NCBI GenBank assembly: GCA_963839475.1
Contig: CAWIVH010000018.1
Span: 9,012-73,011, forward strand
Direction: 5' to 3'
Source: an uncultured Acidobacteriota bacterium
Lineage (GTDB): Bacteria; Acidobacteriota; UBA6911
DNA length: 64,000 nucleotides
Both the position numbers and the translations under genes were made by a program. Shown here piece by piece: positions 1 to 64,000 of the stretch. The notes beneath the pieces are model-generated. The model worked only from the letters and a program-made list of their open reading frames with translations, had not been told where the DNA came from and searched no databases. Positions within the stretch are counted from its first letter, which is position 1. Each line of letters opens with the position of its first letter.

Positions 1-3000
1 GGGACTTCGCTTTCCTCCACTGCCGGCGCGGAGTATTCCCTGACGATTTCCGCGGTGGATAGGTTCGGGAACGTGGTCAGCGGGTATACAGGCACCATTC
101 ACGTTGCAAGTTCTGATATCCGGGCTTCCCATCCGAATGATTACAGTTTTGCTGCAGCAGACCAAGGGATACGAACCCTGACCGGCATGACCTTCAGGAC
201 GTCGGGCCACCAGGAAATCATCGTTTCTGAATTGGGCACAGCGATCCCTATCAACGGCTCTGCCGGGGTAGATGTTTTCGCTGCCGCAGCCTCCTCCATC
301 CGGGTTTCAGGCCTCCCTACCCTTGTGACCGCAGGATCGGCTCAGTCAGTGGTGCTCTCATTTCTGGATCCCTTCGGGAACCTGGCGGTTCCGCCTGATG
401 CGATGATCCACTTCAGTTCGACGGATACAAATGCAGTGCTCCCATCCGAGAGGTTGGCATCTTCGAGCGGTGGTGGAGATATCCCCATCGGCCCGATCGT
501 ATTTAAGAGTGCGGGAGTCCAGACGCTGGCCATTGCTGCCAGGCAGGCGTCCTCCGAGTTTCAGCCGGGGGCCAGCGGGGCGGCCGGCGCCTTACCGGCT
601 GCCAACTTTGAAAATTCTCTTCGGATTGAGGTTTTGCCGGCGGAAGCTGCATCTCTGGTGGTCGCCGCCGATGCAGGATCAACCACCGCAGGAGCCTCAG
701 TCAGAATCCAGGTTACGGCGCGGGATGCCTTTGGGAATACAGCATCTGGCTACGCGGGGAAAGGTGGCGTTCAACATATCGCCCTCCAGCGAATTGGACT
801 TGGTTCCCGACAGCTACATCTTCAATCCGGGATTGGATCGCGGAGTTCATAGTTTCAACCTAATTCTCCGCCTTGCCGGGGATAGGGCTATCCTTGTGAT
901 CGATACTTCCGACAGCCGGATCAAAAACACCGTGAGAGTTGCGGTTACCCCCGGTGCGCCGGCTCGTCTCTCTTTCCAAAATCTTCCAGAATCAAACGTG
1001 GCCGGAAATCTCATTCCCGGAATCAAGCTTTCCGTGGAGGACGCTTTCGGCAATCTCGTGGCCTCCTTCGCCGGAGCCACCATCCTCACATCCACCGATT
1101 CGCGCGCCATAATCCCCGGTGAAATTGCTTTCACAGGCGGATCGGCGATCTTTTCGGCAACGTTTCTCACGGCAGGAGCCGCAAACCTACGGGCAGTTTC
1201 AGGCGATCTATCCGGAACAAGTGCCAGAGTGCAGGTACTGCCCGCTGTGCTGAACGTATTATCCCTAAGCCCGACGAGCGTTGCCATCGCAGCGGGGGGG
1301 AGTCAGCAGTTCACAGCCACCGGCTTCGACCGTTACAACAATCCGCTCGGAGACGTGACAGCAACGACCGCCCTCGTGATCGCTCCTGACGGATCCTGTA
1401 CCGGTTCGACATGCACGGCTACGAATGCGGGAGTACACACCATCACCGGCACCAATAGCGGCAGGATTGCCACAATCTCGATGATAGTGAATCCGGGAAC
1501 CCTGAACCGCATTGTGTTGAGTTCGGCCAGCAGCGCAATTTCAGCCGGGGAGAGCATTGCTTTCAGGGCCATCGGATTTGATTTTTACAGCAATTCACTC
1601 GGGGATGTGGCAGCAACAACCGCGCTCTCGATCGCTCCTGACGGATCCTGCACCGGAACGACATGCACAGCAACCAAGGCCGGCTTGCATACGATCACCG
1701 GAACCAACGGCGACAAAGTTGCCACGGTCTCGTTCATGGTGAATCCCGGAGCCTTGAACAGCGTTGTGCTGAGCCCTGCCAGTAGCACCATTTTAGCCGG
1801 GGGGAGCCAGTTGTTCACGGCTAACGGATTCGACCTATATAACAACCCGCTCGGGGATATGGCCGCAGCCACAGTCCTCTCGATCGCCCCAGACGGATCC
1901 TGCTCCGGGATGACATGCTCAGCAACGAAAGCCGGCGCCCATTCAATCAGCGCAGCCAACATGGGCAAGGTAACCACAGCCTCGCTGATGATAAATCCCG
2001 AAACCCTGAACACTCTTGTGCTCAGCGCCGCAAGCAGCGCAATTTCGGCAGGGGAGAGTCTGTCGATCACGGCCAGCGGATTCGACCGCCACAACAACCC
2101 GCTCGGGGATGTGGCCGCAGCGACGGCTCTTTCGATCGCTCCTGACGGGTCCTGCGCCGGTTTGACATGCACTGCGACGAAGGCCGGCAGGCATACGATC
2201 ACAGGCACCAACGGCGGTAGAGTGGCCTCGATCTCGCTGAATGTGAATCCCGGAGCCTTGAACAGCATCGCGCTGAGCCCCGCCAACAGCGCAATTTCAG
2301 CAGGGGCAAGCCAAGCATTCACAGCCAGCGGATTCGACCGCTATAATAATCCGCTCGGGGATGTGGCCGCTGTTACCAGGTTTTCAATTTCCCCTGACGG
2401 TCTGTGCTCCAATGCAAACTGTTCCGCGACAAGCGCAGGAATTCACACCGTGACCGCCACCAGTGGTGGAATATCAGTCCAGTCAACCCTGATGGTAAAT
2501 GCCGGCGCCCTGAACGCAATAGTCATTAGTCCGGCCAATGCCTCTATCAGCGCCGGAGGCAACCAGGCTTTTACGGCAACCGGAATCGACCGTTACAACA
2601 ATCCTCTTGGGGATGTGACATCTGCCACCATGTTTTCCATGGTTCCCGACGGGTCATGCGTCAACTCAACCTGTTCGGCAACGACGGCCGGATTGCACAC
2701 CGTAACCGGCACCAACAATGGCAGGTCCACAACGGCCTCCCTGAATGTCACTGCCGGCGCGCTCAGCAGCATGACTCTGAATCCGCCGAGTGCATCGATC
2801 AGTGCCGGCGGCAACCAGGTGTTCAAAGCGAATGGATTCGACCGCTACAACAACCCGCTCGGGGATGTAACCGCCGCTGCCAAGTTTTCAATTGCCCCTG
2901 ACGGGCTGTGCTCCAATGCTAACTGTTCCGCGACAAGCGCAGGAATTCACGCCGTGACCGCCATCAGTGGTGGTATATCCGCCCAATCAGCCCTGATCGT

Positions 3001-3898
3001 AAATGCCGGCGCCTTGAACGCTATTGCCATCAGTCCGGCGAATGCCTCTATCAGCGCCGGAGGCAACCAGACTTTTACGGCAACCGGAATCGACCGCTAC
3101 AACAATCCCCTTGGGGATGTGACATCAGGCACCGTGTTTTCCCTGACTCCTGACGGGTCGTGCGTCAACGCAACCTGTTCGGCCACAACAGCCGGATTGC
3201 ACACCGTAACAGGCACGAATAATGGCAGGTCCGCAACTGCCTCCCTGAATGTCAACGCCAGCGCGCTCAGCAGTATTGTCCTGAGCCCGGCGAACGCGAC
3301 GATCGGATCCGGCGGGAGCCAGGTGTACACGGCGGGCGGGTTCGACCGCTACAACAACCCACTCGGAGATGTGACGGCATCCACTCAGTTTTCCATTGCC
3401 CCCGACGGATCCTGCGTCAACTCGATCCGTTCGGCAACGACCATCGGATTGCTTGTCGTAGCCACGAATAGCGGTTCTATATGTACAGCCTCGGCATCAG
3501 GATTGCACACAGTTACGGGCGTGATCGGCAACATCAGCGCTCAGGCATTCCTCCGAATCGATCCGCCACCGGCCGTGGCCCTGCAAATACCCGAAATAAC
3601 CGGTCCCATCGTGGAGGGGACGAAGATCAGCCTTGTCGTCAGCGCTCGCGACCGTTTCGGAAACATTGCGGTTGGATATCGCGGCACCGTGCACTTCAGC
3701 TCGGCCGATAAGAACATAAATCTTCCAAAGGATTACACTTTTGTCGAGAGTGATGCCGGTATCCACAGATTTGAGATCCTGGAGACGGGCAGCAGCAAAG
3801 ACTCTGTAACCATTACCGTTGTCGATATCAACTCAACGGCAGTAGCCGCTGCTCAAACCGTCCTCCGGATCGAAGACGATGACAAGACTGGATCGTAA
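1..3898 (+). CDS. Giant secreted/surface protein with tandem bacterial Ig-like (Big_2-type) repeats. It is 5'-partial and enters the window in frame. An apparent +1 frameshift near nt ~763 joins frame-1 ORF (..852) to frame-2 ORF (..3898).
   Basis: Frame 1 is open from nt 1 to the stop at 852. The frame-2 ORF 431..3898 becomes protein-like only from ~nt 760. A motif D[RA]FGNxxxGYxGxxxFxSxD..DYxFxxxDxGxHxF recurs at nt ~55, ~370, ~720 and ~3640. Frame 1 'SGYAGK' plus frame 2 'VAFNISPSS' rebuild this motif across nt 760-766 (ggggaaaGgtggcg). The centre holds nine 85-aa repeats LSPAxxxIxAGxSQxFTAxGFDRYNNPLGDVxxxTxFSIAPDGSCxxxTCSATxAGxHTxTGTN. Confidence 0.6.
1261..3555 (+). repeat. Tandem array of 9 x ~255-bp coding repeats (Ig-like domains). 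It includes a higher-order ~510-bp duplication: repeats 5+6 (2271-2780) are near-identical to repeats 7+8 (2781-3290).
   Basis: Strings such as gaccgctacaacaacccgctcggggatgt, gcccctgacgggctgtgctccaatgc(a/t)aactgttccgcgacaagcgcaggaattcac and cagtccggc(c/g)aatgcctctatcagcgccggaggcaaccag recur with 255-bp period. Repeat 9 carries an internal ~16-aa partial duplication (SATTIGLLVVATNSGS / TASASGLHTVTGVIGN). Confidence 0.85.
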
Positions 3899-4001
3899 CC
3901 AAATGACGCAGAGTTGGAGCGCGAAGGGCAGAAATTCATCGGATGGCGGATAAATCCCAAGGTTTTGAGTCAGATGCGGAAAGCGAAAATCAGGAGGTTT
4001 C

Positions 4002-4463
4002 ATGCGTCCTATGATGCGAAGCGTCCTGGGCGTGGGAGCAGGATTCATTTTGGCGAGCGCTATCATGATGGCGCTTGAGTCGGTCAATGGCAGATTTCTC
4101 TACCCCGAGCTGGGGAAACTCGAGGAGGGAGTTAAAGATAGAGATGCGCTGAAGAGCATTCTTTCCCGTGCTCCGACTGGCGCTTTCTTTGTCGTGATCC
4201 TCGGATGGGTGCTTGGGAGCATTGCTGGCGGTTGCATGGCAGCCTTGATTGGCAAGCGAGCCCCAGTTGGACATTCCCTGGTCCTCGGCGGCATTTTAAC
4301 GCTGGCCGGCATCGCCACCAACCTGATGATCCCCCCACCGCTCTGGTTCTGGATCGTCGGGCTTATGGTATTCCTCCCGGCTGCTTTTGCCGGGGGACGA
4401 CTCGCGCAGCGGCTAACACCCCGGGAGGAAAATAATGCCATGGGAAGCCGATACTATAACTGA
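4002..4463 (+). CDS. Hypothetical small integral membrane protein (3-4 predicted TM helices)
   Basis: ORF of 153 aa with hydrophobic segments (GVGAGFILASAIMMAL; FFVVILGWVLGSIAGGCMAALIG; LVLGGILTLAGIATNLMIPPPLWFWIVGLMVFLPAAFAGG). There is a strong RBS caggagg 6 nt upstream of the ATG. Confidence 0.5.
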   Translation: MRPMMRSVLGVGAGFILASAIMMALESVNGRFLYPELGKLEEGVKDRDALKSILSRAPTGAFFVVILGWVLGSIAGGCMAALIGKRAPVGHSLVLGGILTLAGIATNLMIPPPLWFWIVGLMVFLPAAFAGGRLAQRLTPREENNAMGSRYYN

Positions 4464-5040
4464 TTGAGGCCACCATGTTTCGGCCATCTCAGTTCATCAT
4501 GTGGGCATTTTGTGTCTCGCGTCAGGATTGGCACCGGTTGGATTGGAGGCCGGCTTTTGCGATAGACCGGATATGGGCGAACCCAGTGTCCGGTTCAGTT
4601 TAATGCAGGATATGCGCCTGAATCGGTCGCGGGCTTGTCATCAAATTCACGCCCGATGCATGGATGGAAAAGTATCAAGGACTCCGCTGGACTTGAGACT
4701 GTGAGGCGGATGGCGAGTTTCCGGCAGATCCGATTTCGACACTGGACACATCGCGCCTCCACATAGATAGCCGGCGCGCCTTGATTGGAGCTCGAAGGTC
4801 AGCCACAGCCGTCAATTACATTATGTAAGCTATTACGATCATCTCAGTTGGCATCCAGGCAGCCTGTAATGCCGGATTTAAAGGGAGTTCGGCTCGGATT
4901 GAGCTGGATCTAGAGATGGTGCATGGGTTTGCCGGCGATGGAAACAATAGACTGATGCAAGCCTTTGTGCTGGAGGATATTGCGGCTCGCTTGGGTTAAC
5001 TCCAACCGCTTTCTGCCGTCCCTGGATCGGAATTGTCTGC

Positions 5041-5193
5041 CCCATTTTCGTGGACCCATTTTCGTGGACACCCATCAAAGGCAACCCTGGGAACCTGGAC
5101 ACCCATCAAAGGCAAACCTGGAAATCTGGACACCCATCAAAGGCACAAAAAAGTGGGTGTCCACAACCTCAGGCAAAAAAGTGGGTGTCCACA
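5041..5193. repeat. Intergenic array of short direct and inverted repeats. It has 2 x ccattttcgtggac, 3 x CTGGACACCCATCAAAGGCA (spaced 30-31 bp), then 2 x AAAAAAGTGGGTGTCCACA in inverse orientation. It is REP/REPIN-like.
   Basis: Exact copies are visible at 5042/5056, at 5064/5095/5125 and at 5147/5175. GGACACCC and GGGTGTCC are reverse complements, so the cluster can fold into long imperfect hairpins. Confidence 0.7.
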
Positions 5194-5271
5194 GGCGGTG
5201 CTACGATCGATCGCACACCCTATGAGCCGCCGCGATTCCCAAAGAGCAGCGGATTCCCTTGCTCCTGGAAG

Positions 5272-6029
5272 TCACTGGCAATTCGGGACGCCCGCATAGC
5301 AGAATGTGGTGCCATTAAAGGTGAAGCATCCCTTTTCCCCGGTAGACTGATACCGAATCTGGCTTTGGCTGCCATCTTTTTCAACCAGCGTAATTACGCC
5401 TTGCTGTTGGTTCCCCTGAACCGACCAGCGGCCTTGGCCTCTGTTCTGGTTCGCCGTACCCCATGCACCTGTCTGGTTGCCAAGCCCATCACGCATGGTG
5501 CCCGAGTAGCTGGATTCGGAGGCATTGTAATAAATGCCGTTGGGGCACAGCATGACCTTCCGTTCGGTAGAACCCGAATACGAATACCACGAACCAGACA
5601 TCGCTTGGAGCAGGGCAGGATCGCTCGGGCCGGCTGCGGCGCCGCCGACTGGCGCTGAAGCAGCAGCTCCCTTGGCGTAATCCATGACGCCCCCTTCGGC
5701 GCTCAGATCGATATCCATCCTGATGCTCTTCTTGACCAGCACCACCTCCCGGGAGACCTTTCCGACCTTTACAACATACGTTCCAGGCATCAGGTTATTG
5801 AACTTGTACCTGCCCAGGAAATTGGTGGAAACACTGTCTACTGGATCTGGCTTGTCCTTGATAAAGAGGACCACATTCAGGCCGGGCGCGGCGGAAGTCG
5901 AAGAATTTCCCACATAGCCGGAAATGTTCAACTTGTCCTCGCCACTTGAACGGCTGGAAGAATAGACAGGCAAACAGCTTGAAACAAATGTCGCCAAAAA
6001 GATGGGCAGCATGCGAATCATCGTATTCA
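5272..6029 (-). CDS. Secreted protein with a carboxypeptidase-regulatory-like (CarboxypepD_reg / transthyretin-like) beta-sandwich domain. Hypothetical.
   Basis: The N-terminus MNTMIRMLPIFLATFVSSC is signal-peptide-like. An RBS GGAGG precedes the ATG at 6029. The segment GYVGNSS..VVLFIKDK..GRYKFNNLMPGTYVVKV is typical of CarboxypepD_reg folds. The longer ORF reaching 6129 is probably upstream read-through. Confidence 0.5.
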
Positions 6030-6344
6030 TGACATCCTCCATCAGCCGGCTTGATAATATGGTTGCCGCAAAGGGTCCGGTCGCAAAGTGGAGATAATCT
6101 GAACGGGAAGTACGCTTGAACTGGAGCACGACCGTAACGCAGTCTCAGCTTCCCCATTGAAGGTGCAACATGACAGCATTCTTTTTTAAGCCCATACCTG
6201 GGCAAATTATATACTCAACTGAAATTTATGGAGATACGTATATCTCATTGGCTGGCGGCTGAGGTTCGGCGGCTCGGAGCCGCCTGCAAACTCAGATCTG
6301 AGGCCGGATATCGGTAAGAACTCGTCTGCATCGCCTCTGAACAG

Positions 6345-7058
6345 GTGGAATTGAGCTGGCCGGAAATATCAATGAGACAGATTCAATCGCCCGCGGAGCC
6401 CGTCTTTGAAAATTTTTCTCTGGCTGGCAAAACGGTGATCGATGTTGGCTGCGGAACCGGCGATCTGGTAAGGCGGATGACCGGTCAACGAGCTCGCGTA
6501 ACCGGCATCGACACGGCAATAATGCTGGAGAAAGCCCAACGGATCCCGGCCATCGGGGGCGAGAAATACCTGGTCGGACGCGCGGAGGCGCTTCCCCTCC
6601 CGGATCATTGCGCAGATCTGGTTTTATATATAGCCAGTTTTCATCACGTTCCTGAAGACAAGGAGATTGAGGCTCTCTTGGAATGTCGCCGTGTCCTGAA
6701 AACACGATGCCACGCCTTCTTCGTGGAACCGATAGCCCAGCCCGATTCGTACTATCTAATCACGCGGCTGATCGAGGATGAGGCTGCTATTCAGGGAAAG
6801 GCCTACCAATCACTCCTGGCAGCCGGCCATGTCGGACTCGAGATGAAGGATGAAGAAATCATCTACGTGGAGAGATCCTTCGCTGATTATCTGACCCTCC
6901 TCGAGCTTTTTGTGGAAGACGATCAGCAGAGAATTGAAGTGCGGGAACTCGCGAGGAGATTGACTGAACAGCTTTGCGCCGAAACCCGAACTCATTTTGA
7001 GGATTATCGATACCGGTCGATTTGTCGAGCGATGCTTTTTGAAAAAACTTGGGATTAA
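6345..7058 (+). CDS. Class I SAM-dependent methyltransferase
   Basis: Motif I VIDVGCGTGDL; the ORF translation is globular and about 230 aa long, as expected for this fold. Confidence 0.8.
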   Translation: MELSWPEISMRQIQSPAEPVFENFSLAGKTVIDVGCGTGDLVRRMTGQRARVTGIDTAIMLEKAQRIPAIGGEKYLVGRAEALPLPDHCADLVLYIASFHHVPEDKEIEALLECRRVLKTRCHAFFVEPIAQPDSYYLITRLIEDEAAIQGKAYQSLLAAGHVGLEMKDEEIIYVERSFADYLTLLELFVEDDQQRIEVRELARRLTEQLCAETRTHFEDYRYRSICRAMLFEKTWD

Positions 7059-7200
7059 CTGCAATCACCGCTCAGGCAGCCGGAATCTTCCGGGGCGCAA
7101 ATACAGAGAACCATAAGCTTTAGCGCATGATTGAGCTCTATACGCAGCTATGTGGCGTCCAAGTGCCGACCGGACCCCCACTGCGGCGGAGGTGACATCG

Positions 7201-7761
7201 ATGGATTCCATCAAATTGCGGCACGGGCTTGGGGTCATCAGTTGTCTTTGTATCATGGGATGCTCTGGTGGACTTGAGTGGTCACTAGCCGAGGAACTCC
7301 CGGCAACCTTTTACCCGACTTCGTCCCAGGACGAAAAAGTGACAATCGCCAAAGTGATCACCGACTCGATCTGCTGGGCCTTGACCAAAGACAGGGCACT
7401 TGCCGAAAGTACTTTGGCTCATGACGAGGACCTGTTTTATTTCTGGACGAATTCCACCTTCACCGTCCATGGGTGGAAACAACACCTCAAATATTTCGAC
7501 ACCTGGATGGACCCACGGTTCAGGGCAATACGAACCGAGGTGCGAGATCTGCAGATACACCTCTCCGGATCCGGGGACGTCGCCTGGTACTCCGCCACCC
7601 TCGATGATGTCGTCGAATTTGATGGAAAGCGGGGCGGCGCTGAAGATATCCGCTGGACCGGGGTCCTCGAAAAAAGAGATGGCAAATGGGTGATCGTACA
7701 AATGCACGCATCCCTGGCCGCTGACAAGATTCTTGAAAAGGCAAAAAGCGGCAGCCGGTAA
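7201..7761 (+). CDS. NTF2-like / SnoaL-like (DUF4440-type) lipoprotein
   Basis: Lipobox-like LCIMGCSGG after a hydrophobic leader. The C-terminal DGKWVIVQMHAS is typical of NTF2-like folds. The ORF could start earlier, at 7150. Confidence 0.55.
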   Translation: MDSIKLRHGLGVISCLCIMGCSGGLEWSLAEELPATFYPTSSQDEKVTIAKVITDSICWALTKDRALAESTLAHDEDLFYFWTNSTFTVHGWKQHLKYFDTWMDPRFRAIRTEVRDLQIHLSGSGDVAWYSATLDDVVEFDGKRGGAEDIRWTGVLEKRDGKWVIVQMHASLAADKILEKAKSGSR

Positions 7762-7869
7762 CGCAGCCTTCATCCTGACAACAATAAACAGGACTCTTGG
7801 CAGCCACTTCCCGGGTTTCTGCCCAGTTGGTCTATCGACCACGATTCCGGATACTTACTTTTTAGAGAG

Positions 7870-8600
7870 AATCGCGTGAGGCGATAAAAAGGGTTTTGCC
7901 ATCCATCCCGCCGAAAACATGGAAGTTCGCAAATTGAATGTCGCGGCAACCCGACACCTTCACAGCCTATGGGAACGGCGTGTTACTGCTGATAACCCGG
8001 TAGAAATAAGTGCTGGCAAACTGTAGATTCCTCGAATGGGTGATCTCAAGGGGAAGCGCACGCGAACCCTCGCTACGTTCCTCTTCGAACTGCATGGCAA
8101 ATATCTTCCAGTTGGAGGCATTCCGGACGACCACTTCGTTCCGGACATGATGTTCAATGGACATCGCGTAGATCCTGCCCATGGTGGAAGTATCCGAAAT
8201 CTGCATTCCCGATTGCGCGAGGGTGCTCGGGGAACAGATGTTCTTGAAGGTCCCTCCACCTCCATCGGTTACCTACAAACTGGAATACTGGCTGTCCCAT
8301 TTTCGGTTCAAATCCGGGTCGGCTGTGCGCGTATTGTTATAAACCTGCACTCTCGATCCGTCGGGATTGGATGTCCCATGACCTCCAAGCAAGCGGACAT
8401 CGTCCAACATGGAATCAGCCCCGGCCATCCACGTCAATCGCCTGTTGAATCGCGTCTGTCGTGTCCATGCCTCCGCCGGAGGATGAGCACAGATCAGCCG
8501 GGTCCAATTAAGCCGCCTTTGAATCATTCAGTCGAACCGCATAAATCGATTGCGCATGGACCGGCATGGCTATTGCCAGGAGGAAAAGCAAGCCTATGGG
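7870..8600 (-). pseudogene. Possible degraded remnant of a right-handed beta-helix (pectate-lyase-superfamily-like) secreted protein. Multiple frame breaks.
   Basis: Minus-strand frames give protein-like fragments interrupted by stops: MPVHAQSIYAVRLNDSKAA*, ..MDTTDAIQQAIDVDGRG.., and ISDTSTMGRIYAMSIEHHVRNEVVVRNASNWKIFAMQFEEE. The plus-strand ORF 8036..8731 translates to low-complexity junk. Confidence 0.2.
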
Positions 8601-9142
8601 ATGCATGTTCAGCGCTATTATTCGCTTCGGGAAGACTACGGGGAAAAGGATCTCCAGGGTCAGAAAGCAATGCTTCCGTGAGCCGGGTTTGGGAAGTGTG
8701 TATATCGGAAGACTGCCGCATCATTCAATAAGAGGCATGCTATTGCCTGTGGAACATCGAGGATGACCTATGAATAAGAGAGTCATGCCTTTCCTTTTCC
8801 TATCCTTGATACCTACGACTGGCCTGGCTCAGGCAATCAAGGCAGATCAAGTGCCGGCGGTTAGAAAGGCATTTCAAAACAGGTTCGCGGGCGTCAAAAC
8901 GTCGAATGCTTGAGGCTAAGTACTCTTGTTCGTAAATACGATAACGTATGCGCCGAGCGCGGCGGCCCTGGATGCGCGAAGCGACGACGAAGACGATGCC
9001 AGCCATCGTCGAGGAGGAGCGACAAAGCAGACAGGGCCGCCCCGCCGGCGCCCGGAAAGTAAATGATCCTGATGATGGCTAGGCCATCAAGCAGTCGTGC
9101 GAAGAATATGCCAAAGCCGTCAATGCCAAAGACGCCAAAGCT

Positions 9143-9841
9143 GTGGCCACCCAAATGACCGACAAAACAGTCTATGCCGATCCCAACATTCCGGCTGTAG
9201 CCGGGAAAGAGGCCATTCAAAAACTGCATCAGGTCTATTTTGACCTTTATGACTTCCAGTTCGGCATGCCGGTCGCCGATGTTCAGGTTTCGGGCAACCT
9301 GGGGGCTGCACGCGGAACCTGGACCCAAAAACTCACCCCCAAGACCGAAGGACTGGCGACAATCAGCGACACCGGCAGTTGGACCGGCGTATTGAAGCAC
9401 CAAAGCGATGGGTCCTGGAAATGGGATTCTGTGATCGCCAACAGTGACCGGCCGATGCCCGGCACAACTGCTGAAGACACCGAGGAAAAGGCACTGATTC
9501 AAATTCAAAAGGATTGGGCCAATGCCCTGCTGAAATCAGATTTTGCGGTGCTCGATCGTTTCACGGCGAAGGAGTGGACTTACAATTCCGAAGGCCAGGT
9601 AATGAGCAGAGCACAATCTATCGCCGAGTCCAAATCAGGAGCGATGAAAATCACTTCCCTGGAGTTGAAGGATTTGAGTCCGCAGGTGTTTGGGGATGTC
9701 GCGGTGGTGACGATGACCGTGGTTATAAAAGGCAAATACAAAGGCAGTGATATACCTGGGCCAACCCGCAGCACCGACTTTTTCGTCAAACGCGACGGGC
9801 GGTGGCAGGCGGTAAGCACCCAGAACATTACGATCAAGTGA
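9143..9841 (+). CDS. Tandem NTF2-like/DUF4440 domain protein. The true N-terminus probably lies upstream and is disrupted.
   Basis: Two copies of the DUF4440-type pattern are present (..WANALLKSDFAVLDRFTAKEWTYNSEG.., ..FFVKRDGRWQAVSTQNT). The in-frame extension upstream (EEYAKAVNAKDAKAVATQMTDK) continues the domain but is cut by a TAG at 9080-9082. A signal-peptide ORF (8770-8913, MNKRVMPFLFLSLIPTTGLAQA) lies in another frame. Confidence 0.6.
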   Translation: MATQMTDKTVYADPNIPAVAGKEAIQKLHQVYFDLYDFQFGMPVADVQVSGNLGAARGTWTQKLTPKTEGLATISDTGSWTGVLKHQSDGSWKWDSVIANSDRPMPGTTAEDTEEKALIQIQKDWANALLKSDFAVLDRFTAKEWTYNSEGQVMSRAQSIAESKSGAMKITSLELKDLSPQVFGDVAVVTMTVVIKGKYKGSDIPGPTRSTDFFVKRDGRWQAVSTQNITIK

Positions 9842-10166
9842 CGATCGTTGTTTAGCCTGAGCACGGAGGCGCTCCGAGGATTGGTTGTGTCTTTTAATTA
9901 TTTTGGCGGTCGAAACCCAAGAAATCTGTGGAAGATTCTCGAAACAGCGGTTCCAAACCGGGAGCAGTTCTCGAAATATGAAAGCGCGCCGAGAGTGAGG
10001 CATGATCGAATTACCCATTGTCGCGCTCTCGGCATTTCACCCTTGTGATTTGTCATCCGGTGCATCTAGCGAGCCCTGATCAACCTAAAGCGCGATAAAG
10101 CACTGGCAAAAATCAGCACCCGCGGACAGCGGGAGGCTCCCCCCACCCTTCTGGAGCCACCTGCTT

Positions 10167-11444
10167 CTAGGGCTGTCGAAAGCTGACGGTCCGGCGCGGC
10201 TCGGCTTTTGTTAGATTGACAACCTGATCTCTGTTGCCAGCGGTTATTTTGTGTTTTCCGAAGAATGCCCGGATCTCGCACCGGCCCTGGTCATCCGCAG
10301 TTCCGTCCCAATCTGTCCACCACTCACCGTAGATGAGATCTCTATAAGCCAAAGCAGCCGGGGTCTCGGACCAATCGCGTCGGAACAGGGACGATACCGG
10401 AATCCAGTTGGCCCCTTCCCAGAATCCCCACATCAGGATCCCTTCCACGGCAGGATGCGCGAAGCAGATGCGGTAGTATTCGGTGATGGCCTTCGCCTTG
10501 GCCCTCTCTTCCTCCTCACTCAGAACAGCGCCCTTTCGGCCGTAATACCGTGAGCGTTGCCCCGGAAAATTGAATTCCGTAACGCGCACCGGAAGCTTGA
10601 ACTGGGCAAGCCGGTCCAGAGCATTCTGCAGCACAACGGGATCGAAGGCATCTCCGTGCAGGTGCCCTTGTACTCCGATGCCGCCAATCGGCACTCCCTG
10701 GTCGAGGAAATTCCGGATTTGGGTGACATAATTCTCCAGGCGTACTCCCGTCAGAATATCGTAGTCGTTTAGGTAGAGGACGGCTTGCGGGTCCTCCTGG
10801 CGCATCCATAGCGCCATATCCCGGGTGATACCGGGTCCGAGTCGCTCCTCGTAGTAATTGCTGTGCACCATTTCGTTGTTCAGGTCATATTCCGCAAACC
10901 GCCCGCGATAGCGCCGCGCGATATCCACTGCCCGGGCCTTGAGGCACTCCCGCAATTCAATATTGCTCATGGTCTTCTGCCATGGCTGAACCCTGTTGGG
11001 GATGCCCCAGAAAACATTGTGGCCACGCAGCGGGATATCGTTTTGTGTGGTCCAGGCCAGAATGGAGTCCACAACCGTGTAATCCACCGCTCCCCGGCTC
11101 GGCTCCATGACATGCCATTTGAGGGCATTTTCGGTGACGCCACTATTGAAGTTTTCAAGAAAGGCTCTTTTGTACCTGGCAGCCTCCTCGGGATTTGCCT
11201 TGTCGGTAAACATCTGGCTTGCGAGCGCGGCACCGAACCAGAATTCGTGGCGCAACTGCCGGATATGGACACGGGCTCGGGGAGCAGCCTCGATCACCAG
11301 CGTGCCCATGCGGATCCGGCGGATGGAGTCGCTCAGGTTGGAATCGGCCCTGTTTTGATTCACTGCCACGCCCATACTGAATAAAAGCGCGATAGAGAAA
11401 CTGCAGATGAGCGGTTTTCTAGGATCCATGTTTTTGTTCTCCAA
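10167..11444 (-). CDS. Glycoside hydrolase family 10 endo-1,4-beta-xylanase (secreted)
   Basis: GH10 signature segments TENALKW, HNVFWG, YDLNNE and TEFN (catalytic Glu regions). The N-terminal LICSFSIALLFSMGVAVNQ is a signal peptide. Confidence 0.85.
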   Translation of the reverse strand: MENKNMDPRKPLICSFSIALLFSMGVAVNQNRADSNLSDSIRRIRMGTLVIEAAPRARVHIRQLRHEFWFGAALASQMFTDKANPEEAARYKRAFLENFNSGVTENALKWHVMEPSRGAVDYTVVDSILAWTTQNDIPLRGHNVFWGIPNRVQPWQKTMSNIELRECLKARAVDIARRYRGRFAEYDLNNEMVHSNYYEERLGPGITRDMALWMRQEDPQAVLYLNDYDILTGVRLENYVTQIRNFLDQGVPIGGIGVQGHLHGDAFDPVVLQNALDRLAQFKLPVRVTEFNFPGQRSRYYGRKGAVLSEEEERAKAKAITEYYRICFAHPAVEGILMWGFWEGANWIPVSSLFRRDWSETPAALAYRDLIYGEWWTDWDGTADDQGRCEIRAFFGKHKITAGNRDQVVNLTKAEPRRTVSFRQP

Positions 11445-11565
11445 GAAGAAGCATTGTACATCCTGGCATCGCTATTGGAGATCCGCCAAAGCTGGAAACA
11501 GGATGAGCCGGATGGCGAAATCCATGCTTGGGTCATGCAACATGCGGCGATCGGCCTCCTGGCTA

Positions 11566-13075
11566 ACTCCTGGATTCCTGGACACCCATCACTCGGAATC
11601 CTGGTGGGAATCCTGGACATCCATTTAGGAATGGACAATTTTGGCCTTATTTGTCTTGGCTCAATCGATGAATTCTCCATTAGATAAGTTGAATGGAGGG
11701 CAATATGGGTATGCCGCGCAGCAGATACGTGCAGGAAGGTGAGGAAGGTGTGTATCATTGCTATAGCCGTTGCGTTCGACGGGCATCCCTCTGTGGATTC
11801 GACCCGCTCACACGCAGGGATTTCTCCCATCGTAAGGCATGGTTGGTCGACAGATTAAGGTATCTTGCTGGAATCTTCGCGATCGATGTATGTGCATTCG
11901 CTGCATTGGTTACGCATTATCACACCATTCTCCGAACCCGCCCCGATATCGTTGAAGGTTGGTCGGATCGGGAAATAGCAGCCCGCTGGCTGATGCTTTT
12001 CCCCCGTCATCGCAGCCGAAGGAGTGTCATGGTACCGCCTCTGGAGGAGCAGATCCGTGCACTGGCAGATTGCCCGAATCGAATCGCCCAGCTGCGCAAG
12101 CGACTGTGTAGCCTGAGCTGGTTCATGGGCCAGCTGAACGAATTCATCGCGCGCAAGGCCAACAAAGAGGATGGGGTCAAGGGCCGATTCTGGGAAGGTC
12201 GCTTCAAATGCCAGGCTCTGCTCGATGAAGCCGCCATTGCGGCATGCATGGTGTACGTGGACCTCAATCCGATCCGGGCCGGACTGGCGCAAACCCCTGA
12301 GCAAAGTGACTTTACCAGCATTCAGGAGCGGATCCATGCCTGGCAGAATGAAACGATGACAGATACCTCGACGCCGACACAGACGATGGCTATAAATCCG
12401 CGATCCGACTCTGCTGACAATGGCGCGCAATCGCCGGACAGCAGCGCCGTGGACTCTTACCCTTTTTCCAAGCCGCCTCATGAAGTCACTCATTCCGTGG
12501 ATCGCACAACCAGCTCTGCGGATTGGCTTTGCCCCATTCAATCAGATTCCCATCGACGTGGAATCCTGAAGATGACTGCGACCGAATATTTTAACTTGGT
12601 GGACCTGTCGGGTCGTGTGATGCGATCGGATAAGTGGGGAGCAATCAATATCAACCTTGCGCCGATTCTGCTGCGAATAGGCGCCAAACCCGCAGCGTGG
12701 CTCGAAACTGTGTCACACTTTGGATCCAGATTCTGTCTCGCCGCCGGACGGCTTTCCAATCTGCGCAAATATGCTGATCGGATCGGCAGGAGGTGGCTGA
12801 AAGGCATTGCGGCAACTAGTTCAGCCTTCGAATTGTCACCGCCGCAAATGGCCTGACCCCACTGGCGCCCGGCAATTCCACAATCGCGATCTGCGACTAT
12901 CTTCTATCCAAGTCCCCTGCTGCTAGTATGCTTAGATTTCATCAACGCCGGTGACCGTCCTGCAGTCTTGGTTCCTGCCGTTTTTCTCTCCCAAAGGCCA
13001 GCGAATAGGGGAACCTAACGATTTCGGATGCCCAGGATCCTCATGATTCCCATGAATGTCGGGTGTCCAGCCAAT
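11566..13075. mobile_element. IS200/IS605-like or REP-associated (RAYT-like) HUH transposase unit. One gene is bracketed by inverted copies of a GGAATCCTGGACACCC-type motif.
   Basis: Upstream at 11570-11625, plus orientation: ggattcctggacacccatca and ggaatcctggacatccat. Downstream at 13031-13070, reverse orientation: cccaggatcc ... gggtgtccag. The same GGACACCC core occurs in the array at 5041-5193. Confidence 0.5.
11705..12856 (+). CDS. HUH/Y1 transposase, IS200-like / REP-associated tyrosine transposase (RAYT)-like, with a ~160-aa C-terminal extension
   Basis: HUH motif HYHTIL. Candidate catalytic Tyr in MVYVDLNPIRAGL (the Y..NP[IV][RK]AGL helix of COG1943-type proteins). Also FWEGRF and an N-terminal YHCYSRCV strand. 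RBS ggaggg upstream. Confidence 0.65.
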   Translation: MGMPRSRYVQEGEEGVYHCYSRCVRRASLCGFDPLTRRDFSHRKAWLVDRLRYLAGIFAIDVCAFAALVTHYHTILRTRPDIVEGWSDREIAARWLMLFPRHRSRRSVMVPPLEEQIRALADCPNRIAQLRKRLCSLSWFMGQLNEFIARKANKEDGVKGRFWEGRFKCQALLDEAAIAACMVYVDLNPIRAGLAQTPEQSDFTSIQERIHAWQNETMTDTSTPTQTMAINPRSDSADNGAQSPDSSAVDSYPFSKPPHEVTHSVDRTTSSADWLCPIQSDSHRRGILKMTATEYFNLVDLSGRVMRSDKWGAININLAPILLRIGAKPAAWLETVSHFGSRFCLAAGRLSNLRKYADRIGRRWLKGIAATSSAFELSPPQMA

Positions 13076-13131
13076 CCATCCAATACCCACCCAATAAATC
13101 CAAGGAACTGGTTAACGATTCTGATCACTTG

Positions 13132-13192
13132 CCGGAGGACAATGAAAGGGACAAGATCCTGCCGTAGGACAACGAGAGGGACAAGATACTCT
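13132..13192. repeat. 2 x ~30-bp direct repeat (aggacaaYgaRagggacaagatMct)
   Basis: Two adjacent near-identical 30-mers lie just downstream of the right REP-like end. Confidence 0.6.
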
Positions 13193-13284
13193 GGACTGCC
13201 ATGTGGCTCGGCTCAAAATCCATGCGCCGGAATTTATTCATCCTCCAAGTCAAAAAGCTACCCTTGTGTTATAAGCTCTTGCCC

Positions 13285-14604
13285 ATGACTCGATTATTTC
13301 CTGGTTTTGCCGTCCGTATCTTGACTTGCCTCCTTCTGACAACTGTGGTTCGGAGCGGAATGGCTCCGGCACAGTCCGCAGTAACATTCTTTAAGTTCGA
13401 TTTCGGTCCGGGACGCGTTGAGACCGGGCGCATCAGAATCCTGCCGGAGACGACTTACAATAAAGACCGTCGCTACGGCTTTGATCGAGGATCAACTACA
13501 GTTGCCGCTACGGAAGACATTGGTGCCGGAGGAATCAGTTTTTGTACAGCCGAAAAACCTTTTTTCTTTTCCGCAGATCTGCCCGAAGGAAATTACCGGG
13601 TTGCGGTTACCTTGGGAGATCCGGCCGGCGAATCCATTACCACGGTCAAGGCAGAATTGCGGCGTCTCATGCTCGAAAACGTGCATACCGCACGTGGAAA
13701 GATCGAAACCCGCACCTTTATGGTGAATGTCCGCAATCCGCGGATCACCGGGGGTGGCGAGGTTCGCTTGAAAGACCGGGAAAAAAACCAGGAAGCGGCC
13801 GCATGGGACGAAAAACTGACCTTGGAGTTCAATGGGGCGCGTCCCTGCATTGGCGCCCTGGAAATCACCAAAGTTGAAGATGCAGTGACTGTCTACGTGC
13901 TGGGCGACTCGACCGTCTGCGATCAGCCGGCAGAACCTTGGAACAGCTGGGGGCAAATGCTTCCCCGGTTCTTCAAACCCGGCGTTGTGATTGCCAATCA
14001 TGCCGAGTCGGGTGAGTCGCTGAAAAGCTCGCTGGGCGCCGGGCGCCTCGACAAGGTCCTGAGCACGATGAAAGCCGGAGATTACCTTTTCATCCAGTAT
14101 GGCCACAACGACATGAAGGAGAAAGGCGAAGGGATCGGCGCCTTTACATCCTACAAGGACGACTTGAAGCGCTTTATCACCAGCGCACGCGAACGTGGCG
14201 GAATCCCCGTGCTCGTGACCTCAATGCACCGGAGAACCTTTGATGACAAGGGCAAAATAACCAACTCATTGGGGGATTACCCTGATGCGGTGCGCCAGGC
14301 AGCCCGTGAGGAAAATACGGCGCTTATCGACCTAAATGCTATGAGTAAGGTGTTTTATGAAGCCCTCGGGCCAGTGAATTCCAAAGTGGCCTTTGTCGAC
14401 GGCACTCACCACAATGCCTACGGAAGCTACGAACTCGCAAAATGCGTGGTGGAAGGAATCAAGGCAAATAAGCTGGGCCTGGCGAAGTTCGTGGTGGACG
14501 AAGCCCTCACGCCTTTCGATCCTTCCCACCCCGATCCCGCGGCCAGTTTCAACGTGCCTCCCAGCCTGGCCGTAACGCGTCAGGCACCCGAGGGGAAGGA
14601 TTGA
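13285..14604 (+). CDS. Rhamnogalacturonan acetylesterase-like SGNH hydrolase (CE12) with an N-terminal beta-sandwich (binding?) domain
   Basis: SGNH block I VYVLGDSTVCD; block V DGTHHN; GWGQ; HNDMK (block III-like). Signal peptide MTRLFPGFAVRILTCLLLTTVVRSGMAPAQS. Resembles RhgT/YesY-type esterases. Confidence 0.8.
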   Translation: MTRLFPGFAVRILTCLLLTTVVRSGMAPAQSAVTFFKFDFGPGRVETGRIRILPETTYNKDRRYGFDRGSTTVAATEDIGAGGISFCTAEKPFFFSADLPEGNYRVAVTLGDPAGESITTVKAELRRLMLENVHTARGKIETRTFMVNVRNPRITGGGEVRLKDREKNQEAAAWDEKLTLEFNGARPCIGALEITKVEDAVTVYVLGDSTVCDQPAEPWNSWGQMLPRFFKPGVVIANHAESGESLKSSLGAGRLDKVLSTMKAGDYLFIQYGHNDMKEKGEGIGAFTSYKDDLKRFITSARERGGIPVLVTSMHRRTFDDKGKITNSLGDYPDAVRQAAREENTALIDLNAMSKVFYEALGPVNSKVAFVDGTHHNAYGSYELAKCVVEGIKANKLGLAKFVVDEALTPFDPSHPDPAASFNVPPSLAVTRQAPEGKD

Positions 14605-14687
14605 AGAAGAAGGTGAGCGAAATTTCAATTGATCCTTCGCGCCTCTCAGTACAAACTTAAAATATAACTTCGGGCAGGGGAAAAAGA

Positions 14688-15359
14688 ATGAGATCGGGAA
14701 GCATCCGTACCGCGAGAGGTCCAATTTACGCTTTGCTGATCTGTGTCCTGGTCGCGGGATTTCATGCGGCGGCCAAGTCCCAGGGAACGTATCGTCAGCC
14801 GGAAGCGAGCGAGTACATCAAAATCCTCGAAGATCCGCACCGGATCGACCGACTTCGACCCGCCGAAATAATTAAAACCATAGGTTTGAAACCGGGGGAT
14901 ATCGTGGCTGATATCGGCTCGGGCTCGGGCCTGTTCACCCGTGCGATGGCACGGAGCGTTGCACCGGCCGGGAGGGTTTATGCCGTCGACATCGACAAGA
15001 ACCTTCTGGCTTACGTGACAAAAGTAGCCGCTGACCAGGGAATCACGAACATCACCACGATACTGGCTCCTGAAGAGTCTCCATCCCTGCCGCCCCGCTC
15101 GCTCGATGTCGCCTTGATCTGCGACACGCTGCACCACATCGCCAAGCGTCAAACCTATCTCAAGAATCTCAAACCCTGCTTGAAACCGGAAGGCCGACTC
15201 GTGATCATCGACTTTTCCGACGGCTGGCCAACGGGGCACGAATCGCTGCGATACAGCCTCTCAGATTTGAACGGCTGGACGGATGCCGCGGGTTTTGTAA
15301 AGGTCGCAGAGTACAACTCGATCGAGGGTAACTTTTTTAATATCTATAAGATTCGCTGA
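14688..15359 (+). CDS. Class I SAM-dependent methyltransferase with signal peptide
   Basis: Motif I VADIGSGSGLF; acidic motif II VYAVDID. Confidence 0.8.
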   Translation: MRSGSIRTARGPIYALLICVLVAGFHAAAKSQGTYRQPEASEYIKILEDPHRIDRLRPAEIIKTIGLKPGDIVADIGSGSGLFTRAMARSVAPAGRVYAVDIDKNLLAYVTKVAADQGITNITTILAPEESPSLPPRSLDVALICDTLHHIAKRQTYLKNLKPCLKPEGRLVIIDFSDGWPTGHESLRYSLSDLNGWTDAAGFVKVAEYNSIEGNFFNIYKIR

Positions 15360-15524
15360 ACCCGGCAGCACAGGGTATTCCACGGTTGCCGCAAAGTCGG
15401 GCAAAAACATAGGTATGGAGCAACTCCTGCAGATGATCCACCAGGAACCATTGACACTTTTCAGCAAAACTCGCATCTAATGTAGAAAGGATTCGGGATA
15501 GAAATCCGCAAAAAGGAAGCGACA

Positions 15525-15695
15525 TGCTGCACCATCTGTGGTGGTTCATCGTTGGAGTCTGGATTGGTAGTTTCTTTACATTGGTGATGGTCGGGCTCAT
15601 GAGAAGAAACAGCGCGGAGCCTAAGCAGCACGATGAAATATCAGCGCCACACAATCAGGTCGTAAAAATAGATAGGATCCATGACGCGGCGTGAA
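15525..15695 (+). CDS. Small single-TM membrane protein (56 aa)
   Basis: MLHHLWWFIVGVWIGSFFTLVMVGLMRRN.. with RBS aaggaag 6 nt upstream. It is below the 60-aa threshold of the ORF track. Confidence 0.3.
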
Positions 15696-16194
15696 AACGT
15701 GGCGTTTTCGCCGAGGATGCCGCTTGCAGGCAGAACCTGTACTTTCGGGGGATACCTTCGAATTCAGTCCATCAAGGGAGTTCGATTGCCGTCATCACTC
15801 CACATCCGACATTCATTGGACGAGATACATTCCCCTGCTCATGGACCGTGGCCGGGTAAATGCCAGGCCAGTCTCACGATTGCCACCCGGGCTGAGGAGT
15901 TCAGCAAGGTCCTCTGCCAATAAATTCGCTCACTTGCGAGCCCGCATACTCAGGCAGAATCGCGAACATCCAATGCACCTGATCCGGTTATAGCGGGCCA
16001 CACGGATTCGACCGTCCAGTCTCTCATCTCAAACTGATATCCAAGCCAAAATCGCGAGTGACCCGGTCGCTCCAATCCTTATTGTCAACGGCACCGAATA
16101 CTACCCATTCCTTGTCGCTCCTGGAATCTTGCTCCGCGCCGGGACAATGCAAATTCGTTACTCTGCCCGATAGGCATGAATCCGGCGCTCTTGA

Positions 16195-16240
16195 CTCCTG
16201 AATATGACTAGAATATGATTTTGGTCATAAGTCATTATGA
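16195..16240. promoter_or_regulatory. Candidate TetR operator: an AT-rich inverted repeat directly upstream of the TetR gene
   Basis: In tgaatATGACTAgaatatgattttgGTCATaAGTCATtatg, the ATGAC..GTCAT half-sites overlap the start region of 16237..16866. Confidence 0.35.
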
Positions 16241-16866
16241 GACACATCGCCAGGCGTGAAGACATCAGGGACCTGATACTGGACGCGGTGGACGCCCTCC
16301 TGGCCAGATACGGTTATCAAAAAATGACCATGGATGACGTCGCCCGCCAGGTGGGAATCGGCAAGGGCACCATCTATCTTCATTTTCTCGGAAAGGAAGA
16401 TCTAATTCTTTCCCACATCGATCGCATTGCGAGTCGGGTTGCCGCCCGCCTCAGGGAGATCGCCTCCCTGCCGGCCCCGCCCGGCCAGCGACTCCGCGCC
16501 ATGCTCGAAGCCCGCGTCCTGCTCCGTTTCGACAGCGTATTCCATTATTCCCAGAACCTCAGCGACCTCCTGTCCTCGGTCCGCACCGCTCTCCTGGCCC
16601 GCCGGGAAACTTATTTCAAAACTGAAGCCGGGGTATTTGAGAAGGTACTCCGTGAGGGCATTCGCGCCGGGAGTCTCGACTGCACCGATGCAAAATCGGC
16701 GGCGCGAGTCCTTGTCCAGTGCACCAACTCGCTTCTCCCCTTCAGCCTTTCCGCTCGCGAGCTGGGTCAACGGAAAGAGGTGGAGGCGCAAGTCGGTAGC
16801 ATCGCCGACTTGCTCATCAGGGGCCTGACCCCATGTCCGGAGCGCTCCGCCCCGCGAAAGCGCTGA
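16237..16866 (+). CDS. TetR/AcrR family transcriptional regulator
   Basis: N-terminal HTH segment MTMDDVARQVGIGKGTIYLHF. Confidence 0.85.
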   Translation: MRHIARREDIRDLILDAVDALLARYGYQKMTMDDVARQVGIGKGTIYLHFLGKEDLILSHIDRIASRVAARLREIASLPAPPGQRLRAMLEARVLLRFDSVFHYSQNLSDLLSSVRTALLARRETYFKTEAGVFEKVLREGIRAGSLDCTDAKSAARVLVQCTNSLLPFSLSARELGQRKEVEAQVGSIADLLIRGLTPCPERSAPRKR

Positions 16867-16902
16867 AACGGTCCAAATCGATCGAACCTGAGGAGGTTCA
16901 TC

Positions 16903-18399
16903 ATGAGACGATCGAAAATCCAATGGGTATTCGCTCTCTGGTTGAGCATGTTGCTTGCCGTGCCGGCCGTCTTTCCCCAACAACCGGCTGCCCCGGCTTT
17001 TAAAGACACAACGGCCCTGCCAGAAGGTGCAACCGGGGCACGTATCAAGGCATTCATCGAAACCATCAATTCCGCGAGTCCCGGGCGTGTCCGCCATTTC
17101 TTGAATAACGAGTGCTCTAAAGAATTCCGGGAAATGGTCCCGATCGATGAACACATTGCCACGCTCCTCGGATTCAACCGGGATACGGGAGGCATCGATT
17201 TTTACTCCGTCCGTTCGTACGCACCGGAGCGCCGGGGCGAGACCGTGGTCATCGTCAAGGACCGGATCATGGGGAGTTGGAGGGGAATCAGCTTCAAGTT
17301 CGGCCCGGCACCGGAAAATCCTGTCGCAGGCCTTGGGATGAGTCCTGCCCGCACTCCCGCGGGAATTTCCGAACCGCCGTTGACCGAGAAGGAAGCCATC
17401 GACGAGATCCGATCTCTCATGGTCAGACTGAAATCCAAAGATTGGTACTCGGGAACGGTTCTTATCGCCAAGGGCGCCAATGTGCTCCTGACCGATTTCG
17501 CCGGTGAAGCCAGCAAGTCCTATCATGTTCCTAACAATCTCGACACCAAGTTCAACCTCGGTTCGATGAACAAGATGTTCACATCCATCGCCATCGCAAG
17601 ACTGGTCGAGGCCGGCAGGCTTTCATTTGACGATAGCATTGCCAAGTTTATCGACGAGAGCTGGCTGCCCAAGGCGGTTACGGAGAAGATCACTGTCCGC
17701 CATCTCATAACCCATACGTCGGGCTTGGGCAGCTATTTCAACGATATGTACGACAAAAGCTCGCGCGCGAATTTCCGCAAACTCGATGACTACAGGCCTC
17801 TGATCAAGGACGACAAGCCCGCTTTCACTCCCGGAGAAAAGTTCCGGTACAGCAACACCGGGATGTTCCTGCTCGGAGTCATCATCGAAAAAGTCTCGGG
17901 CGAGGATTATTTCGACCATATCCGCAAGGTGATCTACAAGCCGGCCGGAATGGTCAACTCTGATTCGTATGAAATGGATTACCCGGTTGAAAACTTGGCC
18001 ATTGGTTATAGCCCCGACTGGGTGAGCCCTTACAAATGGCAGAACAATCTGTACAAGCACGTCCTGAAAGGCGGGCCGGCAGGCGGCGGTTTTTCAACCG
18101 TTACCGACCTTCACAGGTTTTCCCTGGCCCTGCTGTCCGGCAAGTTAGCCTCCAAGCCCATGCTGGACAGGATGTGGACGGATTACAAAGGGGAAAGTTA
18201 CGGCTATGGCTTCGGAGTCGCCCAGGGCCCGATGGGAAAAGTTGTCGGCCACGGCGGAGGATTTCCCGGCATCAATTCTCAGCTCGATATTTACGTTGAC
18301 TCAGGCTACATCGTTGCCGCGATGTCCAACTACGACAACGGCGCATCCCCGCTGGCCGGCAAGATCGGCAAAATCCTGGCTCGAGTGAAAACGCAATAG
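16903..18399 (+). CDS. Beta-lactamase-family serine hydrolase (class C / PBP-like esterase), secreted
   Basis: SxxK motif SMNKMF. Also ITHTSGLG and the YxN region. Signal peptide MRRSKIQWVFALWLSMLLAVPAVFPQ. Confidence 0.85.
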   Translation: MRRSKIQWVFALWLSMLLAVPAVFPQQPAAPAFKDTTALPEGATGARIKAFIETINSASPGRVRHFLNNECSKEFREMVPIDEHIATLLGFNRDTGGIDFYSVRSYAPERRGETVVIVKDRIMGSWRGISFKFGPAPENPVAGLGMSPARTPAGISEPPLTEKEAIDEIRSLMVRLKSKDWYSGTVLIAKGANVLLTDFAGEASKSYHVPNNLDTKFNLGSMNKMFTSIAIARLVEAGRLSFDDSIAKFIDESWLPKAVTEKITVRHLITHTSGLGSYFNDMYDKSSRANFRKLDDYRPLIKDDKPAFTPGEKFRYSNTGMFLLGVIIEKVSGEDYFDHIRKVIYKPAGMVNSDSYEMDYPVENLAIGYSPDWVSPYKWQNNLYKHVLKGGPAGGGFSTVTDLHRFSLALLSGKLASKPMLDRMWTDYKGESYGYGFGVAQGPMGKVVGHGGGFPGINSQLDIYVDSGYIVAAMSNYDNGASPLAGKIGKILARVKTQ

Positions 18400-18414
18400 A
18401 CAAGGAGAATTCAG

Positions 18415-19758
18415 ATGTTCATCGAATCGATTCGTCGGCTACTCGTGCTTTATTCCTGGCTGGCTCTGGTCGGCCCGCTTGCGTACGGCCAGTCACAGCC
18501 GGCAGCGCCTCCCCTGGACGCCGCCCGCAAGGAGGCCGTAATCGACGAAGTCGCTTCATTGCTCAACAAAAACTATATCTTCCTTGATACCGCCAGGAAG
18601 CTGGAGGATGCCCTCCGCACCGCGGCAAAAAACCGCGATTTCGACAAATCGGGCGACGCCCGATCATTCGCCCAGGCTGTTTCCCGGATCTTATTGGACG
18701 TGGGCAAAGACAGGCACATGGGGTTTGTTTACGCTCCGGATATGGCCGCGGACATCCGCAAAATGAGAGGACAGAGCGAAGCAGAGGCTCAAAAGGTCCG
18801 GGAGCGGCAGCTCCAGCAAGCCCAACGAGAGAATTTCGGTTTCCGCAAAGTGGAGCTTCTCCCGGGAAATATTGGCTATCTGGATTTCCGCGTGTTCGCC
18901 TCCCCGGATCAAGCCGGCCCGACGGCGATCGCGGCTCTCAATTTCCTGGCCCATTGTGACGCTATCATCATAGACCTCCGCCAGAACGGCGGGGGAGACC
19001 CGGCTCAGATTCAGCTCATCGCCAGTTATTTCTTTCCCGAGATGACCCACCTCAACGATATCTACTTCCGCGAGGGTGACCGGATGGAGAACTTCTGGAC
19101 CCTGCCGTTCGTCCCCGGCGCAAAACCGGTTCACGCCGAGCTCTTCATCCTCACCAGTTCCCGGACATTTTCGGGAGCGGAGGAATTCACCTACAACATG
19201 AAAAACTTAAAAAGGGCAACTGTGATCGGCGAGACAACAGGCGGCGGCGCTCACCCCACCAGGCCAATGATCGTGCAGAACGATTTTGTTTTGCGAGTGC
19301 CATTCGCCCGCGCTATCAATCCGATTTCCAAGACCAACTGGGAGGGTACCGGTGTCACGCCGGACATCGCGGTACCGGCAGCCGAGGCCTATGACAGGGC
19401 GTATACCCTGGCAGTGGAGAAACTTCGCACCAAGGCATCTGATCCAGGGCTAAAGGCACGGTACGAGTGGATCCTGGACGGACTCAAAGCCAAAACCAGC
19501 CCGGCGAAGGTTGATGAAAAAACGCTGCAAACCTACGCCGGAACTTACGGCGAGCGCAAGGTCACTTTCGAAAACGGAGTCCTTTACTACCAGCGGACCG
19601 GGCCGAAATACCGGCTGGCTCCCATGACCCAGTATCTTTTTGAGCTCGAAGGCCTTGATAACTTCCGGGTAGAATTCGTGGTGAAGGAGGGCAAACCGGT
19701 CGAGCTCGTCGGGCACTACGACAATGGGACGCACGAGCCTTCGCCGAGGACGAATTAA
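18415..19758 (+). CDS. S41-family peptidase (tail-specific / tricorn-core-like), secreted
   Basis: IIIDLRQNGGG, GYLDFRVF, and catalytic-Ser region LTSSRTFSGAEEF. Signal peptide present. Confidence 0.75.
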   Translation: MFIESIRRLLVLYSWLALVGPLAYGQSQPAAPPLDAARKEAVIDEVASLLNKNYIFLDTARKLEDALRTAAKNRDFDKSGDARSFAQAVSRILLDVGKDRHMGFVYAPDMAADIRKMRGQSEAEAQKVRERQLQQAQRENFGFRKVELLPGNIGYLDFRVFASPDQAGPTAIAALNFLAHCDAIIIDLRQNGGGDPAQIQLIASYFFPEMTHLNDIYFREGDRMENFWTLPFVPGAKPVHAELFILTSSRTFSGAEEFTYNMKNLKRATVIGETTGGGAHPTRPMIVQNDFVLRVPFARAINPISKTNWEGTGVTPDIAVPAAEAYDRAYTLAVEKLRTKASDPGLKARYEWILDGLKAKTSPAKVDEKTLQTYAGTYGERKVTFENGVLYYQRTGPKYRLAPMTQYLFELEGLDNFRVEFVVKEGKPVELVGHYDNGTHEPSPRTN

Positions 19759-20041
19759 TAAAAAGGAAAGACGAAATTTGGAGCGCCGAGTCCAATTCCG
19801 AGCAGAACTTCCGCTTAGGTCGGAAATTTGTCCCAGGACTGCGGTATTGGAGCGGGCCCGTCCATCTGGGCCTGAGCTGAAGCCCGGACCGACACGGAGG
19901 AGGAGCCAAGGCATCCAGCTTTAGACCTTAGAATACCAGCCTGGCTTGCGGTTACGGGAAATCAAACCTCAAAAGCCCGATAAAACCTGCATCCGTGCGT
20001 GAGACGCATCTCGGTTCATTGCCCGGAAGAACTGGGATACA

Positions 20042-21184
20042 ATGAAAGCCATGTACACTTACGTCTTGAGCCTGCTGGCATTGCTGGCGACAGGGGGATC
20101 GGGCTGGCCGACATACGTTGAACATACGATCGCCACAGACCTGAAGGGTGGCTACCAGGTCGTGGTGGCCGACCTGAATCACGACGGGAGACCCGATCTG
20201 ATCGCATTGGCCAGCAATATGCCGGAGCTGGTCTGGTACGAAAACCCTCATTGGACACGCCATGTAATCGCCGGAAACCTTTTACAGATGATAAACCTGG
20301 TGGTCCTGGATTCCGGCTCCCACTCTGTGATTGTCCTGGCGAGCGGATTTTCCAGCGAGGCCAAACAGAGCGTTGGGATTATCTCGCTACTCGAGCCCGA
20401 TGGCGATCCTCTTCGCCCTTGGAAGATTACGGAAATAGACCGCCTCCCGACCTCCCACCGGCTGCGCTTGGCGGATATCGACGGCAGCGGCAGGAAGGTC
20501 GTCGTGAATGCACCGCTTACCGGCGCAGAGTCTGGGGGCCCTGATTACCGGGGCCATACTCCTCTTGTCTACTATCGTCCGGGAGAATGGAAGCGACGGC
20601 TCATCGGAGATGAAAATGAAGGAGTCATGCATGGCATTTATGTAATCGACTGGGATCGGGACGGCCGCGATGAAATCCTCACGGCCAGTTTTGTCGGAAT
20701 TCATCTTTACAGGATGGGACGAGACGGAATCTGGACCCGCTCCGAGCTGGCCAAAGGCGATCCTGCACCATGGCCGAAGTGCGGCTCCAGCGATGTGGCC
20801 GTGGGAGCTCTCGCCGGTTCGAGATTCTTGTGCGCCATCGAACCGTGGCACGGCAATCAAGTGGCGTTTTATCATTTGGAGGCCGATCGGTGGACGCGCC
20901 GGGTTATCGACGATTCCTACGTCGATGGACACACCATTCATGCCACCGATCTGAACGGAGACGGGCGCGATGAGATCATCGCCGGTTACAGGGGGAAGGG
21001 TGGCGGCCTTTATATCTATCAGGCCGAGGATGTTGGTGGGACCCGGTGGAGCCGCAGGATTCTTGATGCCGGCGGAATCGCCGCCGCATCGTGCGCGGTT
21101 GCCGACCTGAATGGGGATGGCAAACCTGACATCGCCTGCATCGGATCGGCCACTTCCAACCTTAAGTGGTACGAAAATCGCTGA
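20042..21184 (+). CDS. FG-GAP repeat (integrin-alpha-like beta-propeller) protein, secreted
   Basis: Repeats ADLNHDGRPDLIA, ADIDGSGRKVVV, TDLNGDGRDEIIAG and ADLNGDGKPDIA. Confidence 0.75.
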   Translation: MKAMYTYVLSLLALLATGGSGWPTYVEHTIATDLKGGYQVVVADLNHDGRPDLIALASNMPELVWYENPHWTRHVIAGNLLQMINLVVLDSGSHSVIVLASGFSSEAKQSVGIISLLEPDGDPLRPWKITEIDRLPTSHRLRLADIDGSGRKVVVNAPLTGAESGGPDYRGHTPLVYYRPGEWKRRLIGDENEGVMHGIYVIDWDRDGRDEILTASFVGIHLYRMGRDGIWTRSELAKGDPAPWPKCGSSDVAVGALAGSRFLCAIEPWHGNQVAFYHLEADRWTRRVIDDSYVDGHTIHATDLNGDGRDEIIAGYRGKGGGLYIYQAEDVGGTRWSRRILDAGGIAAASCAVADLNGDGKPDIACIGSATSNLKWYENR

Positions 21185-21211
21185 TGAATCCGTGTGGCAA
21201 GGAGAACTGCC

Positions 21212-23077
21212 ATGATCCGATCGCTCTTGGTCGCAATCACCTTCCTCACCCTCACCGTTCTGAACATCCAGGCGGCGCCGCAGCGCGTCGTTTTTGAAGG
21301 CGAAAAATCGGAATACAAGTGGACGATCCGGGAGCTCGATCCACCACTGCCCTCTGACTGGACCGGCTACAACTACCTGGTTCTGGAAATGAGGGCGAGC
21401 TCGCCCCAGCGTTTCAATCTGACCTTTTACAGCGGCAGCGTCGCGCAGAGCAGACAGATGCAGCCAATGGCGGGCGTCTGGATCCGGGCCGCGGTGCCGC
21501 TCCAGTATTACCGGCAGCCGAACCGCGCCGGCTTCGATCTTGCTTCGGTCGGGAAAGTTCCGCGGAATTCATTCTGGATCAGCACCGGGGGCGTTTATGG
21601 TCTCTTGAGCGCTGTGGAATCCATCGGTGTATCCATGGCCGCGCCCCTGGGCAGCCCGACACTTGAGGTACGCTCGATCTCATTGGCCAGGGATGACCCG
21701 GGTTCCGACGTTCTAGACAAAAAGCCGGTGGTAGATACGTTTGGGCAATGGATCCCTTCGGACTGGCCGGGCAAAGTGAAAAGCCTGGAGCAGGTAAAAA
21801 AGGAATGGGCAACCGAGGAGTCAGGCCTGAAGGCAGGCGATTTCGGATATTGCAAATTCGGCGGATATGCGAGTACGAAAGCCAAGGCCACAGGTTTCTT
21901 CCGCGTGGAACAGGTAGAAGGTAAATGGTGGTTCGTCGATCCGGACGGGCACCTCTTCTTCTCGACCGGTTCGACAGGCATGGGCGCCGGAAGCGGCGAC
22001 GCCCGGTTGCAGGGCCGGGAGGATTACTTCGAGACGCTACCGCCGGTCGATCCAGCCCCGCCGCCGGGACGCCGGCCACAAACAGGATTCTATACCTGGA
22101 ATCTCCAGCGCCGGCACGGCGAGGAGTGGAGGACAAAGTGGATCGACCTTTGCCTGCGGCGGCTGGAGTCCTGGGGACTGAACACCATCGGCAACTGGAG
22201 CGACGCACAGCTCTGGAACGCCCACAAGAAAGCCTATGTCGTAAACTTGCGCGGATGGGGCATGGAAACCGGCTACCTCGGGATGCCGGACGTATTCTCG
22301 GAAGAATGGCCGAAGATGGTCGACAAAGCTGCGGCTGAGCAGTGTGCACCGCGCAAGGACGACCCGTATCTGCTGGGATACTTCGTCGCGAATGAACCTC
22401 CATGGCCCGGCAGGGAGTCGCTTGTGGTGGACATCATTCTTGAACGCTCGGAAAGCGCAATCCAGCGCGAAGCCAAAACCTTCCTGGCGGCGGGTGACAC
22501 GCCGGAGCGGAGAAAGCAGTTCATATATCGCGCTTATGACAAGTATCTGGAGGTGATCAATGCGGCGATTAAGCGGCATGATCCCAACCACCTGAATCTT
22601 GGCTTGCGCTTCGGCGGCGGAGTGCCCCCCGCCGAGATGCTGCGGGCATCGAAGGCGTTCGACGTGTACAGCATGAATGTTTACTCCATCGCGGTGAACC
22701 CGAAGGTGATGGAGGAGATCTACCGGGCGACAGGACTCCCAATCATCGTCGGAGAGTTTCATTTCGGTGTGCCGGGCAGGGGACTCGCGCCGGGACTTGT
22801 GCAAGTGCGCGACCAGGCGGAGCGGGGATTGGCTTACCGCTACTACGTGGAACAGGCTGCTGCCTTTCCAGCCTTTATCGGATCGTGTTGGTTTCAATGG
22901 GTGGATCAGCCATCGACCGGGCGCATGGATGGTGAGAACTACAACATCGGTCTCGTCGATGTAACAGACCGGCCATACACGGAACTGATCGAAGCGATGA
23001 AGACGACTCACCGAAGATTGTACGAAATCCACGCCGGGAGGACGACACCCTACGATGTGAAACCCCGCGCTCAATGA
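21212..23077 (+). CDS. Secreted TIM-barrel glycoside hydrolase of clan GH-A (family not assignable by eye) with an N-terminal beta-sandwich domain
   Basis: Acid/base-type motif YFVANEPPW (NEP) and nucleophile-type motif IIVGEFHFG. Signal peptide MIRSLLVAITFLTLTVLNIQA. RBS aaggagaa before the ATG at 21212. Confidence 0.65.
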   Translation: MIRSLLVAITFLTLTVLNIQAAPQRVVFEGEKSEYKWTIRELDPPLPSDWTGYNYLVLEMRASSPQRFNLTFYSGSVAQSRQMQPMAGVWIRAAVPLQYYRQPNRAGFDLASVGKVPRNSFWISTGGVYGLLSAVESIGVSMAAPLGSPTLEVRSISLARDDPGSDVLDKKPVVDTFGQWIPSDWPGKVKSLEQVKKEWATEESGLKAGDFGYCKFGGYASTKAKATGFFRVEQVEGKWWFVDPDGHLFFSTGSTGMGAGSGDARLQGREDYFETLPPVDPAPPPGRRPQTGFYTWNLQRRHGEEWRTKWIDLCLRRLESWGLNTIGNWSDAQLWNAHKKAYVVNLRGWGMETGYLGMPDVFSEEWPKMVDKAAAEQCAPRKDDPYLLGYFVANEPPWPGRESLVVDIILERSESAIQREAKTFLAAGDTPERRKQFIYRAYDKYLEVINAAIKRHDPNHLNLGLRFGGGVPPAEMLRASKAFDVYSMNVYSIAVNPKVMEEIYRATGLPIIVGEFHFGVPGRGLAPGLVQVRDQAERGLAYRYYVEQAAAFPAFIGSCWFQWVDQPSTGRMDGENYNIGLVDVTDRPYTELIEAMKTTHRRLYEIHAGRTTPYDVKPRAQ

Positions 23078-23190
23078 ACAGAAGCTAATTTTGATCAGAG
23101 TGTGACTCATGAAAACTAGCGGGTCGATAGATCCAGCTTCAGCAATAAAGGGTGGTGTTCTAATATGTCGCTATCACTTTGAGCTAACCT

Positions 23191-24005
23191 TCAAAAAATG
23201 ATAGTCGTCATCGCGGACCCGATCTTCTCACCACTGGGGGAAATTCCAACTACCTGGATATAAACCGCTATTGCTTTTATCACTTCCGGGGGAATGGCAA
23301 TTGCTGTTCCCTTAATTTCAAAGGTGCCCGATTTTGCAGGGCCTGCAGGCTTGCCAGTGACCGTCGGGGTAAAACGGTGTGCGGAATACATTGGGTCACC
23401 CGGGGATGCGTAGCATTCAGTAGAGCCCGCCAAATCGCTAATAGCCAGACTATAATCGGTCTGCTGATCATTATTGATAACCTCGACAAGAATGCTTGCC
23501 GCAATTTCGCTTGTCTGTGAATTGCCTTTCCGATTGCGCCCTGTTACCGTGATTTTCAGAAATGGAGCAACCACATTAATGGTCAGCGAAGCCCCCACTG
23601 TGCTCAGCTCCCCATCCTCCCCCCCGAAACTGATGCGGAAATGTAGGGTGCGTAGGTCAAAGTATTTGAAGTTGTGTGCATCGTCTTCGTTATAGGCTGC
23701 GCGGGTGTGGCCTGGACGGTAATTGTGGTCGGCGATGTATTGTTGTTTCCCTGCATAGTGTATCCTTCGGTGCCGCCCGGAATAGTCCACCCTTCGAACG
23801 TTGCCTTGTCGTTGCTGGAATGCCAAGAGGCGGTTACTTGGACTGGCGGCCCCCCCGGGGAAACAGTCACTTCCGACGGCACGAGCGCCACATTTCCGTA
23901 TTCTGCTTCTCTCGAGTCCCCACATCCGGCCACGATCAGGCAACAAAGAATACTCACAGCCGGCAGTTTCAGGCCATAAATCGCCATGAAGTTTCGGAAG
24001 AACAT
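23191..24005 (-). CDS. Hypothetical lipoprotein, apparently frameshifted around nt ~23700-23760
   Basis: N-terminus MFFRNFMAIYGLKLPAVSILCCLIVAGCGDS carries a lipobox. Coding continues in ORF 23604..24041 up to ..TITVQATPA, then switches frame to ..AYNEDDAHNFKYFDLRTLHFRISFGG.. (ORF 23191..23946). It lies immediately downstream of, and overlaps, the 24038..27019 gene. Confidence 0.45.
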
Positions 24006-24037
24006 AATGGCCCCTTCCCTGCTGGCGCAGGCATCTC

Positions 24038-27019
24038 TCATTTCACAATATTCACCGTAATCGCGGAGGACATGCCCCCAAGTTCCGCTGGGCCGGATTG
24101 AATCTGGGCGGCAATGCCCAGACTTCGATCGGCGGAGGACGGCACTTTGACTGGAAATCCGTCGAATGCCACTTCGATCTTTGTAGGATAGAGCAGAAGG
24201 TAAGGCCTCTTTGGCGAAGTCCCGGGGATATAGTTGAAATTCAGTCCGGATCCGGCGCCAGGGAGTTTGGTCACGATCATCTTGCCTTTGCCGGGATCAC
24301 GTTCATCATTTTTATAGGCCAGATACAGTTCGACTTTGTCTGCCGTCGTAGATCCTACACGCCAATCGTAATCCGATGACGGGTACCAATAGGAACCATA
24401 GTCTTTAAGCAACTTATAGGTGCCCACCACGGTACCGCCGGTCAGCCCGGAGAGGACACGATCGACGTTAAAAAAGTTGAGGCTGAAACCGATCATGGGC
24501 AAATCGAGGGCCTTCTGGTTGAACGTCACAGTAAAAGGAACCTCACTCCCGGCCGCGGTGCCGGGTAAAGCGAGGTCCACAACTGGACCGAATAGCACTC
24601 TCGAGATATATCCATTCCCTGGGCCGGAGCCGTTGTCGACCCGGATGGCTCCCTCAACCATGCCTTCAGGGACAATCACGGATAAACTGCCGGTGTCGAT
24701 TTGTATGGGATAGGCGATCTGGGTGGCGCCTTTGTCCATCGGGAAAATGATCTTCGGGTCGCTTCCGAAATGGGTCCCCTTAAGGGTTGCCAGGTCTCCC
24801 ACCGAGAGGAACACTGGCGAGATGGAGCTTATATTCGCTTTCGCCGTATCGGGCGCCACAAATGTTATCGGCTGGGTGCTTTTCCTTAGGACTTTCGGCG
24901 CCAAATAGTAGGCAATGCCCGAGACGGAGGCGTAGTCGACCGTAACGACGGATGTCCCCGGACTCGCCGGAGCAAGAACCAGATCCGGCAGCAAATAGAA
25001 ATCCAAATCGATTTTGGCACCTTCATTCCATTGCGAATTGAGAGCCTCCACATTGAATATCTCGAGAAGAAGTCCCCCGGAGTTCGCATTGCTGATCTTT
25101 CCGGAGAAAAGGTTCAATGTGCTCAAATTGTACGCCTGCAAAGTCGGGAAGTTGGCGACAGCCTGGAATTCAAGGGGCTCCGTTTTGGTCACTACCAGCT
25201 TCATCAGACCGCTGTCATCGATGCGTCCGCCGAGCAGGAGAGTGCCGTAGCCTATTTCTGCTCCCTGCTTGAATCCGGCGGATTGAAGCCTCAGGGCGGG
25301 CAAAGCCATTTTCACTGATCTTATGGCCAGGTCATTCTCCTTGAGATGCAGTTTCCACCGCATCGCGGTGGAGGTGCCCGCCAGGTTCTGGGCAAACTCG
25401 ATGGCCGAATCGGGAGCAAACCCGTGAACTTTGGACATTACCGGCACTGAAGTCAGCTTCTCATCGATAGATCGCAGCGTAAGCGCCGCGATTGGATAAT
25501 TGCTGGTCACTCGGATCGTACCTTCGAACTCGCCGATGGAGGCATAATCCGGAAACAGTTGGGTCATGAAAAGCGCCTGGTGGGTCGATGGCGCCAGCTT
25601 CATGCTCTCTTTCCGGCTGGCTACATAAAATCCATCCCTGTTATAAAGCTCGAAGTAAACGCTCGTCGTGGTTGTGGTGTTGGTGGGATAGGCAACGGCG
25701 ATGCCGGTGTCAAAAAAACCAATCGAATCGGCGATCAGGTTGAATTTGGTCATCAGGTCCGCCGATTTCACCCCGACCTCGGCCAGGGCCTGCCCCTGGG
25801 CATCGAATACGTGAAATATCGCGGCTCCGCTGATCGGCTGGTCCATGGTCACTCGGCTCCACCCTACTTTCGCGTCCCCTGTTCCACTGGTTACGAGTCT
25901 TGTGACCGCCCGGACAGCCAGATCAAAATCAAAGGATGCCGCCGTCTTTCCCCCCATCGTCACAAGCATCGGAGTGCCATCGGATTTGAACAGCTCAATC
26001 TTGCCGGTGGCGCGGCTCGCGGTGTTGTTGATCAGGATGATGGATGTCGCATATTTCAGCTTTCCCAGCAGGCCGTCCGCAATCTGAGGGAAAACCAGCA
26101 ATTTCGTATTATTCATCGCAGACGGCGGCGCCACCATGGGAAGAGAGGTAAACTGGTCCCCGTTCAGCCGCAGTGTGATGCCCGCGAACTTCTTCCCATC
26201 GATCGAGCTGACTATGAGGGAACCCTCGAAATTATTGATATTGGCAACCGCGGGGAAAAACTCGTTCAGGAAGCGGGCAACATGCCCTTTGGTGCTAAGT
26301 TTCTGCGATGTCTCTGTTATTTTGATACCTTTGTCATCCATCAGCTCCAAGCGAAGTTCGGCTGCCTCTGTTTCGTTCGGGTTTACCAGCGCCAGGCCGG
26401 TGTAGTTGTTGTTCTTGCTGTCGGCAAAAATGGTGAAGCTGGTCCCGAGAAGCGATTCCGCCACCCCTACATCGGTATATATCTTTCCGTGCACATCCCT
26501 GATTCCGAAGCTGGCCGTGCCGGCCAAAGGCTGATCGGTTTCAATCGAGGCCCAGCCGGTCTTCAACGACGCAGTGCCCGAAGTTGCCAGCCGCACCAGC
26601 CCTCCCGGATAGACCGTAATCGGAATGCTGGAGTCGGTCAGTTTGCCCACCGTGAGCTTTAAGGGCGCGCCGCTGTCGTCGTAAAACTTCAGGAATCCGG
26701 TTGCGGCATAGTCCGAGTCGTTCTCCAGAATAAAGGTGGTCTGGTAACTGCGGTTGGTGCCCGGCAGCGCCCCGTCGGCAACCTGCGCGAAGATCATCCG
26801 CACCGGCGAATTGCCGGCCTGATAGTCGACGGGAAGATTCCAGCGGGGCAGCGCCGATGATGGAGCGGCATGCTCCGGTTCGCCGCGTAAGATCCGGGCC
26901 AGTTCCTGGAATCCGTGCGCTTCCAGTTCCTGGACAGTACTTTCATAGGCCGTCAACAATCGCCGCTTGAGAACCTCTTGAGAAAGTTCCAGGCTGCCTG
27001 CCGTTGGAAGCAGACTCAA
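24038..27019 (-). CDS. Large secreted modular protein: about 6 copies of the recurring uncharacterised ~105-aa module (roughly nt 25440-26800), then a C-terminal beta-rich region with an IPT/TIG-like Ig domain
   Basis: Copies begin IFAQVADGALPG..YQTTFILEN, ..YTGLALVNPNETEAAELRLEL, VFPQIADGLLGKLKYATSIILINN and ..DTGIAVAYPTN, with ends ..AGITLRLNGDQFTSLPMV and ..ALTLRSIDEKLTSVPVM. IPT/TIG-like segment: ISSISPVFLSVGDLATLKGTHFG. Confidence 0.75.
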   Translation of the reverse strand: MSLLPTAGSLELSQEVLKRRLLTAYESTVQELEAHGFQELARILRGEPEHAAPSSALPRWNLPVDYQAGNSPVRMIFAQVADGALPGTNRSYQTTFILENDSDYAATGFLKFYDDSGAPLKLTVGKLTDSSIPITVYPGGLVRLATSGTASLKTGWASIETDQPLAGTASFGIRDVHGKIYTDVGVAESLLGTSFTIFADSKNNNYTGLALVNPNETEAAELRLELMDDKGIKITETSQKLSTKGHVARFLNEFFPAVANINNFEGSLIVSSIDGKKFAGITLRLNGDQFTSLPMVAPPSAMNNTKLLVFPQIADGLLGKLKYATSIILINNTASRATGKIELFKSDGTPMLVTMGGKTAASFDFDLAVRAVTRLVTSGTGDAKVGWSRVTMDQPISGAAIFHVFDAQGQALAEVGVKSADLMTKFNLIADSIGFFDTGIAVAYPTNTTTTTSVYFELYNRDGFYVASRKESMKLAPSTHQALFMTQLFPDYASIGEFEGTIRVTSNYPIAALTLRSIDEKLTSVPVMSKVHGFAPDSAIEFAQNLAGTSTAMRWKLHLKENDLAIRSVKMALPALRLQSAGFKQGAEIGYGTLLLGGRIDDSGLMKLVVTKTEPLEFQAVANFPTLQAYNLSTLNLFSGKISNANSGGLLLEIFNVEALNSQWNEGAKIDLDFYLLPDLVLAPASPGTSVVTVDYASVSGIAYYLAPKVLRKSTQPITFVAPDTAKANISSISPVFLSVGDLATLKGTHFGSDPKIIFPMDKGATQIAYPIQIDTGSLSVIVPEGMVEGAIRVDNGSGPGNGYISRVLFGPVVDLALPGTAAGSEVPFTVTFNQKALDLPMIGFSLNFFNVDRVLSGLTGGTVVGTYKLLKDYGSYWYPSSDYDWRVGSTTADKVELYLAYKNDERDPGKGKMIVTKLPGAGSGLNFNYIPGTSPKRPYLLLYPTKIEVAFDGFPVKVPSSADRSLGIAAQIQSGPAELGGMSSAITVNIVK

Positions 27020-27352
27020 GATGATTGATTGCAGGGAGTGCCAATTGCCAGACGAGTCGGGAAAACTTGGAAGAGATCGTCATGGGACCTCCACCGATGA
27101 TGGGGTTACGATGGATATTATACGCCAGAATTGTGCAGCGCGATATTTATCCCTGGAGTATGCCAATGCAAACTGCCGCAGCAATTAGGCTACACAGATC
27201 AGGATCGATTCTTTCGTCCTCTTGAGGGCATCTGGGGTGAACTGCCTGGGAAAGCTTGCGGGACGGGCTTTTTATCGATGCTGCTTCCGTAAATCAGACT
27301 CATCCGGTTCATCAATATGGTAACGTGTTTTTTAGTTGCGGAGGCCTGCAAA

Positions 27353-28879
27353 ATGATCCTGCATCAGGAATTCATCAGAAGAGCAAAGTGCCAACCCGTT
27401 AAAACGGCTGTCATTGACCGATCAGCCGAGCTGCGGATGACCTATATGGAAGCCCTCGTTTCAGCTCTTGTCCTCGCCGAAAAGCTCGCCGGGCATCAGG
27501 ATGGATTCATCGGCATAATGATCCCCAATTCGGCCGGCTCCGCCCTTGCCATCCTGGCTGCGCTCATGGCGGGGAAGGTTCCTGTGATGATCAACTACGC
27601 CACCGGCGCTGACAGGAATTGCGCCTATGCGCAGAACAAGTGCGGTTTTGAAACCATCATTACATCTCAGGCTTTAATCCAAAAGCTCGGCAACCCTGGA
27701 ATCCCCGGCATGATCTTTTTGGAAAATATCATGCAATCTGTAACGGAAGCCGATCGGGCTGTGGCGTTGAAGAAAGCAACACTTCCCCTGGAGGAACTCC
27801 TCGACCTTTCTCACATGGCTGATCCCGACGACAATGCCGTCATTCTCTTCACCAGCGGAAGTGAAAAAGATCCCAAAGCGGTTCAGCTGACGCATCGAAA
27901 CATAGGCGACAACCTTTCGGCCTTCGCGCCGGTCTTGGGGCTGACCGATGATGAGATTGTCCTGGCCAACCTTCCCTTTTTCCACGTTTTTGGCCAGACT
28001 GTAGACCTTTGGATGCCTCTGTGCAACGGCATGACCATTGTCACCTGCGCCAATCCGCTGGACTACCGGACTGTATGCAAGATCATCCGCGATGAGAAAA
28101 TCACCTTTCTGGCCGCAACTCCCACCTTCCTTCTTGGGTACCTGCGACAGTCGGAACCTGGAGATTTTGACTCGATCCGGGTCATGGTTGCAGGCGCCGA
28201 TAAAGTCCCCGATGGATTGCGGCAAGGGATGATGGAAAAGCACGGCAAGCTTCTGCTCGAAGGGTATGGGACAACAGAAACCAGTCCGGCGGTTTCTGTC
28301 AATACAGCTGCGGCGTATCGCCCGGGAAGCACCGGGAGAGCACTCCCCAACGTGGAGGTCCGCATTGCCGACATTGATACCGGCGAGACACTACCACCCG
28401 AGAAGGAGGGCAGGATCCTGGTTAAAGGAACCCTGGTCATGAAGGGCTACTTCAATGACAGCGAGGAAACCTCCCGGCGTATCAAGGATGGCTGGTACGA
28501 TACCGGCGATGTGGGAATGCTGGATAAAGATGGCTTTCTTTGGCATCGCGGCAGGCTGAAGCGATTTGTAAAGATCGCGGGCGAGATGATCTCCCTGGTG
28601 AAGGTCGAGTCAGTGCTGGCTTCAGTTCTTCCCGATGGGATCGATTGCTGTGTGGTTGAAGCGCCTGACCGGATCCGCGGGTCCAGAGTCATCGCTGTCG
28701 TCACACGCGAAATCCAGGTTCAGGCAACCCTGAGAAAAATGGCCGCAGAACTGCCCGGCATCGCACTCCCCAAAGAATTCATTGTTGTTGAGGAAATGCC
28801 CAAAATGGGAAGCGGCAAGATTAATTTCCGCGCCCTTGCCGCTATCGCCAAAGGTGCAGGAACTGACGGGATCGATTAG
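27353..28879 (+). CDS. AMP-binding acyl-CoA / acyl-ACP synthetase (Aas-like adenylation domain)
   Basis: AMP motif ILFTSGSEKDPKAVQLTHRN; GYGTTETS; YDTGDVG..DGFLWHRGRLKRFVKIAGEMISL (A8/A10-like). The ORF could start at 27317. Confidence 0.85.
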   Translation: MILHQEFIRRAKCQPVKTAVIDRSAELRMTYMEALVSALVLAEKLAGHQDGFIGIMIPNSAGSALAILAALMAGKVPVMINYATGADRNCAYAQNKCGFETIITSQALIQKLGNPGIPGMIFLENIMQSVTEADRAVALKKATLPLEELLDLSHMADPDDNAVILFTSGSEKDPKAVQLTHRNIGDNLSAFAPVLGLTDDEIVLANLPFFHVFGQTVDLWMPLCNGMTIVTCANPLDYRTVCKIIRDEKITFLAATPTFLLGYLRQSEPGDFDSIRVMVAGADKVPDGLRQGMMEKHGKLLLEGYGTTETSPAVSVNTAAAYRPGSTGRALPNVEVRIADIDTGETLPPEKEGRILVKGTLVMKGYFNDSEETSRRIKDGWYDTGDVGMLDKDGFLWHRGRLKRFVKIAGEMISLVKVESVLASVLPDGIDCCVVEAPDRIRGSRVIAVVTREIQVQATLRKMAAELPGIALPKEFIVVEEMPKMGSGKINFRALAAIAKGAGTDGID

Positions 28880-28972
28880 CACAATTGGGGGATGAGCAAT
28901 ATTCAAGAGCTTCCAAATGGGTTTGTCGCGCATATGCAGATTCATCAGTCCCGGTATCACATGGAGGAAACA

Positions 28973-30168
28973 ATGAAAATGGACCGCAGGACCTTCCTCG
29001 TCGCCGGCGGTGCACTGATTACGCGCGCCGTTCCCTCCGATCAGATCATCCTGGGTGTAATCGGAAGCGGAGGGCGCGGCACCGCAGTGATGACAACCTT
29101 CCAAAAAGATCCCGGAGTAAGGGTGGACGGCATCTGCGACGTATATGAGCCCAATCTGGAAAAAGCGCTCGCCGCTGCAGCCGGGATTCAGGGCAGTCGG
29201 CCGAAAGCTTATAGCCATTATCGACAATTACTCGATAACAGAGATATTCAGGCGGTTTTGATCGCAACTCCGGAGCACTGGCATCACCGCATGGTCCTGG
29301 ACGCCCTGGCCGCCGAAAAAGATATCTATATCGAAAAACCTCTCTGCCAGACCCCGGAACAGGGTGTCGAGATGGTGGATTGCCGAAAGGCGTTCGAATA
29401 GAATCGTTCAGGTGGGGATGCAGCGCCGAAGTTACGACTTGTTCGTGGAAGCACGCAAAGTTGTGGCCGACGGGACGCTGGGCAAAGTGAGGATGGTACG
29501 TTCCTGGTGGCTGAACAACTACCTGGAGGAAAGCCGCGCTGCCAAATTCGAGGGCAAGCTCGATTGGGATCAATGGCAAGGACCGGCCAAACGCCATCCC
29601 TTCGACCCCGTGCGTTTCCGAAACTGGAGGTATTTTTCCGACTATGCCGGAGGCATCGTCGCAGACCAGGGTGCGCACGTTTACGACGGCATTCACATGC
29701 TGATGGCGGCGGGGTACCCAGCGGCTGTAACAGCCGCCGCCGGGAAAACGCACAAGCCGGGTGTCGATATGCCCGAATCGGTAGTGGTTGCGGCAGAATA
29801 TCCGGAGGATTTCATCGGAGTCTTCACCATCAACTATGCCGCGATGAAGTACAAGCCACGCAATGACCAGATCCAATCACCTGGACGGCGACAAAGGACG
29901 GCTGGATATTAGCCGCGAGGAGTTTCGCGTATACATGCAGGGCTCAGAAGAAACGACGGCCCTATCCCGGACTTCGGCGGAGGGTTTTGCAAAGGCCACG
30001 GATTTGCACGTGCAGAATTTCCTCGAGTCCGTCCGTTCGCGAAAGCCTCCCACAGCGCCCATGGCCTTGGGTTTCCAGGCCGCGCTGGTGGTGCAGATGG
30101 CCAATATTTCCATCAAACAGGGACGAAAGGTGAGATGGGATGCAGCCAGGCAGAAAGTGGATTCTTAA
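28973..30168 (+). pseudogene. Gfo/Idh/MocA-family oxidoreductase with a TAT signal, split into three ORFs by two frameshifts (near ~29400 and ~29878). Either a pseudogene or sequence error.
   Basis: MKMDRRTFLVAGGALITRA (twin-Arg). Rossmann segment ILGVIGSGGRG..EKP in ORF 28892..29401. Continuation IVQVGMQRR.. in ORF 29364..29912. C-terminus LDGDKGRLDISREEFRVY.. in ORF 29863..30168. Confidence 0.6.
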
Positions 30169-30244
30169 ATCGAATGTACCTGGATCACAACTCGCCGATC
30201 GCAATTATCGCAGCAAGCGCCGGATCGCTTCAAAAATGACCGGG

Positions 30245-31606
30245 TCATCTTCCCACGGCGAAAAGGGTGTGCTCAGCTCGAACAAACATCATCCCCTCCG
30301 ATAGAGCGGCGGTTGCCATCATTCGCTCACCCATCCGGTTGGTTGCCAGAAGTTGGAAGTCTCTGCCTGCTTTCACAACAAATATGTCTCCGTCCTCGCT
30401 GAAAAGATAGATCCGGCCGTCTGCCGCCACAGGAGATGCGCTGAAGCCGCCGCCCTGGTGCGCAATGCGCTGCCTGTAAATCTCTTTGCCGCTCCTGAGC
30501 TCATAGCAGTCGAGGATTCCCTGATTGGCCAGGGAATACATCAAACCGCCGTAAATGAGCGGCGTCGGCATATAAGGGCCGCGCTGCTGCCGGCTCCAAA
30601 GGATCCGTTCGCTGGAGGTGTTCTCCTTGCCCAATGTGATGTCCCCGGTGGAGCCCGCGCGTATGACAAATATCGGAGCTTCGGGACGGCGGCCGCTGGC
30701 CACGACGATCAAATCATCGGAACATATCGGTGTCGGAGCCGTGATTTTTGAACTACCTCCCAGCCTCCAGATTTCCTTCCCCGATTCGGGATCATAGCCG
30801 CGAATAAAATTGGAGGCGTTGGTGACCAATTCGGCGTTCTTCGCTCCGCGGCAAACCGTAGGAGTTCCCCAGCTCGGCAATTCCTCTCGATCGGCGCTCC
30901 AGGCATTCGTACCGTCATCCACATGAACTGCAAGGAGGAAATCTCTCTTCTGGGTATCGCATTGGACGATGACCTTTCCGCCATAAATGATGGGAGAGCT
31001 TGCGGTTCCCCATTCATATTGGGGGGCGTCATAAGCACCGACGTCGAGCACGCCAAGATCACGTTTCCAAATAAGCTTGCCGTTTATATCGAAGCAATAG
31101 AGCCCCTGGGAGCCAAAAAACGCCACTACATGCTTGCCATCCACGGCCGGGGTCGAATTAGCATAGGTAGACTTTATGTGTCGCTTTTCGCGCGGCACAC
31201 CCTCATATGCCAGGCTATTCCACAATACGCGCCCATTCTGCTTGTCCAGGCATAAAACCCTCCATTGCTGGCTTGACTGATCGTCTGAGGCATCCCCTTC
31301 GCCGAAGAGCCCGTGCTTGAAAGTAGCCTCTCCCCTGCTGCTGACAGCGGTAGTAACGAATACCTTCCCGCCCCAGACGACCGGACTGGAATGGGCAAGG
31401 CCGGGAATTGGAGTTTTCCATTTGAGGTTTTCCCCGGTAATAGCATCCCACCGGTCCGGGAGGTTTTGACCATCCGCAACGCCCGAAGCGTTCACGCCCC
31501 TAAACGACGGCCAGTTGGGTTCTGAAACAGCCGCAGCCATGAACAACGCAGAAGCAAGAATCGCCAGGCCGGGCCGCAGCGTTTTACGAATTATCGATTT
31601 CCTCAT
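30245..31606 (-). CDS. PQQ-like beta-propeller repeat protein (BamB/PQQ-enzyme-repeat family), secreted
   Basis: Signal peptide [27 protein letters not shown]. Repeated W/G-rich blades ([12 protein letters not shown], ..[10 protein letters not shown].., ..LIYGGLMYS..). Confidence 0.75.
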
Positions 31607-31711
31607 AATGTCGTCTCCCTCGGCTCCAGTTTAGGGGCGGGTACTGAGAAACATGAAATCGTGATTCTGGCCTATTGTAACGTGAAAGTCTGCTCGGAGG
31701 AGATTTCGCGG

Positions 31712-34180
31712 TCAGGCTTCGACTTCAGTTTTGCATTCCGGCATGTGTGTGTCGCCACAGGCGGGCAAAGTGATGATGAAGGTGGCTCCCCCCGCCTCGT
31801 TGTTCTCAGCCCAGATGTGCCCCTGATGAGCCGTTATGATTGTCTGGGCAATCGAAAGCCCCATCCCGATGCCGGTGGGCTTGGTTGTGTAAAACGGCTC
31901 GAACAGATGGGGCAGTTCATCCGGTCCGATGCCAAGGCCCGTGTCCATCACCGACAATTCCACCTGGGTGCAGTTGCGCAATCGAGTGCGCACGGCAATA
32001 CTTCGAATTTTGCGAGGCCGGCTTGCGATGGCATCCATGCTGTTGAGAATGAGATTCAACAGCACCTGCTGCAAATGGATCCGGTCGCCGGAGATTTTGG
32101 GGAGAGGGCGGGCGAGGTCGGCGATCAACGAGATCCGGCGCATTTCAGCTTCTCTATTGATCAAAAGCCATACGTCTTCTACCAGGGAATTGATTTCGAG
32201 CGGCAGTCGCTCCATTTCTCCTCTGCGGAACAAAGCGCGCAGCCGGCGGATCACCTCACTGGCGCGCTTGTCGTCCTCTCGAATGTCGGCAAGGATTTCG
32301 CGCAATTCATCGAGCGCCGGGGGATCCTGCCGGAGAAACACTTCCGCAGCGGCAGCATTGGTAAAGATGGCGCTGAGAGGCTGGTTCAGCTCGTGGGCCA
32401 GCGAGGCAGCAAGTTCCCCCATTGTGGTAACGCGCGCAACGTGCGCCAGTTCTGTGCGTTGCCGGAGAAGCTCGGCTTCGGCATTTTTGGCTTCCGTGAT
32501 GTCTCTGCAGACATGAACGACACCGGTAGCCTTCCCCGCCGCATCCCGGATGAGATCAGTCGAAACCAATAACCATCTGCCGGTACCGGCGTGCAACATC
32601 TCGAGTTCCGCGCTTTCCTGGCTCTGAAATGTAACCTGGCAAGGACAAGCAATTATCGGGCAACTGGTCCCATGCATGGCCGTATAGCAGAAGCTCCCGA
32701 CAATCTGTTCCAAGGGTAAGCCCAGGAATCGGACGGTCGCGGCATTGACCCGGACGATGCGATACTCCGAATCGAGTATCATTACAGGATCATTGATGGA
32801 ATCGAAGGTTGTCTGCCACTCCGTGGCGGCGGATTGGATTCGTTCCGACATCTGCTTCGTTTCCGTTATATCCCGAACCACTCCATAAGTGCGGACCGCC
32901 CGCCCGGAATCGTTTCGGCCGGAAACACAGGCAACATGGTGGAGCCACTTCATTCCGTGCTCCGGATGCAAATAGCGATATTCAAGTGAGAGGCGATCCA
33001 GCCTTCCGTCCTGCAATTTCTGTCGATATTCCAGCACTCGCTCGCGATCGTCCGGATGGATTTGCTCCATCCACATCTCCACGGGTCGCACATTCTTATG
33101 TGGACCGGAGGGAACGCCGCAGATATCGTGAAATCGATCCTGGATGAAAGTAGTTTGATCTGCAAAGTTGATCTCGTAGTAACCAAGGCCGGCCAGTTCG
33201 ACTCCCGCCTCCAGGCGAGCCTCACTGGCCCGAAATGCATCTTCAGCCCGCCTGCGATCGGTAATGTCCTCCACCACCGAAATGAAGTGCCGTGGATCGC
33301 CCCGTGCACTTCGCACAAGAGAAACAGTCAGGTTGATCCACACCAGCGAACGATCCTTGCGGATGTAGCGTTTCTCCATGGAATAGGTCTTGATTTCACC
33401 GGACAGGACCTGGTGCACATAATCCAGGTCTATCTCCAGATCATCGGGGTGGGTGATATCCTGAAATGTGCATCGCAGCAGCTCCTCGCGGGAATAGCCG
33501 ACGATGGCGCAGAGCTTGTCGTTGACACGCAACCAGCGGCCGTCGATCCCAACATGAGCGATGCCTACCGCTGCCTGCTCGAAAGTGGCCCGGTTAACTT
33601 CCTCACTCTCCCTCAGCGCCCTGTCGGCATATTTCCGGGCAAGGGCGTTGGCAAACACCTGCGCGATAAGCTGGAGGCCTTTAACTACCGTTGCGGGCCA
33701 GTCCCTCTCCTCGCGCACGACAGCGAATGTCAGCAATCCAAATGGTGCGCCGCCTCCAACAGATAACGGAACCAAAACGTCGGATTTGGTTCCCAATAAA
33801 GTATAACTCTGCCGATCGAGGCCTGCCTCCAATGGAAGTTCTGACACTCTGGAGAAAATGACCGTTTCTCCGCCCAATACTTTCCGGCTTGTCCAGGGAA
33901 AAAGCTCTTCAAGGCTTACTTTCCCTGTGGCAGGTGGTATTCCCTGCGGCTGGTTAACATGTGTCAGCACCAGAGTCGTGGCCTGTTCGGGGGACACCTG
34001 CCAGAGTGTGGAACGATCAAGATCCAGGAATTCACAGATGCGCCGCTGGGCGCCTTTGATTTCGTCGTCCACCTGGTCGGCAGGGACACTGACAAAACGC
34101 GATGATATTTCGGCCAGGAGCGTCTCGAATCTCAGGCGCTTTTCCAGTGTGCCGGGAGGTTTCCTGTTTTCTGGGCCCAT
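31712..34180 (-). CDS. Multi-sensor (GAF + several PAS) histidine kinase
   Basis: H-box MGELAASLAHELNQPLSAI. HATPase N/G boxes LNLILNSMDAI, DTGLGIG and GIGMGLSIAQTI. Upstream PAS-like repeats contain ..NDPVMILD.. and ..WLRVNDKLCAIVGYSREEL. Confidence 0.9.
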   Translation of the reverse strand: MGPENRKPPGTLEKRLRFETLLAEISSRFVSVPADQVDDEIKGAQRRICEFLDLDRSTLWQVSPEQATTLVLTHVNQPQGIPPATGKVSLEELFPWTSRKVLGGETVIFSRVSELPLEAGLDRQSYTLLGTKSDVLVPLSVGGGAPFGLLTFAVVREERDWPATVVKGLQLIAQVFANALARKYADRALRESEEVNRATFEQAAVGIAHVGIDGRWLRVNDKLCAIVGYSREELLRCTFQDITHPDDLEIDLDYVHQVLSGEIKTYSMEKRYIRKDRSLVWINLTVSLVRSARGDPRHFISVVEDITDRRRAEDAFRASEARLEAGVELAGLGYYEINFADQTTFIQDRFHDICGVPSGPHKNVRPVEMWMEQIHPDDRERVLEYRQKLQDGRLDRLSLEYRYLHPEHGMKWLHHVACVSGRNDSGRAVRTYGVVRDITETKQMSERIQSAATEWQTTFDSINDPVMILDSEYRIVRVNAATVRFLGLPLEQIVGSFCYTAMHGTSCPIIACPCQVTFQSQESAELEMLHAGTGRWLLVSTDLIRDAAGKATGVVHVCRDITEAKNAEAELLRQRTELAHVARVTTMGELAASLAHELNQPLSAIFTNAAAAEVFLRQDPPALDELREILADIREDDKRASEVIRRLRALFRRGEMERLPLEINSLVEDVWLLINREAEMRRISLIADLARPLPKISGDRIHLQQVLLNLILNSMDAIASRPRKIRSIAVRTRLRNCTQVELSVMDTGLGIGPDELPHLFEPFYTTKPTGIGMGLSIAQTIITAHQGHIWAENNEAGGATFIITLPACGDTHMPECKTEVEA

Positions 34181-34281
34181 GAAGTGTTGGCTTCGCCTCA
34201 GTCTCTATAAAGTTGAGGATACTTTAGCATGGCTCGAGTAAGCCGCTGACTCGCATGATGAGTGAGTCCACCAACTATGAA

Positions 34282-34806
34282 CTATCCGTTTCTGGATTCA
34301 CAATGCTTCGACCCCTTAATATTGGGCCGCAACAGTCTTGTCAGCCGATTCGATAAAGCGCGAGCCAGTCCGTAGGGCAGCACTATCAGAACCGGACCGA
34401 CCACAAGCGCCGCACCCGGATGCGAAATCCCCAGGATGATCCACTGGAATACGGCGTCCATGAGGATTCCCATCAGGATGAGATTCGCGATGGTCTCCAA
34501 ACCGCTTTTCAGGAGTTCTCCCCTCAGCTCGCGATGGAAAAGAACTCCGTACAAGTACGGCGGCCGCCCGGCCCGGGCATCGGCGATGCCGCTGAGAATG
34601 CCGAGTAGGATCGCTGTTGCGGGCTGCAGAATGAAACGGAAGCGGCCGGGGCCGGTAAACCTCCCGGGTATATCTTCGAGGAACGTCTGCGAGAACAGGT
34701 AGAATCCCCCCCTTTGCCAGACATCACGAAAAGAGCCGGGTAAGGACAACACAAGCACGAACAGCGTCAGGCCGGCGAGAATCAAAGTCGAGCTTTTGAT
34801 CCCCAT
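34282..34806 (-). CDS. Hypothetical polytopic membrane protein
   Basis: About 4 hydrophobic helices (STLILAGLTLFVLVLSL; ILQPATAILLGILSGIA; LILMGILMDAVFQWIILGI; LVVGPVLIVLPYGLA). Confidence 0.45.
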   Translation of the reverse strand: MGIKSSTLILAGLTLFVLVLSLPGSFRDVWQRGGFYLFSQTFLEDIPGRFTGPGRFRFILQPATAILLGILSGIADARAGRPPYLYGVLFHRELRGELLKSGLETIANLILMGILMDAVFQWIILGISHPGAALVVGPVLIVLPYGLARALSNRLTRLLRPNIKGSKHCESRNG

Positions 34807-34974
34807 CTTCTTACCTAGTTGCCGCACGACTGAGCTCATGCAAACGATCCGATGTAAACCTTCGAAGCCAGGAATCCCTCCGAAAGGTGCATCGCCAGGG
34901 TTTCAAAAGCAACACCAGAGTTTTAGGTGCAGGAGGCAGTCCCCGGCCTCGCTGTTCTTCCTGTTCACAAGGAT

Positions 34975-35925
34975 TTAGATTTTCGGCCGTCCAATCCAGG
35001 AATATTGCCACGCCGCGCTGAGGTTGTGGAAATTGCCACCGAACCTGATATAAGTGCCCCTGCTGTAGCTCACCTTGACGGACTGATGACGGCTCAAGGG
35101 AACTGAGCCAGTCGCTCCCAGCCGCGAATTGCTCTGAAGGGTTACGGGATTTTCCACTCCATTCAGGCTGGTTTTGCCCCCGAACCAGAAGTTGGCATCA
35201 AACGACAGCCAAAGCCTTGCTTTCACGTCATAGCTAAAGTGACTCTCAAAAGCTGCGATCGGCTTCTGGGTTTGAACCTGGACGTAGGGAACATATTGAT
35301 TCCGAGAGAAGAACTCCGGATTATGGGTGTAGAACCAAACGCCGGCATAGGCGTCCAGGATCCAATGCCCCCTTCTCTTCGAGTAACCGAATTCAGGCTT
35401 GAATCCCCATCGGTTTCCGCCCAGGTTGATCAGTTTCTGGGGATCGTATTGCCCGGTTGGAGCCATCACCTTCAGACTCACCCCGAGCACGGTCTTCTGC
35501 TGGTATTTCATGAAATCCCGGATTTCCATCGCCGGTCCGCCCTTCAGATTCACGGCCAGACGGTACACCGTATCAAACATGCCGGAACGGTAGACGTTGG
35601 TCTCCGTCCCCAGGACATTCCCCTTGAAGTTGGCTACGCCATAGGGCAACGAGGCAGTGAAATTGGCGGAGCGGCCGAAGAATCTGAACGAGTGATAAAG
35701 GCTGAGGATGGGCGCATTGGCTCTCGCGGTCGCATCGGTGATGGGCACAGCACCGTTGAACATCAGGTTCCCGTCAAAGAAAGAATTCGATATGACGATC
35801 GCATTGCTGTGGATGGGGGTGATCACGTAAGCACGGGGCGTAAGATCTTGTCCCAGGCAAGCCGTGCAGCATAACAGCAATCCCAGCATCCAGACGGCCG
35901 GCCTCAGTTGAATCGTGTCACTCAT
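34975..35925 (-). CDS. Outer-membrane beta-barrel of the MetA-pathway / phenol-degradation-like 'transporter' family
   Basis: Signal peptide MSDTIQLRPAVWMLGLLLCCTACLG after RBS ggaggg. Alternating amphipathic strands. Terminal aromatic ..YSWIGRPKI. Confidence 0.6.
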   Translation of the reverse strand: MSDTIQLRPAVWMLGLLLCCTACLGQDLTPRAYVITPIHSNAIVISNSFFDGNLMFNGAVPITDATARANAPILSLYHSFRFFGRSANFTASLPYGVANFKGNVLGTETNVYRSGMFDTVYRLAVNLKGGPAMEIRDFMKYQQKTVLGVSLKVMAPTGQYDPQKLINLGGNRWGFKPEFGYSKRRGHWILDAYAGVWFYTHNPEFFSRNQYVPYVQVQTQKPIAAFESHFSYDVKARLWLSFDANFWFGGKTSLNGVENPVTLQSNSRLGATGSVPLSRHQSVKVSYSRGTYIRFGGNFHNLSAAWQYSWIGRPKI

Positions 35926-36268
35926 TCTCCCTCCAGTGCGGACATGATCCGCCTCCTTGCACAGATCCTCGGCCTCCCACCCTCCCCTGATACTGAAGTC
36001 GAAAAAGACCACCGCCCGTTGGGATAAGGAGTCCTTTACGAATTTTTCGCCAGGCAAATGAAAGGGCGCTACGGTCGCACAGTGTACTCCAACCCAGCCA
36101 GAATATCACCCATCGAGCTGAGGAAAGGGGTTCATCATATTCAAAAGTCTTCCAAGCTCAAGGAGTTGGCCGGGAAGATCTGGGCAGTACCGAGACCTGC
36201 TCATTGAGGAAGCCAAAATCCTGTCGCTTTGATCTGAACCAGGCTTCTGAGGCGCTGCCGGCGGGCAG

Positions 36269-38317
36269 CTAGCGCGCCCAGAGTCGCTCAAATTCCGCTT
36301 TATAGTTCTGGATCGTTGTAGATCCCGTTAAAAAAAGGGCATTTTCATAATTGGAGCTTTCAGCCGAGGCCGACCAGTTGTAGCTGCCTGTAAACAATAC
36401 CCTGGAATCCAGAAGCATGAATTTATTGTGCATTATCCCGCCCGCGATGCCGGTCATCCGCTTCAAATCAAAGCCCAGTCCTTCGAGGGTCGTAATCTCG
36501 CTTCCCGAGCCCTCTGCCTGGCTGTTATCGGCAATGATCCGAATAGTCACTCCGCGATTCCTGGCGGCGATAAGGGCATCCCGTGTTGCATCAGCCGTAA
36601 AGCTGTAGATAGCAATATCAATGTTCGATTGAGCTTTGTTGATTTCCGCTATCAGGCGGTCGCGAACCCCTCCATTGGGCGAAAACAAAGCGGTCGCTCC
36701 GGCCGGAACGTACCCAGATTGGTTTGCGGATACCGTCGAAAAAACGGAGGTGGAATGGTACCGCAGGACTGTTGCCGCCAGGTACCCGGATGCAAGGCTA
36801 ATCTCCACCCTTCCCGTTGGGGCTCCGCTCCCGAAAACCTGCGAAAGAAAAGCAGCCGTGTGGCTTCCCGGGGGGAGCTTGATCGGGGAGACACCGAACT
36901 CTGAACCGTCCTTCCGAAGCAACCTTATCGTTCCATTCGCCTCCAGGCTCCCGGGATTGGCAAGGGCAAATCCGGTTTGGAAGTCGCGATCTTCATCCGC
37001 GAAGAAATCGATCTTTGACACTGGCAGAATTCCGGGAACCGAAGCCTCTGAAAACAAGGTCCGTCCTTTGTATAGCTGGAAAACTGCGTTCCCGCCCAAA
37101 TCGATAAAAGGGGCGGAGGTCACGCGAACCCATCCTGTCGCGACGGAAGCCGCCGATCCCGAGGTGGATACTTTGGTAGAGCCGCGCGCCGGAACAAACA
37201 CCTCCTTCGTAGCCGAATTCACGCCATCCACAGCAATACTCAGCGGCTCCCCTGAATCCGAAAAAAAAGAAAGCGTCGCATGCGTGGCTGTGTCGGTGGG
37301 ATTCGTGAGCAGGAAGTCCGATACATAGCCGCCGCCATCGGCAAATTGTGGGAAGACGAAATTGGCTTGGACCTCCGCAGCGGCAGCACGCGCGACTGGA
37401 ACAGTCATGATCGCGGCCGCTTTCCGACCCTGGTCGTCGATCACCGCCACGGGTATCGGCTTCGCGCCGGTCGGAAGAGAGTCCGGCACACTATATTGGA
37501 AGGAAAATTTCAAATCGCCGGCTCTCTCATCGCCTTGAGTTCCATCATCATAAAACCGCTGGATGAGCGGGCCATTCAACGATGAAAGATCACCCGACAC
37601 AGTGATTCCGGTGCTTGCAGGATTCGCCCCTGGAACGACGGTCGCGATCATCAGAACGCTTCCGCCGGGTGTTACCGGAGCCGGCTTCACAATGGCAGTT
37701 ATTGTCGGATTCGTTGAGGGGAATGTTCCCGTGCTGTTGCGCGGATTGGGCGGTCCAGTCGTGAAGTCCTGAGCATTGTTGTCGGTGTCGGTTGTTCCGC
37801 CGTTTACCCGGAACAATGCAGTCGTGTTGGACAAGGAAGGAGCAGGACTACCTTCTGAACAGTTGGCGCCGCCATAGCCGACAAGGTCGACAACTCCGGA
37901 CGGACATCCGCCCGCCAGGGCCGAACTATTGCTGGTGAGGGCAACCTTGCCGGCGCTGGAACCCAAAGCCAGCATGCCCCTGGCATCAGGCACCGGAAGG
38001 TCGACCGTGCCACCTGCCCCTTGGGCCTCTTCAATCAAAAAATATCGGCCCGGCAGGAGGGTGCCGGTTAGAGGCGTGGCCTCCCAGGTCGTGCCGCCGG
38101 CTGATGAATATTGGACGGCCCAGCCTGCAAGATCCACGGGGGTTGTGCCGCGGTTATAGAGCTCAATAAAATCGTTCTTATAGCTGGCGCCGGAGTTGCC
38201 GCCGCCACCGTAAACTTGGCTGATGACGATGCTGGGAGATGCCGAAAACGACGGCAAGGCGCGCGCGGCTAAGACAGCCGCGACGATCAGAGTAACCCTG
38301 CTGCATGCGCGAAGCAT
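36269..38317 (-). CDS. Secreted nuclease-like protein: lamin-tail domain (LTD), Ig-like linker, one two-lobed copy of the recurring uncharacterised module (~nt 36757-37417), and a C-terminal PLD-family HKD (Nuc-like) domain
   Basis: LTD: ISQVYGGGGNSGASYKNDFIELYNRGTTPVDLAGWAVQYSSAGGTTW. Module: NFVFPQFADGGGYVSDFLLTNP..GWVRV.. then FQTGFALANPG..LAATVLRYHSTSVFSTV. HKD: HNKFMLLDSRVLFTGSYNWS (HxKx4Dx6GSxN). Signal peptide MLRACSRVTLIVAAVLAARA. Confidence 0.8.
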   Translation of the reverse strand: MLRACSRVTLIVAAVLAARALPSFSASPSIVISQVYGGGGNSGASYKNDFIELYNRGTTPVDLAGWAVQYSSAGGTTWEATPLTGTLLPGRYFLIEEAQGAGGTVDLPVPDARGMLALGSSAGKVALTSNSSALAGGCPSGVVDLVGYGGANCSEGSPAPSLSNTTALFRVNGGTTDTDNNAQDFTTGPPNPRNSTGTFPSTNPTITAIVKPAPVTPGGSVLMIATVVPGANPASTGITVSGDLSSLNGPLIQRFYDDGTQGDERAGDLKFSFQYSVPDSLPTGAKPIPVAVIDDQGRKAAAIMTVPVARAAAAEVQANFVFPQFADGGGYVSDFLLTNPTDTATHATLSFFSDSGEPLSIAVDGVNSATKEVFVPARGSTKVSTSGSAASVATGWVRVTSAPFIDLGGNAVFQLYKGRTLFSEASVPGILPVSKIDFFADEDRDFQTGFALANPGSLEANGTIRLLRKDGSEFGVSPIKLPPGSHTAAFLSQVFGSGAPTGRVEISLASGYLAATVLRYHSTSVFSTVSANQSGYVPAGATALFSPNGGVRDRLIAEINKAQSNIDIAIYSFTADATRDALIAARNRGVTIRIIADNSQAEGSGSEITTLEGLGFDLKRMTGIAGGIMHNKFMLLDSRVLFTGSYNWSASAESSNYENALFLTGSTTIQNYKAEFERLWAR

Positions 38318-38398
38318 AAAACCTCATATCAAAAGGATTCAGCAAACTTCAATCTGCGAGAGTTTGCCCGGGTGGATGGCAAGGGGGGCCCGGCCGAA

Positions 38399-39502
38399 TT
38401 ACCTCCAGGATTGCTGTGCCAATTCCTCCAGGTCGATCAGGGCTACGGTTTCATGGGTGCGCCCCGTATGAAACTGCACATAACGGCCCATCCTGTCGAA
38501 CGACGGGTGGGCGTGGACCCGGATCTGGTCGCGCAATCCCGTGGCCAGAAGCTTTTCATTGCCGGTTTTTGTTTCGATCAGCCACAATCGGCCCTGCGCG
38601 TCGTCCGCGACCAGGAACTTTCCATCATGCCGGGCGGCCAGGTGCCAGTAATTCCCTTCTTTTACCATGCGCGAGGAGCCGTTGATATTCACCAGCATCA
38701 GACCTTGCTTGTCATTGATCATAGTCATTTCGCCGGTTCCGGGGACCCAGGCTTCGTGTGTCACCCATTCTTTTAGTGGGGTGAACCACTCCTTGGGATC
38801 GGTTCGAGCATAAAAAGGGCGGTTGCCGGTTCCGTCGGAATGGATCAGCCATGTTCTTTGGGGAGCGAAGCCCCCGGTTTCCCATACATAAAAAATCAGC
38901 GGCTCCGATGGATGATGCTGCACATGGCCGATGCGGAAACCCTGTGAAGTGACTTTCCGATATGCACCGGTATCAACGCTAATCACCCCGATTTCCCAGT
39001 TGGATTCGTCGCGCTGCATGGACAACGTCAACCACTTGCCGTCGCCGCTTAAAGTCGGCTGGCCTCCGACGTTGACAAACGGCGGCGGCACGGAGCCGAT
39101 CTTCCGCTCAGAAAAATCGACGATATCCAGGGCAATCACGTCGGCCTCACGGGTATAGTAAATCCTTCGAGCGTTGGTGTGATCCGGACAGGCGCTTGCG
39201 GCATTGGTCTTGGGGTCATCGGTAAGCTGCACCAGGCTGCCCGTCCCGATTTCGGTGCGGAAGATCTGCTTGGAACCGGTCCGGTCCGAAGTGAAGATCA
39301 GATAGCGATTGTCCGCCGTGAAGTTGGAAAAGTGAAAATAGAGATTATCTGCAGCACTGCCGTTGCCTGTCAGTTCCAGAATGCGAACTCCCGTGAGAGG
39401 ATCGAGGTATGACTTCTGCTCGCTGCCCCAGTCTTTTCCGACGTTGCGGGCAGGGTGATCCGACACACAAAGCGCCAGTAGCACAATTGCCATTCGTAAC
39501 AT
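38399..39502 (-). CDS. Oligogalacturonide lyase (PL22)-like beta-propeller protein
   Basis: N-terminal family pattern YLDPLTGVRILELTG..NLYFHFSNFTADNRYLIFTSDRTGSKQIFRTEIGTGSLVQLTDDPK. Signal peptide present. Confidence 0.7.
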   Translation of the reverse strand: MLRMAIVLLALCVSDHPARNVGKDWGSEQKSYLDPLTGVRILELTGNGSAADNLYFHFSNFTADNRYLIFTSDRTGSKQIFRTEIGTGSLVQLTDDPKTNAASACPDHTNARRIYYTREADVIALDIVDFSERKIGSVPPPFVNVGGQPTLSGDGKWLTLSMQRDESNWEIGVISVDTGAYRKVTSQGFRIGHVQHHPSEPLIFYVWETGGFAPQRTWLIHSDGTGNRPFYARTDPKEWFTPLKEWVTHEAWVPGTGEMTMINDKQGLMLVNINGSSRMVKEGNYWHLAARHDGKFLVADDAQGRLWLIETKTGNEKLLATGLRDQIRVHAHPSFDRMGRYVQFHTGRTHETVALIDLEELAQQSWR

Positions 39503-39522
39503 TCGCGGCTCCCATCATAGGC

Positions 39523-40716
39523 TTACCATTGATATTGAGGGATCTTCATCCATTCACCATCCTTCAGTGCAGACTGGTGCGCCACGATCCCGGGAACAGT
39601 CATGTTGAGCGCCGTCACGACATCCACCATCGGCCGGCGGTTTTCCAGTATCGAGGAAACGAACTCATTCATGAGGTACCCGTGAGAGCCGCCGTGCCCG
39701 CCAGGCAGAACTCCCGCAGGAAGAGGCGGACGGCGGACTTCAGGCAGGGTCTTTTCAAGGCCTTGGTACCGGTCTTTGAAGGATCCCTTCTGGCCGCGAA
39801 TCCGCCCCATCTCCCCCTCGTGTCCGGGAGTGTCCCAGCTAACGGCCATTCGCGACGCCCCCCCCTCGCTGGTGCGCAGTAGTGCGATCTCGGTGCCAAA
39901 AGCATTTCGGTAGCGATTGTTCGATGGCTGAAGGTGTGCGATGCGGCTGGCCTGTGCCAAACAGGAGACCTCGGTGAAGCTTCCGCCGCTGACACCGACA
40001 TAATAGGCGTTCGAATGAGTCGGATACCACTGAGGCGGCAAACCGACGCGCCACTCCTGATAGGAAGGTATCGGATTTTCCATGTAATGGAAGTACTCTC
40101 CCTCGGAATAGGCGAGCCGGCCGAAACCGCCCGCATCGTAAATCCGTCGCATGGCATACAGGTCTTCCCGAAAACAAGAGGTTTCGAACATCATGTAGTG
40201 GAGTCCGCTCTTCCTGACCGCCTCCATCAACCGGTCGGCCTGCTCAAGGGAGCCGAAGACGGCCGGGACCGCTGAGGCCACGTGCTTCCCGTGCGCAAGC
40301 ACCTCGATGCAGTGTCGCGCATGGCTGGGAGCATCCGTGGCAACGAACACCGCCTCAATCTTCGGGTCCTTGACCAGTTCCTCGAGGGAGGGATAGGTTT
40401 TCGGGCACCGGACCGCCTTGGCCAACTCCGCGCATCGGTCGGGGAGCAGGTCGCTGACCGCGACGATTTCGACATTGGGGTGGTGCTGGAAACTGAAGTC
40501 GGCACCGAAGCGGCTGTAGCCGTATCCGACGATGCCAACTCGGATTCTGCGATCGGAAACCGGATTCCGCTCTTTCTGGATTCCTGCGGAAACCGGAGAT
40601 TTCTCTTCGCCCTGCGGCGGCTTTTGCTGGGCAGGGGCCGGTCGGGACAATCCTACGACAACGGCTCCGAACCCGACATTTTTCAGGAATGACCGACGTG
40701 CAGCGGAATCGACCAT
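39523..40716 (-). CDS. Gfo/Idh/MocA-family NAD(P)-dependent oxidoreductase with a TAT signal
   Basis: MVDSAARRSFLKNVGFGAVVVGL (twin-Arg). RVGIVGYGYSRFG Rossmann motif. Confidence 0.85.
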   Translation of the reverse strand: MVDSAARRSFLKNVGFGAVVVGLSRPAPAQQKPPQGEEKSPVSAGIQKERNPVSDRRIRVGIVGYGYSRFGADFSFQHHPNVEIVAVSDLLPDRCAELAKAVRCPKTYPSLEELVKDPKIEAVFVATDAPSHARHCIEVLAHGKHVASAVPAVFGSLEQADRLMEAVRKSGLHYMMFETSCFREDLYAMRRIYDAGGFGRLAYSEGEYFHYMENPIPSYQEWRVGLPPQWYPTHSNAYYVGVSGGSFTEVSCLAQASRIAHLQPSNNRYRNAFGTEIALLRTSEGGASRMAVSWDTPGHEGEMGRIRGQKGSFKDRYQGLEKTLPEVRRPPLPAGVLPGGHGGSHGYLMNEFVSSILENRRPMVDVVTALNMTVPGIVAHQSALKDGEWMKIPQYQW

Positions 40717-40920
40717 GGTGATTTTCGCTCCTTGTCCATGGCAGCCACGCTACACCGGAGGAGGTCCGACGTCAATCCACGCGGTAAATGGGGAAGTTCC
40801 TGGTGCTTCATGTAAGAGAGCTGCAAAGAGCCCCTCGGCTGCAAAGGTGCGAACCACGGAGATCGTGACGCAGCCTTTGGCCGCAACCAAATTAGACTGA
40901 GAGTTCTCAGTTCTCAGTTA

Positions 40921-40965
40921 TCAGTATCAGTTCGCAGTCGCATGAGGAACTGCGAACTGATACTG
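40921..40965. repeat. Perfect 17-bp inverted repeat (cagtatcagttcgcagt / actgcgaactgatactg) with a 10-nt loop, embedded in GTTCTCA-type heptamer repeats
   Basis: Read directly from the sequence. Lies between the stop of 41150..42493(-) and the start of 39523..40716(-). Confidence 0.8.
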
Positions 40966-41149
40966 AGAACTGCGAACTTGTTGCTTTCACCACCGTTTTC
41001 ACGATTCAATAAATCTTGCCTGAAAAACAAGAATTTACAGATGTGATACTCAAAAGCCGCGAAGCTGTCTGTCCACGGATCATTGCTTCGCGGCCTTCGT
41101 GATATTGGCACCTCGAAAACCCTATATCCTTGGCATCGAGACCCCGGAC

Positions 41150-42493
41150 CTATGCAACGACAACATCCTGTTTGGCGTCATCAAAGGTCACCCTGCGCCC
41201 GGTTTGGATGGCAGCGATGGTCATACAGAGCGCCACGGAATGGCTGTAACCGGCTTCTATGTCGGCATTCGGCTTTTTGCGATTCCGAACGCATTCCATC
41301 CAATTGCGCATGTTGGCTGAGGTATCCGGATCGGCACCGGTATTGGCAGCCGTTTCTATTTTCGCTGCGTCCTGCGCCAGCGAGTATTCCTGGAGCAGGT
41401 TGGGCTGCATTCCCATTTCATCGGCATAGCGCTTGGTCAACCCGCCATCGGAATTGACCACGTTTTTATCCAGGTCCAGCTTTCCGCCGTTGGAGAAGTA
41501 ATACTCCTTGGTCGCCCCGGCTGAATTAGTCTGGCGTGAAGAATAAATCACCTGGAATCCTTTCGAAGGATCGTTGAGCGGCCCGTAATCGAACACGGCC
41601 GTCATCGTATCCCAGTTCTTGCGCCCATCCTTCCAAAGATAGATGCCGCCGTTGGATACAACGCTGCGCGGACGCCCCAATCCTGTGAACCAATGCACAG
41701 TATCGATCTGGTGCACCAGCCACTGGTCGGGGATGCCAGAGGAGTAGGGCCAGAAAAGCCTGAATTCCAGGTACTTCCTCGGATCGAAGGCCTCGAATGG
41801 CCGGTTCAGCAGGTAGCGCTTCCAGTCGGTGTCCGCTTCACGCAGCTGTTTGACGGTTGCTGGCCGTCGCCAGCGCCCCGGCTGGTTTACATTCCAGGTC
41901 ATCTCCACGGCGATGATGTCCCCAAATTTGCCCGACTTGATGTAGTCGCAGGCCTTCTGATAAGGAGGCGAACTGCGCCGTTGCGTGCCGATCTGGACGA
42001 TTTTGCCGGTCTCCTTGACCGCAGCTCTGATTGCCCGGGCATCATCCATACGGTTGGCCAGCGGCTTCTCGACATAGGCATCGCGGCCGGCTTTCACGGC
42101 TTCCGCACCTTGCAAGGCATGCTGAAAATCGGCCGTGGCCACAATCACGGCATCCACGTCTTTGCGTGCATAAAGTTCATCGTTGTTGCGAGCCATCTCC
42201 AGCTTCTTGCCGGTTAGTTTGCCGATCTCGGCAACTCCCGCCTCGCGGCGGAGGGACCAGATATCGGAGACGGCGACGAGTTCGAAATTCAGCTCACCGG
42301 AAGATTTGAGAAATGCGGGGATCAGCGCCCCTTTGCAGCGGTCCGAGTATCCCACGATTCCAACACGGACCCGGTCGTTGGCCCCCAGAATACTGGCATA
42401 ACTCGACGCGCGGGAAGTGAGTGCCGCTCCCGCTGCAACTGAACCGGCCGCCTTGAGGAATTCCCTGCGGTTGGTATTCTGACTGGACAGCAT
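41150..42493 (-). CDS. Gfo/Idh/MocA-family oxidoreductase with a TAT signal
   Basis: MLSSQNTNRREFLKAAGSVAAGAALTS. RVGIVGYSDRCKG..EKP pattern. Confidence 0.85.
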   Translation of the reverse strand: MLSSQNTNRREFLKAAGSVAAGAALTSRASSYASILGANDRVRVGIVGYSDRCKGALIPAFLKSSGELNFELVAVSDIWSLRREAGVAEIGKLTGKKLEMARNNDELYARKDVDAVIVATADFQHALQGAEAVKAGRDAYVEKPLANRMDDARAIRAAVKETGKIVQIGTQRRSSPPYQKACDYIKSGKFGDIIAVEMTWNVNQPGRWRRPATVKQLREADTDWKRYLLNRPFEAFDPRKYLEFRLFWPYSSGIPDQWLVHQIDTVHWFTGLGRPRSVVSNGGIYLWKDGRKNWDTMTAVFDYGPLNDPSKGFQVIYSSRQTNSAGATKEYYFSNGGKLDLDKNVVNSDGGLTKRYADEMGMQPNLLQEYSLAQDAAKIETAANTGADPDTSANMRNWMECVRNRKKPNADIEAGYSHSVALCMTIAAIQTGRRVTFDDAKQDVVVA

Positions 42494-42915
42494 ATTGAAC
42501 CTCCTCGGATAAAAAAATATTTTTGCGCAAACTCCTGACCCGGTCATGCCGGCTTGAGGATGCTGTAAACCGCCAGCCAGATCAACGCTATATTAAAGGA
42601 AAAACGGTTGCAGGAATAGCGGAGGATCCTGCAGATGCTTTGCCCCCGGGTTGTATTCTCCAGATGTTGCTTTCTAAAATAGTGTCACTATATTAATGCC
42701 CGACCGCTCGGGGAGCAGCTTAAGCCGCGGCTTCTCTAATTTCACTTTTCTGCTACTCTACTTTGTTGGCATTTTGCATTTCCGGAGGGGCGGGGGAGAT
42801 CGGGGTGTTTTTTTGCTTCGGGTTTCGCGCACTTGCGCTGCGGTACGAAGGCAAAATGTTCAGCTCTGGGAAGAACCGTCTCCTGAAGAATAAAGAATTG
42901 CTGGAGTGAGATCCT

Positions 42916-44592
42916 GTGAATGCAGCGAGATCAATGCCTCTGAGGTGGATTGATTCCAAAACCAAGGGATCGCCCACGGCTGTTTACCGGCATGAGGACG
43001 GGCGCGAGTTTTTCCTGGCCAGCTCGGACAATCCGCTGGAAGAAGCCAGGTCGCTCATCCGCGATGTCCCCCGCAATGAACGAACCTTCTATATCGTGCT
43101 TGGATTTGGGATTGGTTACCATGTCAGGGAACTGTTGCGGGAAATGCCGCTAAATTCCCAAATCCTCGTGATTGAACCGGAATCGGCTTGTTTGAGCCGC
43201 CTCATGAAAAACTCAGATCATCCTCCACCGGTCTCGCTTTCTGACAGCCGTCTTCACTTCCTGACCTGCAGCGATCCCGGGGTGGTTCCGATTCATATGA
43301 CCGATCGTATGGTCCGGCAGAGGCTTCTCTCCATCCAGATGATCACCCACGATCCTTCCATCCCAACCGCGGAAAACTTCTACTCGAAACTGATTGAGGA
43401 TATTCCCCGGCTTTTTCCCTTGTGTTTTGAAAGCCACCGGAACTCGCTCGACCGGATGCTGGAAAATGATTTGCAGAATTTCTGGGCCAACCTGAAGCAC
43501 AGCTGGCATTCGCCGCCGGCCGGTGACTTACGAGGGGCATGGCACGGCCGTCCCCTCCTGTTGGTCTCGCCGGGGCCTTCACTGGCCGGGGCGCTCCCGC
43601 TTTTGCAGAAAGCCGACCGGAACTACTTTCTCCTGGCTGCCGCACCTGCAGCTGGAATCCTTCTGGCCAAGCAGATCCGCCCGGATGTCGTGGTATCGGT
43701 TGATCCCTATGCGGCCAATCGTGTCCACTTTCAGGGATGGGATACATCCAATGTGCCGCTGGTTTATTACCATCGTATGTATCGTGGCATCCTGCCAGCC
43801 TATAAGGGCCCCAAAATTCATTTCGTCATGCAGGACGAACCACCACTCCCTCTCATCGGATTATCGGAAAGATCGGCATTCTGGCGGGGAGGCTCGGTAG
43901 CCTTTTCGGCCCTGCAGCTGGCTCATCTGCTTGAGGCGAATCCGATTATTTTTGCAGGGCAGGACTTCGCCTTCGCCGGTGGACATACCCATTGCGCGGG
44001 TTCAGCAACGAACAGCCAATACGACCCTCTGAACATGCCGGCAGATTTTTTCACCGTGCGGGGAGTGGAGGGTCATCCGGTTATTACCAACCAGAACTAT
44101 AACTCCTATCGGCTCTACCTGCAGAACTACCTGAAAGATTATGCCCAGCTATGGCCAGGCGTTCAGCATATCAACACTTCGCCTTCGGGAGCTGAAATCC
44201 TGGGGACAGAGAGCCTGCCGCTGGACACCGTCCTGGATTCCTTGTCCGAACCTGCGGAAGAGCCTGGCTCCGACTTAATGCTGGGGTGGCTCGGGCCTCA
44301 CCGGCCTCCTTCTCCGCCGGCACAAAAAGCAACGGTGAAACGATGGATGAATGAGCTTCAAAATCAACTCGAGCGTGCTGGTCACAGCGAAGATTTCGCG
44401 CGGGTGTTCAAGTCCTTTCGGGCTACTTCGCTCTACGCCCAGGCGGCCAAGAGTTACGAGGATATTTATTATCTTTACGATCTCCGGCGGGGCGATGAGC
44501 AGGACTCAACCCGAAATGAATTCCTGAACCGGTTCAAGGCACACCTGCGCGGGGTACAAGAAGACCTTCGCAGTTTGCATGCCGTTCTTTGA
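42916..44592 (+). CDS. Maf / DUF115 (MptE-like, 6-hydroxymethylpterin diphosphokinase-like) family protein. Putative glycosyltransferase-like 'motility-associated factor' homologue.
   Basis: Family blocks LLLVSPGPSLAGALPLL..RPDVVVSVDP and PIIFAGQDFAFAGGHTHCAGS. Confidence 0.55.
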   Translation: MNAARSMPLRWIDSKTKGSPTAVYRHEDGREFFLASSDNPLEEARSLIRDVPRNERTFYIVLGFGIGYHVRELLREMPLNSQILVIEPESACLSRLMKNSDHPPPVSLSDSRLHFLTCSDPGVVPIHMTDRMVRQRLLSIQMITHDPSIPTAENFYSKLIEDIPRLFPLCFESHRNSLDRMLENDLQNFWANLKHSWHSPPAGDLRGAWHGRPLLLVSPGPSLAGALPLLQKADRNYFLLAAAPAAGILLAKQIRPDVVVSVDPYAANRVHFQGWDTSNVPLVYYHRMYRGILPAYKGPKIHFVMQDEPPLPLIGLSERSAFWRGGSVAFSALQLAHLLEANPIIFAGQDFAFAGGHTHCAGSATNSQYDPLNMPADFFTVRGVEGHPVITNQNYNSYRLYLQNYLKDYAQLWPGVQHINTSPSGAEILGTESLPLDTVLDSLSEPAEEPGSDLMLGWLGPHRPPSPPAQKATVKRWMNELQNQLERAGHSEDFARVFKSFRATSLYAQAAKSYEDIYYLYDLRRGDEQDSTRNEFLNRFKAHLRGVQEDLRSLHAVL

Positions 44593-44744
44593 GTCTCCAA
44601 ACGATGGGCGGGGTTCATGGCTCCATCACATAAATGAGACGACATGTCATGGGAGCCAGATAGCAGCCTGCGGGCTAAAATGTTATCTTCTTTATCAATG
44701 CGGGTAGATGGCGGACCAAGCCTTCACCTGAGATTGGATATGAT

Positions 44745-45083
44745 GTGATGGATTGGACTATTGCAGTCATTGCCGTAGTTGCTGTTGCAGTTCTCTTCCT
44801 TTTCAAGCGCATGTCGATGCTATCCGAGGAATCGGCCCGCAGACTGCTCGCGGAAGGAGCTCTGGTCATCGACGTGCGTTCCCCAGAAGAATTTCGCGAT
44901 CGGCAGGTGCCCGGCGCTGTCAACATCCCGCTCAGCCAAATCAAAGAGGCTTTGCCCAAGCGCGTCCCCAATCACAGCACGCCGCTGTTGCTGCACTGTC
45001 TGAGCGGCACGCGCAGCGGCATGGCGAAACAGCAGGCTGAAATCGATGGGCTATACGAACGTGCACAATCTGGGCTCCTATAG
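44745..45083 (+). CDS. Single-domain rhodanese (sulfurtransferase), membrane-anchored
   Basis: Active-site loop LLHCLSGTRSG (CxxGxR). N-terminal TM helix IAVIAVVAVAVLFLF. Confidence 0.85.
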   Translation: MMDWTIAVIAVVAVAVLFLFKRMSMLSEESARRLLAEGALVIDVRSPEEFRDRQVPGAVNIPLSQIKEALPKRVPNHSTPLLLHCLSGTRSGMAKQQAEIDGLYERAQSGLL

Positions 45084-45389
45084 CCGAGCAAAAAAAATCG
45101 TGGAGAGCCAGAAAAAATAGGGAATTTGAATTGGATGGTCTTTGCCGAGCTTGATTTCAGCGTGTCCACAGCAGCCTGCCCCTGCCGCATCCAATATTTG
45201 CAGATTGAACCCATCGCCTGATCCAACCCGATTTGCGGACTGACAGCAGAGAAGCGCAGTGTGTCTGCTGTCACAAACTACTGTAACCCGATCGCTCCGC
45301 ATTCACGACATATTGTCCTAGAACAGGAAAAACCAGCATCGAGAGGTGCTGCGAAAAAAAAGGTTTTCCTTACTGAGGAGGAATGTCCT

Positions 45390-48116
45390 ATGCGTCAGCC
45401 CAATCAACGGTGTGGAGTCCCAGCGGCGCTGATGAATTTGAAAAATCTCGCGGCACTGCTCTTTGCATTCTGTTTCCTGGTCAGCGGCGTTTGTGCCCAG
45501 AACCGTTACTACATGCCGCAAATTGCTAACGGTCGCGACAGCGCCGGAACTTACAAGACAACATTCGTTCTAAATAACAATTCTGCCACCAAAGCCACCG
45601 CTACCTTGCAGCTTTCCGATGATAACGGCAACCCGCTGGCAATAACGATTGGCGGGAATTCCGACAGCCGCTTTGTCATTCAAATGCCCGCCGGAGGAAC
45701 TCAACTACTCCAGACCGACGGCCTGGGAAGCCTGGCAAGCGGCGCCGCCAAAATTGATTCAACGGCGGCCATCGGAGTTTCATCCATTCTCAGCATTTAT
45801 GATTCGAACGGGAACTGCAGAGCCGAAACAGGGATTGGTAGCTCCGAACCAATGTCCAGTTTCGTGTTTCCTGTGGATACAACGGGCGCATTCAATACCG
45901 GTCTGGCGCTTTACAACATAAATGATTCCAGTGTCACTGTGACGATGACCTTGCGCAGCACAACCGGACAGCAGGCTGCTTCGCCGGTAGTACTGACGAT
46001 GGCTGCGCATCGCCACTTCGCAAGATTCGTTTCCGGTGCCGGGCAACTCTTCCCGCAGATAACAAATTTCCAGGGCACACTGTTGGTCCAATGCTCCGAA
46101 CCCATTGCTTCATCGGTGTTGCGGCAAAATACCACGCCGCTTTCCTATACGTCCCTTTCCGGGATATCGACAGCATCGACGCAGAAAATAATGAATCTTG
46201 CTCAAGTGGCCAATGGTTCCTTTGGAAGCGGGGGATATAAAACCTCATTCCTCATTTTCAATATTTCCGCGGTCCCGGCCAACCTGACCCTGAGCCTGAC
46301 GAATGACAGAGGCAGACCATGGAAGGTGCCCATTACTGGTCGGGGGGAAGACGACAAGTTCACAATCTCCAACCTGGCGTCGGGCGCTTCCCTGTTCCTC
46401 CAGACTGAGGGTTCCGGCGAATTGACAACCGGCGGAGCCACGATAACCTCCGATGTCCCGGTGGGAGTTTCCGGCATCTACACACTTGTGGACTCCCGGG
46501 GATCCTTTCAAACTGAAACGGGGGTTGGATGCTCGCCAACCCTGACATCGCTGACCCTTCCCGTCAGCATTTCGGGCAGCTTCGACACCGGTGTCGCCTT
46601 TTTCGGGGTGAGCGGCTCCAATGCCGCGCTCACCTTCCGTCTGCGGGATGCCGGCGGAATGCCTGTCGGACAGAGCATTTCAGGGAATCTGCCTGCAAGC
46701 GGCCATATGGGAGTTTTCGTATCCCAACTTTTCAACGGCATAGAAAATTTCAAAGGATCGCTTTCCGTTTCTTCAACCACAGGCATAGCGGCGCTCACCT
46801 TGCGCGTGAACACTTCCCCGATTTCCTTTACCACCTTTCCGGTCACGGCGGGAATCCCGAGTTCAGCCGGCGGCGCCAGATTCACCATTGCAGAAACCAT
46901 CTCAGATCAGGCTCAGAGCACAACCCTCGCCTTCTCGGGCCTGGCGATGATGACCGGTAACCTCGAAGCTCAGTCCTTTTTCCCGCCGGGCAAAGTGGCC
47001 GACTACACCGGTTTTCAGTATCTGCGCGACAATGATCCCGACAATATGGGCCACAACACCAGCTTCCTCACCCGCATCGCCAACAACGTGATCTTCCTCT
47101 TGGACGACAGCCAGTTTGCCAAACTGAAGACTCTGGCCATCGCACAGCTCCAGCAGATCGACCTGTACGGGTATAAGCGCTTCCCCCTGATGAAGGCCTT
47201 CCGCAGGGTTATGAACAGTGAAATCCCTGCCGGGTCGGCCGGATTGAACCTGAACGCCGTAAAAAAGGCCTCACGGGAGCTCTATATCCTGGACGGCCAG
47301 ATCAGCTATGACCGAGCCGTGCTCTATGCCGCCATAATCCGGTCCCTGGACAGCACTCAAAAAGCCTACCTGGACGCGATGAAGGGCAAAGGCTGGAACT
47401 CCTGGCCTGATATCTCCGAAGCTCAGGTTCAAACCAGGATGAGGAGCCTGCCCCAGGGCACTGCCGTTGCGGTGATGACCTATGCCAGCGACCTGTTCAG
47501 TTGGTATGCGGGCTCCGTCGAAGCTGACGTCTACTTCTGCCCCGAGCGCCAGGGAACCTACTATGGCTCTTTTTATATCAAGGATGCTCCTGCCATCGGC
47601 CATGAAGGATACGGCATCAATGAGCAACTGACAGCCACGGCCGGGTCTGCACTTTGCGACAGCAAGCAAGGCTATGTAACGGAAGCTCAGGCAGCCACAA
47701 TGACGAGCCTGGTAGACAGACAGAGAAACAATCTCTACGCCTCCACAACCTCGAATATCGTCTCGGTCCGGACGGAAATCGCCACATTGCTGCGTGACTT
47801 GCTCACCACGACGAGCTCACCCGACACGATCAAAGCCAAGGTCCTGGCACTATCGGGAACTTACGGCGATCTGGACGGCGAAAACAATTATTACTACGCC
47901 AGCGTTTTCGCCCAAGTCTACAAAACGCTGAGCACGGAGCAGAAGACCAAGCTGGCAGGCCTGCGAAAATCGATCATGTCCGGGACGTACTCCGACGGCA
48001 CTGCCTTTGATTTTTCCACTTGCTCCACCCCATTCCTCTATTCCAGCGTCATCACGGATGTCAGCCAGCTGGCACCCTATTTGAGCAATACTGACTTTCT
48101 ATTTTTCGAGCCCTAA
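45390..48116 (+). CDS. Large secreted protein: N-terminal array of about 5 copies of the recurring uncharacterised module (~nt 45510-46870), then a ~420-aa C-terminal domain of unknown function (largely alpha-helical by composition)
   Basis: Signal peptide MRQPNQRCGVPAALMNLKNLAALLFAFCFLVSGVCAQ after RBS ggagga. Copies begin YYMPQIANGRDSAGTYKTTFVLNNN, ..NTGLALYNINDSS.., LAQVANGSFGSGGYKTSFLIFNIS and ..DTGVAFFGVSGS.., with ends ..SVLRQNTTPLSYTSLSG and ..ALTLRVNTSPISFTTFPV. Confidence 0.75.
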   Translation: MRQPNQRCGVPAALMNLKNLAALLFAFCFLVSGVCAQNRYYMPQIANGRDSAGTYKTTFVLNNNSATKATATLQLSDDNGNPLAITIGGNSDSRFVIQMPAGGTQLLQTDGLGSLASGAAKIDSTAAIGVSSILSIYDSNGNCRAETGIGSSEPMSSFVFPVDTTGAFNTGLALYNINDSSVTVTMTLRSTTGQQAASPVVLTMAAHRHFARFVSGAGQLFPQITNFQGTLLVQCSEPIASSVLRQNTTPLSYTSLSGISTASTQKIMNLAQVANGSFGSGGYKTSFLIFNISAVPANLTLSLTNDRGRPWKVPITGRGEDDKFTISNLASGASLFLQTEGSGELTTGGATITSDVPVGVSGIYTLVDSRGSFQTETGVGCSPTLTSLTLPVSISGSFDTGVAFFGVSGSNAALTFRLRDAGGMPVGQSISGNLPASGHMGVFVSQLFNGIENFKGSLSVSSTTGIAALTLRVNTSPISFTTFPVTAGIPSSAGGARFTIAETISDQAQSTTLAFSGLAMMTGNLEAQSFFPPGKVADYTGFQYLRDNDPDNMGHNTSFLTRIANNVIFLLDDSQFAKLKTLAIAQLQQIDLYGYKRFPLMKAFRRVMNSEIPAGSAGLNLNAVKKASRELYILDGQISYDRAVLYAAIIRSLDSTQKAYLDAMKGKGWNSWPDISEAQVQTRMRSLPQGTAVAVMTYASDLFSWYAGSVEADVYFCPERQGTYYGSFYIKDAPAIGHEGYGINEQLTATAGSALCDSKQGYVTEAQAATMTSLVDRQRNNLYASTTSNIVSVRTEIATLLRDLLTTTSSPDTIKAKVLALSGTYGDLDGENNYYYASVFAQVYKTLSTEQKTKLAGLRKSIMSGTYSDGTAFDFSTCSTPFLYSSVITDVSQLAPYLSNTDFLFFEP

Positions 48117-48255
48117 GTTTATTTGCTCCAGATATTTAACCGCGAGGACCTTGAGGACTTCAATGGCGGAAAAGCCCTTAGGGTCTTCGCGGTTTTTGTG
48201 GTTCAATCTGCCATTGGTTCTTTGAGGCAATTTTTCTCAATCAGATGTAAACCTT

Positions 48256-48864
48256 ATGGGACCATATTTCGACAATATGGGTATGAAGGTCGCGACTGCC
48301 GTCCTGGAGAGTGGAGGATCCCTGGCCCGCATGATGCCCATCGATTTCGGAGCCTGGATGCTTGCGGAGCAAAAGCGGATCTTCCTGCTCTGTTTTCGTG
48401 TGCTTCGAAACAGGGACGAAGCCGATTCGGCCACCCAGGATGTTTTTGTGGAAGCCTATCGGGCATGGGAGCGGTCCGGTGACAACGCCATTCAGGAACC
48501 GGCCAAATGGCTTACGCGGGTTGCGCTCAATACCTGCTATGACTGCCTCAGATCGAAGCGATGGAAGTTCTGGCAAAGGCGGATTTCCGGTGAAAACGAA
48601 GATATCGTTTTCCGGTCGAAACCAGCCGGAGGTCTGAGCCCTGAAGAGGCTCTGATCGGCCGCGAACTTTCCGGACGGATCCGCGATTCGCTTCACAGGC
48701 TCTCGGTAAGACAGAGATTGGTTTTTGTTCTCAGATTTGAAGAAGATCTCAGCCTGGCTGAAATCGCTGAAGCTCTAGATCTCGATCTGGGAACGGTCAA
48801 GGCGCACATGGCCCGAGCGATCAAAAAGCTTCGTGAGGAACTGAGGGGGCTTTATGTCCAATAA
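48256..48864 (+). CDS. ECF (sigma-70 family, group 4) RNA polymerase sigma factor
   Basis: Region 2 ..DVFVEAYRAWE..WLTRVALNTCYDCLR. Region 4 LSLAEIAEALDLDLGTVKAHMARAIKKLR. Confidence 0.85.
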   Translation: MGPYFDNMGMKVATAVLESGGSLARMMPIDFGAWMLAEQKRIFLLCFRVLRNRDEADSATQDVFVEAYRAWERSGDNAIQEPAKWLTRVALNTCYDCLRSKRWKFWQRRISGENEDIVFRSKPAGGLSPEEALIGRELSGRIRDSLHRLSVRQRLVFVLRFEEDLSLAEIAEALDLDLGTVKAHMARAIKKLREELRGLYVQ

Positions 48865-49279
48865 CCACTACAGCGATGATGACCTGGTGGCCCGGCTTTA
48901 CGGCCTCGGGCCCGCTGATGCGCACCTCGACAGCTGTGAGATGTGCAGGCAACGTTGGAATAAGATGCTGGAGCGACATCAGCTTCTGCACTCTACGGAT
49001 ATTGATGTCCCTGTGGAATTGCTCGCTGCCCAGAGACGCGCCGTTTACGCCCGGGTGGAACAGAAGCCCCGGAAGCTGCGAACCGCCTGGCTGCCGTTGC
49101 CGGTCGCAGCCCTTGTGCTGGTACTGCTGGTTTTCACCTTTTTCAAGCCGGCATTGCATCAGCAGCCCGCTGATGCAATTTCCGACGACGCTGCACTGCA
49201 GGATGTCTTCACAGTGGCATCCAGAACTGATCCGGCTGGCCTCGAGCCCGTCCAGTCCCTGTTTGAGGAGCAAAAATGA
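48854..49279 (+). CDS. Anti-sigma factor (zinc-finger-type N-terminal domain, single TM helix)
   Basis: HLDSCEMCRQRW motif. TM helix LPLPVAALVLVLLVFTFF. Start overlaps the sigma-factor stop. Confidence 0.65.
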   Translation: MSNNHYSDDDLVARLYGLGPADAHLDSCEMCRQRWNKMLERHQLLHSTDIDVPVELLAAQRRAVYARVEQKPRKLRTAWLPLPVAALVLVLLVFTFFKPALHQQPADAISDDAALQDVFTVASRTDPAGLEPVQSLFEEQK

Positions 49280-49782
49280 AGACGCGAGTGTTCTTGCAGC
49301 TTTCAATGTGCATTTTCCTGCTCCCCGCCATCGCCCCGGCGCAGGCAAAGCCTAACCGGCCGGAAATGTCCCGCTGGTGGGAACGCCCGGTGGTACGCGA
49401 CATCGGGCTGAGCGCCGAACAGGACAAGCAGGTCCGGGATATCGTGCGCGAGTCCCGGGAACGGTTGATTCAGCTGCGTGCGGCTCTGGATTCCGCTGAG
49501 TCCGCGCTGGCGGATGAAATGGGCGAAGATAAAATCGACCCCAAAAAGGCAGACATGGCGATCGACCGGGTGATCACTGCCCGGGCGGAACTCCAGCGGG
49601 CCATAGCTCGCATGAGCTTGAAGATTCGGCTGATCCTCACCATTACGCAATGGCGTGAACTTGAAAAGCGGGAGGCCGATCAACCGCCCCCGCCGCAAGA
49701 TCAGCCAAAACGCAAGGCAGAACCGGGAGATAAGCCACGCCCGCCTGCCCCTCCGCTCGAAAAAGACGGACAAGAAAACTGA
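49276..49782 (+). CDS. Periplasmic LTXXQ-motif (Spy/CpxP-like) stress protein
   Basis: Signal peptide MKTRVFLQLSMCIFLLPAIAPAQA. LSAEQDKQVRDI and LTITQWREL motifs. Start overlaps the anti-sigma stop (ATGA). Confidence 0.65.
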   Translation: MKTRVFLQLSMCIFLLPAIAPAQAKPNRPEMSRWWERPVVRDIGLSAEQDKQVRDIVRESRERLIQLRAALDSAESALADEMGEDKIDPKKADMAIDRVITARAELQRAIARMSLKIRLILTITQWRELEKREADQPPPPQDQPKRKAEPGDKPRPPAPPLEKDGQEN

Positions 49783-49991
49783 ATCAATCCATCATCCGGC
49801 GGAGCATAAACAGTCTATTCTCTCCACCTGGCATTGCCGGGGGACGCCAACCCATACCGGGGAGCGCGGACCCGAGGGTGGAACTCTGCCGAGGCAACCG
49901 ATTGTGAAATCTTATGAAGCACGAGGATAGACCGCCAACTCGGGCCATCCTCATGCCCGAGCATCCACGCTCTCGAAGGAGGCCAAGGGAA

Positions 49992-52900
49992 ATGCGATCC
50001 TTTACCGCATGCGTTATCGTCACTCTGTCTTTGATTGGATTTTACGGGAGTTCGCCCGCTCAGACCGCTGCGGGTCCGTCCATGGTTTTCATTCCTGCCG
50101 GTTCATTCAGCATGGGCGACCACCACAATTATGTGGATCCCGCACACCCGAGCGATGAAACACCGCTTCATACTGTCAGCATCAACGCTTTATACGCGGG
50201 GAAATACGACATTACGGTCCAGCAATACTGCGATTACCTCAACTCAGCCATATCGCAGGGATTGATTCGTGTGACGAGCGGCATCGTGTATGCATCGGGT
50301 GGAAGCGATGTTTTCTTCCAGACCCGCCAGGCCGACCAATACAGCCGCATCGATTGGGATGGCAGCCGGTTTTCGGCACTCGACGGGCGCGGCAATCACC
50401 CGGTTACCAGCGTGCTTTGGCACGGAGCCGCAGCCTACTCCAACTGGCTCAGCGCGCAGCAGGGTTATCAGGCCTGCTACAACACTTCGACCTGGGCATG
50501 TGACTTCACCAGGAACGGCTACCGCCTGCCCACAGAGGCCGAGTGGGAATACGCCGCCCGCGGGGGCCAATATAATCCCTATTACAACTTCCCTTGGGGT
50601 AACGACATAACGATGTCGAAGGCGAACTTCCCCGGCTCAGGGGATCCCTATGAATCCGGCGCCCTCCCCAACACCACCCCCGTCGGATTCTATAATGGGG
50701 AACTGCGTCGCAAATCCGACTTCAATTGGCCGGGCAGCCAGGAAACCTATCAAACGTCGGACGGTTCTAACGGTTTCGGCCTCTACGACATGGCGGGCAA
50801 CGTCTGGCAGTGGTGCAACGACTGGTATGGGCAAAGCTACTACGCTTCGAGCCCGTCCTCCAATCCGACCGGGCCTACGACCGGAACCCCCATGCCGGAC
50901 GGCAAGCCCTATCGCGTCCTGAGAGGCGGAAACTGGTATAACGGCGACGGTCTGGATCCGGGGCATGCGCGCGTTTCCAACCGGGATCCCGCATATTATC
51001 GGGGACCACAGGATCCCAACCACCCTTATTACCATGTGGGATTCCGCGTGGTAAGAAGTAATGTAACCGCCAGCACAACTACAAGCACTCAAACGGTGGG
51101 CCTGTTCGTCAATGACTCCAGAGCCTGGGAAGGTTACACCCTCATCGCCCCCAAGCATTACGGTAGCACTTACCTGATCAACAACCAGGGCAGGCTCGTT
51201 CATTCCTGGTCGGGCAGCAAATACGAGCCGGGACAGTCGGTCTACCTTCTGGAGAACGGCAACCTGCTGCGCGCATGCATGGTCAAAGGCCAGTTAAGTT
51301 CCGGAGGAGGCGAGGGCGGACGGGTTGAGGAATACGATTGGGACGGGAACCTGGTGTGGCAGCTGGATTACTCCACCAGCCAATACACCCAGCACCACGA
51401 CATCAAACCGCTTCCCAACGGCAACATCCTGATGCTGGTCGTGGAAAAGAAAACCTACGATGAGGCGATTGCCGCAGGGTTCGACCCGAGCAAGTTCCAG
51501 TCGCAGATCCAGCAGCAGGGATATATGCTCCCCGACTCGGTCATAGAAATTAAACCGACAAGGCCGTCGGGGGGAACCGTTGTCTGGTCGTGGCATGTTT
51601 GGGACCACCTGATCCAGGACTACGCATCATCCAAAGCGAATTACGGCAGTGTGGCAGCCCACCCTGAACTGATCAATCCGGCTGCCGACGGGGGGCAGAT
51701 CCCTTCCTTCTGGAACCACATGAATGCGATCTACTACAACGCAGCCTTCGACCAGATTATGCTCAGCGTCCGGGGAAACAGCGAAATCTGGGTCATCGAT
51801 CACAGCACCACCGATGCGGAAGCTGCGGGACATTCAGGAGGAAAATATGGGAAGGGGGGAGACCTGCTATACCGATGGGGCAATCCGATCATGTATCGCG
51901 CCGGCACGAAAAGCGATCAGAAGCTCTTCCAGCAGCACGACGCCCAATGGATAGACGCCGGATACCCCGGCGCCGGAAATATCCTGGTATTCAACAACGG
52001 GCTCGGTCGCAACTATTCCACTATTGACGAATTCACTCCGCCGGTCGACTCCAAAGGGAATTATTCCTATACCAGCGGTTCGGCGTTCGGCCCCAAAGAT
52101 TTCGCCTGGACCTACAAGGCAAACCCTCCGGCCTCACTTTATGCCGAGGCGATCTCGGGAGCACAACGGCTGCCGAATGGAAATACACTGATCACCGATG
52201 GCACACACGGGACATTCATAGAGGTTACCGCCGGCGGGGAGACGGTCTGGAAATATGTCAATCCTGTCGTACTCACCGGCCCGCTGGCGCAATCGGCCAC
52301 AATACCCGCTGACCCGGCACGAGCCGGCGAATTCATGAACGCCGTGTTCCGTGTCCGCCGATATTCCCCGAATTACGCCGGGCTTGTAGGCCGCACTCTG
52401 ACTCCCGTCGGAACCATCGAACTGAAAGGCTACAGCAACACCAACTATTTCCCCCACGTCGCCTCCGACGGCACATGGGAAACCGAAATAGCACTCATCA
52501 ATACCAGCGCCGATCAGACAGTCACCGGGATCTGGAGACCGTTTACCAATGACGGCCGCCAGCTGGACACACAGCAGATCTCCCTGGCTCCGCGATCAAG
52601 ACGCGAGATCATTATCGGCAGCGCATTGGCAAATGCAAAGTTGACCGGGTATGCCCTCTTTGAAGCGGATTCGGCTTCTTTAGCCGGCTATACCAAGTTT
52701 TATGTGCCGGGGAAATACCGGACCGCGGTTCCGTCCATTTCGACCGCAAGTTCGGGAAATCTCTTTCTGTCTCATATCGCTTCAGACGACCTCTGGTGGA
52801 CCGGAATGAGCCTGGTCAATACCACTCAGTCGAGCAAGACGGTGACGATTCAATTCGACAACGGCGAATCCCGGACCGTCACGATAGGCGCCTTATCCCA

Positions 52901-53711
52901 CAATGCCCTCCTGTTGGAAAGCCTATTCGGCAGCAAGCCGCAGCCCAACATACATTCGGCCGTGCTGAAAGATGCGGCAGGAATTGTGGGAGTGGAGCTT
53001 TTTGGCAGCGGGAGTCAGTTGGCGGGTATCCCCCTGACCAACGACACGTCGACCGTTGTTTATTACCCCCACATCGCCGCCGACTCTCACTGGTGGACCG
53101 GTGTTCTTGCCTTCAATCCTGGAGAAGAGGCGGGCGACCTGGTCCTTACACCTTACAATGAAGATGGCCGGCCCCTGATAACTTTGAGCCGCTCCCTGCT
53201 GGGCAAATCGAAATACATAGGGACAACAACGACGCTGGGATTGCCCGCGAATGCGGCGTGGTTCCAGATCGAATCAACCAAGCCCATCTCCGGATTCGAA
53301 TTATTCGGCGCCCAACAGGAAAGCCTCCTAGCAGGATTTCCGGGAACTGGTTTGAAAAGCAGGAATGCTGTCTTTCCCAAAAAAGAAAGGGCAGGCTGGA
53401 CAGGCATCGCCCTGGTCAACCTGGAGAATGATCCGGCGACGGTTTCGTTAAACGCCTATGACGACGCCGGAAGTGTCGTAACCTCCAACACCTTCAGCCT
53501 GGGAGCTCACGCCAAGATGTCGAAATACGCCCAGGAATTCTTCGTGCAGGATATCGCCAGAGCCACTTATTTCAGCTATTCATCCGATAAGTATCTGGCG
53601 GGATTCCAGCTCAATGGTTCGACAGACGGGACCATGCTGGACGCGCTCCCGGCCCGGTTGGAGAAGCAAGGCGCACCTGAAACCCAAAGCCCAAAACAGC
53701 AGCGGAGCTGA
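49992..53711 (+). CDS. Secreted three-part protein: FGE-sulfatase-fold (SUMF1-like) domain that appears to lack the catalytic Cys pair, an arylsulfate sulfotransferase (ASST)-like beta-propeller, and 4 copies of the recurring uncharacterised module (~nt 52447-53711)
   Basis: FGE fold: MVFIPAGSFSMGD..GYRLPTEAEWEYAARGG..GLYDMAGNVWQWCNDWY..RVLRGGNW..HVGFRVVRS. ASST: ..WSWHVWDHLIQD.., NHMNAIYYN, QHHDIKPLPNGNILML. Module copies begin YFPHVASDGTWETEIALINTS, LFLSHIASDDLWWTGMSLVNTT, VYYPHIAADSHWWTGVLAFNPG and AVFPKKERAGWTGIALVNLEND. Confidence 0.8.
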   Translation: MRSFTACVIVTLSLIGFYGSSPAQTAAGPSMVFIPAGSFSMGDHHNYVDPAHPSDETPLHTVSINALYAGKYDITVQQYCDYLNSAISQGLIRVTSGIVYASGGSDVFFQTRQADQYSRIDWDGSRFSALDGRGNHPVTSVLWHGAAAYSNWLSAQQGYQACYNTSTWACDFTRNGYRLPTEAEWEYAARGGQYNPYYNFPWGNDITMSKANFPGSGDPYESGALPNTTPVGFYNGELRRKSDFNWPGSQETYQTSDGSNGFGLYDMAGNVWQWCNDWYGQSYYASSPSSNPTGPTTGTPMPDGKPYRVLRGGNWYNGDGLDPGHARVSNRDPAYYRGPQDPNHPYYHVGFRVVRSNVTASTTTSTQTVGLFVNDSRAWEGYTLIAPKHYGSTYLINNQGRLVHSWSGSKYEPGQSVYLLENGNLLRACMVKGQLSSGGGEGGRVEEYDWDGNLVWQLDYSTSQYTQHHDIKPLPNGNILMLVVEKKTYDEAIAAGFDPSKFQSQIQQQGYMLPDSVIEIKPTRPSGGTVVWSWHVWDHLIQDYASSKANYGSVAAHPELINPAADGGQIPSFWNHMNAIYYNAAFDQIMLSVRGNSEIWVIDHSTTDAEAAGHSGGKYGKGGDLLYRWGNPIMYRAGTKSDQKLFQQHDAQWIDAGYPGAGNILVFNNGLGRNYSTIDEFTPPVDSKGNYSYTSGSAFGPKDFAWTYKANPPASLYAEAISGAQRLPNGNTLITDGTHGTFIEVTAGGETVWKYVNPVVLTGPLAQSATIPADPARAGEFMNAVFRVRRYSPNYAGLVGRTLTPVGTIELKGYSNTNYFPHVASDGTWETEIALINTSADQTVTGIWRPFTNDGRQLDTQQISLAPRSRREIIIGSALANAKLTGYALFEADSASLAGYTKFYVPGKYRTAVPSISTASSGNLFLSHIASDDLWWTGMSLVNTTQSSKTVTIQFDNGESRTVTIGALSHNALLLESLFGSKPQPNIHSAVLKDAAGIVGVELFGSGSQLAGIPLTNDTSTVVYYPHIAADSHWWTGVLAFNPGEEAGDLVLTPYNEDGRPLITLSRSLLGKSKYIGTTTTLGLPANAAWFQIESTKPISGFELFGAQQESLLAGFPGTGLKSRNAVFPKKERAGWTGIALVNLENDPATVSLNAYDDAGSVVTSNTFSLGAHAKMSKYAQEFFVQDIARATYFSYSSDKYLAGFQLNGSTDGTMLDALPARLEKQGAPETQSPKQQRS

Positions 53712-53826
53712 AGGCCCGAAGGGCCGGAAGAGAATAGCCGGGGGCGCGAGCCCCCGGATTGATTTGTTCTCCGGACGAGCCCCGAAAGGGGCGACAGGAT
53801 GAATCTACTCCTGTTTTGATGGCATT

Positions 53827-55365
53827 CTAATGACCCATCCGTTTTTGGAAATAGGCAATCATCTCCTCCCGGTGGTTGTCGGTCCGGGACGGCACATTCG
53901 GTTGCCGGATCTCCGGAGCGTTTTCATCCAGATAGGGTTTGGCTGCAACATCTTGCGGGCGCCATGCAGCGATGGCCCGTATAAGTTCGCTTATCTCCCG
54001 ATGGAACCGGGCATCGCCGTAGAGGTTGTTGATTTCGAACGGGTCCGCATCCAGATCGAAGAAGAGCGACCTCTCTGCCGGTTTGCGTAAAATCAGCTTG
54101 TACTGCTTCGTGCGGGCCATCCATTGGCCGGCGCTTTCCGAAAAAACAACCGTTCTTCGTGCTGACGTAGCCAGATTCAAACCGCGCATCCCCGCACCAG
54201 GCCGCAGGCCAGCCTGGTGTAGTATGGTTGGCGCCAAATCCACCGTACTGGCCAGAGTGGTGTCCACCCGGCCGCGCGAAACACCCCGGGGATATTTAAT
54301 GATGAGTGGCACCTTCACAACCGGGTCGTACATGAGATTGCCCTTTAAGAGGAGGTGATGGAACCCCATGTAATCCCCATGATCGGAAGTAAAAACAATG
54401 AGAGTGTTGTCGTAAAACCCCTTCTCTTTGAGAATACGCACCATTCGGCCGACGTGGAAATCGATCTGGGAAATGCTGGCATAGTAAAGAGCCGTAACGA
54501 TTTTCAGCGCCCCCGCTGTGAGACTGGCGTGGGGGAAGTATCCTGCGCTGGTTTCGATGTCCCGCGCCAAAGGCTCCTCCGTCCAGCCGGGCAGGAGCGA
54601 GATTTGCGAGGGATCGTATTTGGAATCCCAGGGAGCCGGCGGGTCAAAGGGATGGTGCGGCTTGATGAAGCCGACCATCAGCAGGTTTCCCGATGGCGTC
54701 CAACGCCGCAGGGACTGAATGGCCCTCTCCGCAATCCATGTCGTTGAATGGTGCTGTTCCGGAAGGTTTGAACGGCGGGCCCCGAAGGACTGCCAATACT
54801 CTTTTGTTGCTTTGGCGCGATATTCCGAACGTTGATCTTCAAGATCGAGTGCGTCGACCAGGTCCAGGGATTTCAAGTAGCGGTGATAATCATCGTCAAA
54901 TCGCCCGGGCCCATCCTGCTCCGCCAATTCCAACTCCTCGAATCCGACATCCAGGTAGGTCGGGGTAAAATGCATCTTCCCGACGGCTTTGGTACGGTAC
55001 CCAGCCTTCTTGAGAATGGAAGGAAAGGTTTCAGTCCCCGGCCGGAGCGTCGCGCGGTTGCTGGATCCCTGGTGCTCGTGGGTCCAAAGGCCCGACAGGA
55101 AGGAATAGCGCGACGGGGTGCAAACAGGGTAGGGACAGAAAGAATTCGTGAAGCGCACTCCTTCACTCGCAAGCGCGTCAATGGCCGGGGTGCGGATTTC
55201 GCGGTTGCCATAAGCGCCGAGGCATTCCAAACGATGCTCATCGGTGTGAATGATCAGGATGTTGGGCTTTGCCGCGGCGTCCCCGGACTTCCGTCCGCCT
55301 CCCAAAACAGTCGCTGCGCCGGCGGCCGCTGCCTGTTGGATGAACTTGCGCCTATCTGTTTTCAT
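53827..55365 (-). CDS. Cys-type sulfatase (alkaline-phosphatase superfamily) with a TAT signal
   Basis: MKTDRRKFIQQAAAAGAATVLGGG (twin-Arg). Sulfatase signature PNILIIHTDEH..CPYPVCTPSRYSFLSGL (C-T-P-S-R). Confidence 0.85.
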   Translation of the reverse strand: MKTDRRKFIQQAAAAGAATVLGGGRKSGDAAAKPNILIIHTDEHRLECLGAYGNREIRTPAIDALASEGVRFTNSFCPYPVCTPSRYSFLSGLWTHEHQGSSNRATLRPGTETFPSILKKAGYRTKAVGKMHFTPTYLDVGFEELELAEQDGPGRFDDDYHRYLKSLDLVDALDLEDQRSEYRAKATKEYWQSFGARRSNLPEQHHSTTWIAERAIQSLRRWTPSGNLLMVGFIKPHHPFDPPAPWDSKYDPSQISLLPGWTEEPLARDIETSAGYFPHASLTAGALKIVTALYYASISQIDFHVGRMVRILKEKGFYDNTLIVFTSDHGDYMGFHHLLLKGNLMYDPVVKVPLIIKYPRGVSRGRVDTTLASTVDLAPTILHQAGLRPGAGMRGLNLATSARRTVVFSESAGQWMARTKQYKLILRKPAERSLFFDLDADPFEINNLYGDARFHREISELIRAIAAWRPQDVAAKPYLDENAPEIRQPNVPSRTDNHREEMIAYFQKRMGH

Positions 55366-55655
55366 CGCGATTTCCCGAAATACATGCAGCCAATTGAGCT
55401 GCTCATTCACAAATTCTAATAAAAGAGCCACAGACCGCTTTTGTATATCACAACGGGCAGTTTTTTGGCCGTTTACTTCCGCCATGCAGTTATCCGGGAA
55501 AACAGGGACGCCACCCAACTGCAGCTGCTGGAATGGGCCGGGAATCTAATGATGCTGAAATGCATGTAATTGGGCAGCGTCCAATTTCCCATATTTTTGG
55601 ATCCGCCTGTAACCCTGGATGTTCGATTTTACGACAATACAACCAGACTGCCTGA

Positions 55656-55847
55656 GTGGAAGACTCAATGAGGAAAAGCCTGATCGTTTTGCTCGGCTCG
55701 GGGAACCCAGCTGCCGTAACCGTACAATATCTGGGAGACGACGGCATGCCTCTTTCTGTGGGTGGAAGTCGAAAAGGCAATGCATCCAATTCGAATTCCA
55801 ACCTTTCAGCGATTACGACTGCTACAATTTCTCGGGAGAAAAAATGA
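55656..55847 (+). pseudogene. Relic fragment of the recurring module (C-terminal ~30 aa), upstream of and out of frame with the next gene
   Basis: The fragment reads LIVLLGSGNPAAVTVQYLGDDGMPLSVGG. It aligns with FILLSAGDPAAATLSFFGQDGSPLAVGK at the 3' end of 55844..58696. Codon usage differs, so it is not a recent copy. Confidence 0.35.
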
Positions 55848-58696
55848 AGAAACGCACCCTGATTCCCCAGCTTCTGGCTCTGTGGTCCGGCATAACCGCC
55901 CTTTCATGGCTGCTTGCAGCATCCGACATCTTCATAGATACGGAGCTATTGGGCCGTCCGACAGGCACCTCCATTACGGTCAATGCCCTCGCCCGCAAGG
56001 ATCTCGAAGTTTATTTTGAATACGGACCATCGACCGGCAGTTATGTTCTCCAGACCGATACGAATAAATATCCTGCAGAAACCCCGATAGAGGCTGTAAT
56101 GGACAGGCTCGAGCCTGATAAGCAGTATTACTACCGGATGCGCTATCGAGAAACCGGAGCCACGGTTTTTTCAGCCGGGGAAGAACACTCCTTTCATACC
56201 CAGAGGCCACGCGGCAGCACATTCACTGTCGCCATTGAAGCCGACCCGCACATGGATGAAAACTCCGATCCGGAAACCTACCGTCTGACGATGCAGAACG
56301 TGCTCTCGGAAAAACCGGACTTCCAGATCGACCTGGGCGACACCTTCATGTCCGACAAACTTTCCCAGCCCACTTATAAGGCGGTCCAGGACCGTGCGCT
56401 CCTTCTCCGATCGTATTACGATATCAATGGGCATTCGGTCCCGCTGTTCCTGACCCTGGGAAACCACGAAGGTGAATGGGGGAGCCGCTTGACCAACTCG
56501 GCGGAAAACCTGCCGGTGTGGGACACGCTGATCCGGAAACTTTACTATCCCAACCCCTTCCCGGACGGATTTTATAGCGGCGGCAGCAGGGAGGAAAAAT
56601 ATGTGGGATTGCGCGAGAGTTACTACGCGTGGGAATGGGGTGACGCGCTCTTTGTGGTCCTGGATCCTTATTGGTACACGGTGCAATCGCCGGATTTGAG
56701 CGGGGACTGGTCGCTTACTCTGGGCCGTGAGCAGTATGCGTGGCTGAAAGCGACTCTGGAAGGCAGCCGAGCAACTTTCAAGTTCGTTTTTTGCCACAAC
56801 CTTGTAGGTGGATGGAACAAAAACGGCACGGGCCCCATGCGCGGTGGAGTTGAGGCGGCCAAATACCTGGAATGGGGCGGCTACAACCTGGACGACACCT
56901 GGGGCTTCGACAAGGCTCGCCCTGGCTGGGCGATGCCGATACATAAGCTGCTGGCCGCCAACAATGTGACCATCTTCTTCCATGGCCACGACCATGTCTA
57001 TGCGAAGCAGGATCTGGATGGGATCGTTTATCACGAGATTCCGCAGCCCAGCGCAAGAAATACCGAATTGGGCAATCGGGCGGCTTCTTATGGCTATACC
57101 CAGGGCAAGCTCCTGGGCGGAACCGGTCATCTGCGCATGCGCGTGTCCCCCAGCGAAGTAACGGTGGATTATGTCCAGACCTGGACACCTCAAAATGAAA
57201 CAGGCAGCCGGAAAAACGGACTGGTCGCGGACTCCTATACGATTGCTGCAAAAAACCGGACCAAGGCAAACCTGTCCGTTGCTGGCGGAGGTGCGGCAGA
57301 CACCGCCACCGCCGGCGCAGCCTCCCCGCTCCAGTCAGGCTACGCAACCACGGCCATCGCCTCCGGCAGTGCGCCTTACGGAAACGCCGTCTTCAGCTTC
57401 GCACGCAATGGAACCACCGTAAGCGAAGCCGCCGTTCCCGCTTCACCGCCCGCTTCCGCCTCCAGGATCTTCGTCGACTGCGCCCTCCGTGTCGCTTCCG
57501 GCCCCGAACGCCTCCGCACCGCGCCCGTCGACATCTATACCGGAATCGCCGTCGTCAACCCCGGCTCCGCCGCCGCCAACATAACCTACACCCTGCGCAG
57601 CCTCGACGCTGAACCCCTTTCCGTCGGACACGGCACCCTTGCCGCAGGCGCACAGCGCGCCCGATTCCTTCACCAGCTCCAGGACCTCGCCCCGGATTTC
57701 ACACTCCCGCCCGGCTTCGCCTCCACTACACGCTTCGGCTCGCTCGAAATCTCCTCCGATCAGCCGCTTTCCATCGCCGCCCTCCGCATGACCGTCAACC
57801 AGCGCGACGATTCCCTCTTTACCACCGTGCCCGTCGCCGACCTCTCCCGCTTGCCTTCTTCCTCCACCGTCTTCTTCCCCCATGTCGCCGACGGAGACGG
57901 CTACGTCTCCACCTTCATTCTCCTCAACACCTCCAGCTCGCCTCAAACCGGCCTCCTGCGCTTCCTTACCGATACCGGCTCGCCACTCACCATTCACCAG
58001 GTAGGCGGTACTGCTGACTCCTCTTTCCGCTACAGCATTCCTCCCGCCGGCACATTCCTCTTCCAGACCGACGGCTTCTCCACTTCCCTGCTCTCCGGCT
58101 CTCTCCAACTCATCCCCGACTCGGGCTCCACTTCCCCCGTCGGCGCCGGCATCTTCAGCAGAACCAGCAACGGCTTCCTCGTCACCGAATCCGGTATCCC
58201 CTCAGCTTCGCCCGGCACTCACGCCCGCATCCATGTCGACATGACCAACGGCCATGATTCGGGACTCGCGATCGCCTCCACCTCTTCGTCCGACCTCCCC
58301 GTCACCCTCCGCGCCTTTCAGAGCGACGGCTCGACCGCCGCGGGATCCCAGGCCATTACCCTCACCGTCCCCGGCAACGGCCATACAGCCGCTTTCGTCC
58401 GCCAGTGGATCTCAGGATTGCCCGCCGATTTCAAAGGCGTGCTCGATATCTCCGCCCCCGCTCCCTTTGCCGCCCTTACCCTGCGCGCCCTCACCAACTC
58501 GAGGCAGGATTTCCTCATCACCACCTTCCCGATCGCCGACTGGACCCGACCGGCACCGGCCCCTGTACTCTTCCCCCACCTCGCTGATGGCGACGGATAC
58601 AAAACCGAATTCATCCTCCTCAGCGCCGGCGACCCCGCCGCCGCTACCCTCAGCTTTTTCGGACAGGATGGATCCCCCCTCGCCGTGGGGAAGTAA
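55844..58696 (+). CDS. Secreted calcineurin-like metallophosphoesterase (PhoD/purple-acid-phosphatase-like) fused to ~4.4 C-terminal copies of the recurring uncharacterised module. The last copy is truncated after ..PLAVGK.
   Basis: Phosphoesterase motifs DLGDTFMSD, LTLGNHEG, CHNLVGG and FHGHDHVYAK. Signal peptide MKKRTLIPQLLALWSGITALSWLLAA after RBS gggaga. Module copies include VFFPHVADGDGYVSTFILLNTSS and VLFPHLADGDGYKTEFILLSAG, with ends ..IAALRMTVNQRDDSLFTTVPVAD and ..ALTLRALTNSRQDFLITTFPIAD. Confidence 0.8.
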   Translation: MKKRTLIPQLLALWSGITALSWLLAASDIFIDTELLGRPTGTSITVNALARKDLEVYFEYGPSTGSYVLQTDTNKYPAETPIEAVMDRLEPDKQYYYRMRYRETGATVFSAGEEHSFHTQRPRGSTFTVAIEADPHMDENSDPETYRLTMQNVLSEKPDFQIDLGDTFMSDKLSQPTYKAVQDRALLLRSYYDINGHSVPLFLTLGNHEGEWGSRLTNSAENLPVWDTLIRKLYYPNPFPDGFYSGGSREEKYVGLRESYYAWEWGDALFVVLDPYWYTVQSPDLSGDWSLTLGREQYAWLKATLEGSRATFKFVFCHNLVGGWNKNGTGPMRGGVEAAKYLEWGGYNLDDTWGFDKARPGWAMPIHKLLAANNVTIFFHGHDHVYAKQDLDGIVYHEIPQPSARNTELGNRAASYGYTQGKLLGGTGHLRMRVSPSEVTVDYVQTWTPQNETGSRKNGLVADSYTIAAKNRTKANLSVAGGGAADTATAGAASPLQSGYATTAIASGSAPYGNAVFSFARNGTTVSEAAVPASPPASASRIFVDCALRVASGPERLRTAPVDIYTGIAVVNPGSAAANITYTLRSLDAEPLSVGHGTLAAGAQRARFLHQLQDLAPDFTLPPGFASTTRFGSLEISSDQPLSIAALRMTVNQRDDSLFTTVPVADLSRLPSSSTVFFPHVADGDGYVSTFILLNTSSSPQTGLLRFLTDTGSPLTIHQVGGTADSSFRYSIPPAGTFLFQTDGFSTSLLSGSLQLIPDSGSTSPVGAGIFSRTSNGFLVTESGIPSASPGTHARIHVDMTNGHDSGLAIASTSSSDLPVTLRAFQSDGSTAAGSQAITLTVPGNGHTAAFVRQWISGLPADFKGVLDISAPAPFAALTLRALTNSRQDFLITTFPIADWTRPAPAPVLFPHLADGDGYKTEFILLSAGDPAAATLSFFGQDGSPLAVGK

Positions 58697-59097
58697 GAAC
58701 AAAAAGAGATTCGCGTCAAAGCTCCGCCTCAGGCGCATCCGAGCTATAGTCTTGTGGGTCCGGGATTCATCCCAGGCTTGCCTAAATTAATCCTTCCTCA
58801 CAGCCTCAGAATCTTGTGGGTCCGGGCTTAACAGGGTGTCCAACGGTTGCCAATATCGGTAAAAATGCACCTGCAGAGTCCTTTGTTTTCATAAAGGAGT
58901 TTTAGCCAAAAATCAACCGTTGGACGCCCTCTGAAGCCTGGACCACATGTACAAAGATAAAAGGCATTTTGCTTGGACAGCAGAATGCCAACCTGGTTTG
59001 AAATAGCAGCAAAATCCGAATGAAAAGCCTAGTAAAATAAGCATCTGCCCAGAATGAATCCGGCTAATTTGGACTGCACTGGGATTCATCCGGGACA

Positions 59098-60879
59098 GTG
59101 GACTGGAAACTCAGCCATCCGCTGGACAGTAACGCGCAAGCGAGGGACCATTCCAAATCTGAGGCGCAATTCTCGGAGCACTCGATGACCGCTGGATCTG
59201 AGGCGAAGAGGCCGGGCCGGTTATTCCGCGTGGCGCGGATGCTTGCTCTTGTCATCCTGCTCTGCGCCGCGCTTATTTACTTTTTCTACATTCTCCCGTT
59301 TTGGGGCGTCCCGTTTAACCGTTCCCGCCATGGCCGGGTGCCGCTGACCCCACCCTGGGCGCTGGAATGCTGGCTTTGGGAAGACGATGTCAACACTGCC
59401 GCCCGCGTGAACGAATTGCTGGAGGGTTACGCCAGATACGATTTACCGGTGCGTACCATTCTGATCGACAACCCCTGGAGCTGGCGCTACAACGATTTCA
59501 AGGTGGATGAGAATCGCTATCCTGATCCTGCGGACTATTTCCGGCAACTCAAGAGCCAGGGATACAGGATCGTGTTGTGGATGACCTGCATGGTCAACAG
59601 CCAGAATAAAGATACGCTCATCAAGGAAGCATCAGATTTCTACGAGGAGGCTCGATCCAAAGGATATTTGGCGGGCGACGGCTTCCAGTTCCGCTGGTGG
59701 AAGGGCAAGGGGGGCTTCATCGATTACAGCAATCCCAATGCGATGAAGTGGTGGCAGGAACTTCAGCAGCAGGTTCTGGATTGGGGTGTGGACGGATGGA
59801 AGTTGGATGGGACCGATACGTTCTTCTCAGGGAGCATCCTGAAGATCCCAGTTCCGTTCAATCGCACTTATTCGGGATGGATGACCACGCGGCAATACAT
59901 GGATCACTACGCCCGTGACGAGTACCGGCACGGCTTGAGCCACAATCCGGAGTTTGCCATCCTGGTCCGCGCCATGGACCAGCGATGGAGCCACCCGGAA
60001 GGCTTCTCGCCCATCGATTCCGCTACGGTGACCTGGGTGGGCGACAACAACCACACCTGGGGGTTTGAGGACCGGGGCATTCAGGGAGCCATCTCGGACA
60101 TTCTCGCGAGCGCAAAGTTGGGTTATTGCGTCATCGGCAGCGATGTGGCCGGCTACCATGGCAAAAGTAATCCCGAGGATGTCGGGCCAGCCACGGCGGC
60201 TTTGCTGGGGTCCTGGTCCAAGCCTGCGAGCGGCCAGGCCATGGCGCCTGGCCAGTTCGGTACTGCCTCTGACAATGACATTGCGCCCAACGTTTATATT
60301 CGCTGGGCTGAGTTCTCGGCCTTCTGCGGCCTTTTCCTGAACGGAGGACACGGCGAACGGCGTTTGTGGAAACGCTCCCTGCCGGAGCTGGAAATCATCC
60401 GCAAGTTCTCGTGGCTGCATACCGAGCTGGTGCCCTACATGTATTCGTATGTGGTTGAGTGTCACAATGGCGCACCGCCGCTGATTCGGCCGCAGGGAAA
60501 GGGCAAGTTCCATTATCTATTCGGTAATGAACTGCTGGTCGCGCCGATTTATGCCGACAGGCTCAACTGGACTGTATCGCTGCCACCGGGCCGTTGGCGT
60601 TATCTATTCCACGACGATAGGGTCCTCCCGGGACCGGCGGAGATACCCCGGGAGTTTCCACTTGATGAATACCCGGTCTTCGTCCGCGAGGGCGCAGTCA
60701 TACCGATGAAAGTCAGCCGGCCTTACGCAGGATTCGGAGATGGCGGTTCAGCCGGTTTCACGACATGGCTGGTTTATCCGGACGAACCAAAGCAAATTCA
60801 CGCTGTGGCATCCCGAATCACATCCGAAGCCAGAGGCAACCACTCTCAAGGTGGATTCCGGCCCGACGCTCAGGCTTGA
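59098..60879 (+). CDS. GH31-like TIM-barrel glycoside hydrolase with N-terminal membrane anchor. Start uncertain; possibly the ATG at 59185.
   Basis: GH31-like catalytic regions GVDGWKLDG (nucleophile region, divergent from WIDMNE) and VTWVGDNNHTWGFE (acid/base region, cf. HWTGDxxSxWE). TM helix LALVILLCAALIYFFYILPFW. Confidence 0.6.
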   Translation: MDWKLSHPLDSNAQARDHSKSEAQFSEHSMTAGSEAKRPGRLFRVARMLALVILLCAALIYFFYILPFWGVPFNRSRHGRVPLTPPWALECWLWEDDVNTAARVNELLEGYARYDLPVRTILIDNPWSWRYNDFKVDENRYPDPADYFRQLKSQGYRIVLWMTCMVNSQNKDTLIKEASDFYEEARSKGYLAGDGFQFRWWKGKGGFIDYSNPNAMKWWQELQQQVLDWGVDGWKLDGTDTFFSGSILKIPVPFNRTYSGWMTTRQYMDHYARDEYRHGLSHNPEFAILVRAMDQRWSHPEGFSPIDSATVTWVGDNNHTWGFEDRGIQGAISDILASAKLGYCVIGSDVAGYHGKSNPEDVGPATAALLGSWSKPASGQAMAPGQFGTASDNDIAPNVYIRWAEFSAFCGLFLNGGHGERRLWKRSLPELEIIRKFSWLHTELVPYMYSYVVECHNGAPPLIRPQGKGKFHYLFGNELLVAPIYADRLNWTVSLPPGRWRYLFHDDRVLPGPAEIPREFPLDEYPVFVREGAVIPMKVSRPYAGFGDGGSAGFTTWLVYPDEPKQIHAVASRITSEARGNHSQGGFRPDAQA

Positions 60880-61186
60880 GTTCTCCGGCCGGCATGAGCC
60901 GCACATCCTCCGCATTTTTGCGCAGAACAAGCCGGCGCACGTGCTCCTGGACGGAGGGAAACTCACGGAAGGTGCCGCATGGCGGTACGACTCCACTCAA
61001 CACCGACTCATCATCAAGACCCGCGACTACGACCGGGGCAGCTATGAAATCATCACCCAACCGGAAGGCTTGCCCTCCAGGTAAAGCGGCAGTGCTCTTG
61101 GCAGGATTATAAGTAACTACCATCTTCATATTAGAGGGTCACTTTTATGATATCATGGTGACTATTGAGTGAAAACCGGAGGGAAA

Positions 61187-61447
61187 ATGATATCCGTAGG
61201 CATAAAGGAGCTGAAGGCAAAGCTGAGCGGGCATCTGGATCAGGTGCGCCGCGGCATGGAGATCGTCATAACGGACCGCGGCCAGGAAATTGCTAAAATC
61301 ATCCCTCTATCCCGCGAGCGGAGTGCTGTCAGGGGGATGACGGCCTCCGGCACAGCGACCTGGGCGGGCGGCAAACCCGTAGGACTGAAGGGAGTGAGAG
61401 TGAAAGGCGGGCCATTGTCCAAAACCGTTCTTGAGAATCGCAGATGA
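61187..61447 (+). CDS. Type II antitoxin (Phd/YefM / VapB-like)
   Basis: Small ORF ending 4 nt inside the start of a PIN toxin. ..KELKAKLSGHLDQVRRGMEIVITDRGQEIAKIIPL is antitoxin-like. Confidence 0.65.
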   Translation: MISVGIKELKAKLSGHLDQVRRGMEIVITDRGQEIAKIIPLSRERSAVRGMTASGTATWAGGKPVGLKGVRVKGGPLSKTVLENRR

Positions 61448-61872
61448 TTCTATATCTCGACACCAGCAGCCTGGCGAAGCTCTATGTCACGGAAGCCTCC
61501 TCCGACCTCGTGCGAAGCTGGGCAGACGAAGCTGAGATACTCGCGACCTGTCGCATAGCCTTTCCGGAGATGATCTCGGCGCTCAACAGACGCTTCAGAG
61601 CCGGTCATTTGACGAAATCCGAATACGGACTGATCTCCAGGACCTTCGCCGAAGAGTGGCGACAGTTTGCGGTGATTGATTTCGACGAGATCCTGGCGGG
61701 CCGTCTGGCTGCAAGCCACGGTTTGCGCGGCTTTGATGCCGTGCATCTTTCTGCCGCCCTGCGGCTGTTCTCCGGTGGAAATAGTCCTGCCGTATTGTTT
61801 TCATCCTTTGATGACAAGCTGAATCAGGCCGCCGCAGCGGAGAAAATGGAGGTTCTGCTGCCGAGGCGATAG
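61444..61872 (+). CDS. vapC: PIN-domain toxin (VapC-like)
   Basis: N-terminal ILYLDTSSLAKLY (first catalytic Asp). ..FDAVHLSAAL.., ..FDDKL.. acidic residues. ATGA overlap with the antitoxin. Confidence 0.75.
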   Translation: MILYLDTSSLAKLYVTEASSDLVRSWADEAEILATCRIAFPEMISALNRRFRAGHLTKSEYGLISRTFAEEWRQFAVIDFDEILAGRLAASHGLRGFDAVHLSAALRLFSGGNSPAVLFSSFDDKLNQAAAAEKMEVLLPRR

Positions 61873-62071
61873 CGGGCGGGCACTTTCCATAATCCGGGGA
61901 CATAAGGTCTCCGTCTATGCCCTAATCCCACAGCCATGCTTTTCCTCTCCGAGAGTCCAGTTGGAAATCAGGGTGCAGAGTCTTAATCCTGGAAGTCGTC
62001 GCATCGTTTCCGCGGGCCAAATCCGGAAAACCAGGGACACTTCCCTATTTTGCAGTTCCAGGAGCGATGCA

Positions 62072-63400
62072 TCAGGCTCCGCGATTCATCCCTAATAGGG
62101 GGGAGTCCCCAGTTTTCCTGGAAGGGAACCAGCTCTGGACTTCGTACCCGGCCAGCAGGTGGAGTAGCCAGGCCAGGGGCGCCGGGTAGTGCGCCACGTA
62201 GCTGACGAGGTAATAGACGAGAGGGAATGTCGCGAGAGGGATGAGCAGCGCCGCCCGGCCGGGAGCGTCGAGCGTCGGCAGGATGCGTCGCAGACCGAGG
62301 ACCGCAAGCACCGTCACCGCCGTGAAGAGCGCGGCCAGCCAGGGGTAGCGCAGTTGGCCGCACCAGAAATGAAGAAAGCGCATCAGGGTAAGGCGCAAGA
62401 ATTCGGCAGGATGATTTCTGATCCACGAGAGGGCCTCGTTCCTGGCCCGCCGGTTGTACTCCCCTTCTCCCAGGTCTCGCACCTGGCGGGCCTCTTCCAG
62501 GTTCTCGCTGGGGTGGCGTAAGGTGCCGTCGCGGGCAAAGCTAACCTCGATGTCTGCATCGGCTCCCGGGTGATTGGCGATGCGGAGCTCCAGGCCGAAA
62601 TTGCTGCGGATGAAAAAGAACCCATGGAGGGCCGCGTAATTGCGCCAAGTCCAGGGAACGCATGCCAAAATGGCGCCCGCAGCGATGCATGTGGCGAGGA
62701 GCCACTTGCGCTGGCCGCGCCTCCACCGGAGTTCGAAGATCAGGTTGCCCAACACGACGAGGAGCAAGGGGGGCAATATGTGAAACGCCGCGCCGCACGC
62801 CATTCCGAGCAGCAACGAGCCCGCGCCGGAAAGGCGATCCGCGGTCCATCGGCTGAGAAAGGCGATCATCAGCATTCCAAACACCAGGGACGCATGGGCC
62901 GTGGCCCCGAGGCCGATGGCTTCGCCCAGACCTTCCAGCGGAATGAGTGCGCAGGCTATCCCCGCGAAAATCCCCGCCCGCCTGCCCAGACCCAATTTGC
63001 TGGCGAACCACGGAAGGAGGGCGTAGAGCGCGGAATGGCTGCTGATTCCCACCAGCGCGCGCACATACCCGGCGGTCGGGGTCATTCCGAAAGCGTGGTA
63101 GATGAGAGCAAGAAGAACCGGTGAAAGAGGAGTGGGGTGTGCGGTAGGCCCCGTCGGGATCATGTAAGGATCGGCGAACTGCCCGGCGCGCAGGAGCGAC
63201 AACGCAACTCTGCCTATCTCGCCGCCAAGACGATAGAAGTCTTGGTGATTGCTCACCCAGACGGCAAGCAGGATGCCTCGCACCGCGAAAGAGATCAGGA
63301 AGATAAGGACGGACGCCGCGGCATGAGAACGGAAGATCCCACCCGCCGCTTCAGGCATCGCCTGCGATGCGCGGTTTTCGGGACTCGCAATGCCCATCAA
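62072..63400 (-). CDS. Polytopic membrane protein, GT-C-like glycosyltransferase (ArnT/PMT-like or DUF2029-like). Tentative.
   Basis: About 10-12 hydrophobic helices in the N-terminal ~280 aa, followed by a soluble domain, then a final TM segment. No diagnostic motif recognised. Confidence 0.45.
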   Translation of the reverse strand: MMGIASPENRASQAMPEAAGGIFRSHAAASVLIFLISFAVRGILLAVWVSNHQDFYRLGGEIGRVALSLLRAGQFADPYMIPTGPTAHPTPLSPVLLALIYHAFGMTPTAGYVRALVGISSHSALYALLPWFASKLGLGRRAGIFAGIACALIPLEGLGEAIGLGATAHASLVFGMLMIAFLSRWTADRLSGAGSLLLGMACGAAFHILPPLLLVVLGNLIFELRWRRGQRKWLLATCIAAGAILACVPWTWRNYAALHGFFFIRSNFGLELRIANHPGADADIEVSFARDGTLRHPSENLEEARQVRDLGEGEYNRRARNEALSWIRNHPAEFLRLTLMRFLHFWCGQLRYPWLAALFTAVTVLAVLGLRRILPTLDAPGRAALLIPLATFPLVYYLVSYVAHYPAPLAWLLHLLAGYEVQSWFPSRKTGDSPLLGMNRGA

Positions 63401-63415
63401 CGACCTCCGTGAGGA

Positions 63416-63751
63416 TCAGCCACTCCAAGTATACCGCTGATCGACGCGATTGAACGTTTTCCCGTCCTGTAATAAAGGAAGGGAGATCTTTCCCGGAATG
63501 TCCAGGACCAGCGATCCTTCCCTGTAGATCACATGCACTTTGGCACGGCTGCTGTGTCTGTATTCTCCCAGGTACTTGTCATATTTCGCGGGGACAGACG
63601 GTTTCGATTCCGAAGGGCCGCGGGAGCCGATCCGATAATCGAGGATTTCCATCGCGAAATGGTGCTCCCTGGCAGGCCGTTCATCGGTTGCCGCCGGCCA
63701 TGCCGGCGTCAGCAATGGCGATGCCATGAGTATCAATTTTCTTGCTTTCAT
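63416..63751 (-). CDS. Small secreted hypothetical protein
   Basis: MKARKLILMASPLLTPAWPAATD signal-like N-terminus. 111 aa. Confidence 0.4.
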   Translation of the reverse strand: MKARKLILMASPLLTPAWPAATDERPAREHHFAMEILDYRIGSRGPSESKPSVPAKYDKYLGEYRHSSRAKVHVIYREGSLVLDIPGKISLPLLQDGKTFNRVDQRYTWSG

Positions 63752-63821
63752 TGGAAGCCTCCCTCCGGCATCACGCCGGAAAATGCCCATTCAGCCTCCG
63801 GACACACCTGATCTAGAGAGA

Positions 63822-64000
63822 CGCCTCACTCCTCTGCTTCACGCGGACAGCCACCTGCATAAGCCCGTAATAGGCTGCGAGCGCAATAAGGAAGAGACAG
63901 AGTTGCAGATACCACGGGCCCTCGGCCAGCCAGCGGGCGGCGGCAATTCCCGGGGCGCCGACCCAGTTCCTACGATCAACGTTAAGGATGAAGGCTGCGA
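63822..64000 (-). CDS. 3' end of a membrane protein gene, partial at the window edge
   Basis: The reverse-strand frame reads ..AAFILNVDRRNWVGAPGIAAARWLAEGPWYLQLCLFLIALAAYYGLMQVAVRVKQRSEASL* and is open to the window edge. Confidence 0.3.

Follow-up and report, generated by a model that had tools for sequence, protein, structure and literature searches.

The 64,000-nt stretch of DNA analysed here, hereafter the window, probably carries at 11571-13077 one copy of a unit that is bounded by terminal inverted repeats and encodes a Y1 HUH enzyme of TnpA-Y1 subclass 2.3. Both ends of the unit bear the core GGACACCCA(Y), at the left in gene sense and at the right inverted, and this core behaves like the core of a TIRtron's terminal inverted repeat. 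The core also flanks relatives of the gene across several phyla, although no repeats were associated with the subclass in the one published classification that was found for it (Quentin et al., 2018). The features to which the text refers are the following.

5065..5191, no strand: gene-less cluster of five motif copies, between two convergent ORFs
11571..11589, plus: outer left end, consisting of about 8 nt, TGGATTCC, and then the core without mismatch, TGGACACCCAT, at 11579-11589
11607..11624, plus: inner left copy GGAATCCTGGACATCCAT, composed of GGAATCC and TGGACATCCAT, with one core mismatch, 91 nt before the start codon
11656..11704, plus: promoter-like block TTGGCT ... TTAGATA and ribosome-binding site GGAGG, from an alignment
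11705..12856, plus: gene for the 383-aa Y1 HUH enzyme (TnpA-Y1 subclass 2.3 type)
Residues 1-210 of the protein: HUH/Tyr core
Residues ~79-135: helical insertion of ~55 aa inside the HUH/Tyr core
Residues 222-272: disordered linker
Residues 285-375: conserved, all-helical C-terminal domain
12857..13059, plus: subterminal non-coding stretch of ~205 nt, from the stop codon to the right-end core
13026..13040, minus: degenerate inverted copy GGATGCCCAGGATCC (GGATCCTGGGCATCC on the minus strand) with three core mismatches, a weak assignment
13060..13077, minus: right end, inverted core CGGGTGTCCA with one mismatch, then about 8 nt

The enzyme and its gene

The first-pass annotation of this DNA had described a long HUH ORF of 384 aa; the ORF is present, at 11705-12856, but encodes 383 aa. 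The two catalytic motifs that had been recognized were confirmed: the HUH motif, H71-Y72-H73, is intact and encoded at 11915-11923, and the catalytic tyrosine, Y184, lies within YVDLNPIRAGL, encoded from 12254 onward. The start ATG at 11705 is preceded by GGAGG, and the N-terminus that it specifies agrees with the MGLPRS/MALPRS of homologs. Among acidobacterial relatives, the block at 11656-11704 is conserved in position and partly in sequence when aligned, and it may represent the promoter region; a scan of the locus for consensus sigma-70 promoters returned none. With 128 diverse representatives of the family, H71, H73, W163, Y184, D186, L187, N188 and R191 were each found to be at least 90% conserved, H73 being invariant, and P189 attained the same level in an alignment of 41 sequences.

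An AlphaFold model built from the 128 diverse sequences (pLDDT 88.7, pTM 0.86) was used instead of that obtained with the 41-sequence alignment, which was discarded (pLDDT 43.7). In the model, an insertion made up of helices 80-133 separates the HUH strand from the W motif. The best structural match in the PDB identified by Foldseek was 4ER8, the TnpA-REP of E. coli (E = 2e-4; TM 0.70 on target), followed by the TnpA proteins of IS200, ISDra2 and IS608, and the best 30 matches were Y1 transposases throughout (4ER8, 2EC2, 2XM3, 2F4F, 2A6M and related chains). Searches of PDB sequences with the protein and with the 128-sequence profile gave nothing meaningful, the link to 4ER8 emerging from the fold search alone. 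Pfam Y1_Tnp (PF01797) is matched by 68 of the 128 family members; the window protein itself has zero Pfam matches at E<=1, and it matches NCBIfam REP_Tyr_transpos (NF047646) weakly, with 31.5 bits over residues 131-204 only, against an equivalog cut-off of 80. Together, these data show the window protein to belong to the Y1 HUH transposase superfamily (IS200/RAYT), with both HUH histidines and the tyrosine intact, and the earlier placement there, rather than among Rep proteins or relaxases, is upheld.

The tyrosine motif of class 2 TnpA-Y1 enzymes, Y---NP, is present as Y184-V-D-L-N188-P189, together with the subclass 2.3 motifs THYH (N to T), FWEGRF, YVDLNP and FTSIQ. Based on these motifs and on homology to members from Shewanella and other Alteromonadales, the protein would be assigned to subclass 2.3; its length of 383 aa, compared to ~325 aa for the subclass, is accounted for by the disordered linker of ~55 aa (222-272). 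The family comprises 1,257 clusters (50% identity) at E<=1e-30 against the window protein and includes genes of Shewanella oneidensis MR-1 (AAN57493.1). Close relatives, 65-71% identical over their full length including the C-terminal domain, are found across thousands of metagenome proteins, the closest named one being a protein from a Terriglobia MAG (69% identity). Some homologs are labelled RayT by JGI; databases otherwise name the family simply "transposase."

The unit ends and the distribution of the core

Two motif copies had been noted upstream of the gene, and both are present, at 11572-11589 and 11607-11624; the first reads GGATTCCTGGACACCCAT, however, and the GGAATCC previously given for it was wrong. 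The shorter word TGGACACCCA occurs upstream in gene sense at 11579 and 11614, and inverted downstream at 13060. The reverse complements that had been reported downstream were found as CGGGTGTCCAG at 13060-13070, with the weaker copy at 13026-13040, and the proposed inverted-end architecture of ~1.5 kb, in which inverted copies of one motif bracket the gene, therefore stands. When the window was searched with the 18-mer, allowing <=3 mismatches, four matches were obtained where 0.05 were expected, a number reached by 0 of 100 shuffles; with CTGGACACCC (<=1 mismatch), there were 16 matches against 4.0 expected, again reached by 0 of 100 shuffles. The left boundary of the unit is predicted to lie at ~11571, given that homology starts 5-9 nt outside the core at loci L113 and L215-L222, and the right boundary at ~13077, as homology ends 7-8 nt past the core at L113 and the Shewanella loci.

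The stretch between stop codon and right-end core is conserved in length across the family (~+173 to +260) and moderately so in sequence among close relatives. A structured RNA in these 205 nt was considered and rejected: the consensus fold amounted to -2.7 kcal/mol only, with no conserved fold, and Rfam gave no matches at E<=1. Neither did the expectation of hairpin-forming ends hold, since the right end is unfolded (z = 0) and the hairpin that surrounds the outermost copy on the left (GGATTCC/GGAATCC; z = -3.0) is confined to the window locus. The genes flanking the gene here and in relatives are ordinary chromosomal genes; in the window they encode, as had been proposed, a GH10 enzyme (PF00331, 1.2e-44) and an esterase, of the GDSL type with a YxiM-type galactose-binding domain. 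Direct signs of movement were not seen in the genome of the window: the unit shows no target duplication, and the 64 kb contain one copy of the gene. The pair of 30-bp direct repeats that had been noted after the inverted motifs does exist (87% identity); it is located at 13130-13189, beyond the right end, and nothing links it to the unit; its resemblance to the core extends to merely 5-6 of 10 positions, and no further copies were detected within the window.

In total, the window holds eight copies of the core at two loci, with one gene. The second locus is the gene-less cluster at 5065-5191, where three plus copies (5065, 5096 and 5127; unit TGGACACCCATCAAAGGCA, 31-nt spacing) are followed by two minus copies (5153 and 5181). 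This layout matches that of the gene-bearing unit minus its interior. As single-stranded DNA, the plus and minus copies of the cluster can pair (-23.5 kcal/mol), modestly beyond shuffled sequences (z = -1.7). A gene-less convergent cluster also occurs at 3303-3443 of locus L005.

The orientation of the core about the gene follows a rule. For 25 loci whose gene is complete, 27 of the 28 copies found upstream point in gene sense, and 40 of the 41 found downstream are inverted. The loci of a genome scan had been chosen by the motif itself, through a direct-doublet pattern, and the unbiased sets were 80 loci fetched by protein pattern alone plus loci L001-L005. Among the 80 protein-selected loci, an upstream site in gene sense (<=2 mismatches) was found at 48 of 59, compared to 4 of 59 in the control orientation, and a downstream inverted site at 24 of 48, compared to 8 of 48; the rule was obeyed by 67 of 67 upstream and 29 of 32 downstream copies, while ~11 of the 59 lacked a recognisable upstream core. 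The innermost upstream copy in relatives lies at -76 to -130, always in gene sense. A de novo search for inverted repeats recovered core variants at the same distances (e.g., AGGACATCCA, GGCCATCCAT and AGACACCCAC), and the core or close variants of the form RGACAYCCA occupy the same positions and orientations beside relatives from several phyla.

Discrete units can be delimited in two hosts. In Microbulbifer (L113), three full copies share 88-90% DNA identity, and their homology begins 5-8 nt before the left core and stops 7-8 nt after the right core. In Shewanella algae, the unit extends from 3914/3918 to 5203, and truncated left-end fragments each stop exactly where the next left end begins. 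Both hosts thus possess discrete 1.3-kb units, with homology between copies stopping ~8 nt outside the core, as well as stacked, truncated unit ends; across multi-copy hosts, unit copies are 88-97% identical. Carriage on plasmids is rare (14 of 72,556 records, mostly chromids), and with 14 plasmid records only, plasmid or phage carriage was rejected.

Beyond the window, the core was detected in more than 100 genome tiles, so that the motif is not unique to this DNA, as had been asked. Around the gene, it is seen from the Acidobacteriota to the Gammaproteobacteria, Planctomycetota and Bacteroidota; core variants include GGACACCCA, GGACATCCA, GGCCATCCA, AGACACCCA and GCCACCCA. Within 945 kb of fetched DNA there were 582 exact 10-mers, where chance would provide ~2, and across these copies only an 11-nt, non-palindromic core is conserved, the flanks being neither conserved nor complementary. 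About two-thirds of at least 119 genome tiles contain arrays with the gene absent; among the matches listed, two Acidobacteriota MAGs each have at least four such tiles. These gene-less arrays consist of 2-19 copies, dispersed and mostly intergenic, with up to 19 located far from any copy of the gene. Core copies are depleted from long ORFs (55% inside, compared to an ORF coverage of 85% of the DNA), and they are mostly intergenic in a Saccharobesus record with annotation, as seen for 8 of its 10 motif-like sites. Of the clusters at the scan loci, 133 of 163 were one-directional, a count biased by the direct-doublet search pattern; convergent clusters outnumbered divergent ones by 19 to 1. Near-identical one-directional arrays, such as that at L042, look like plain tandem duplication and not transposition, and the gene-less arrays appear to mark rearrangement-prone intergenic sites. 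The possibility that short metagenome contigs simply break at the repeats was discounted, as contig ends are not near cores, and literature matches to the 10-mer were confined to unrelated primer sequences.

Proposed mechanism, alternatives and implications

To our knowledge, all structurally characterised Y1 enzymes recognise hairpins; the core, in contrast, is not a hairpin. The enzyme would recognise it base-specifically, probably via the extra helical insertion and the C-terminal domain, and would use a 5'-phosphotyrosine link to nick and rejoin one DNA strand at a point ~8 nt outside the core. The inverted cores could pair in single-stranded DNA and join the ends, as in the IS200/IS605 and REPIN models; alternatively, each unit end may be bound as duplex DNA. 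The '+++ gene ---' pattern could arise through repeated insertion beside or within resident copies, together with loss of the inner copy and tandem duplication on a local scale, and the same processes may generate gene-less clusters such as that at 5065-5191. The window copy may still be mobile, or it may by now be a single copy that is retained and tolerated by the host; one mismatch is present in its inner left repeat and one in its right repeat.

A conceivable, if unlikely, alternative is that the enzyme is domesticated, being no longer a transposon here but kept for acting on or maintaining the arrays of its binding word in the service of the host, for instance in chromosome structure, the processing of replication forks or local recombination, with the inverted copies as relics of a mobile past. 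The window has one gene copy, relatives at 65-71% identity are conserved over their full length, C-terminal domain included, in thousands of metagenome proteins, and an identical protein is found in Shewanella at one fixed chromosomal site, with degenerate ends, in at least 10 genomes; such full-length conservation and the fixed Shewanella site would suit a domesticated gene that has been retained no less than a transposon. The rarity of the gene on plasmids and the general regard of RAYTs as domesticated (PMC5581495; Quentin et al., 2018) point the same way. However, the copies in Microbulbifer and S. algae are multiple, moderately diverged and sharply bounded, the subclass is reported to be multi-copy, and the patchy occurrence across phyla with a constant end core fits horizontal spread of the whole unit; moreover, conserved neighbouring genes indicated no host function. 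That the motif is merely an operator, its upstream copies being bound by the protein or another factor to regulate the promoter of the gene and the others coincidental, would explain why the innermost upstream copy sits at a fixed distance, ~20 nt before the conserved promoter-like block, but it is highly improbable when most loci have inverted copies at a conserved distance past the stop codon, arrays with as many as 19 copies lie distant from any gene copy, and homology between copies stops at the cores.

The element had initially been interpreted as a REP/REPIN-like unit, and a classical REP/REPIN-RAYT system, with palindromic hairpin REPs in inverted doublets, present in hundreds of copies and mobilised in trans by a RAYT encoded in single copy, would indeed accord with the structural proximity to TnpA-REP, the RayT name on some JGI homologs, the inverted copies bracketing the gene, and the convergent gene-less clusters (5065-5191; L005) with their possible single-stranded pairing. 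We nevertheless consider it very unlikely. Judged by palindromy, this reading is largely refuted: the conserved element is a non-palindromic word of 11 nt, the flanks of the 582 copies are not complementary, the right end is unfolded and a GTAG or CGTC tag is absent. In addition, clusters are mostly one-directional, where REPIN doublets had been anticipated, albeit with the search bias given above, the NCBIfam RAYT score falls well short of its cut-off (31.5 vs 80), and subclass 2.3 is reported to be REP-less (Quentin et al., 2018). There is next to no likelihood that the protein serves a plasmid or integrative element as its Rep or relaxase and that the repeats are iterons or an origin: the HUH chemistry is shared and direct arrays of a short word are superficially iteron-like, yet the best 30 structural matches are all Y1 transposases, the sole Rep-type match (AAV2 OBD) ranks 39th (E = 0.35, probability 0.10), class-2 Y1 motifs are present, the gene is almost absent from plasmids, and its flanks are ordinary chromosomal genes. 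We thus prefer to view the segment as a unit bounded by terminal inverted repeats.

The one systematic study of the subclass found it repeat-less, and hence no DNA substrate was known for it (Quentin et al., 2018). A defined core of 9-11 nt at fixed positions and in fixed orientations is a concrete substrate for binding and cleavage assays and a simple marker for annotating units and gene-less arrays, and a Y1 enzyme tied to a non-hairpin word broadens the REP/RAYT picture. A more far-reaching suggestion, which we regard as quite unlikely, is that subclass 2.3 enzymes and their GGACACCCA ends may together constitute a system for site-specific DNA joining that spans phyla, and not a mere selfish transposon; its ends would be reusable junctions for the gain and loss of other DNA. 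If true, the family would be a recombination platform for variable islands, somewhat integron-like, with HUH chemistry as its basis. Two Shewanella loci, independent of each other, show homology between strains ending within ~8 nt of an element end, and the cargo past these points is specific to the strain and largely of the defence type (HEPN-AbiU2, SieB, TIR domain, OLD-TOPRIM and Mrr). Shewanella ends are also found stacked, with truncated copies abutting exactly; all such hints of DNA joining come from Shewanella.

Comparison with known systems

Subclass 2.3 was described as having the motifs NHYH, WE and YVDLNP, a TS tail motif, a 55-aa beta3:alphaC insertion and a distal C-terminal domain in ~325 aa, as being without REPs, and as multi-copy, each genome having 3.9 on average (Quentin et al., 2018; BMC Genomics 19:475, PMC6006769). 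The window protein shares the xHYH, WE and YVDLNP motifs, the TS motif after the core, the ~55-aa beta3-alphaC insertion and the C-terminal domain, and its gammaproteobacterial relatives of 325 aa (Shewanella, Marinobacter, Microbulbifer and other Alteromonadales) are likewise multi-copy. It differs in having THYH in place of NHYH, in reaching 383 aa by virtue of its linker, and in its host, the Acidobacteriota being absent from the taxonomic summary for 2.3 in that paper, where Chromatiales and Alteromonadales are listed. The conserved, non-hairpin inverted-repeat core and its dispersed arrays also set the present family apart from the published subclass.

In its architecture, the unit is closer to the TIRtron/TIRYT type (Di Nocera, De Gregorio and Rocco, 2013; BMC Genomics 14:522, PMC3733652) than to a REPtron. 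As in TIRtrons, a RAYT-like tyrosine-transposase gene lies between terminal inverted repeats and not GTAG REPs, the distances between TIRs and gene are similar, the TIRs have a short G-rich motif in common, and TIRs are also found alone, as dimers and in clusters. The words themselves are different: the published GGGGWSAS agrees with TGGGTGTCC (same strand) or GGACACCCA at 6 of 8 positions at best, by eye. Furthermore, the published TIRYTs were assigned to subclasses 2.1, 2.2 and 2.5, not 2.3 (Quentin et al., 2018), and many 2.1 members have a DnaA-C or HTH-type tail, which the window protein does not according to Pfam.

With E. coli TnpA-REP (RayT/YafM; 4ER8), the window protein shares the best-matching catalytic core and the class-2 Y---NP motif, and with the E. 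coli REPtron a gene bracketed by inverted copies of a genome-dispersed repeat; 4ER8, however, has 165 aa, with neither the insertion nor the C-terminal domain, TnpA-REP recognises a GTAG-tagged imperfect hairpin, and its REPs vary from one species to another whereas the core here is common across phyla. The TnpA proteins of IS200/IS605 elements (IS608, ISDra2 and IS200) share the HUH/Y1 fold and, presumably, the chemistry of nicking and joining a single strand, but their motif is Y---Q in ~150 aa, compared to Y---NP in 383 aa. Their subterminal hairpins are asymmetric, whereas the ends described here are inverted repeats without hairpins, and their copies are nearly identical, often with tnpB, whereas those of the present unit are 88-97% identical in multi-copy hosts.

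The gene and its repeats in the window

The first-pass annotation had described an HUH transposase gene bracketed by inverted repeats. This observation was borne out with minor corrections, because the features described are present and the repeat counts exceed chance: an 18-mer (up to three mismatches) gave four matches in the window against 0.05 expected, a 10-mer (up to one mismatch) gave 16 against 4.0, and no shuffle scored as high with either.

5065-5191: gene-less motif cluster found by motif search; three copies of TGGACACCCATCAAAGGCA at 31-nt spacing, then two inverted copies
11579-11589 (core): outer left copy, GGATTCC-TGGACACCCAT, upstream of the gene
11614-11624 (core): inner left copy, GGAATCC-TGGACATCCAT, upstream of the gene
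11705-12856, + strand: Y1 HUH open reading frame, 383 aa
13026-13040: far weaker inverse copy, downstream of the gene
13060-13069: right inverse copy, CGGGTGTCCA, downstream, 204 nt past the stop codon
13130-13189: two 30-bp direct repeats, 87% identical, beyond the predicted right end of the unit

The start codon is preceded by a GGAGG ribosome-binding site, the N-terminus agrees with those of homologs, and the protein carries the motifs H71-Y-H73 and Y184-VDLNPIRAGL. The adjoining genes encode a GH10 enzyme and a GDSL esterase with a YxiM-type domain. An alignment of acidobacterial relatives shows a shared promoter-like block (TTGGCA...TAGTAAT), plus a ribosome-binding site, in the stretch from the inner left copy to the start codon; a simple promoter scan called no promoter in the window. 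The 3' non-coding stretch of approximately 200 nt is conserved in length family-wide and moderately in sequence among close relatives, with neither a conserved fold nor an Rfam match, and we infer it to be a subterminal cis-acting sequence. Immediately after the stop codon (12860-12880; columns 15-24 of the alignment of relatives), close relatives share GCGCCCAGCAG, which RNAalifold paired with the right-end core some 200 nt off; with mostly G-U pairs and little covariation, this pairing may be due to chance.

The outer left copy lies in the loop of a 7-bp inverted repeat (GGATTCC ... GGAATCC; 11568-11604), and 11560-11640 folded as single-stranded DNA gave z = -3.0 for a hairpin around this copy. 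Similar pairing was not seen around copies elsewhere; the hairpin is a local feature of the window locus. The gene-less cluster sits between two convergent open reading frames and repeats the order found around the gene (+++ then --), the interior being absent; directly before it (5040-5064) is a shortened copy, GTGGACCCATTTTC, equal to the core minus 'AC'.

The core word across bacteria

At the loci of five close homologs (67-68% identity), TGGACACCCA was present upstream in gene sense in every case, one (L004) with a single mismatch (TGGACATCCA). The innermost copy lay at -77 to -79, inverted copies followed from about +200 to +370 downstream, and two of the five loci held extra gene-less clusters. 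A scan of 185,579 species-representative genomes (596 Gb) for two direct copies 15-45 nt apart returned at least 119 tiles, compared to a chance expectation of approximately 34 for the whole collection. Many of the tiles listed were from Gammaproteobacteria (Shewanella, Marinobacter, Microbulbifer, Psychromonas, Alteromonas, Ferrimonas, Aeromonas, Lysobacterales and Steroidobacteraceae among them), and others from Acidobacteriota, Phycisphaerae, Isosphaeraceae, Verrucomicrobiales, a Salibacteraceae MAG and further groups. About a third of the tiles listed encoded a homolog (34-76% identity); in 25 complete gene loci, all but one of 28 upstream copies were in gene sense and all but one of 41 downstream copies were inverted (27 and 40 copies, respectively).

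As these 25 loci had been selected by the motif, the arrangement was retested on 80 metagenome loci chosen by two protein patterns alone. With up to two mismatches, a gene-sense site was found between -260 and -40 in 48/59 loci versus 4/59 for the opposite orientation, and an inverted site between +100 and +480 in 24/48 versus 8/48 for the control. With at most one mismatch, all 67 upstream sites were in gene sense and 29 of 32 downstream sites were inverted. The family-wide core is R-G-A-C-A-Y-C-C-A-Y. At loci without the canonical word, a de novo inverted-repeat search recovered the variants AGGACATCCA, GGCCATCCAT, AGACACCCAC and GCCACCCA at the same distances; the site is therefore strongly conserved, with clade-specific variants.

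Roughly two thirds of the motif-selected tiles listed contained arrays without the gene, and each of two Acidobacteriota MAGs held at least four such tiles. By a crude six-frame measure, 55% of copies lay inside long open reading frames that cover 85% of the DNA, so copies are under-represented there, and 8 of 10 motif-like sites in an annotated Saccharobesus plasmid region were intergenic. The gene is rare on plasmids (14 of 72,556 records, mostly chromids). On the Saccharobesus litoralis plasmid (NZ_CP026605.1, 16990-23290) the core is the variant AGACACCCAT. No left-end copy directly precedes the transposase gene there; the nearest (18225) lies beyond a hypothetical gene of 420 aa that may be cargo carried within the unit. 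Between toxin-antitoxin genes there is a gene-less '++ -' cluster, with a group II intron 3 kb away.

Among 582 exact copies, conservation was limited to the 10-mer and a pyrimidine at +1, with a mild flank bias (A-rich 5', T-rich 3'). Identity as a REP was rejected: the conserved word is non-palindromic, flank-to-flank complementarity in these copies was at background level, and the right end of the window unit does not fold (z = 0). Spacing within arrays was irregular (18-60 nt). The 163 clusters comprised 133 one-directional (2-19 copies; a class inflated by the scan pattern of direct doublets), 19 convergent and one divergent. Very long one-directional arrays of 9-12 copies (L079, 193-489 and 5184-5537; L042, 331-766) have spacers made up of short sub-repeats (e.g., CCGCCTCG, AGCGGTCT) and of near-identical 33-48-nt units, an appearance that suggests an origin by tandem duplication or slippage.

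Boundaries of the unit

In Microbulbifer thermotolerans, an 8-kb tile holds three full copies together with truncated ones, 88-90% identical in DNA sequence. The copies are homologous from 5-8 nt before the left core (..ATTCA|TGGACACCCA) to 7-8 nt beyond the right core (TGGGTGTCCAATTTTGTT|); one truncated copy starts 3 nt past a full copy's right end, and there is a tandem duplication of the right-end unit. Over the whole tile, the 1.3-kb unit occurs as at least three full, one internally deleted and two partial copies with unrelated spacers of 0.3-1.2 kb in between, a layout that suggests local hopping or a preference for insertion near existing ends. The Shewanella algae unit extends from 3914/3918 to 5203 (approximately 1.29 kb; left end, gaacaataTGGACACCCA); upstream of the full copy, in L217 (2957-3918), three 3'-truncated left-end fragments (285, ~90 and 587 bp) lie head-to-tail, each running precisely up to the next left end. 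The repeat word behaves like a terminal-inverted-repeat core. By analogy, the unit in the window is predicted to span about 11571-13077, and given this predicted end, the 30-bp repeats lie outside it. These tandem repeats (TGCCGGAGGACAATGAAAGGGACAAGATCC and TGCCGTAGGACAACGAGAGGGACAAGATAC), found nowhere else in the window, are directly upstream of the esterase gene; each contains two GGACAA words, which agree with the core at no more than 5-6 of 10 positions.

Two Shewanella loci differ between strains beside the unit. At one, 10 or more genomes encode an identical protein (P0141) at a single chromosomal site (L125-L134; e.g., L126, 5194-7176). Inter-strain homology stops approximately 8 nt past a degenerate right-end core (TGGGTGGCTA), followed by strain-specific cargo (HEPN_AbiU2, SieB, DUF2806, an esterase or nothing) whose ends are reminiscent of integron attC cores (GTTAAGCC); some strains carry a duplicate of the right-end unit. 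At the other (S. algae, P0206, L215-L222, L217 among them), the protein is likewise identical and the upstream neighbors differ by strain from the exact left-end boundary: a TIR_2-domain gene, DUF4365, Mrr_cat with HATPase and a response regulator, OLD-TOPRIM/AAA_15, or a second element copy. Downstream, small co-oriented open reading frames resemble a cassette array (Imm11, SocA_Panacea, DUF1993).

The enzyme, its proposed action and its relatives

With the window protein, a Pfam search gave no match, NCBIfam gave a sub-threshold REP_Tyr_transpos match (31.5 bits against a cut-off of 80; residues 131-204 only), and PDB sequence searches, also run with the family profile, returned nothing meaningful. 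Its family is very large: word-sharing proteins gave more than 7,900 matches, the best 120 being 65-71% identical over full length, and an exhaustive search of 50%-identity representatives gave 1,257 clusters at E ≤ 1e-30. Pfam Y1_Tnp was matched weakly by 68 of 128 diverse representatives. An AlphaFold model from these 128 sequences was confident (pLDDT 88.7, pTM 0.86), an earlier one from 41 being poor. Foldseek against the PDB placed first E. coli TnpA-REP bound to a REP hairpin (4ER8; E = 2e-4, TM 0.70 on target), followed by IS200-family transposases from Sulfolobus, ISDra2, IS200 and IS608. H71, H73, W163, Y184, D186, L187, N188 and R191 are at least 90% conserved across the 128 sequences, H73 being invariant. 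Extra features of the model are a helical insertion (approximately residues 79-135), a disordered linker (222-272) confined to the window protein's clade, and a conserved all-helical C-terminal domain (285-375) without a recognizable relative.

The Y1 HUH catalytic core is intact, the conserved word stands inverted at both ends, the unit boundaries lie approximately 8 nt outside it, and ends occur both stacked and in gene-less clusters. The enzyme would read the core word base-specifically, rather than by structure alone, because the word is near-invariant while protein identity drops to about 35%; it would do so probably via the helical insertion and C-terminal domain. By analogy with characterized Y1 enzymes, a single strand would be nicked and rejoined at the unit boundary via a phosphotyrosine link. 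The inverted cores might pair in single-stranded DNA as an 11-bp stem, in the manner of IS608 or a REPIN, bringing both cleavage sites together on one strand, or the enzyme might bind each end as a duplex. If units inserted into resident copies in nested fashion, the inner copy was lost and end units were duplicated in tandem, the result would be both '+++ gene ---' and gene-less '++ --' clusters such as 5065-5191. The main rival to such a mobile unit is a domesticated, immobile host gene in the window lineage, as favored by the single gene copy in the window, the strong conservation over full length and the fixed Shewanella locus.

The finding is real, and the gene is a member of a known, poorly understood Y1 subclass. 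Quentin et al. (2018; PMC6006769) split TnpA-Y1 proteins into subclasses, of which 2.3 has the motifs 'NHYH' (HuH), 'WE' (W), 'YVDLNP' (Y) and, in the tail, 'TS'. Its members also carry an insertion of 55 aa between beta3 and alphaC and a distal domain specific to the subclass; their median length is 325 aa, and genomes hold 3.9 copies on average. The distribution of subclass 2.3 was summarized as Chromatiales and Alteromonadales, and it was described as lacking REPs. Judged by its sequence, the window protein fits subclass 2.3, differing in its THYH. Subclass 2.3 is rooted within 2.1, which was equated (PMC6006769) with TIRYT/TIRtron elements; in these, described by Di Nocera et al. (2013; PMC3733652), terminal inverted repeats with a common GGGGWSAS enclose a tyrosine-transposase gene. 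The earlier 'REP/REPIN' label was wrong in detail, the core being non-palindromic; the unit is better described as TIRtron-type, with a conserved end core that is not a palindrome. A literature search found no paper tying GGACACCCA to these genes. New, as far as the literature was searched, is the existence of a cognate repeat for subclass 2.3, common across phyla and present in dispersed arrays.

Follow-up and report, generated by a model that had tools for sequence, protein, structure and literature searches.

A predicted exported protein of Acidobacteriota that joins a lamin-tail domain, a recurring two-lobed module and a single-HKD PLD domain

What might a bacterial protein do that carries a lamin-tail domain (LTD) near its N-terminus and a PLD-family catalytic domain at its C-terminus, with a recurring two-lobed module between them? 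The question is raised by a gene lying within the 64,000-nucleotide stretch of DNA from an uncultured Acidobacteriota bacterium that we analyzed (the window). A sequence-only reading had proposed a secreted LTD–novel module–PLD nuclease, one of a suite of enzymes for scavenging phosphate and nucleic acids. The open reading frame (ORF) and the LTD and HKD peptides quoted there are present as described, the former peptide, ELYNRGTTPVDLAGWAVQY, at residues 52–70 and the latter, HNKFMLLD..GSYNWS, at residues 630–649. Because an identical protein (P0001, on a 940,781-bp contig) is on record in NCBI/ENA/Logan and full-length homologues of the 682-aa protein are 47–66% identical to it, sequence comparison indicates that the ORF is a real gene. 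A promoter and terminator scan of positions 35900–38700 gave counts not above those in shuffles. The domain order is signal peptide, LTD, Ig-like domain, two-lobed β-sandwich module and single-HKD PLD domain (Table 1); the three parts named earlier are thus all present, but an Ig-like domain that follows the LTD had been missed, which brings the globular parts to four.

Table 1. Features of the gene and copies of the module elsewhere in the window (residue numbers are those of the 682-aa protein)
Feature	Position	Strand	Basis
Whole gene	36269..38317	−	ATG-to-stop ORF, 682 aa; stop codon 36269–36271
GAGG Shine–Dalgarno-like element	38322..38325	−	4 nt upstream of ATG; inspection only
Signal peptide MLRACSRVTLIVAAVLAARALPSFS, residues 1–25	38243..38317	−	Inspection
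LTD, residues ~27–195	37733..38239	−	Pfam PF00932
Ig-like β-sandwich, residues ~200–310, with YDDGTQGDERAGDLKFSF loop	37388..37720	−	AF2 and co-alignment with P0039
Module lobe A, residues 316–429 (FPQFADGGGY...GWVRV...GNAVFQ)	37031..37372	−	HMM, tblastn, AF2
Module lobe B, residues 430–530 (FFADE..TGFALANPG...GRVEI)	36728..37030	−	HMM, AF2, lobe homology
Linker from module to PLD domain, residues 531–544	36686..36727	−	Junction conserved in family
Single-HKD PLD-family (Nuc-like) domain, residues 545–682	36272..36685	−	PLDc_2, PDB matches, Foldseek
HKD motif H630-N-K632-FMLL-D637-SRVLFT-G644-S645-Y-N647	36377..36430	−	Exact HxK(x)4D(x)6GSxN
Two module copies in ORF 24038–27019	25472..26800	−	hmmsearch i-E 4.7e-27, 4.3e-32; tblastn
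Two module copies in ORF 45261–48116	45507..46847	+	hmmsearch i-E 2.1e-26, 3.7e-15
About 2.5 module copies in Metallophos ORF 55619–58696	57239..58687	+	hmmsearch i-E 4.4e-14, 2.1e-26, 3.4e-10

The N-terminal cassette

In the N-terminus, two Arg residues precede a hydrophobic core whose 10-residue Kyte–Doolittle maximum (2.94) falls at residue 8; the residues at −1 and −3 are small, and cleavage is probable near S25/A26. AF2 models a helix over residues 2–20. On inspection of the alignment, a signal-peptide-like N-terminus was found in all 15 of the 15 family members examined, in line with the secretion proposed earlier. These features suggest that the protein is exported across the inner membrane and is periplasmic or extracellular. 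Since the 682-aa protein has no C-terminal sorting signal, the earlier description of it as secreted reduces to export across the inner membrane.

Pfam LTD (PF00932) matched the segment that follows with 57.7 bits (cut-off, 34.3; E 1.8e-15). With the LTDs of P0039, themselves scoring 109.6 bits, the region shares 49–56% identity. P0039 has two LTDs, an EEP domain and a dockerin and carries the JGI name 'predicted extracellular nuclease', and residues 1–310 of the window protein (signal peptide, LTD and Ig-like domain) are 49% identical to its N-terminus. Given the score above the Pfam gathering threshold and the similarity to P0039, the segment can be regarded as a genuine LTD rather than a generic Ig fold, as originally assigned. 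A Cys138/Cys153 pair in the LTD is kept in seven of the seven LTD-bearing homologues. The Ig-like region co-aligns with the equivalent region of P0039 and is modeled by AF2 as β-strands, with a pLDDT mostly of ~70–80; at residues 255–268 it has a sub-threshold match to the NCBIfam choice-of-anchor X model (16.6 bits; cut-off, 25).

LTD fusions are known with DNase I-type, thermonuclease and metallo-β-lactamase domains (PMC4486849, PMC5118699). That LTD–nuclease fusions can be extracellular, as the sequence-only reading assumed, is documented by ExeM of Shewanella oneidensis (LTD, OB and EEP), which was shown experimentally to be an extracellular nuclease; its LTD contributes to activity in vitro but is dispensable for extracellular DNA degradation in vivo (PMC6085458). 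In ExeM and the LTD–EEP proteins, as in the window protein, a signal peptide is followed by an N-terminal LTD. Their catalytic folds are unrelated, however: that of ExeM is a metal-dependent, EEP/DNase I-like fold, whereas that of the window protein is PLD/HKD and presumably metal-independent. The window protein also lacks the DNA-binding OB-fold regions and the hydrophobic C-terminal region of ExeM. An ExeM-type protein is defined by LTD, OB-fold, EEP and GlyGly-CTERM anchor together with a score above cut-off; Pfam detected no EEP domain in the window protein, and the NCBIfam ExeM model (NF033680) gave 19.6 bits against a cut-off of 1300, over the N-terminal ~80 residues only. The protein is thus ExeM-like in layout without belonging to the ExeM family.

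The single-HKD catalytic domain

The C-terminal domain matched Pfam PLDc_2 (PF13091) over the whole profile (positions 1–132 of 132) with 101 bits (cut-off, 27; E 6e-29). The PLD-family motif, HxK(x)4D(x)6GSxN (PMC5714352), occurs exactly once in the 682-aa chain and with canonical spacing, which bears out the proposed single-HKD domain. All active-site positions (H, K, D, G, S, N and E) are intact in the window protein and in 13 of the 14 relatives aligned with it, which makes 14 of 15 members of the family; in one paralogue, P0087, the catalytic His and the Glu have both been lost. The Glu in question, E658, lies at +28 from H630, is kept in 14 of the 15 members and corresponds in the alignment to the Glu within NRENVL of Zucchini; in Nuc, the extra active-site Glu ~28 residues past the catalytic His is E122.

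Searches of the PDB by sequence matched the domain to Zucchini/MitoPLD (6e-17), Nuc (3.7e-14) and NucT (2.6e-11). Foldseek returned Zucchini (9e-9), NucT and Nuc as top hits (probability 1.00; TM 0.65–0.73, target-normalized), from a PLD model of low pLDDT (~35–80). The best NCBIfam models were those for NucT (2e-17), at 63.3 bits far below the equivalog cut-off of 297 (NF010492 and siblings). As the matches to the NucT and DrmC models fall far below their equivalog cut-offs, homology to them is confined to the domain level, and the protein counts as a relative of NucT rather than an orthologue. Its nearest homologues are stand-alone single-HKD proteins of 140–250 aa, one of which NCBI names 'phospholipase D family nuclease'.

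Nuc (pKM101, Salmonella typhimurium; PDB 1byr) and NucT (Helicobacter pylori; PDB 6ehi) are likewise exported single-HKD endonucleases with a signal peptide, with the same HKD spacing and a compact α/β PLD domain of ~140 aa, and a dimeric, metal-independent phospho-histidine mechanism is expected to be common to all three. By contrast, Nuc and NucT are single-domain proteins of ~155–180 aa, whereas the PLD domain of the window protein forms the C-terminal fifth of 682 aa, after the LTD, Ig-like domain and module, and identity to Nuc and NucT is merely ~26–30%. Zucchini/MitoPLD (PLD6) is a eukaryotic single-HKD ssRNA endonuclease, a mitochondrial-surface protein of piRNA biogenesis. Its HKD region aligns with that of the window protein residue for residue; the alignment with Drosophila Zucchini splits in two at this region, consistent with an extra Zucchini segment that the window protein lacks, and Zucchini has neither an LTD nor the module.

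The two-lobed module and its partners

AF2 models the module (residues ~316–535) as two β-sandwich lobes (pLDDT 93; pTM 0.88). Lobes A and B gave no significant match when compared directly by BLAST, and it took a profile–profile comparison with hhalign to reveal their homology (probability 94.9%, E 4e-8). The module recurs in four other ORFs of the window, the three listed in Table 1 and ORF 49914–53711 (+), where the HMM match is weak; ORF 55619–58696 also carries a Metallophos domain (PF00149, 34.7 bits), and, among the module-bearing proteins of the window, one is an FGE-sulfatase/arylsulfotransferase protein and two lack any Pfam domain. A word-indexed homologue search with the module alone found 10 proteins, and an exhaustive HMMER search was required to reveal a family of ~3,800 protein clusters at 50% identity. 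In 40 sampled relatives the partners included β-helix, cyclophilin, FGE-sulfatase, peptidases M64 and S8, GDSL lipase, NHL propellers and cohesin. Since they include proteases, lipases, FGE-sulfatase and cyclophilin, the module is, to judge from these associations, a general accessory domain of secreted proteins and no scaffold for phosphate scavenging; the idea that it marks a scavenging suite proved too narrow, for the window as for the sampled relatives.

The module had also been called novel. Its recurrence and its two lobes are as described, but it is not wholly unknown to databases: DUF5719 (PF18986) matches lobe A just below threshold (23.4 bits; cut-off, 26.2), over ~80 of the 319 model positions (50–127), and is matched by 7 of the 40 module-bearing relatives, with a best E of 5.9e-9. 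The other copies in the window have no Pfam match, nor do most copies generally, and the literature searched holds no mention of DUF5719. DUF5719 is thus the nearest described relative of the module, and by sequence a remote one at best. In a PDB fold search with the module alone nothing matched it as a whole, factor XIII and GH2 reaching a query-normalized TM of at most 0.26 at an rmsd of 15–20 Å; a PDB sequence-profile search gave nothing below E 0.5, and the β-rich part of the full-length model gave long, high-rmsd matches to unrelated tandem β-sandwiches (SGBP-B, TEP1, complement). The sole confident match of a single lobe (probability 1.00) was to TM1070 of Thermotoga maritima, a structural-genomics β-sandwich (PDB 1nc7; target-normalized TM 0.64–0.70, rmsd 2.9–4.6 Å), which has 10–12% identity, corresponds to one lobe only and was undetected by the sequence profile.

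The combination of module and PLD domain is the conserved core of the family and was found solely in Acidobacteriota; to judge from the nearest loci, the window itself comes from a Terriglobia-like member of that phylum. The junction has invariant residues at the end of lobe B (F526, S527, T528) and the start of the PLD domain (F545, S546, P547), and P534 of the linker, which AF2 models with low confidence, is nearly invariant. Because this junction is so strongly conserved, the module may be directly involved in substrate recognition by the nuclease in the module+PLD family. We tentatively put forward, as a doubtful but possible reading, that the 'FPQxADGGGY' two-lobed module represents an undescribed, very large extracellular family that serves Acidobacteriota, and perhaps other environmental bacteria, as a common handle for tethering or targeting unrelated exo-enzymes, and that for a PLD nuclease it is a new type of substrate-targeting module. 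The targets of such a handle would be, for example, the cell's own envelope, exopolysaccharide or a common polymeric substrate. The LTD–PLD pairing itself appears to be recurrent, as LTD and PLDc_2 are also joined, differently ordered and without the module, in two neighbouring genes of a Planctomycetia locus (L055).

Function of the protein

Gene context gave little guidance. In tblastn searches of the window ORFs (27–49 kb) against 11 related loci, the gene itself was the only conserved element, the two other hits being a module cross-match and an unrelated weak match, and the four called-gene contexts of homologues had nothing in common. At one locus (L002) genes for an SNase-type nuclease and a HIT-domain protein lie next to a full-length orthologue, the SNase neighbour being anecdotal. 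As the context is not conserved, operon-based functional inference was dropped, and there is no operon evidence for a link with nucleotide uptake or the Pho regulon.

Taking the domains together, we consider it probable, with a good measure of doubt, that the protein is an exported multi-domain nuclease of the Nuc/NucT type, homodimeric and metal-independent, that acts on extracellular nucleic acids; the nuclease-type assignment follows from Zucchini, Nuc and NucT being the best solved relatives in both sequence and fold. A Sec signal peptide would carry the protein over the inner membrane. Single-HKD proteins of the PLD family dimerize so that two HKD motifs make one active site, and NucT was assayed in a buffer containing EDTA (PMC5714352). 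By analogy, the C-terminal domain would pair with that of a second molecule; one His630 would attack the phosphodiester phosphorus, giving a phospho-histidine intermediate, and the other would protonate the leaving group, while K632, S645, N647 and E658 would hold the phosphate. The reaction would need no metal ion, as with NucT. Extracytoplasmic DNA or RNA is the likely substrate, cleaved to oligonucleotides for nutrient scavenging or turnover of an extracellular-DNA matrix. The LTD and Ig-like cassette would keep the enzyme attached to its polymeric substrate or to the envelope of the cell, and the module, tightly coupled in this family to the PLD domain, would be a non-catalytic accessory that acts as a spacer or for binding; a homodimer would have two LTD/Ig/module arms. 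Against this, the PLD domain is mildly acidic (pI 5.8, a whole-domain value rather than the local groove charge) and the mature protein has a computed pI of 4.9, unlike what would be expected of a strongly DNA-binding surface.

The acidic catalytic domain would fit an enzyme of the same exported architecture whose HKD site hydrolyzes some phosphodiester other than DNA or RNA, such as phospholipid head groups, phosphodiester-linked exopolysaccharide, teichoic-acid-like polymers or small nucleotide-derived diesters, with the β-sandwiches binding the polymer. The PLD superfamily includes lipid-active enzymes, many close homologues of the PLD domain bear the JGI name 'phosphatidylserine/phosphatidylglycerophosphate/cardiolipin synthase-like enzyme', the solved homologue MitoPLD was deposited as 'mitochondrial cardiolipin hydrolase', and the module also partners carbohydrate- and protein-active domains. 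The matches to cardiolipin synthase models are very weak, however (E 3e-4 and 6e-3, compared to 2e-17 for NucT). Two HKD motifs are the norm in lipid PLDs and cardiolipin synthases, whereas the window protein has a single HKD motif in a domain the size of Nuc, and the proteins that share its N-terminal cassette are specifically nuclease proteins of the EEP type; we therefore regard a different phosphodiester as an unlikely substrate, though one to be taken seriously. We give a poorer chance to the same biochemistry serving attack on competitors' extracellular-DNA matrix or dispersal of the producer's own biofilm instead of scavenging. ExeM influences biofilm formation (PMC6085458), and the gene has no conserved linkage to transporter or phosphate genes, but neither genes for immunity or a secretion system nor a toxin-delivery domain occur near it in the window, and nothing sets this role apart from scavenging.

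A non-catalytic protein for binding or adhesion, a pseudo-enzyme akin to the PLD-like domains of FAM83/SACK1, would be in keeping with the Pfam SACK1 match that overlaps the PLD region and with the loss of active-site residues in P0087, but that match (30.8 bits) is far weaker than the one to PLDc_2, and the intact active site of the window protein and nearly all of its aligned relatives makes this very improbable. Still harder to credit is a cytoplasmic anti-phage nuclease like those of DISARM (DrmC), Dpd (DpdK) or Mokosh. PADLOC and NCBIfam did match the PLD domain to DrmC, MkoC and DpdK, but the matches are limited to the generic PLD domain and score below cut-off (DrmC, 42 bits against 133; DpdK, 13.8 against 100; PADLOC, at most 39.7 bits). 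The signal peptide, the conserved Cys pair and the extracellular-type domains also speak against it, and no defence genes flank the gene or its homologues in the contexts examined. We rejected this reading on the sub-cut-off scores, the signal peptide and the lack of a defence neighbourhood.

The exported Nuc/NucT-type nuclease that we favour is a new combination of familiar parts with one widespread, unstudied domain and no new type of system, and the LTD–module–PLD family does not overturn current understanding. The module, a large family without annotation or a solved structure, merits a Pfam entry. The PLD/HKD fold joins EEP/DNase I, thermonuclease and metallo-β-lactamase as a fusion partner of LTDs, which makes it more credible that LTDs in bacteria serve exo-enzymes directed at nucleic acids, and the family offers a simple system for probing the role of the LTD. 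Extracellular DNA is a major pool of P, N and C in soils and sediments, and Acidobacteriota are dominant yet poorly characterized soil bacteria. With this protein they gain a candidate exported, metal-independent nuclease, which should work where divalent cations are chelated or scarce.

The gene and its five-part product

The gene studied here has a GAGG element upstream of its ATG, with a spacing of 4 nt. An identical protein, encoded on a contig of 940,781 bp, is already present in NCBI/ENA. Nine homologues (P0002–P0010) share 47–66% identity with it; they have its domains, and their alignments span most or all of its length (at least 97% in six of them). It is therefore a real, conserved gene. 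Its gene context, by comparison with that of the homologues, is not conserved, none of its neighbours being kept beside them. The immediate neighbours lie at 34975–36057 and 38399–40716, both on the minus strand; neighbouring genes encode an outer-membrane β-barrel of the MetA-pathway/phenol-degradation type, a PD40/oligogalacturonate-lyase-like propeller protein and a GFO/IDH/MocA oxidoreductase. At an Acidobacteriota locus (L002:2871–11112; MAG MFD00962.bin.2.24), the full-length orthologue (6007–8079, 54% identical) is directly followed by a staphylococcal-nuclease (SNase) homologue (8297–8944) and then by a SprT/HIT-domain gene, with a DUF3011/porin-like gene upstream; this SNase/HIT context was absent around the other homologues.

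Features of the gene product and of other module-bearing ORFs in the window
Feature	Position	Strand	Remarks
ORF, 682 codons, ATG to stop	36269–38317	−	
Signal peptide	residues 1–25		two Arg, hydrophobic core, small residues at −1 and −3 (LPSFS/ASPS); by inspection
LTD, Pfam PF00932	residues 25–117		57.7 bits, cut-off 34.3
LTD, full extent	residues about 27–195		Pfam match spans the first part only
Ig-like β-sandwich	residues about 200–310		carries the YDDGTQGDERAGDLKFSF loop
Recurring module	residues about 316–535		
Single-HKD PLD domain	residues 545–682		C-terminal end of the protein
PLD-like domain, PF13091	residues 555–680		full-length match, 101 bits, cut-off 27
ORF	24038–27019	−	2 module copies; no Pfam domain
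ORF	45261–48116	+	2 module copies; no Pfam domain
ORF	55619–58696	+	about 2.5 module copies; Metallophos phosphoesterase
ORF	49914–53711	+	weak module traces; FGE-sulfatase/arylsulfotransferase

The sequence-only reading had proposed a secreted nuclease in which a lamin-tail domain (LTD) is joined through a two-lobed module to a PLD(HKD) domain. All three regions were recovered and both peptides that it quoted were found in the product, but there is one part beyond those described earlier, making five in all. An N-terminus equivalent to the signal peptide was seen in all 15 aligned family members. The LTD scored above the Pfam cut-off and is a genuine one, rather than the generic Ig fold that had been considered as an alternative; its C-terminal TDTDNNAQDF stretch and its Cys138/Cys153 pair were kept in all seven LTD-bearing homologues and in P0039, a protein with two LTDs, an EEP domain and a dockerin. 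The cysteine pair fits an extracytoplasmic protein. The sole match of the Ig-like domain was to the NCBIfam model 'choice-of-anchor X', and was sub-threshold. The junction between module and PLD domain was strongly conserved: lobe B closes with invariant F526, S527 and T528, and the PLD domain opens with invariant F545, S546 and P547. Beyond the PLD domain there is no C-terminal sorting or anchor sequence.

The PLD domain and its proposed function

The PLD domain contains exactly one HKD motif, H630-N-K632-FMLL-D637-SRVLFT-G644-S645-Y-N647, the spacing of which, a possible weak point of the earlier proposal, is the canonical HxK(x)4D(x)6GSxN (PMC5714352); a glutamate, E658, lies 28 residues past H630. 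The H, K, D, G, S, N and E active-site positions were all kept in 14 of the 15 family members, the exception (P0087) having lost both the catalytic His and the Glu. This module+PLD paralogue (L008:6001–7128, Acidobacteriota MAG MFD05942.bin.2.47) carries His→Tyr and +28 Glu→Gly substitutions in an otherwise intact motif, and is probably a catalytically dead derivative. The best PDB sequence matches were mouse and fly Zucchini/MitoPLD (6e-17), pKM101 Nuc (3.7e-14) and H. pylori NucT (2.6e-11), and a fold-based ranking of solved relatives gave a similar order. NucT equivalogs were the best NCBIfam models for the domain, but the score was 63 bits where the cut-off is 297; the kinship is at the subfamily level and is not orthology. 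When the PLD domain was taken in isolation, its nearest homologues were stand-alone single-HKD proteins of 140–250 aa. The defence nucleases DrmC, DpdK and MkoC gave weak matches, at the domain level only.

Because it has their defining sequence features, the protein is assigned to the PLD superfamily and to the LTD-containing proteins; it fell short of the respective cut-offs for a NucT orthologue, ExeM or DrmC. Its layout is like that of ExeM, the LTD-bearing extracellular nuclease of Shewanella oneidensis, and its way of working would be like that of Nuc and NucT. LTDs are found with exported nucleases of various folds, including ExeM, in which LTD deletion lowered in vitro activity and left in vivo clearing of extracellular DNA unaffected (PMC6085458), DNase I-type enzymes of halophiles (PMC4486849), thermonuclease-type Hvo_1477 and metallo-β-lactamase-type ComA-like proteins (PMC5118699), and a large nuclease protein of DNA-degrading Izemoplasmatales (PMC8289736). 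What the sequence shows directly is the domain architecture, with an intact catalytic motif and an export-type N-terminus, and an LTD cassette akin to that of ExeM-like nuclease proteins. Given this company of LTDs and what is known of the PLD family, the protein is probably a nuclease that is exported and attacks nucleic acids outside the cell or in the periplasm. By analogy with the family (PMC5714352), two chains would dimerise through the PLD domain to form one active site, where one His630 would become the phospho-histidine intermediate and the other would serve as general acid, without a metal. The LTD, Ig-like domain and module may provide attachment to a substrate or surface, as well as reach; dimerisation would make the protein bivalent.

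Three results weaken the nuclease assignment: both the PLD domain (pI 5.8) and the whole mature protein (pI 4.9) are acidic, the PLD part of the full-length predicted structure is of low confidence, and conservation of gene context, which might have backed it, was not found. The main alternative, that the HKD domain acts on another phosphodiester substrate, appears unlikely. A role in biofilms or competition would leave the chemistry unchanged and alter only its biological purpose. No published description of the LTD–PLD combination was found in the literature searched; one homologue is already auto-annotated as 'PLD-like domain/Lamin Tail Domain'. We regard the protein, read as an exported nuclease, as a variant among exported multi-domain nucleases with an LTD, which a specialist would find plausible and unsurprising.

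History of the family

Alignment of 15 relatives revealed a conserved core of signal peptide, module and PLD domain, which makes up the whole of P0021, P0023, P0024, P0034, P0041, P0085 and P0087, proteins of ~390–420 aa with 44–64% identity to the window protein in the module region. The N-terminal additions vary, being LTD+Ig in the window protein and P0002–P0010 and a long region with Ig repeats in P0018. Among 185,579 species-representative genomes, which do not include the window's own, module+PLD occurred only in Acidobacteriota/Terriglobia MAGs (L002–L011); more distant matches were to the PLD domain alone. The genome from which the window comes clearly falls within the Acidobacteriota too. 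In one Terriglobia MAG (MFD04408.bin.2.106; L009:6097–7178) the module+PLD match is broken into two overlapping segments at residues ~438–455, which suggests a frameshift, due either to pseudogene formation or to misassembly; an intact copy (L003, encoding P0018) is present in that MAG too.

Residues 1–310 (signal peptide, LTD and Ig) share 49% identity with the N-terminal part of P0039, named 'predicted extracellular nuclease' by JGI, and P0033 has a similar layout to P0039. In the simplest history, a module+PLD protein that already existed would have acquired an LTD+Ig cassette such as ExeM-like EEP proteins carry. At a Planctomycetia MAG locus (L055), adjacent genes (5473–7032 and 7029–8531) both combine PLDc_2 and LTD, in the orders PLD then LTD, and LTD then two PLDc_2. 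Since this pair has other domain orders and no module, LTD–PLD fusion has arisen independently more than once.

The recurring module

As had been claimed, the module recurs in the window, with significant matches in four other large ORFs. With the present gene this makes five module-bearing ORFs in 64 kb, which suggests that paralogues of module-tagged secreted proteins have multiplied greatly in this genome. The 993-aa and 951-aa products have no Pfam domain outside their module copies, and the FGE-sulfatase/arylsulfotransferase ORF adjoins a sulfatase gene (53827–55518). In the Metallophos ORF the copies appear permuted (window 57239–58687): the first (aa 543–694) begins at model position 47, a full copy follows (aa 751–937), and an orphan C-terminal piece (aa 984–1025) matches model positions 4–46 only and might supply, by strand insertion, what the truncated first copy lacks.

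Exhaustive HMMER searching of 1.84 billion representative proteins identified 3,778 clusters with the module at E ≤ 1e-3 and 1,570 at E ≤ 1e-10, usually as a 200–220-aa unit in one to several copies, often C-terminal. An AlphaFold2 model from a 20-sequence alignment (pLDDT 93, pTM 0.88) bore out the two-lobed description, with two all-β lobes. Because lobes A and B are homologous to each other (profile–profile probability 94.9%, E 4e-8), the module is an internal duplication of a ~105-aa β-sandwich. No solved structure matched the whole module (best TM 0.26, normalised to the query) and a PDB search with its sequence profile returned nothing; TM1070 (1nc7), of unknown function, resembles a single lobe. 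The nearest Pfam family is DUF5719, matched by 7 of 40 relatives and with the window protein just under threshold; no mention of it was found in the literature searched. Conservation falls mainly on Gly, Pro, Asn and hydrophobic residues, a pattern that speaks for a structural or binding role rather than catalysis.

Partners of the module in the 40 sampled relatives comprised PLD, LTD, β-helix, cyclophilin, FGE-sulfatase, peptidases M64 and S8, GDSL lipase, NHL and other propellers, and cohesin. This range is wider than expected from the earlier view of the module as a mark of phosphate- and nucleic-acid-scavenging enzymes, and its great diversity indicates that the module pairs promiscuously, as an accessory domain, with many kinds of secreted protein. 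It is the least-known part of the protein, and we consider it possible, if rather doubtful, that environmental bacteria use it as a major, so far undescribed, means of targeting or tethering.

Follow-up and report, generated by a model that had tools for sequence, protein, structure and literature searches.

We find that a gene coding for a secreted protein, in which a domain of the formylglycine-generating enzyme (FGE) fold is joined to a propeller of the arylsulfotransferase (ASST) type, is part of a widespread and uncharacterised gene cluster. This cluster probably represents a conserved and horizontally spread module of extracytoplasmic enzymes that has the FGE-like/ASST-like fusion as one component and to whose core the neighbouring sulfatase does not belong. 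The literature yielded no paper on the fusion protein or its cluster. Homologs number in the thousands among metagenomic proteins; they share 55-80% identity across many phyla and stem mostly from MAGs of stratified lakes and peat. For the FGE-like and the ASST-like module the partnership is obligate, whether they are fused, with either one first, or encoded by neighbouring genes: all of the best 120 homologs (120/120) carry both domains in the orders FGE-ASST, ASST-FGE or ASST-FGE-ASST, and separate adjacent genes are found in loci of Bacteroidota and Ignavibacteriota. Of the 60 loci with a length of 10 kb or more, 54 contain the FGE-like domain. Coordinates below refer to the window, i.e. 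the whole 64-kb stretch of DNA that was analysed.

Table 1. Genes and sequence elements of the cluster and its surroundings in the window
Feature	Position	Strand	Characteristics
Small rhodanese-domain protein	44745..45083	+	Pfam Rhodanese, E 6.7e-11
P951	45261..48116	+	Secreted; N-terminal β-repeat modules, all-α C-terminal domain (aa 531-951)
ECF-type motif GTAACC-N17-CGAC	45283..45309	+	80-120 bp 5' of the likely P951 starts
Predicted autoregulatory ECF-type promoter motif GTAAACC-N16-CGACAATA	48247..48273	+	Directly 5' of the sigma gene
ECF sigma factor	48283..48864	+	Sigma70_r2 and r4_2; TIGR02937, 82.7 bits (cutoff 42.9)
Anti-sigma factor	48854..49279	+	HxxxCxxC zinc finger, one transmembrane helix
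LTXXQ/Metal_resist (Spy/CpxP/ZraP-like) periplasmic protein	49276..49782	+	PF13801, E 3.5e-13; signal peptide
GGAAC-N11-AACCG element	49880..49900	+	Second copy at 55702-55722, 5' of the phosphoesterase gene
Fusion protein	49992..53711	+	1239 aa, secreted; signal peptide, FGE-fold domain, ASST-type propeller, four C-terminal β-repeats
GC-rich bidirectional terminator hairpin	53738..53757	.	Between fusion and sulfatase genes; 8-bp all-GC stem on both strands
TAT-exported Cys-type sulfatase	53827..55365	-	PF00884, E 8.7e-44; CTPSR
Two tandem ECF-type motifs	55609-55635, 55716-55742 (within 55609..55742)	+	5' of the phosphoesterase gene
Secreted metallophosphoesterase	55844..58696	+	Purple-acid-phosphatase/PhoD-like core, C-terminal β-repeat modules

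The two domains of the fusion protein

The reading frame of the fusion gene opens with an ATG at 49992 that is preceded by AGGAGG 8 nt upstream, and the N-terminus of the product is a Sec-type signal peptide. Pfam assigns aa 29-355 to FGE-sulfatase (PF03781, E 2.6e-44) and aa 393-742 to Arylsulfotrans (PF05935, E 4.8e-19, 69 bits, cutoff 24.2), with PF14269 matching as well (E 3.6e-9). These domains bear out the secreted FGE-fold and ASST-like fusion described in the initial annotation, at a length of 1239 rather than 1240 aa. A linker of ~30 aa leads from the FGE-like domain to the six-bladed-propeller-like domain of ASST type (aa ~380-790), and four β-repeats of ~105 aa each make up aa ~812-1239.

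That the β-propeller is of the ASST type is indicated by PF05935, by an AF2 model, in which the propeller part reaches a pLDDT of 80-90, and by Foldseek, which returns the ASST-type sulfotransferase Cpz4 (E 4e-13) and E. coli ASST as best matches. Identity to characterised ASSTs is 13-16% and phmmer alone misses 3elq; a profile of the propeller finds this E. coli structure with an E value of 2.2e-6 and aligns EcH356, EcN358, EcR374 and H436. Measured against the published active-site residues of ASST (His252, His356, Asn358, Arg374 and the nucleophile His436; PMC13426309), the set is intact in the fusion protein as H469, H576, N578, R594 and H649, where H469 is the equivalent of EcH252 on a weaker stretch of the alignment. 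H649 corresponds to the His436 that forms the sulfo-histidine in E. coli ASST, and the chain of the H436N mutant shows Asn at the aligned position. Across 203 class-1 propellers the residues of the catalytic set are invariant or nearly so, each being kept in at least 201 (R594 in 201/203). The initial annotation had named missing catalytic residues as the case that would speak against an ASST, but the residues are kept and the propeller, judged from its sequence, is an enzyme of the ASST type in which the oxyanion-binding and nucleophile residues are complete. With E. coli ASST (3ELQ) and Streptomyces Cpz4 (9KF4/9KF6) it shares the fold and the extracytoplasmic location. However, it has no counterpart of the N-terminal β-sandwich domain found in E. 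coli ASST and carries an FGE-fold domain in its place, Ile or Ser stands at the position of Thr501, and the fusion propellers form a clade apart, very tightly conserved and with partners of its own, namely the phosphoesterase and the C-terminal domain of P951 (P951_C).

The other domain has the FGE/SUMF1 fold (6muj/2q17; E ~5e-21 for the single sequence, 1.4e-31 for a family profile) and retains the framework motifs RLPTEAEWEYAARGG, GNVWEW and RGG...GFR of the FGEs from human (SUMF1), S. coelicolor and T. curvata. It differs from them in the loss of both Cu(I)-ligand cysteines, in an extra disulfide-like pair (C162/C170) inside an insert and in being secreted together with a propeller enzyme. 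The sequence following RVLRGGNW (aa 311), YNGDGLDPGHARVSNRD, contains no cysteine pair, and the alignment with S. coelicolor FGE proposed in the initial annotation places a family-invariant Asn at the position of the first Cu-ligand Cys and a variable loop at that of the second. Among 160 FGE-like domains of the family, a Cys in the former active-site segment occurs in eight, none at all in 152 and the pair in none, so that the loss first noted for this one protein extends to essentially all relatives checked. Because the Cu(I)-binding pair of the aerobic Cu-dependent FGEs is absent across the family, the domain is not an enzyme of this kind, and on sequence grounds it is not a formylglycine generator, in agreement with the initial annotation. 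The suggestion made there that the real FGE may be encoded elsewhere fits with the window, in which we found neither a second FGE-fold protein nor a convincing anSME candidate. Members of the fold other than FGEs (PorK/GldK, PvdO, the C-domains of EgtB/OvsA, Treponema TvpA) also lack the FGE cysteine pair. NCBI names the homologs 'SUMF1/EgtB/PvdO family nonheme iron enzyme', but the fusion protein has no DinB-type iron domain and its partner domains differ from those of all these members.

It might be possible that this domain is itself a catalyst with a new chemistry and that the two domains act consecutively on one substrate. The former site of the Cys pair is occupied by an invariant N/G-H-x-R/N-R/Y cluster (N292, G293, G299-H300, R302, N305-R306 and Y310 in the numbering of alignment A2), which would supply the Asn/His/Arg/Asn/Arg/Tyr groups for catalysis, and the domain is ~66% identical across phyla (mean column identity 66%). 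Furthermore, other Cys-less proteins of the fold are enzymes, with EgtB, OvsA and PvdO among the PDB/NCBIfam matches. However, the metal-ligand pattern of the known FGE-fold enzymes was not recognised in the domain, and within NCBIfam it scores best against GldK/PorK (E 1.7e-29), a structural protein of the T9SS, with scores far below every equivalog cutoff. In addition, AF2 modelling of the two-domain core gave a poor and unreliable FGE part (pLDDT <50), which makes the geometry between the domains unreadable. Altogether we regard a catalytic role as unlikely. As a separate observation, the constraint on the domain exceeds what passive binding modules usually show, and this counts against the reading that we prefer.

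Conserved partner genes

No neighbour of the fusion gene is better conserved than the gene for the metallophosphoesterase, homologs of which (E 1e-94 to 1e-163) occur in 38 of the 60 loci that span 10 kb or more; in total we counted 5239. In the three closest relatives (loci L085, L086 and L087) its gene directly adjoins the fusion gene, and in L042 and L047 it is fused into giant ORFs. The protein has the signal peptide MKKRTLIPQLL, matches Metallophos (PF00149, E 3.1e-8) as well as Pur_ac_phosph_N and PhoD, and contains all five metal motifs (DxH, GD, GNH[DE], H and GHxH) as DPH, GDTF, GNHE, CHN and GHDH. A relative in the PDB was not detectable by sequence. It resembles purple acid phosphatase and PhoD-like enzymes in these features and belongs to a tightly conserved clade linked to FGE-like/ASST-like genes. 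The second partner, P951 (likely start codons at 45390 or 45432), has a highly conserved all-α C-terminal domain for which we found neither a Pfam family nor a structural relative. Secretion of the module's proteins is indicated by their signal peptides and, in Bacteroidota homologs, by T9SS tails. Both partners lie outside positions 49992-55365, the coordinates given in the initial annotation, and were missed there.

Given such partners, the propeller could alternatively handle phosphate esters via a phospho-histidine and, together with the phosphoesterases, take part in the mineralisation of organic phosphorus where humic waters are P-limited. A phosphoesterase with complete metal motifs is indeed the partner conserved best, many homologs of the fusion protein and of P951_C are fused to PEBP, which has an anion-binding fold, a pstSCAB-phoU operon lies 4-9 kb off in one locus, and a PLD-type phosphodiesterase is encoded nearby in the window and in L081. 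Yet Pst/PhoU genes do not recur (among 148 neighbours sampled, no family accounts for more than 4), the regulators are of the ECF/LTXXQ or LytTR type with no recurrent PhoBR-type regulator identified, and the active-site residues are exactly the sulfuryl-binding set of E. coli ASST. Phosphorus scavenging therefore seems improbable to us.

The sigma factor operon and the adjacent sulfatase

The ECF operon upstream of the fusion gene, pointed out in the initial annotation, stands, with its end 209 bp 5' of the fusion ATG. The sigma factor consists of regions 2 and 4 only and its gene most likely starts at 48283 and not at 48256, as comparison with L086 suggests. At +1 follows an anti-sigma factor in which 'AHLDSCEMC' precedes a hydrophobic helix (NCBIfam anti-sigma, E 6.9e-6), and at +2 the PF13801 protein, whose family takes this position in ~15 other loci and in L085-L087. 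The linkage is seen in the trio of sigma factor, zinc-finger anti-sigma factor and LTXXQ protein, which lies within the fetched locus (up to ~10 kb) in ~15 distant loci and, in L085, L086 and (cut short by the contig end) L087, immediately 5' of the cluster or of the fusion gene itself.

The search for an ECF-regulon motif that had been proposed yielded the SigX-like motif GTAA[ACT]C-N16/17-CGAC before the sigma operon, the P951 gene and the phosphoesterase gene. Six matches occur in the window against 0.69 expected, and four of the six precede cluster genes. In L085 and L086 all five matches precede sigma, fusion or phosphoesterase genes: both of these closest motif-bearing relatives have the motif before the fusion and sigma genes, and one has it before the phosphoesterase gene. 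In loci other than the window, L085 and L086 the motif occurs at background rate only. The sigma promoter element, its spacing and the following GGGGTATGA(A/G)GG start context match positions 4167-4193 of L086, and an autoregulated promoter common to the targets is thus predicted for the window and these two relatives. The fusion gene of the window has no correctly spaced ECF promoter motif. GGAAC-N11-AACCG has its only two exact matches in the window ~90-120 bp 5' of the fusion and phosphoesterase genes, but is weak evidence because the pattern was derived from these same two sites.

The arrangement corresponds, by description, to the ECF281 group, with its zinc-finger anti-sigma factor at +1 and heavy-metal-resistance protein (PF13801) at +2 (Casas-Pastor et al. 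2021, PMC7826278), and to CnrYXH. The predicted autoregulated promoter of AAC/CGAC type is alike, whereas the regulon here would comprise secreted enzymes instead of a metal efflux pump. Spy-family LTXXQ chaperones are induced by tannins. Possibly, then, the module serves envelope stress and detoxification, with LTXXQ/ECF sensing damage by polyphenols (tannins, humic phenolics) and the ASST-type enzyme sulfating phenols to lower their toxicity. The great majority of the loci stem from MAGs of humic or stratified lakes and of peat, and characterised ASSTs sulfate polyphenols (PMC13426309). However, this support is purely circumstantial, the environmental bias may partly reflect the MAG sets in the collection, neither the phosphoesterase nor P951_C is accounted for, and others have connected architectures of the ECF281 type with metal stress and not with phenolics (PMC7826278). 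We consider such a function quite unlikely.

The neighbouring gene codes, as initially annotated, for a convergent TAT-exported type I (S1) Cys-type sulfatase (CTPSRYSFLSG; TAT signal 20.1 bits, cutoff 16.7). Its proposed role as functional partner was not supported. A sulfatase between fusion and phosphoesterase genes is absent in all three closest relatives, no ECF promoter motif precedes the gene in the window, and the terminator separates it from the fusion gene. Of the 60 loci that are 10 kb or longer, 8 contain sulfatases. These 8 loci all belong to Planctomycetes, Verrucomicrobia or Lentisphaerae (PVC), a sulfatase-rich group, and their sulfatases are of a different subfamily, to which the window sulfatase is 25-35% identical over partial alignments. 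The gene is a separately transcribed, lineage-specific insertion between two conserved partner genes and no core member of the cluster. A looser connection may exist, because in four PVC loci (L059, L066, L078 and L079) the phosphoesterase gene is in translational coupling or overlap with a sulfatase gene of a dedicated subfamily. Upstream, the rhodanese and Maf-like genes listed in the initial annotation are both present, the latter as an MptE-like/Maf-type protein at 42916-44592; the rhodanese gene, a homolog of which adjoins the cluster in a Rhodoferax MAG (L051) and which recurs in only two loci, is a possible accessory gene. That the fusion protein works with the adjacent sulfatase in a sulfate-ester cluster, with the pseudo-FGE binding the sulfatase or its CxPxR, or with substrates common to both enzymes, is very unlikely despite the adjoining genes, the sulfate-ester chemistry implied by the ASST-type active site, the recurrent PVC sulfatases and the nearby rhodanese gene, since beyond the points above the fusion protein would not meet the unfolded sulfatase in one compartment as an FGE does: the TAT-exported sulfatase would be folded, matured and formylglycine-modified in the cytoplasm, whereas the fusion protein is Sec-exported.

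A possible role of the module

Our best guess is that the conserved extracytoplasmic module is involved in the processing of sulfuryl, possibly phosphoryl, esters outside the cytoplasm. Besides the fusion protein it includes one or two purple-acid-phosphatase-like metallophosphoesterases, often together with the all-α protein, and in this lineage it is predicted to be driven by the autoregulated ECF sigma factor with its zinc-finger anti-sigma factor and periplasmic LTXXQ protein, the fusion gene probably being read through from the sigma operon. A signal from the envelope or periplasm might release the sigma factor, and the secreted enzymes could then act on anionic esters. The propeller would load the sulfuryl (possibly phosphoryl) group of an aryl ester onto His649 and hand it on, with an acceptor or water as the recipient, the FGE-like domain might serve as a binding module for the substrate or a partner, and the phosphoesterase would cleave phosphate (di)esters by hydrolysis.

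A secreted fusion of an FGE fold and an ASST-type propeller

The initial annotation had described a large secreted protein combining an FGE fold with an ASST-like domain, and ORF calling and Pfam agree with it, at a length of 1239 aa (see the table). PF14269 is also matched in this fusion protein (E 3.6e-9). No Pfam family covers the final ~430 aa; they are built from four ~105-aa repeats following the pattern 'FPH(V/I)A..g..W.T.i.l.N' and show sub-threshold similarity to DUF5719. This region is common only to the four closest homologs (P0002-P0005). We noted a β-repeat module 'FPH(V/I)A.G.G..T.i.l.N' in at least five secreted proteins of the window. It was not found in 80 distant loci and is probably a lineage-specific surface or anchoring module.

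Searched as a single sequence, the FGE-fold domain hits S. coelicolor FGE (6muj/2q17) at E ~5e-21, and as a family profile at 1.4e-31. In this true FGE the block with the two Cu(I)-ligand cysteines reads 'RGGSYLCHDSYCNRYRVAAR', and its family counterpart is 'RGGNWYNG....GHsRVsNR'. As the initial annotation suspected, the alignment to the S. coelicolor enzyme shows both catalytic positions lost: the first is occupied by a family-invariant Asn and the second falls into a loop of variable length. Among 160 family FGE-like domains, 152 have no Cys whatsoever in the former Cu-site segment and none has the pair. Judged from these alignments, the domain is devoid of cysteine-based copper binding and hence is predicted to be no FGE. 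It is ~66% identical between phyla, an invariant G-H-x-R-V-x-N-R...Y cluster occupies the former active-site segment, and an insert carries a nearly invariant Cys pair (C162/C170). The 64-kb window holds no second FGE-fold ORF and no convincing anSME candidate, its sole CxxxCxxC ORF (16402-17622) having no Pfam match. Two names in use for this FGE-like/ASST-like family, 'formylglycine-generating enzyme required for sulfatase activity' and 'SUMF1/EgtB/PvdO nonheme iron enzyme', are wrong or lack support.

Using the propeller alone, phmmer against the PDB misses E. coli ASST; a family profile is required, and the one we built from 15 family propellers matches 3elq at E 2.2e-6. The active site of E. 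coli ASST comprises the sulfo-histidine former His436 together with His252, His356, Asn358, Arg374 and Thr501 (PMC13426309, a review of bacterial PAPS-independent sulfotransferases). In the profile alignment 'FWNHMNsi...SVR' falls opposite EcH356/N358/R374 and 'QQHD' opposite His436, and precisely in this nucleophile column the mutant chains 4p04-4p06 (H436N) have Asn; 'QHHD' aligns with His252 in a weaker stretch of the alignment. Not one of the 203 class-1 propeller domains deviates at the window equivalents H469, H576, N578 and H649, and R594 is kept in 201. The ASST assignment made earlier is upheld by these residues, and with them in place the propeller looks catalytically competent, with a predicted ASST-type active site and nucleophilic His. 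Among PDB entries, Foldseek places the propeller closest to the ASST-type sulfotransferase Cpz4 (E 4e-13) and to E. coli ASST. The N-terminal β-sandwich domain of the E. coli enzyme is missing from it, and its identity to solved ASST enzymes is only 13-16%. In an AF2 core model the propeller part is confident (pLDDT 80-90); a composite FGE/propeller active site was also sought there and given up, the FGE part having pLDDT <50 (mean 65.8) and the interface being unreadable.

Many related loci (among them L002, L003, L019, L025, L033, L035 and L079) bear a second, divergent propeller paralog (class 2) beside the class-1 propeller, and it forms the N-terminal copy in ASST-FGE-ASST giants. In class 2, H, Q, E or A stands at the position of Arg374, and only 53 of 72 retain the nucleophilic His. 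The window has no class-2 propeller.

Conserved partners and the position of the sulfatase

The FGE-like and ASST-like modules are obligate partners in a Rosetta-stone pattern. A search of 5.8 billion proteins gave at least 3964 matches at E <= 1e-10 (8000 candidates scored), and both domains occur in all 120 top homologs (52-80% identity). Their order varies (FGE-ASST, ASST-FGE, ASST-FGE-ASST), as do the flanking domains (Lcl_C/DUF1566, PKD, PEBP, SGL, EF-hand, T9SS tails); Bacteroidota and Ignavibacteriota encode the two unfused, in genes lying side by side.

We then called ORFs in 80 related loci, compared them with the window proteins and counted over the 60 loci of at least 10 kb. The FGE-like domain was found in 54 of them and a homolog of the phosphoesterase core (E 1e-94 to 1e-163) in 38, followed by the ECF sigma (16), the PF13801/LTXXQ protein (15), a LytTR response regulator (13), the all-α C-terminal domain P951_C of the secreted protein P951 (10) and a sulfatase (8). 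Scanning another 148 neighbouring ORFs with Pfam showed no recurrent family, the commonest reaching 4/148; anSME and true FGE do not recur there. The secreted phosphoesterase of the window carries a signal peptide and five metal motifs (DPH, GDTF, GNHE, CHN, GHDH) that mark it as a predicted dinuclear-metal enzyme. Its homologs number 5239; most of the best 120 share 53-77% identity with it, and they are named just 'metallophosphoesterase' or 'hypothetical'. Often two tandem paralogs are present, and in loci L042 and L047 phosphoesterase and propeller are fused in one giant ORF. Such an enzyme might serve phosphorus scavenging, which we consider improbable: a pst-phoU operon lies near one homolog, yet Pst/PhoU is not recurrent among the 148 neighbours, and a link to the phosphate regulon was rejected.

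Further neighbours were observed. Double Lcl_C domains (DUF1566, PF07603) are very common in L002, L003, L019, L025, L072 and L082-L085, where they either extend the FGE-like protein or phosphoesterase at the N-terminus or form T9SS-secreted proteins of their own, and YHYH (PF14240) proteins also recur in such loci. Both the window and the unrelated locus L081 (18328-20248) have an LTD + PLD-like phosphodiesterase close to the cluster. Just 5' of the fusion gene in L087, the closest relative, a 46-aa ORF (1036-1176) is a remnant of the P951_C C-terminus (KSIMSGTYSDGTPFD...LFFEP), pointing to recent rearrangement or decay inside the cluster. The rhodanese and Maf-like genes reported earlier upstream of the fusion gene were both located; the two GFO/IDH/MocA genes and GH31 do not recur in related loci.

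The initial annotation had also proposed a sulfate-ester cluster with a convergent TAT-exported Cys-type sulfatase (CTPSR). The enzyme itself is present with its PF00884 domain, motif and TAT signal; as a conserved partner it fails. In L085, L086 and L087, the three closest relatives having enough contig, the phosphoesterase gene is the immediate neighbour of the fusion gene on the same strand, and no sulfatase intervenes. The order is LTXXQ - fusion - phosphoesterase in L087 (80% identity), sigma - anti-sigma - LTXXQ - fusion - phosphoesterase in L086, and sigma - anti-sigma - LTXXQ - ... - Lcl_C/phosphoesterase - fusion in L085. In the window the sulfatase gene is placed between the two on the opposite strand, behind a GC-rich bidirectional terminator. 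This interposed position, the terminator and the absence from the three relatives argue that the sulfatase is a lineage-specific insertion and a separate transcription unit. Its TAT signal implies, from the mechanism of TAT export, that it would fold and acquire formylglycine in the cytoplasm, whereas the fusion protein is Sec-exported; this speaks against a maturation role independently of the missing cysteines. All eight sulfatase-containing loci come from Planctomycetes, Verrucomicrobia or Lentisphaerae (PVC). Four PVC loci (Verrucomicrobia, Planctomycetes) share orthologous Sec-type CTPSR sulfatases, 51-80% mutually identical, whose genes overlap the phosphoesterase gene at start or stop codons, so that a dedicated sulfatase is a genuine accessory of the system in those lineages. 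The window sulfatase is just 25-35% identical to this subfamily, in partial alignments.

Features of the cluster and its surroundings (window coordinates unless a locus is named)
Feature	Position	Strand	Remarks
GFO/IDH/MocA oxidoreductase	39523-40716	-	upstream
GFO/IDH/MocA oxidoreductase	41150-42547	-	TAT signal; upstream
Maf/MptE-like protein	42916-44592		upstream of fusion gene
Rhodanese	44745-45083		upstream of fusion gene
P951	45261-48116	+	P951_C at aa 531-951
Promoter motif	45283-45309	+	5' of likely P951 start
Promoter motif	48247-48273	+	directly 5' of sigma start; context as in L086 4167-4193
ECF sigma	48283-48864 (start revised)	+	ORF-finder start 48256 inside promoter
Anti-sigma		 	after sigma, upstream of fusion gene; HxxxCxxC, one transmembrane helix
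PF13801/LTXXQ protein	ends 49782		signal peptide
Fusion gene	49992-53711	+	ATG 49992, AGGAGG 8 nt 5'; 1239 aa
FGE-sulfatase PF03781	aa 29-355		fusion protein; Pfam E 2.6e-44
Arylsulfotrans PF05935	aa 393-742		fusion protein; Pfam E 4.8e-19
GC-rich bidirectional terminator	53738-53757		separates sulfatase from fusion gene
Sulfatase	53827-55365	-	PF00884 E 8.7e-44; CTPSRYSFLSG; TAT signal
Promoter motifs (two)	55609-55635, 55716-55742	+	5' of phosphoesterase ATG 55844
Phosphoesterase	55844-58696	+	
GH31 glycosidase	59098-60879		downstream
β-repeat module	24038-27079	-	unannotated 1013-aa ORF
β-repeat module	36269-38317	-	LTD + PLD-type phosphodiesterase
β-repeat module	45480-46850		P951
β-repeat module	52425-53708		fusion protein
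β-repeat module	57500-58693		phosphoesterase
PVC sulfatase subfamily	L059 12714-14132; L066 18033-19430; L078 14051-15463; L079 16211-17731		

Predicted control by an ECF sigma factor

An ECF sigma / anti-sigma / LTXXQ operon lies directly upstream of the fusion gene, as described before, with a 209-bp spacer. The gene order matches the published description of ECF281, which has a zinc-finger anti-sigma at +1 and a PF13801 protein at +2 and for which heavy-metal stress was proposed from gene context (PMC7826278). The sigma / small protein / LTXXQ trio recurs in ECF-containing loci (Pfam).

Comparing the upstream regions of the window, L085 and L086, we found a SigX-like promoter motif, GTAA[ACT]C-N16/17-CGAC. 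It occurs six times in the window (0.69 expected; maximum 4 in 200 shuffles), all five matches in L085 and L086 precede sigma, fusion or phosphoesterase genes, and 1.2 Mb of other loci show it at background rate only. Four of the six window sites lie on the + strand just 5' of the P951, sigma and phosphoesterase genes (two at the last). The fusion gene, upstream of which the initial annotation suggested a motif search, has no correctly spaced copy; the sulfatase likewise has none upstream. On this evidence the ECF module is predicted to be autoregulated from a defined promoter. The spacer before the fusion gene contains no terminator, and that of L087 is also without a motif copy. Since it has neither its own motif nor a terminator in front, the window fusion gene is probably co-transcribed with the sigma operon.

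Extra matches at 37781-37807(-), 29658-29684(-) and, with GCAAC, 26678-26704(-) may be further regulon members or chance; the PLD-type gene has one inside it or close to its start, and another lies in the upstream region of the 1013-aa repeat protein. The sigma promoter's -10 element ends ~7 nt 5' of the revised start in both the window (48247-48290) and L086 (4167-4210), which suggests a leaderless or near-leaderless mRNA in both organisms. The classical ECF pattern GGAAC-N15-18-CGT occurs at chance level (7 matches, 7.8 expected). A 21-nt GGAAC-N11-AACCG, defined post hoc, is common to the fusion and phosphoesterase upstream regions and was not found in other loci; as a regulon motif it has been superseded by the SigX-like one.

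Distribution and possible function

Scanning one genome per GTDB species yielded at least 546 loci, and MAGs make up nearly all of the best 80. Their sources are stratified boreal lakes, Lac Pavin, the Experimental Lakes Area, peat and comparable habitats, and the 80 belong to Bacteroidota, Acidobacteriota, Verrucomicrobiota, Lentisphaerota, Planctomycetota, Ignavibacteriota, Hydrogenedentes and KSB1, and also to Desulfobacteraceae, Geobacteraceae and Rhodoferax. At 80-82% identity, the nearest relatives come from an uncultured Acidobacteria MAG, and the window probably belongs to this phylum too. Locus L024 (CAIUPH010000038.1), binned as Candidatus Bathyarchaeota, has a complete cluster of propeller, phosphoesterase fragments and P951_C, through either mis-binning or inter-domain transfer. 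Two domains whose chemistries are known but unrelated stay joined in thousands of proteins, with 55-80% identity preserved across at least ten phyla, and this points to a strongly selected, mobile function. Within the incomplete literature searched, we found no publication on the fusion or the cluster.

A set of the cluster's proteins carries Sec or T9SS secretion signals. Most likely, an envelope signal would release the sigma factor, whereupon the secreted enzymes would act on anionic esters in the extracytoplasmic space. In this scheme the propeller would take a sulfuryl, possibly a phosphoryl, group from an aryl ester, form a covalent adduct at His649 and pass it to an acceptor or water, and the FGE-like domain would bind substrate or partner. 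That this domain is instead a second, new active site seems doubtful. A role in polyphenol detoxification is slightly less probable still. The boldest reading, an improbable one, is that of an undescribed, horizontally spread, ECF-controlled extracellular system for a new multi-step conversion of sulfated or phosphorylated aromatic organic matter in anoxic humic freshwaters, with the repurposed FGE-fold domain as a second, new active site. The window would then hold a compact version, in which a Cys-less FGE fold and its ASST-type propeller are joined by purple-acid-phosphatase-like esterases and by an all-α protein whose fold has no solved relative.

In conclusion, all domain families except P951_C are known, and the homologs are public under generic or misleading names. 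Characterised members exist for none of the three, fusion protein, phosphoesterase and all-α domain, and the system would be considerably more interesting if these tightly conserved partners do new chemistry. The clean regulon, with an autoregulated ECF sigma and a defined motif, makes it experimentally approachable. Stratified humic lakes and peat appear to be where the system is concentrated; should this hold, its substrate is likely to be relevant to organic sulfur or phosphorus turnover, or to polyphenol tolerance, in these carbon-rich anoxic waters.
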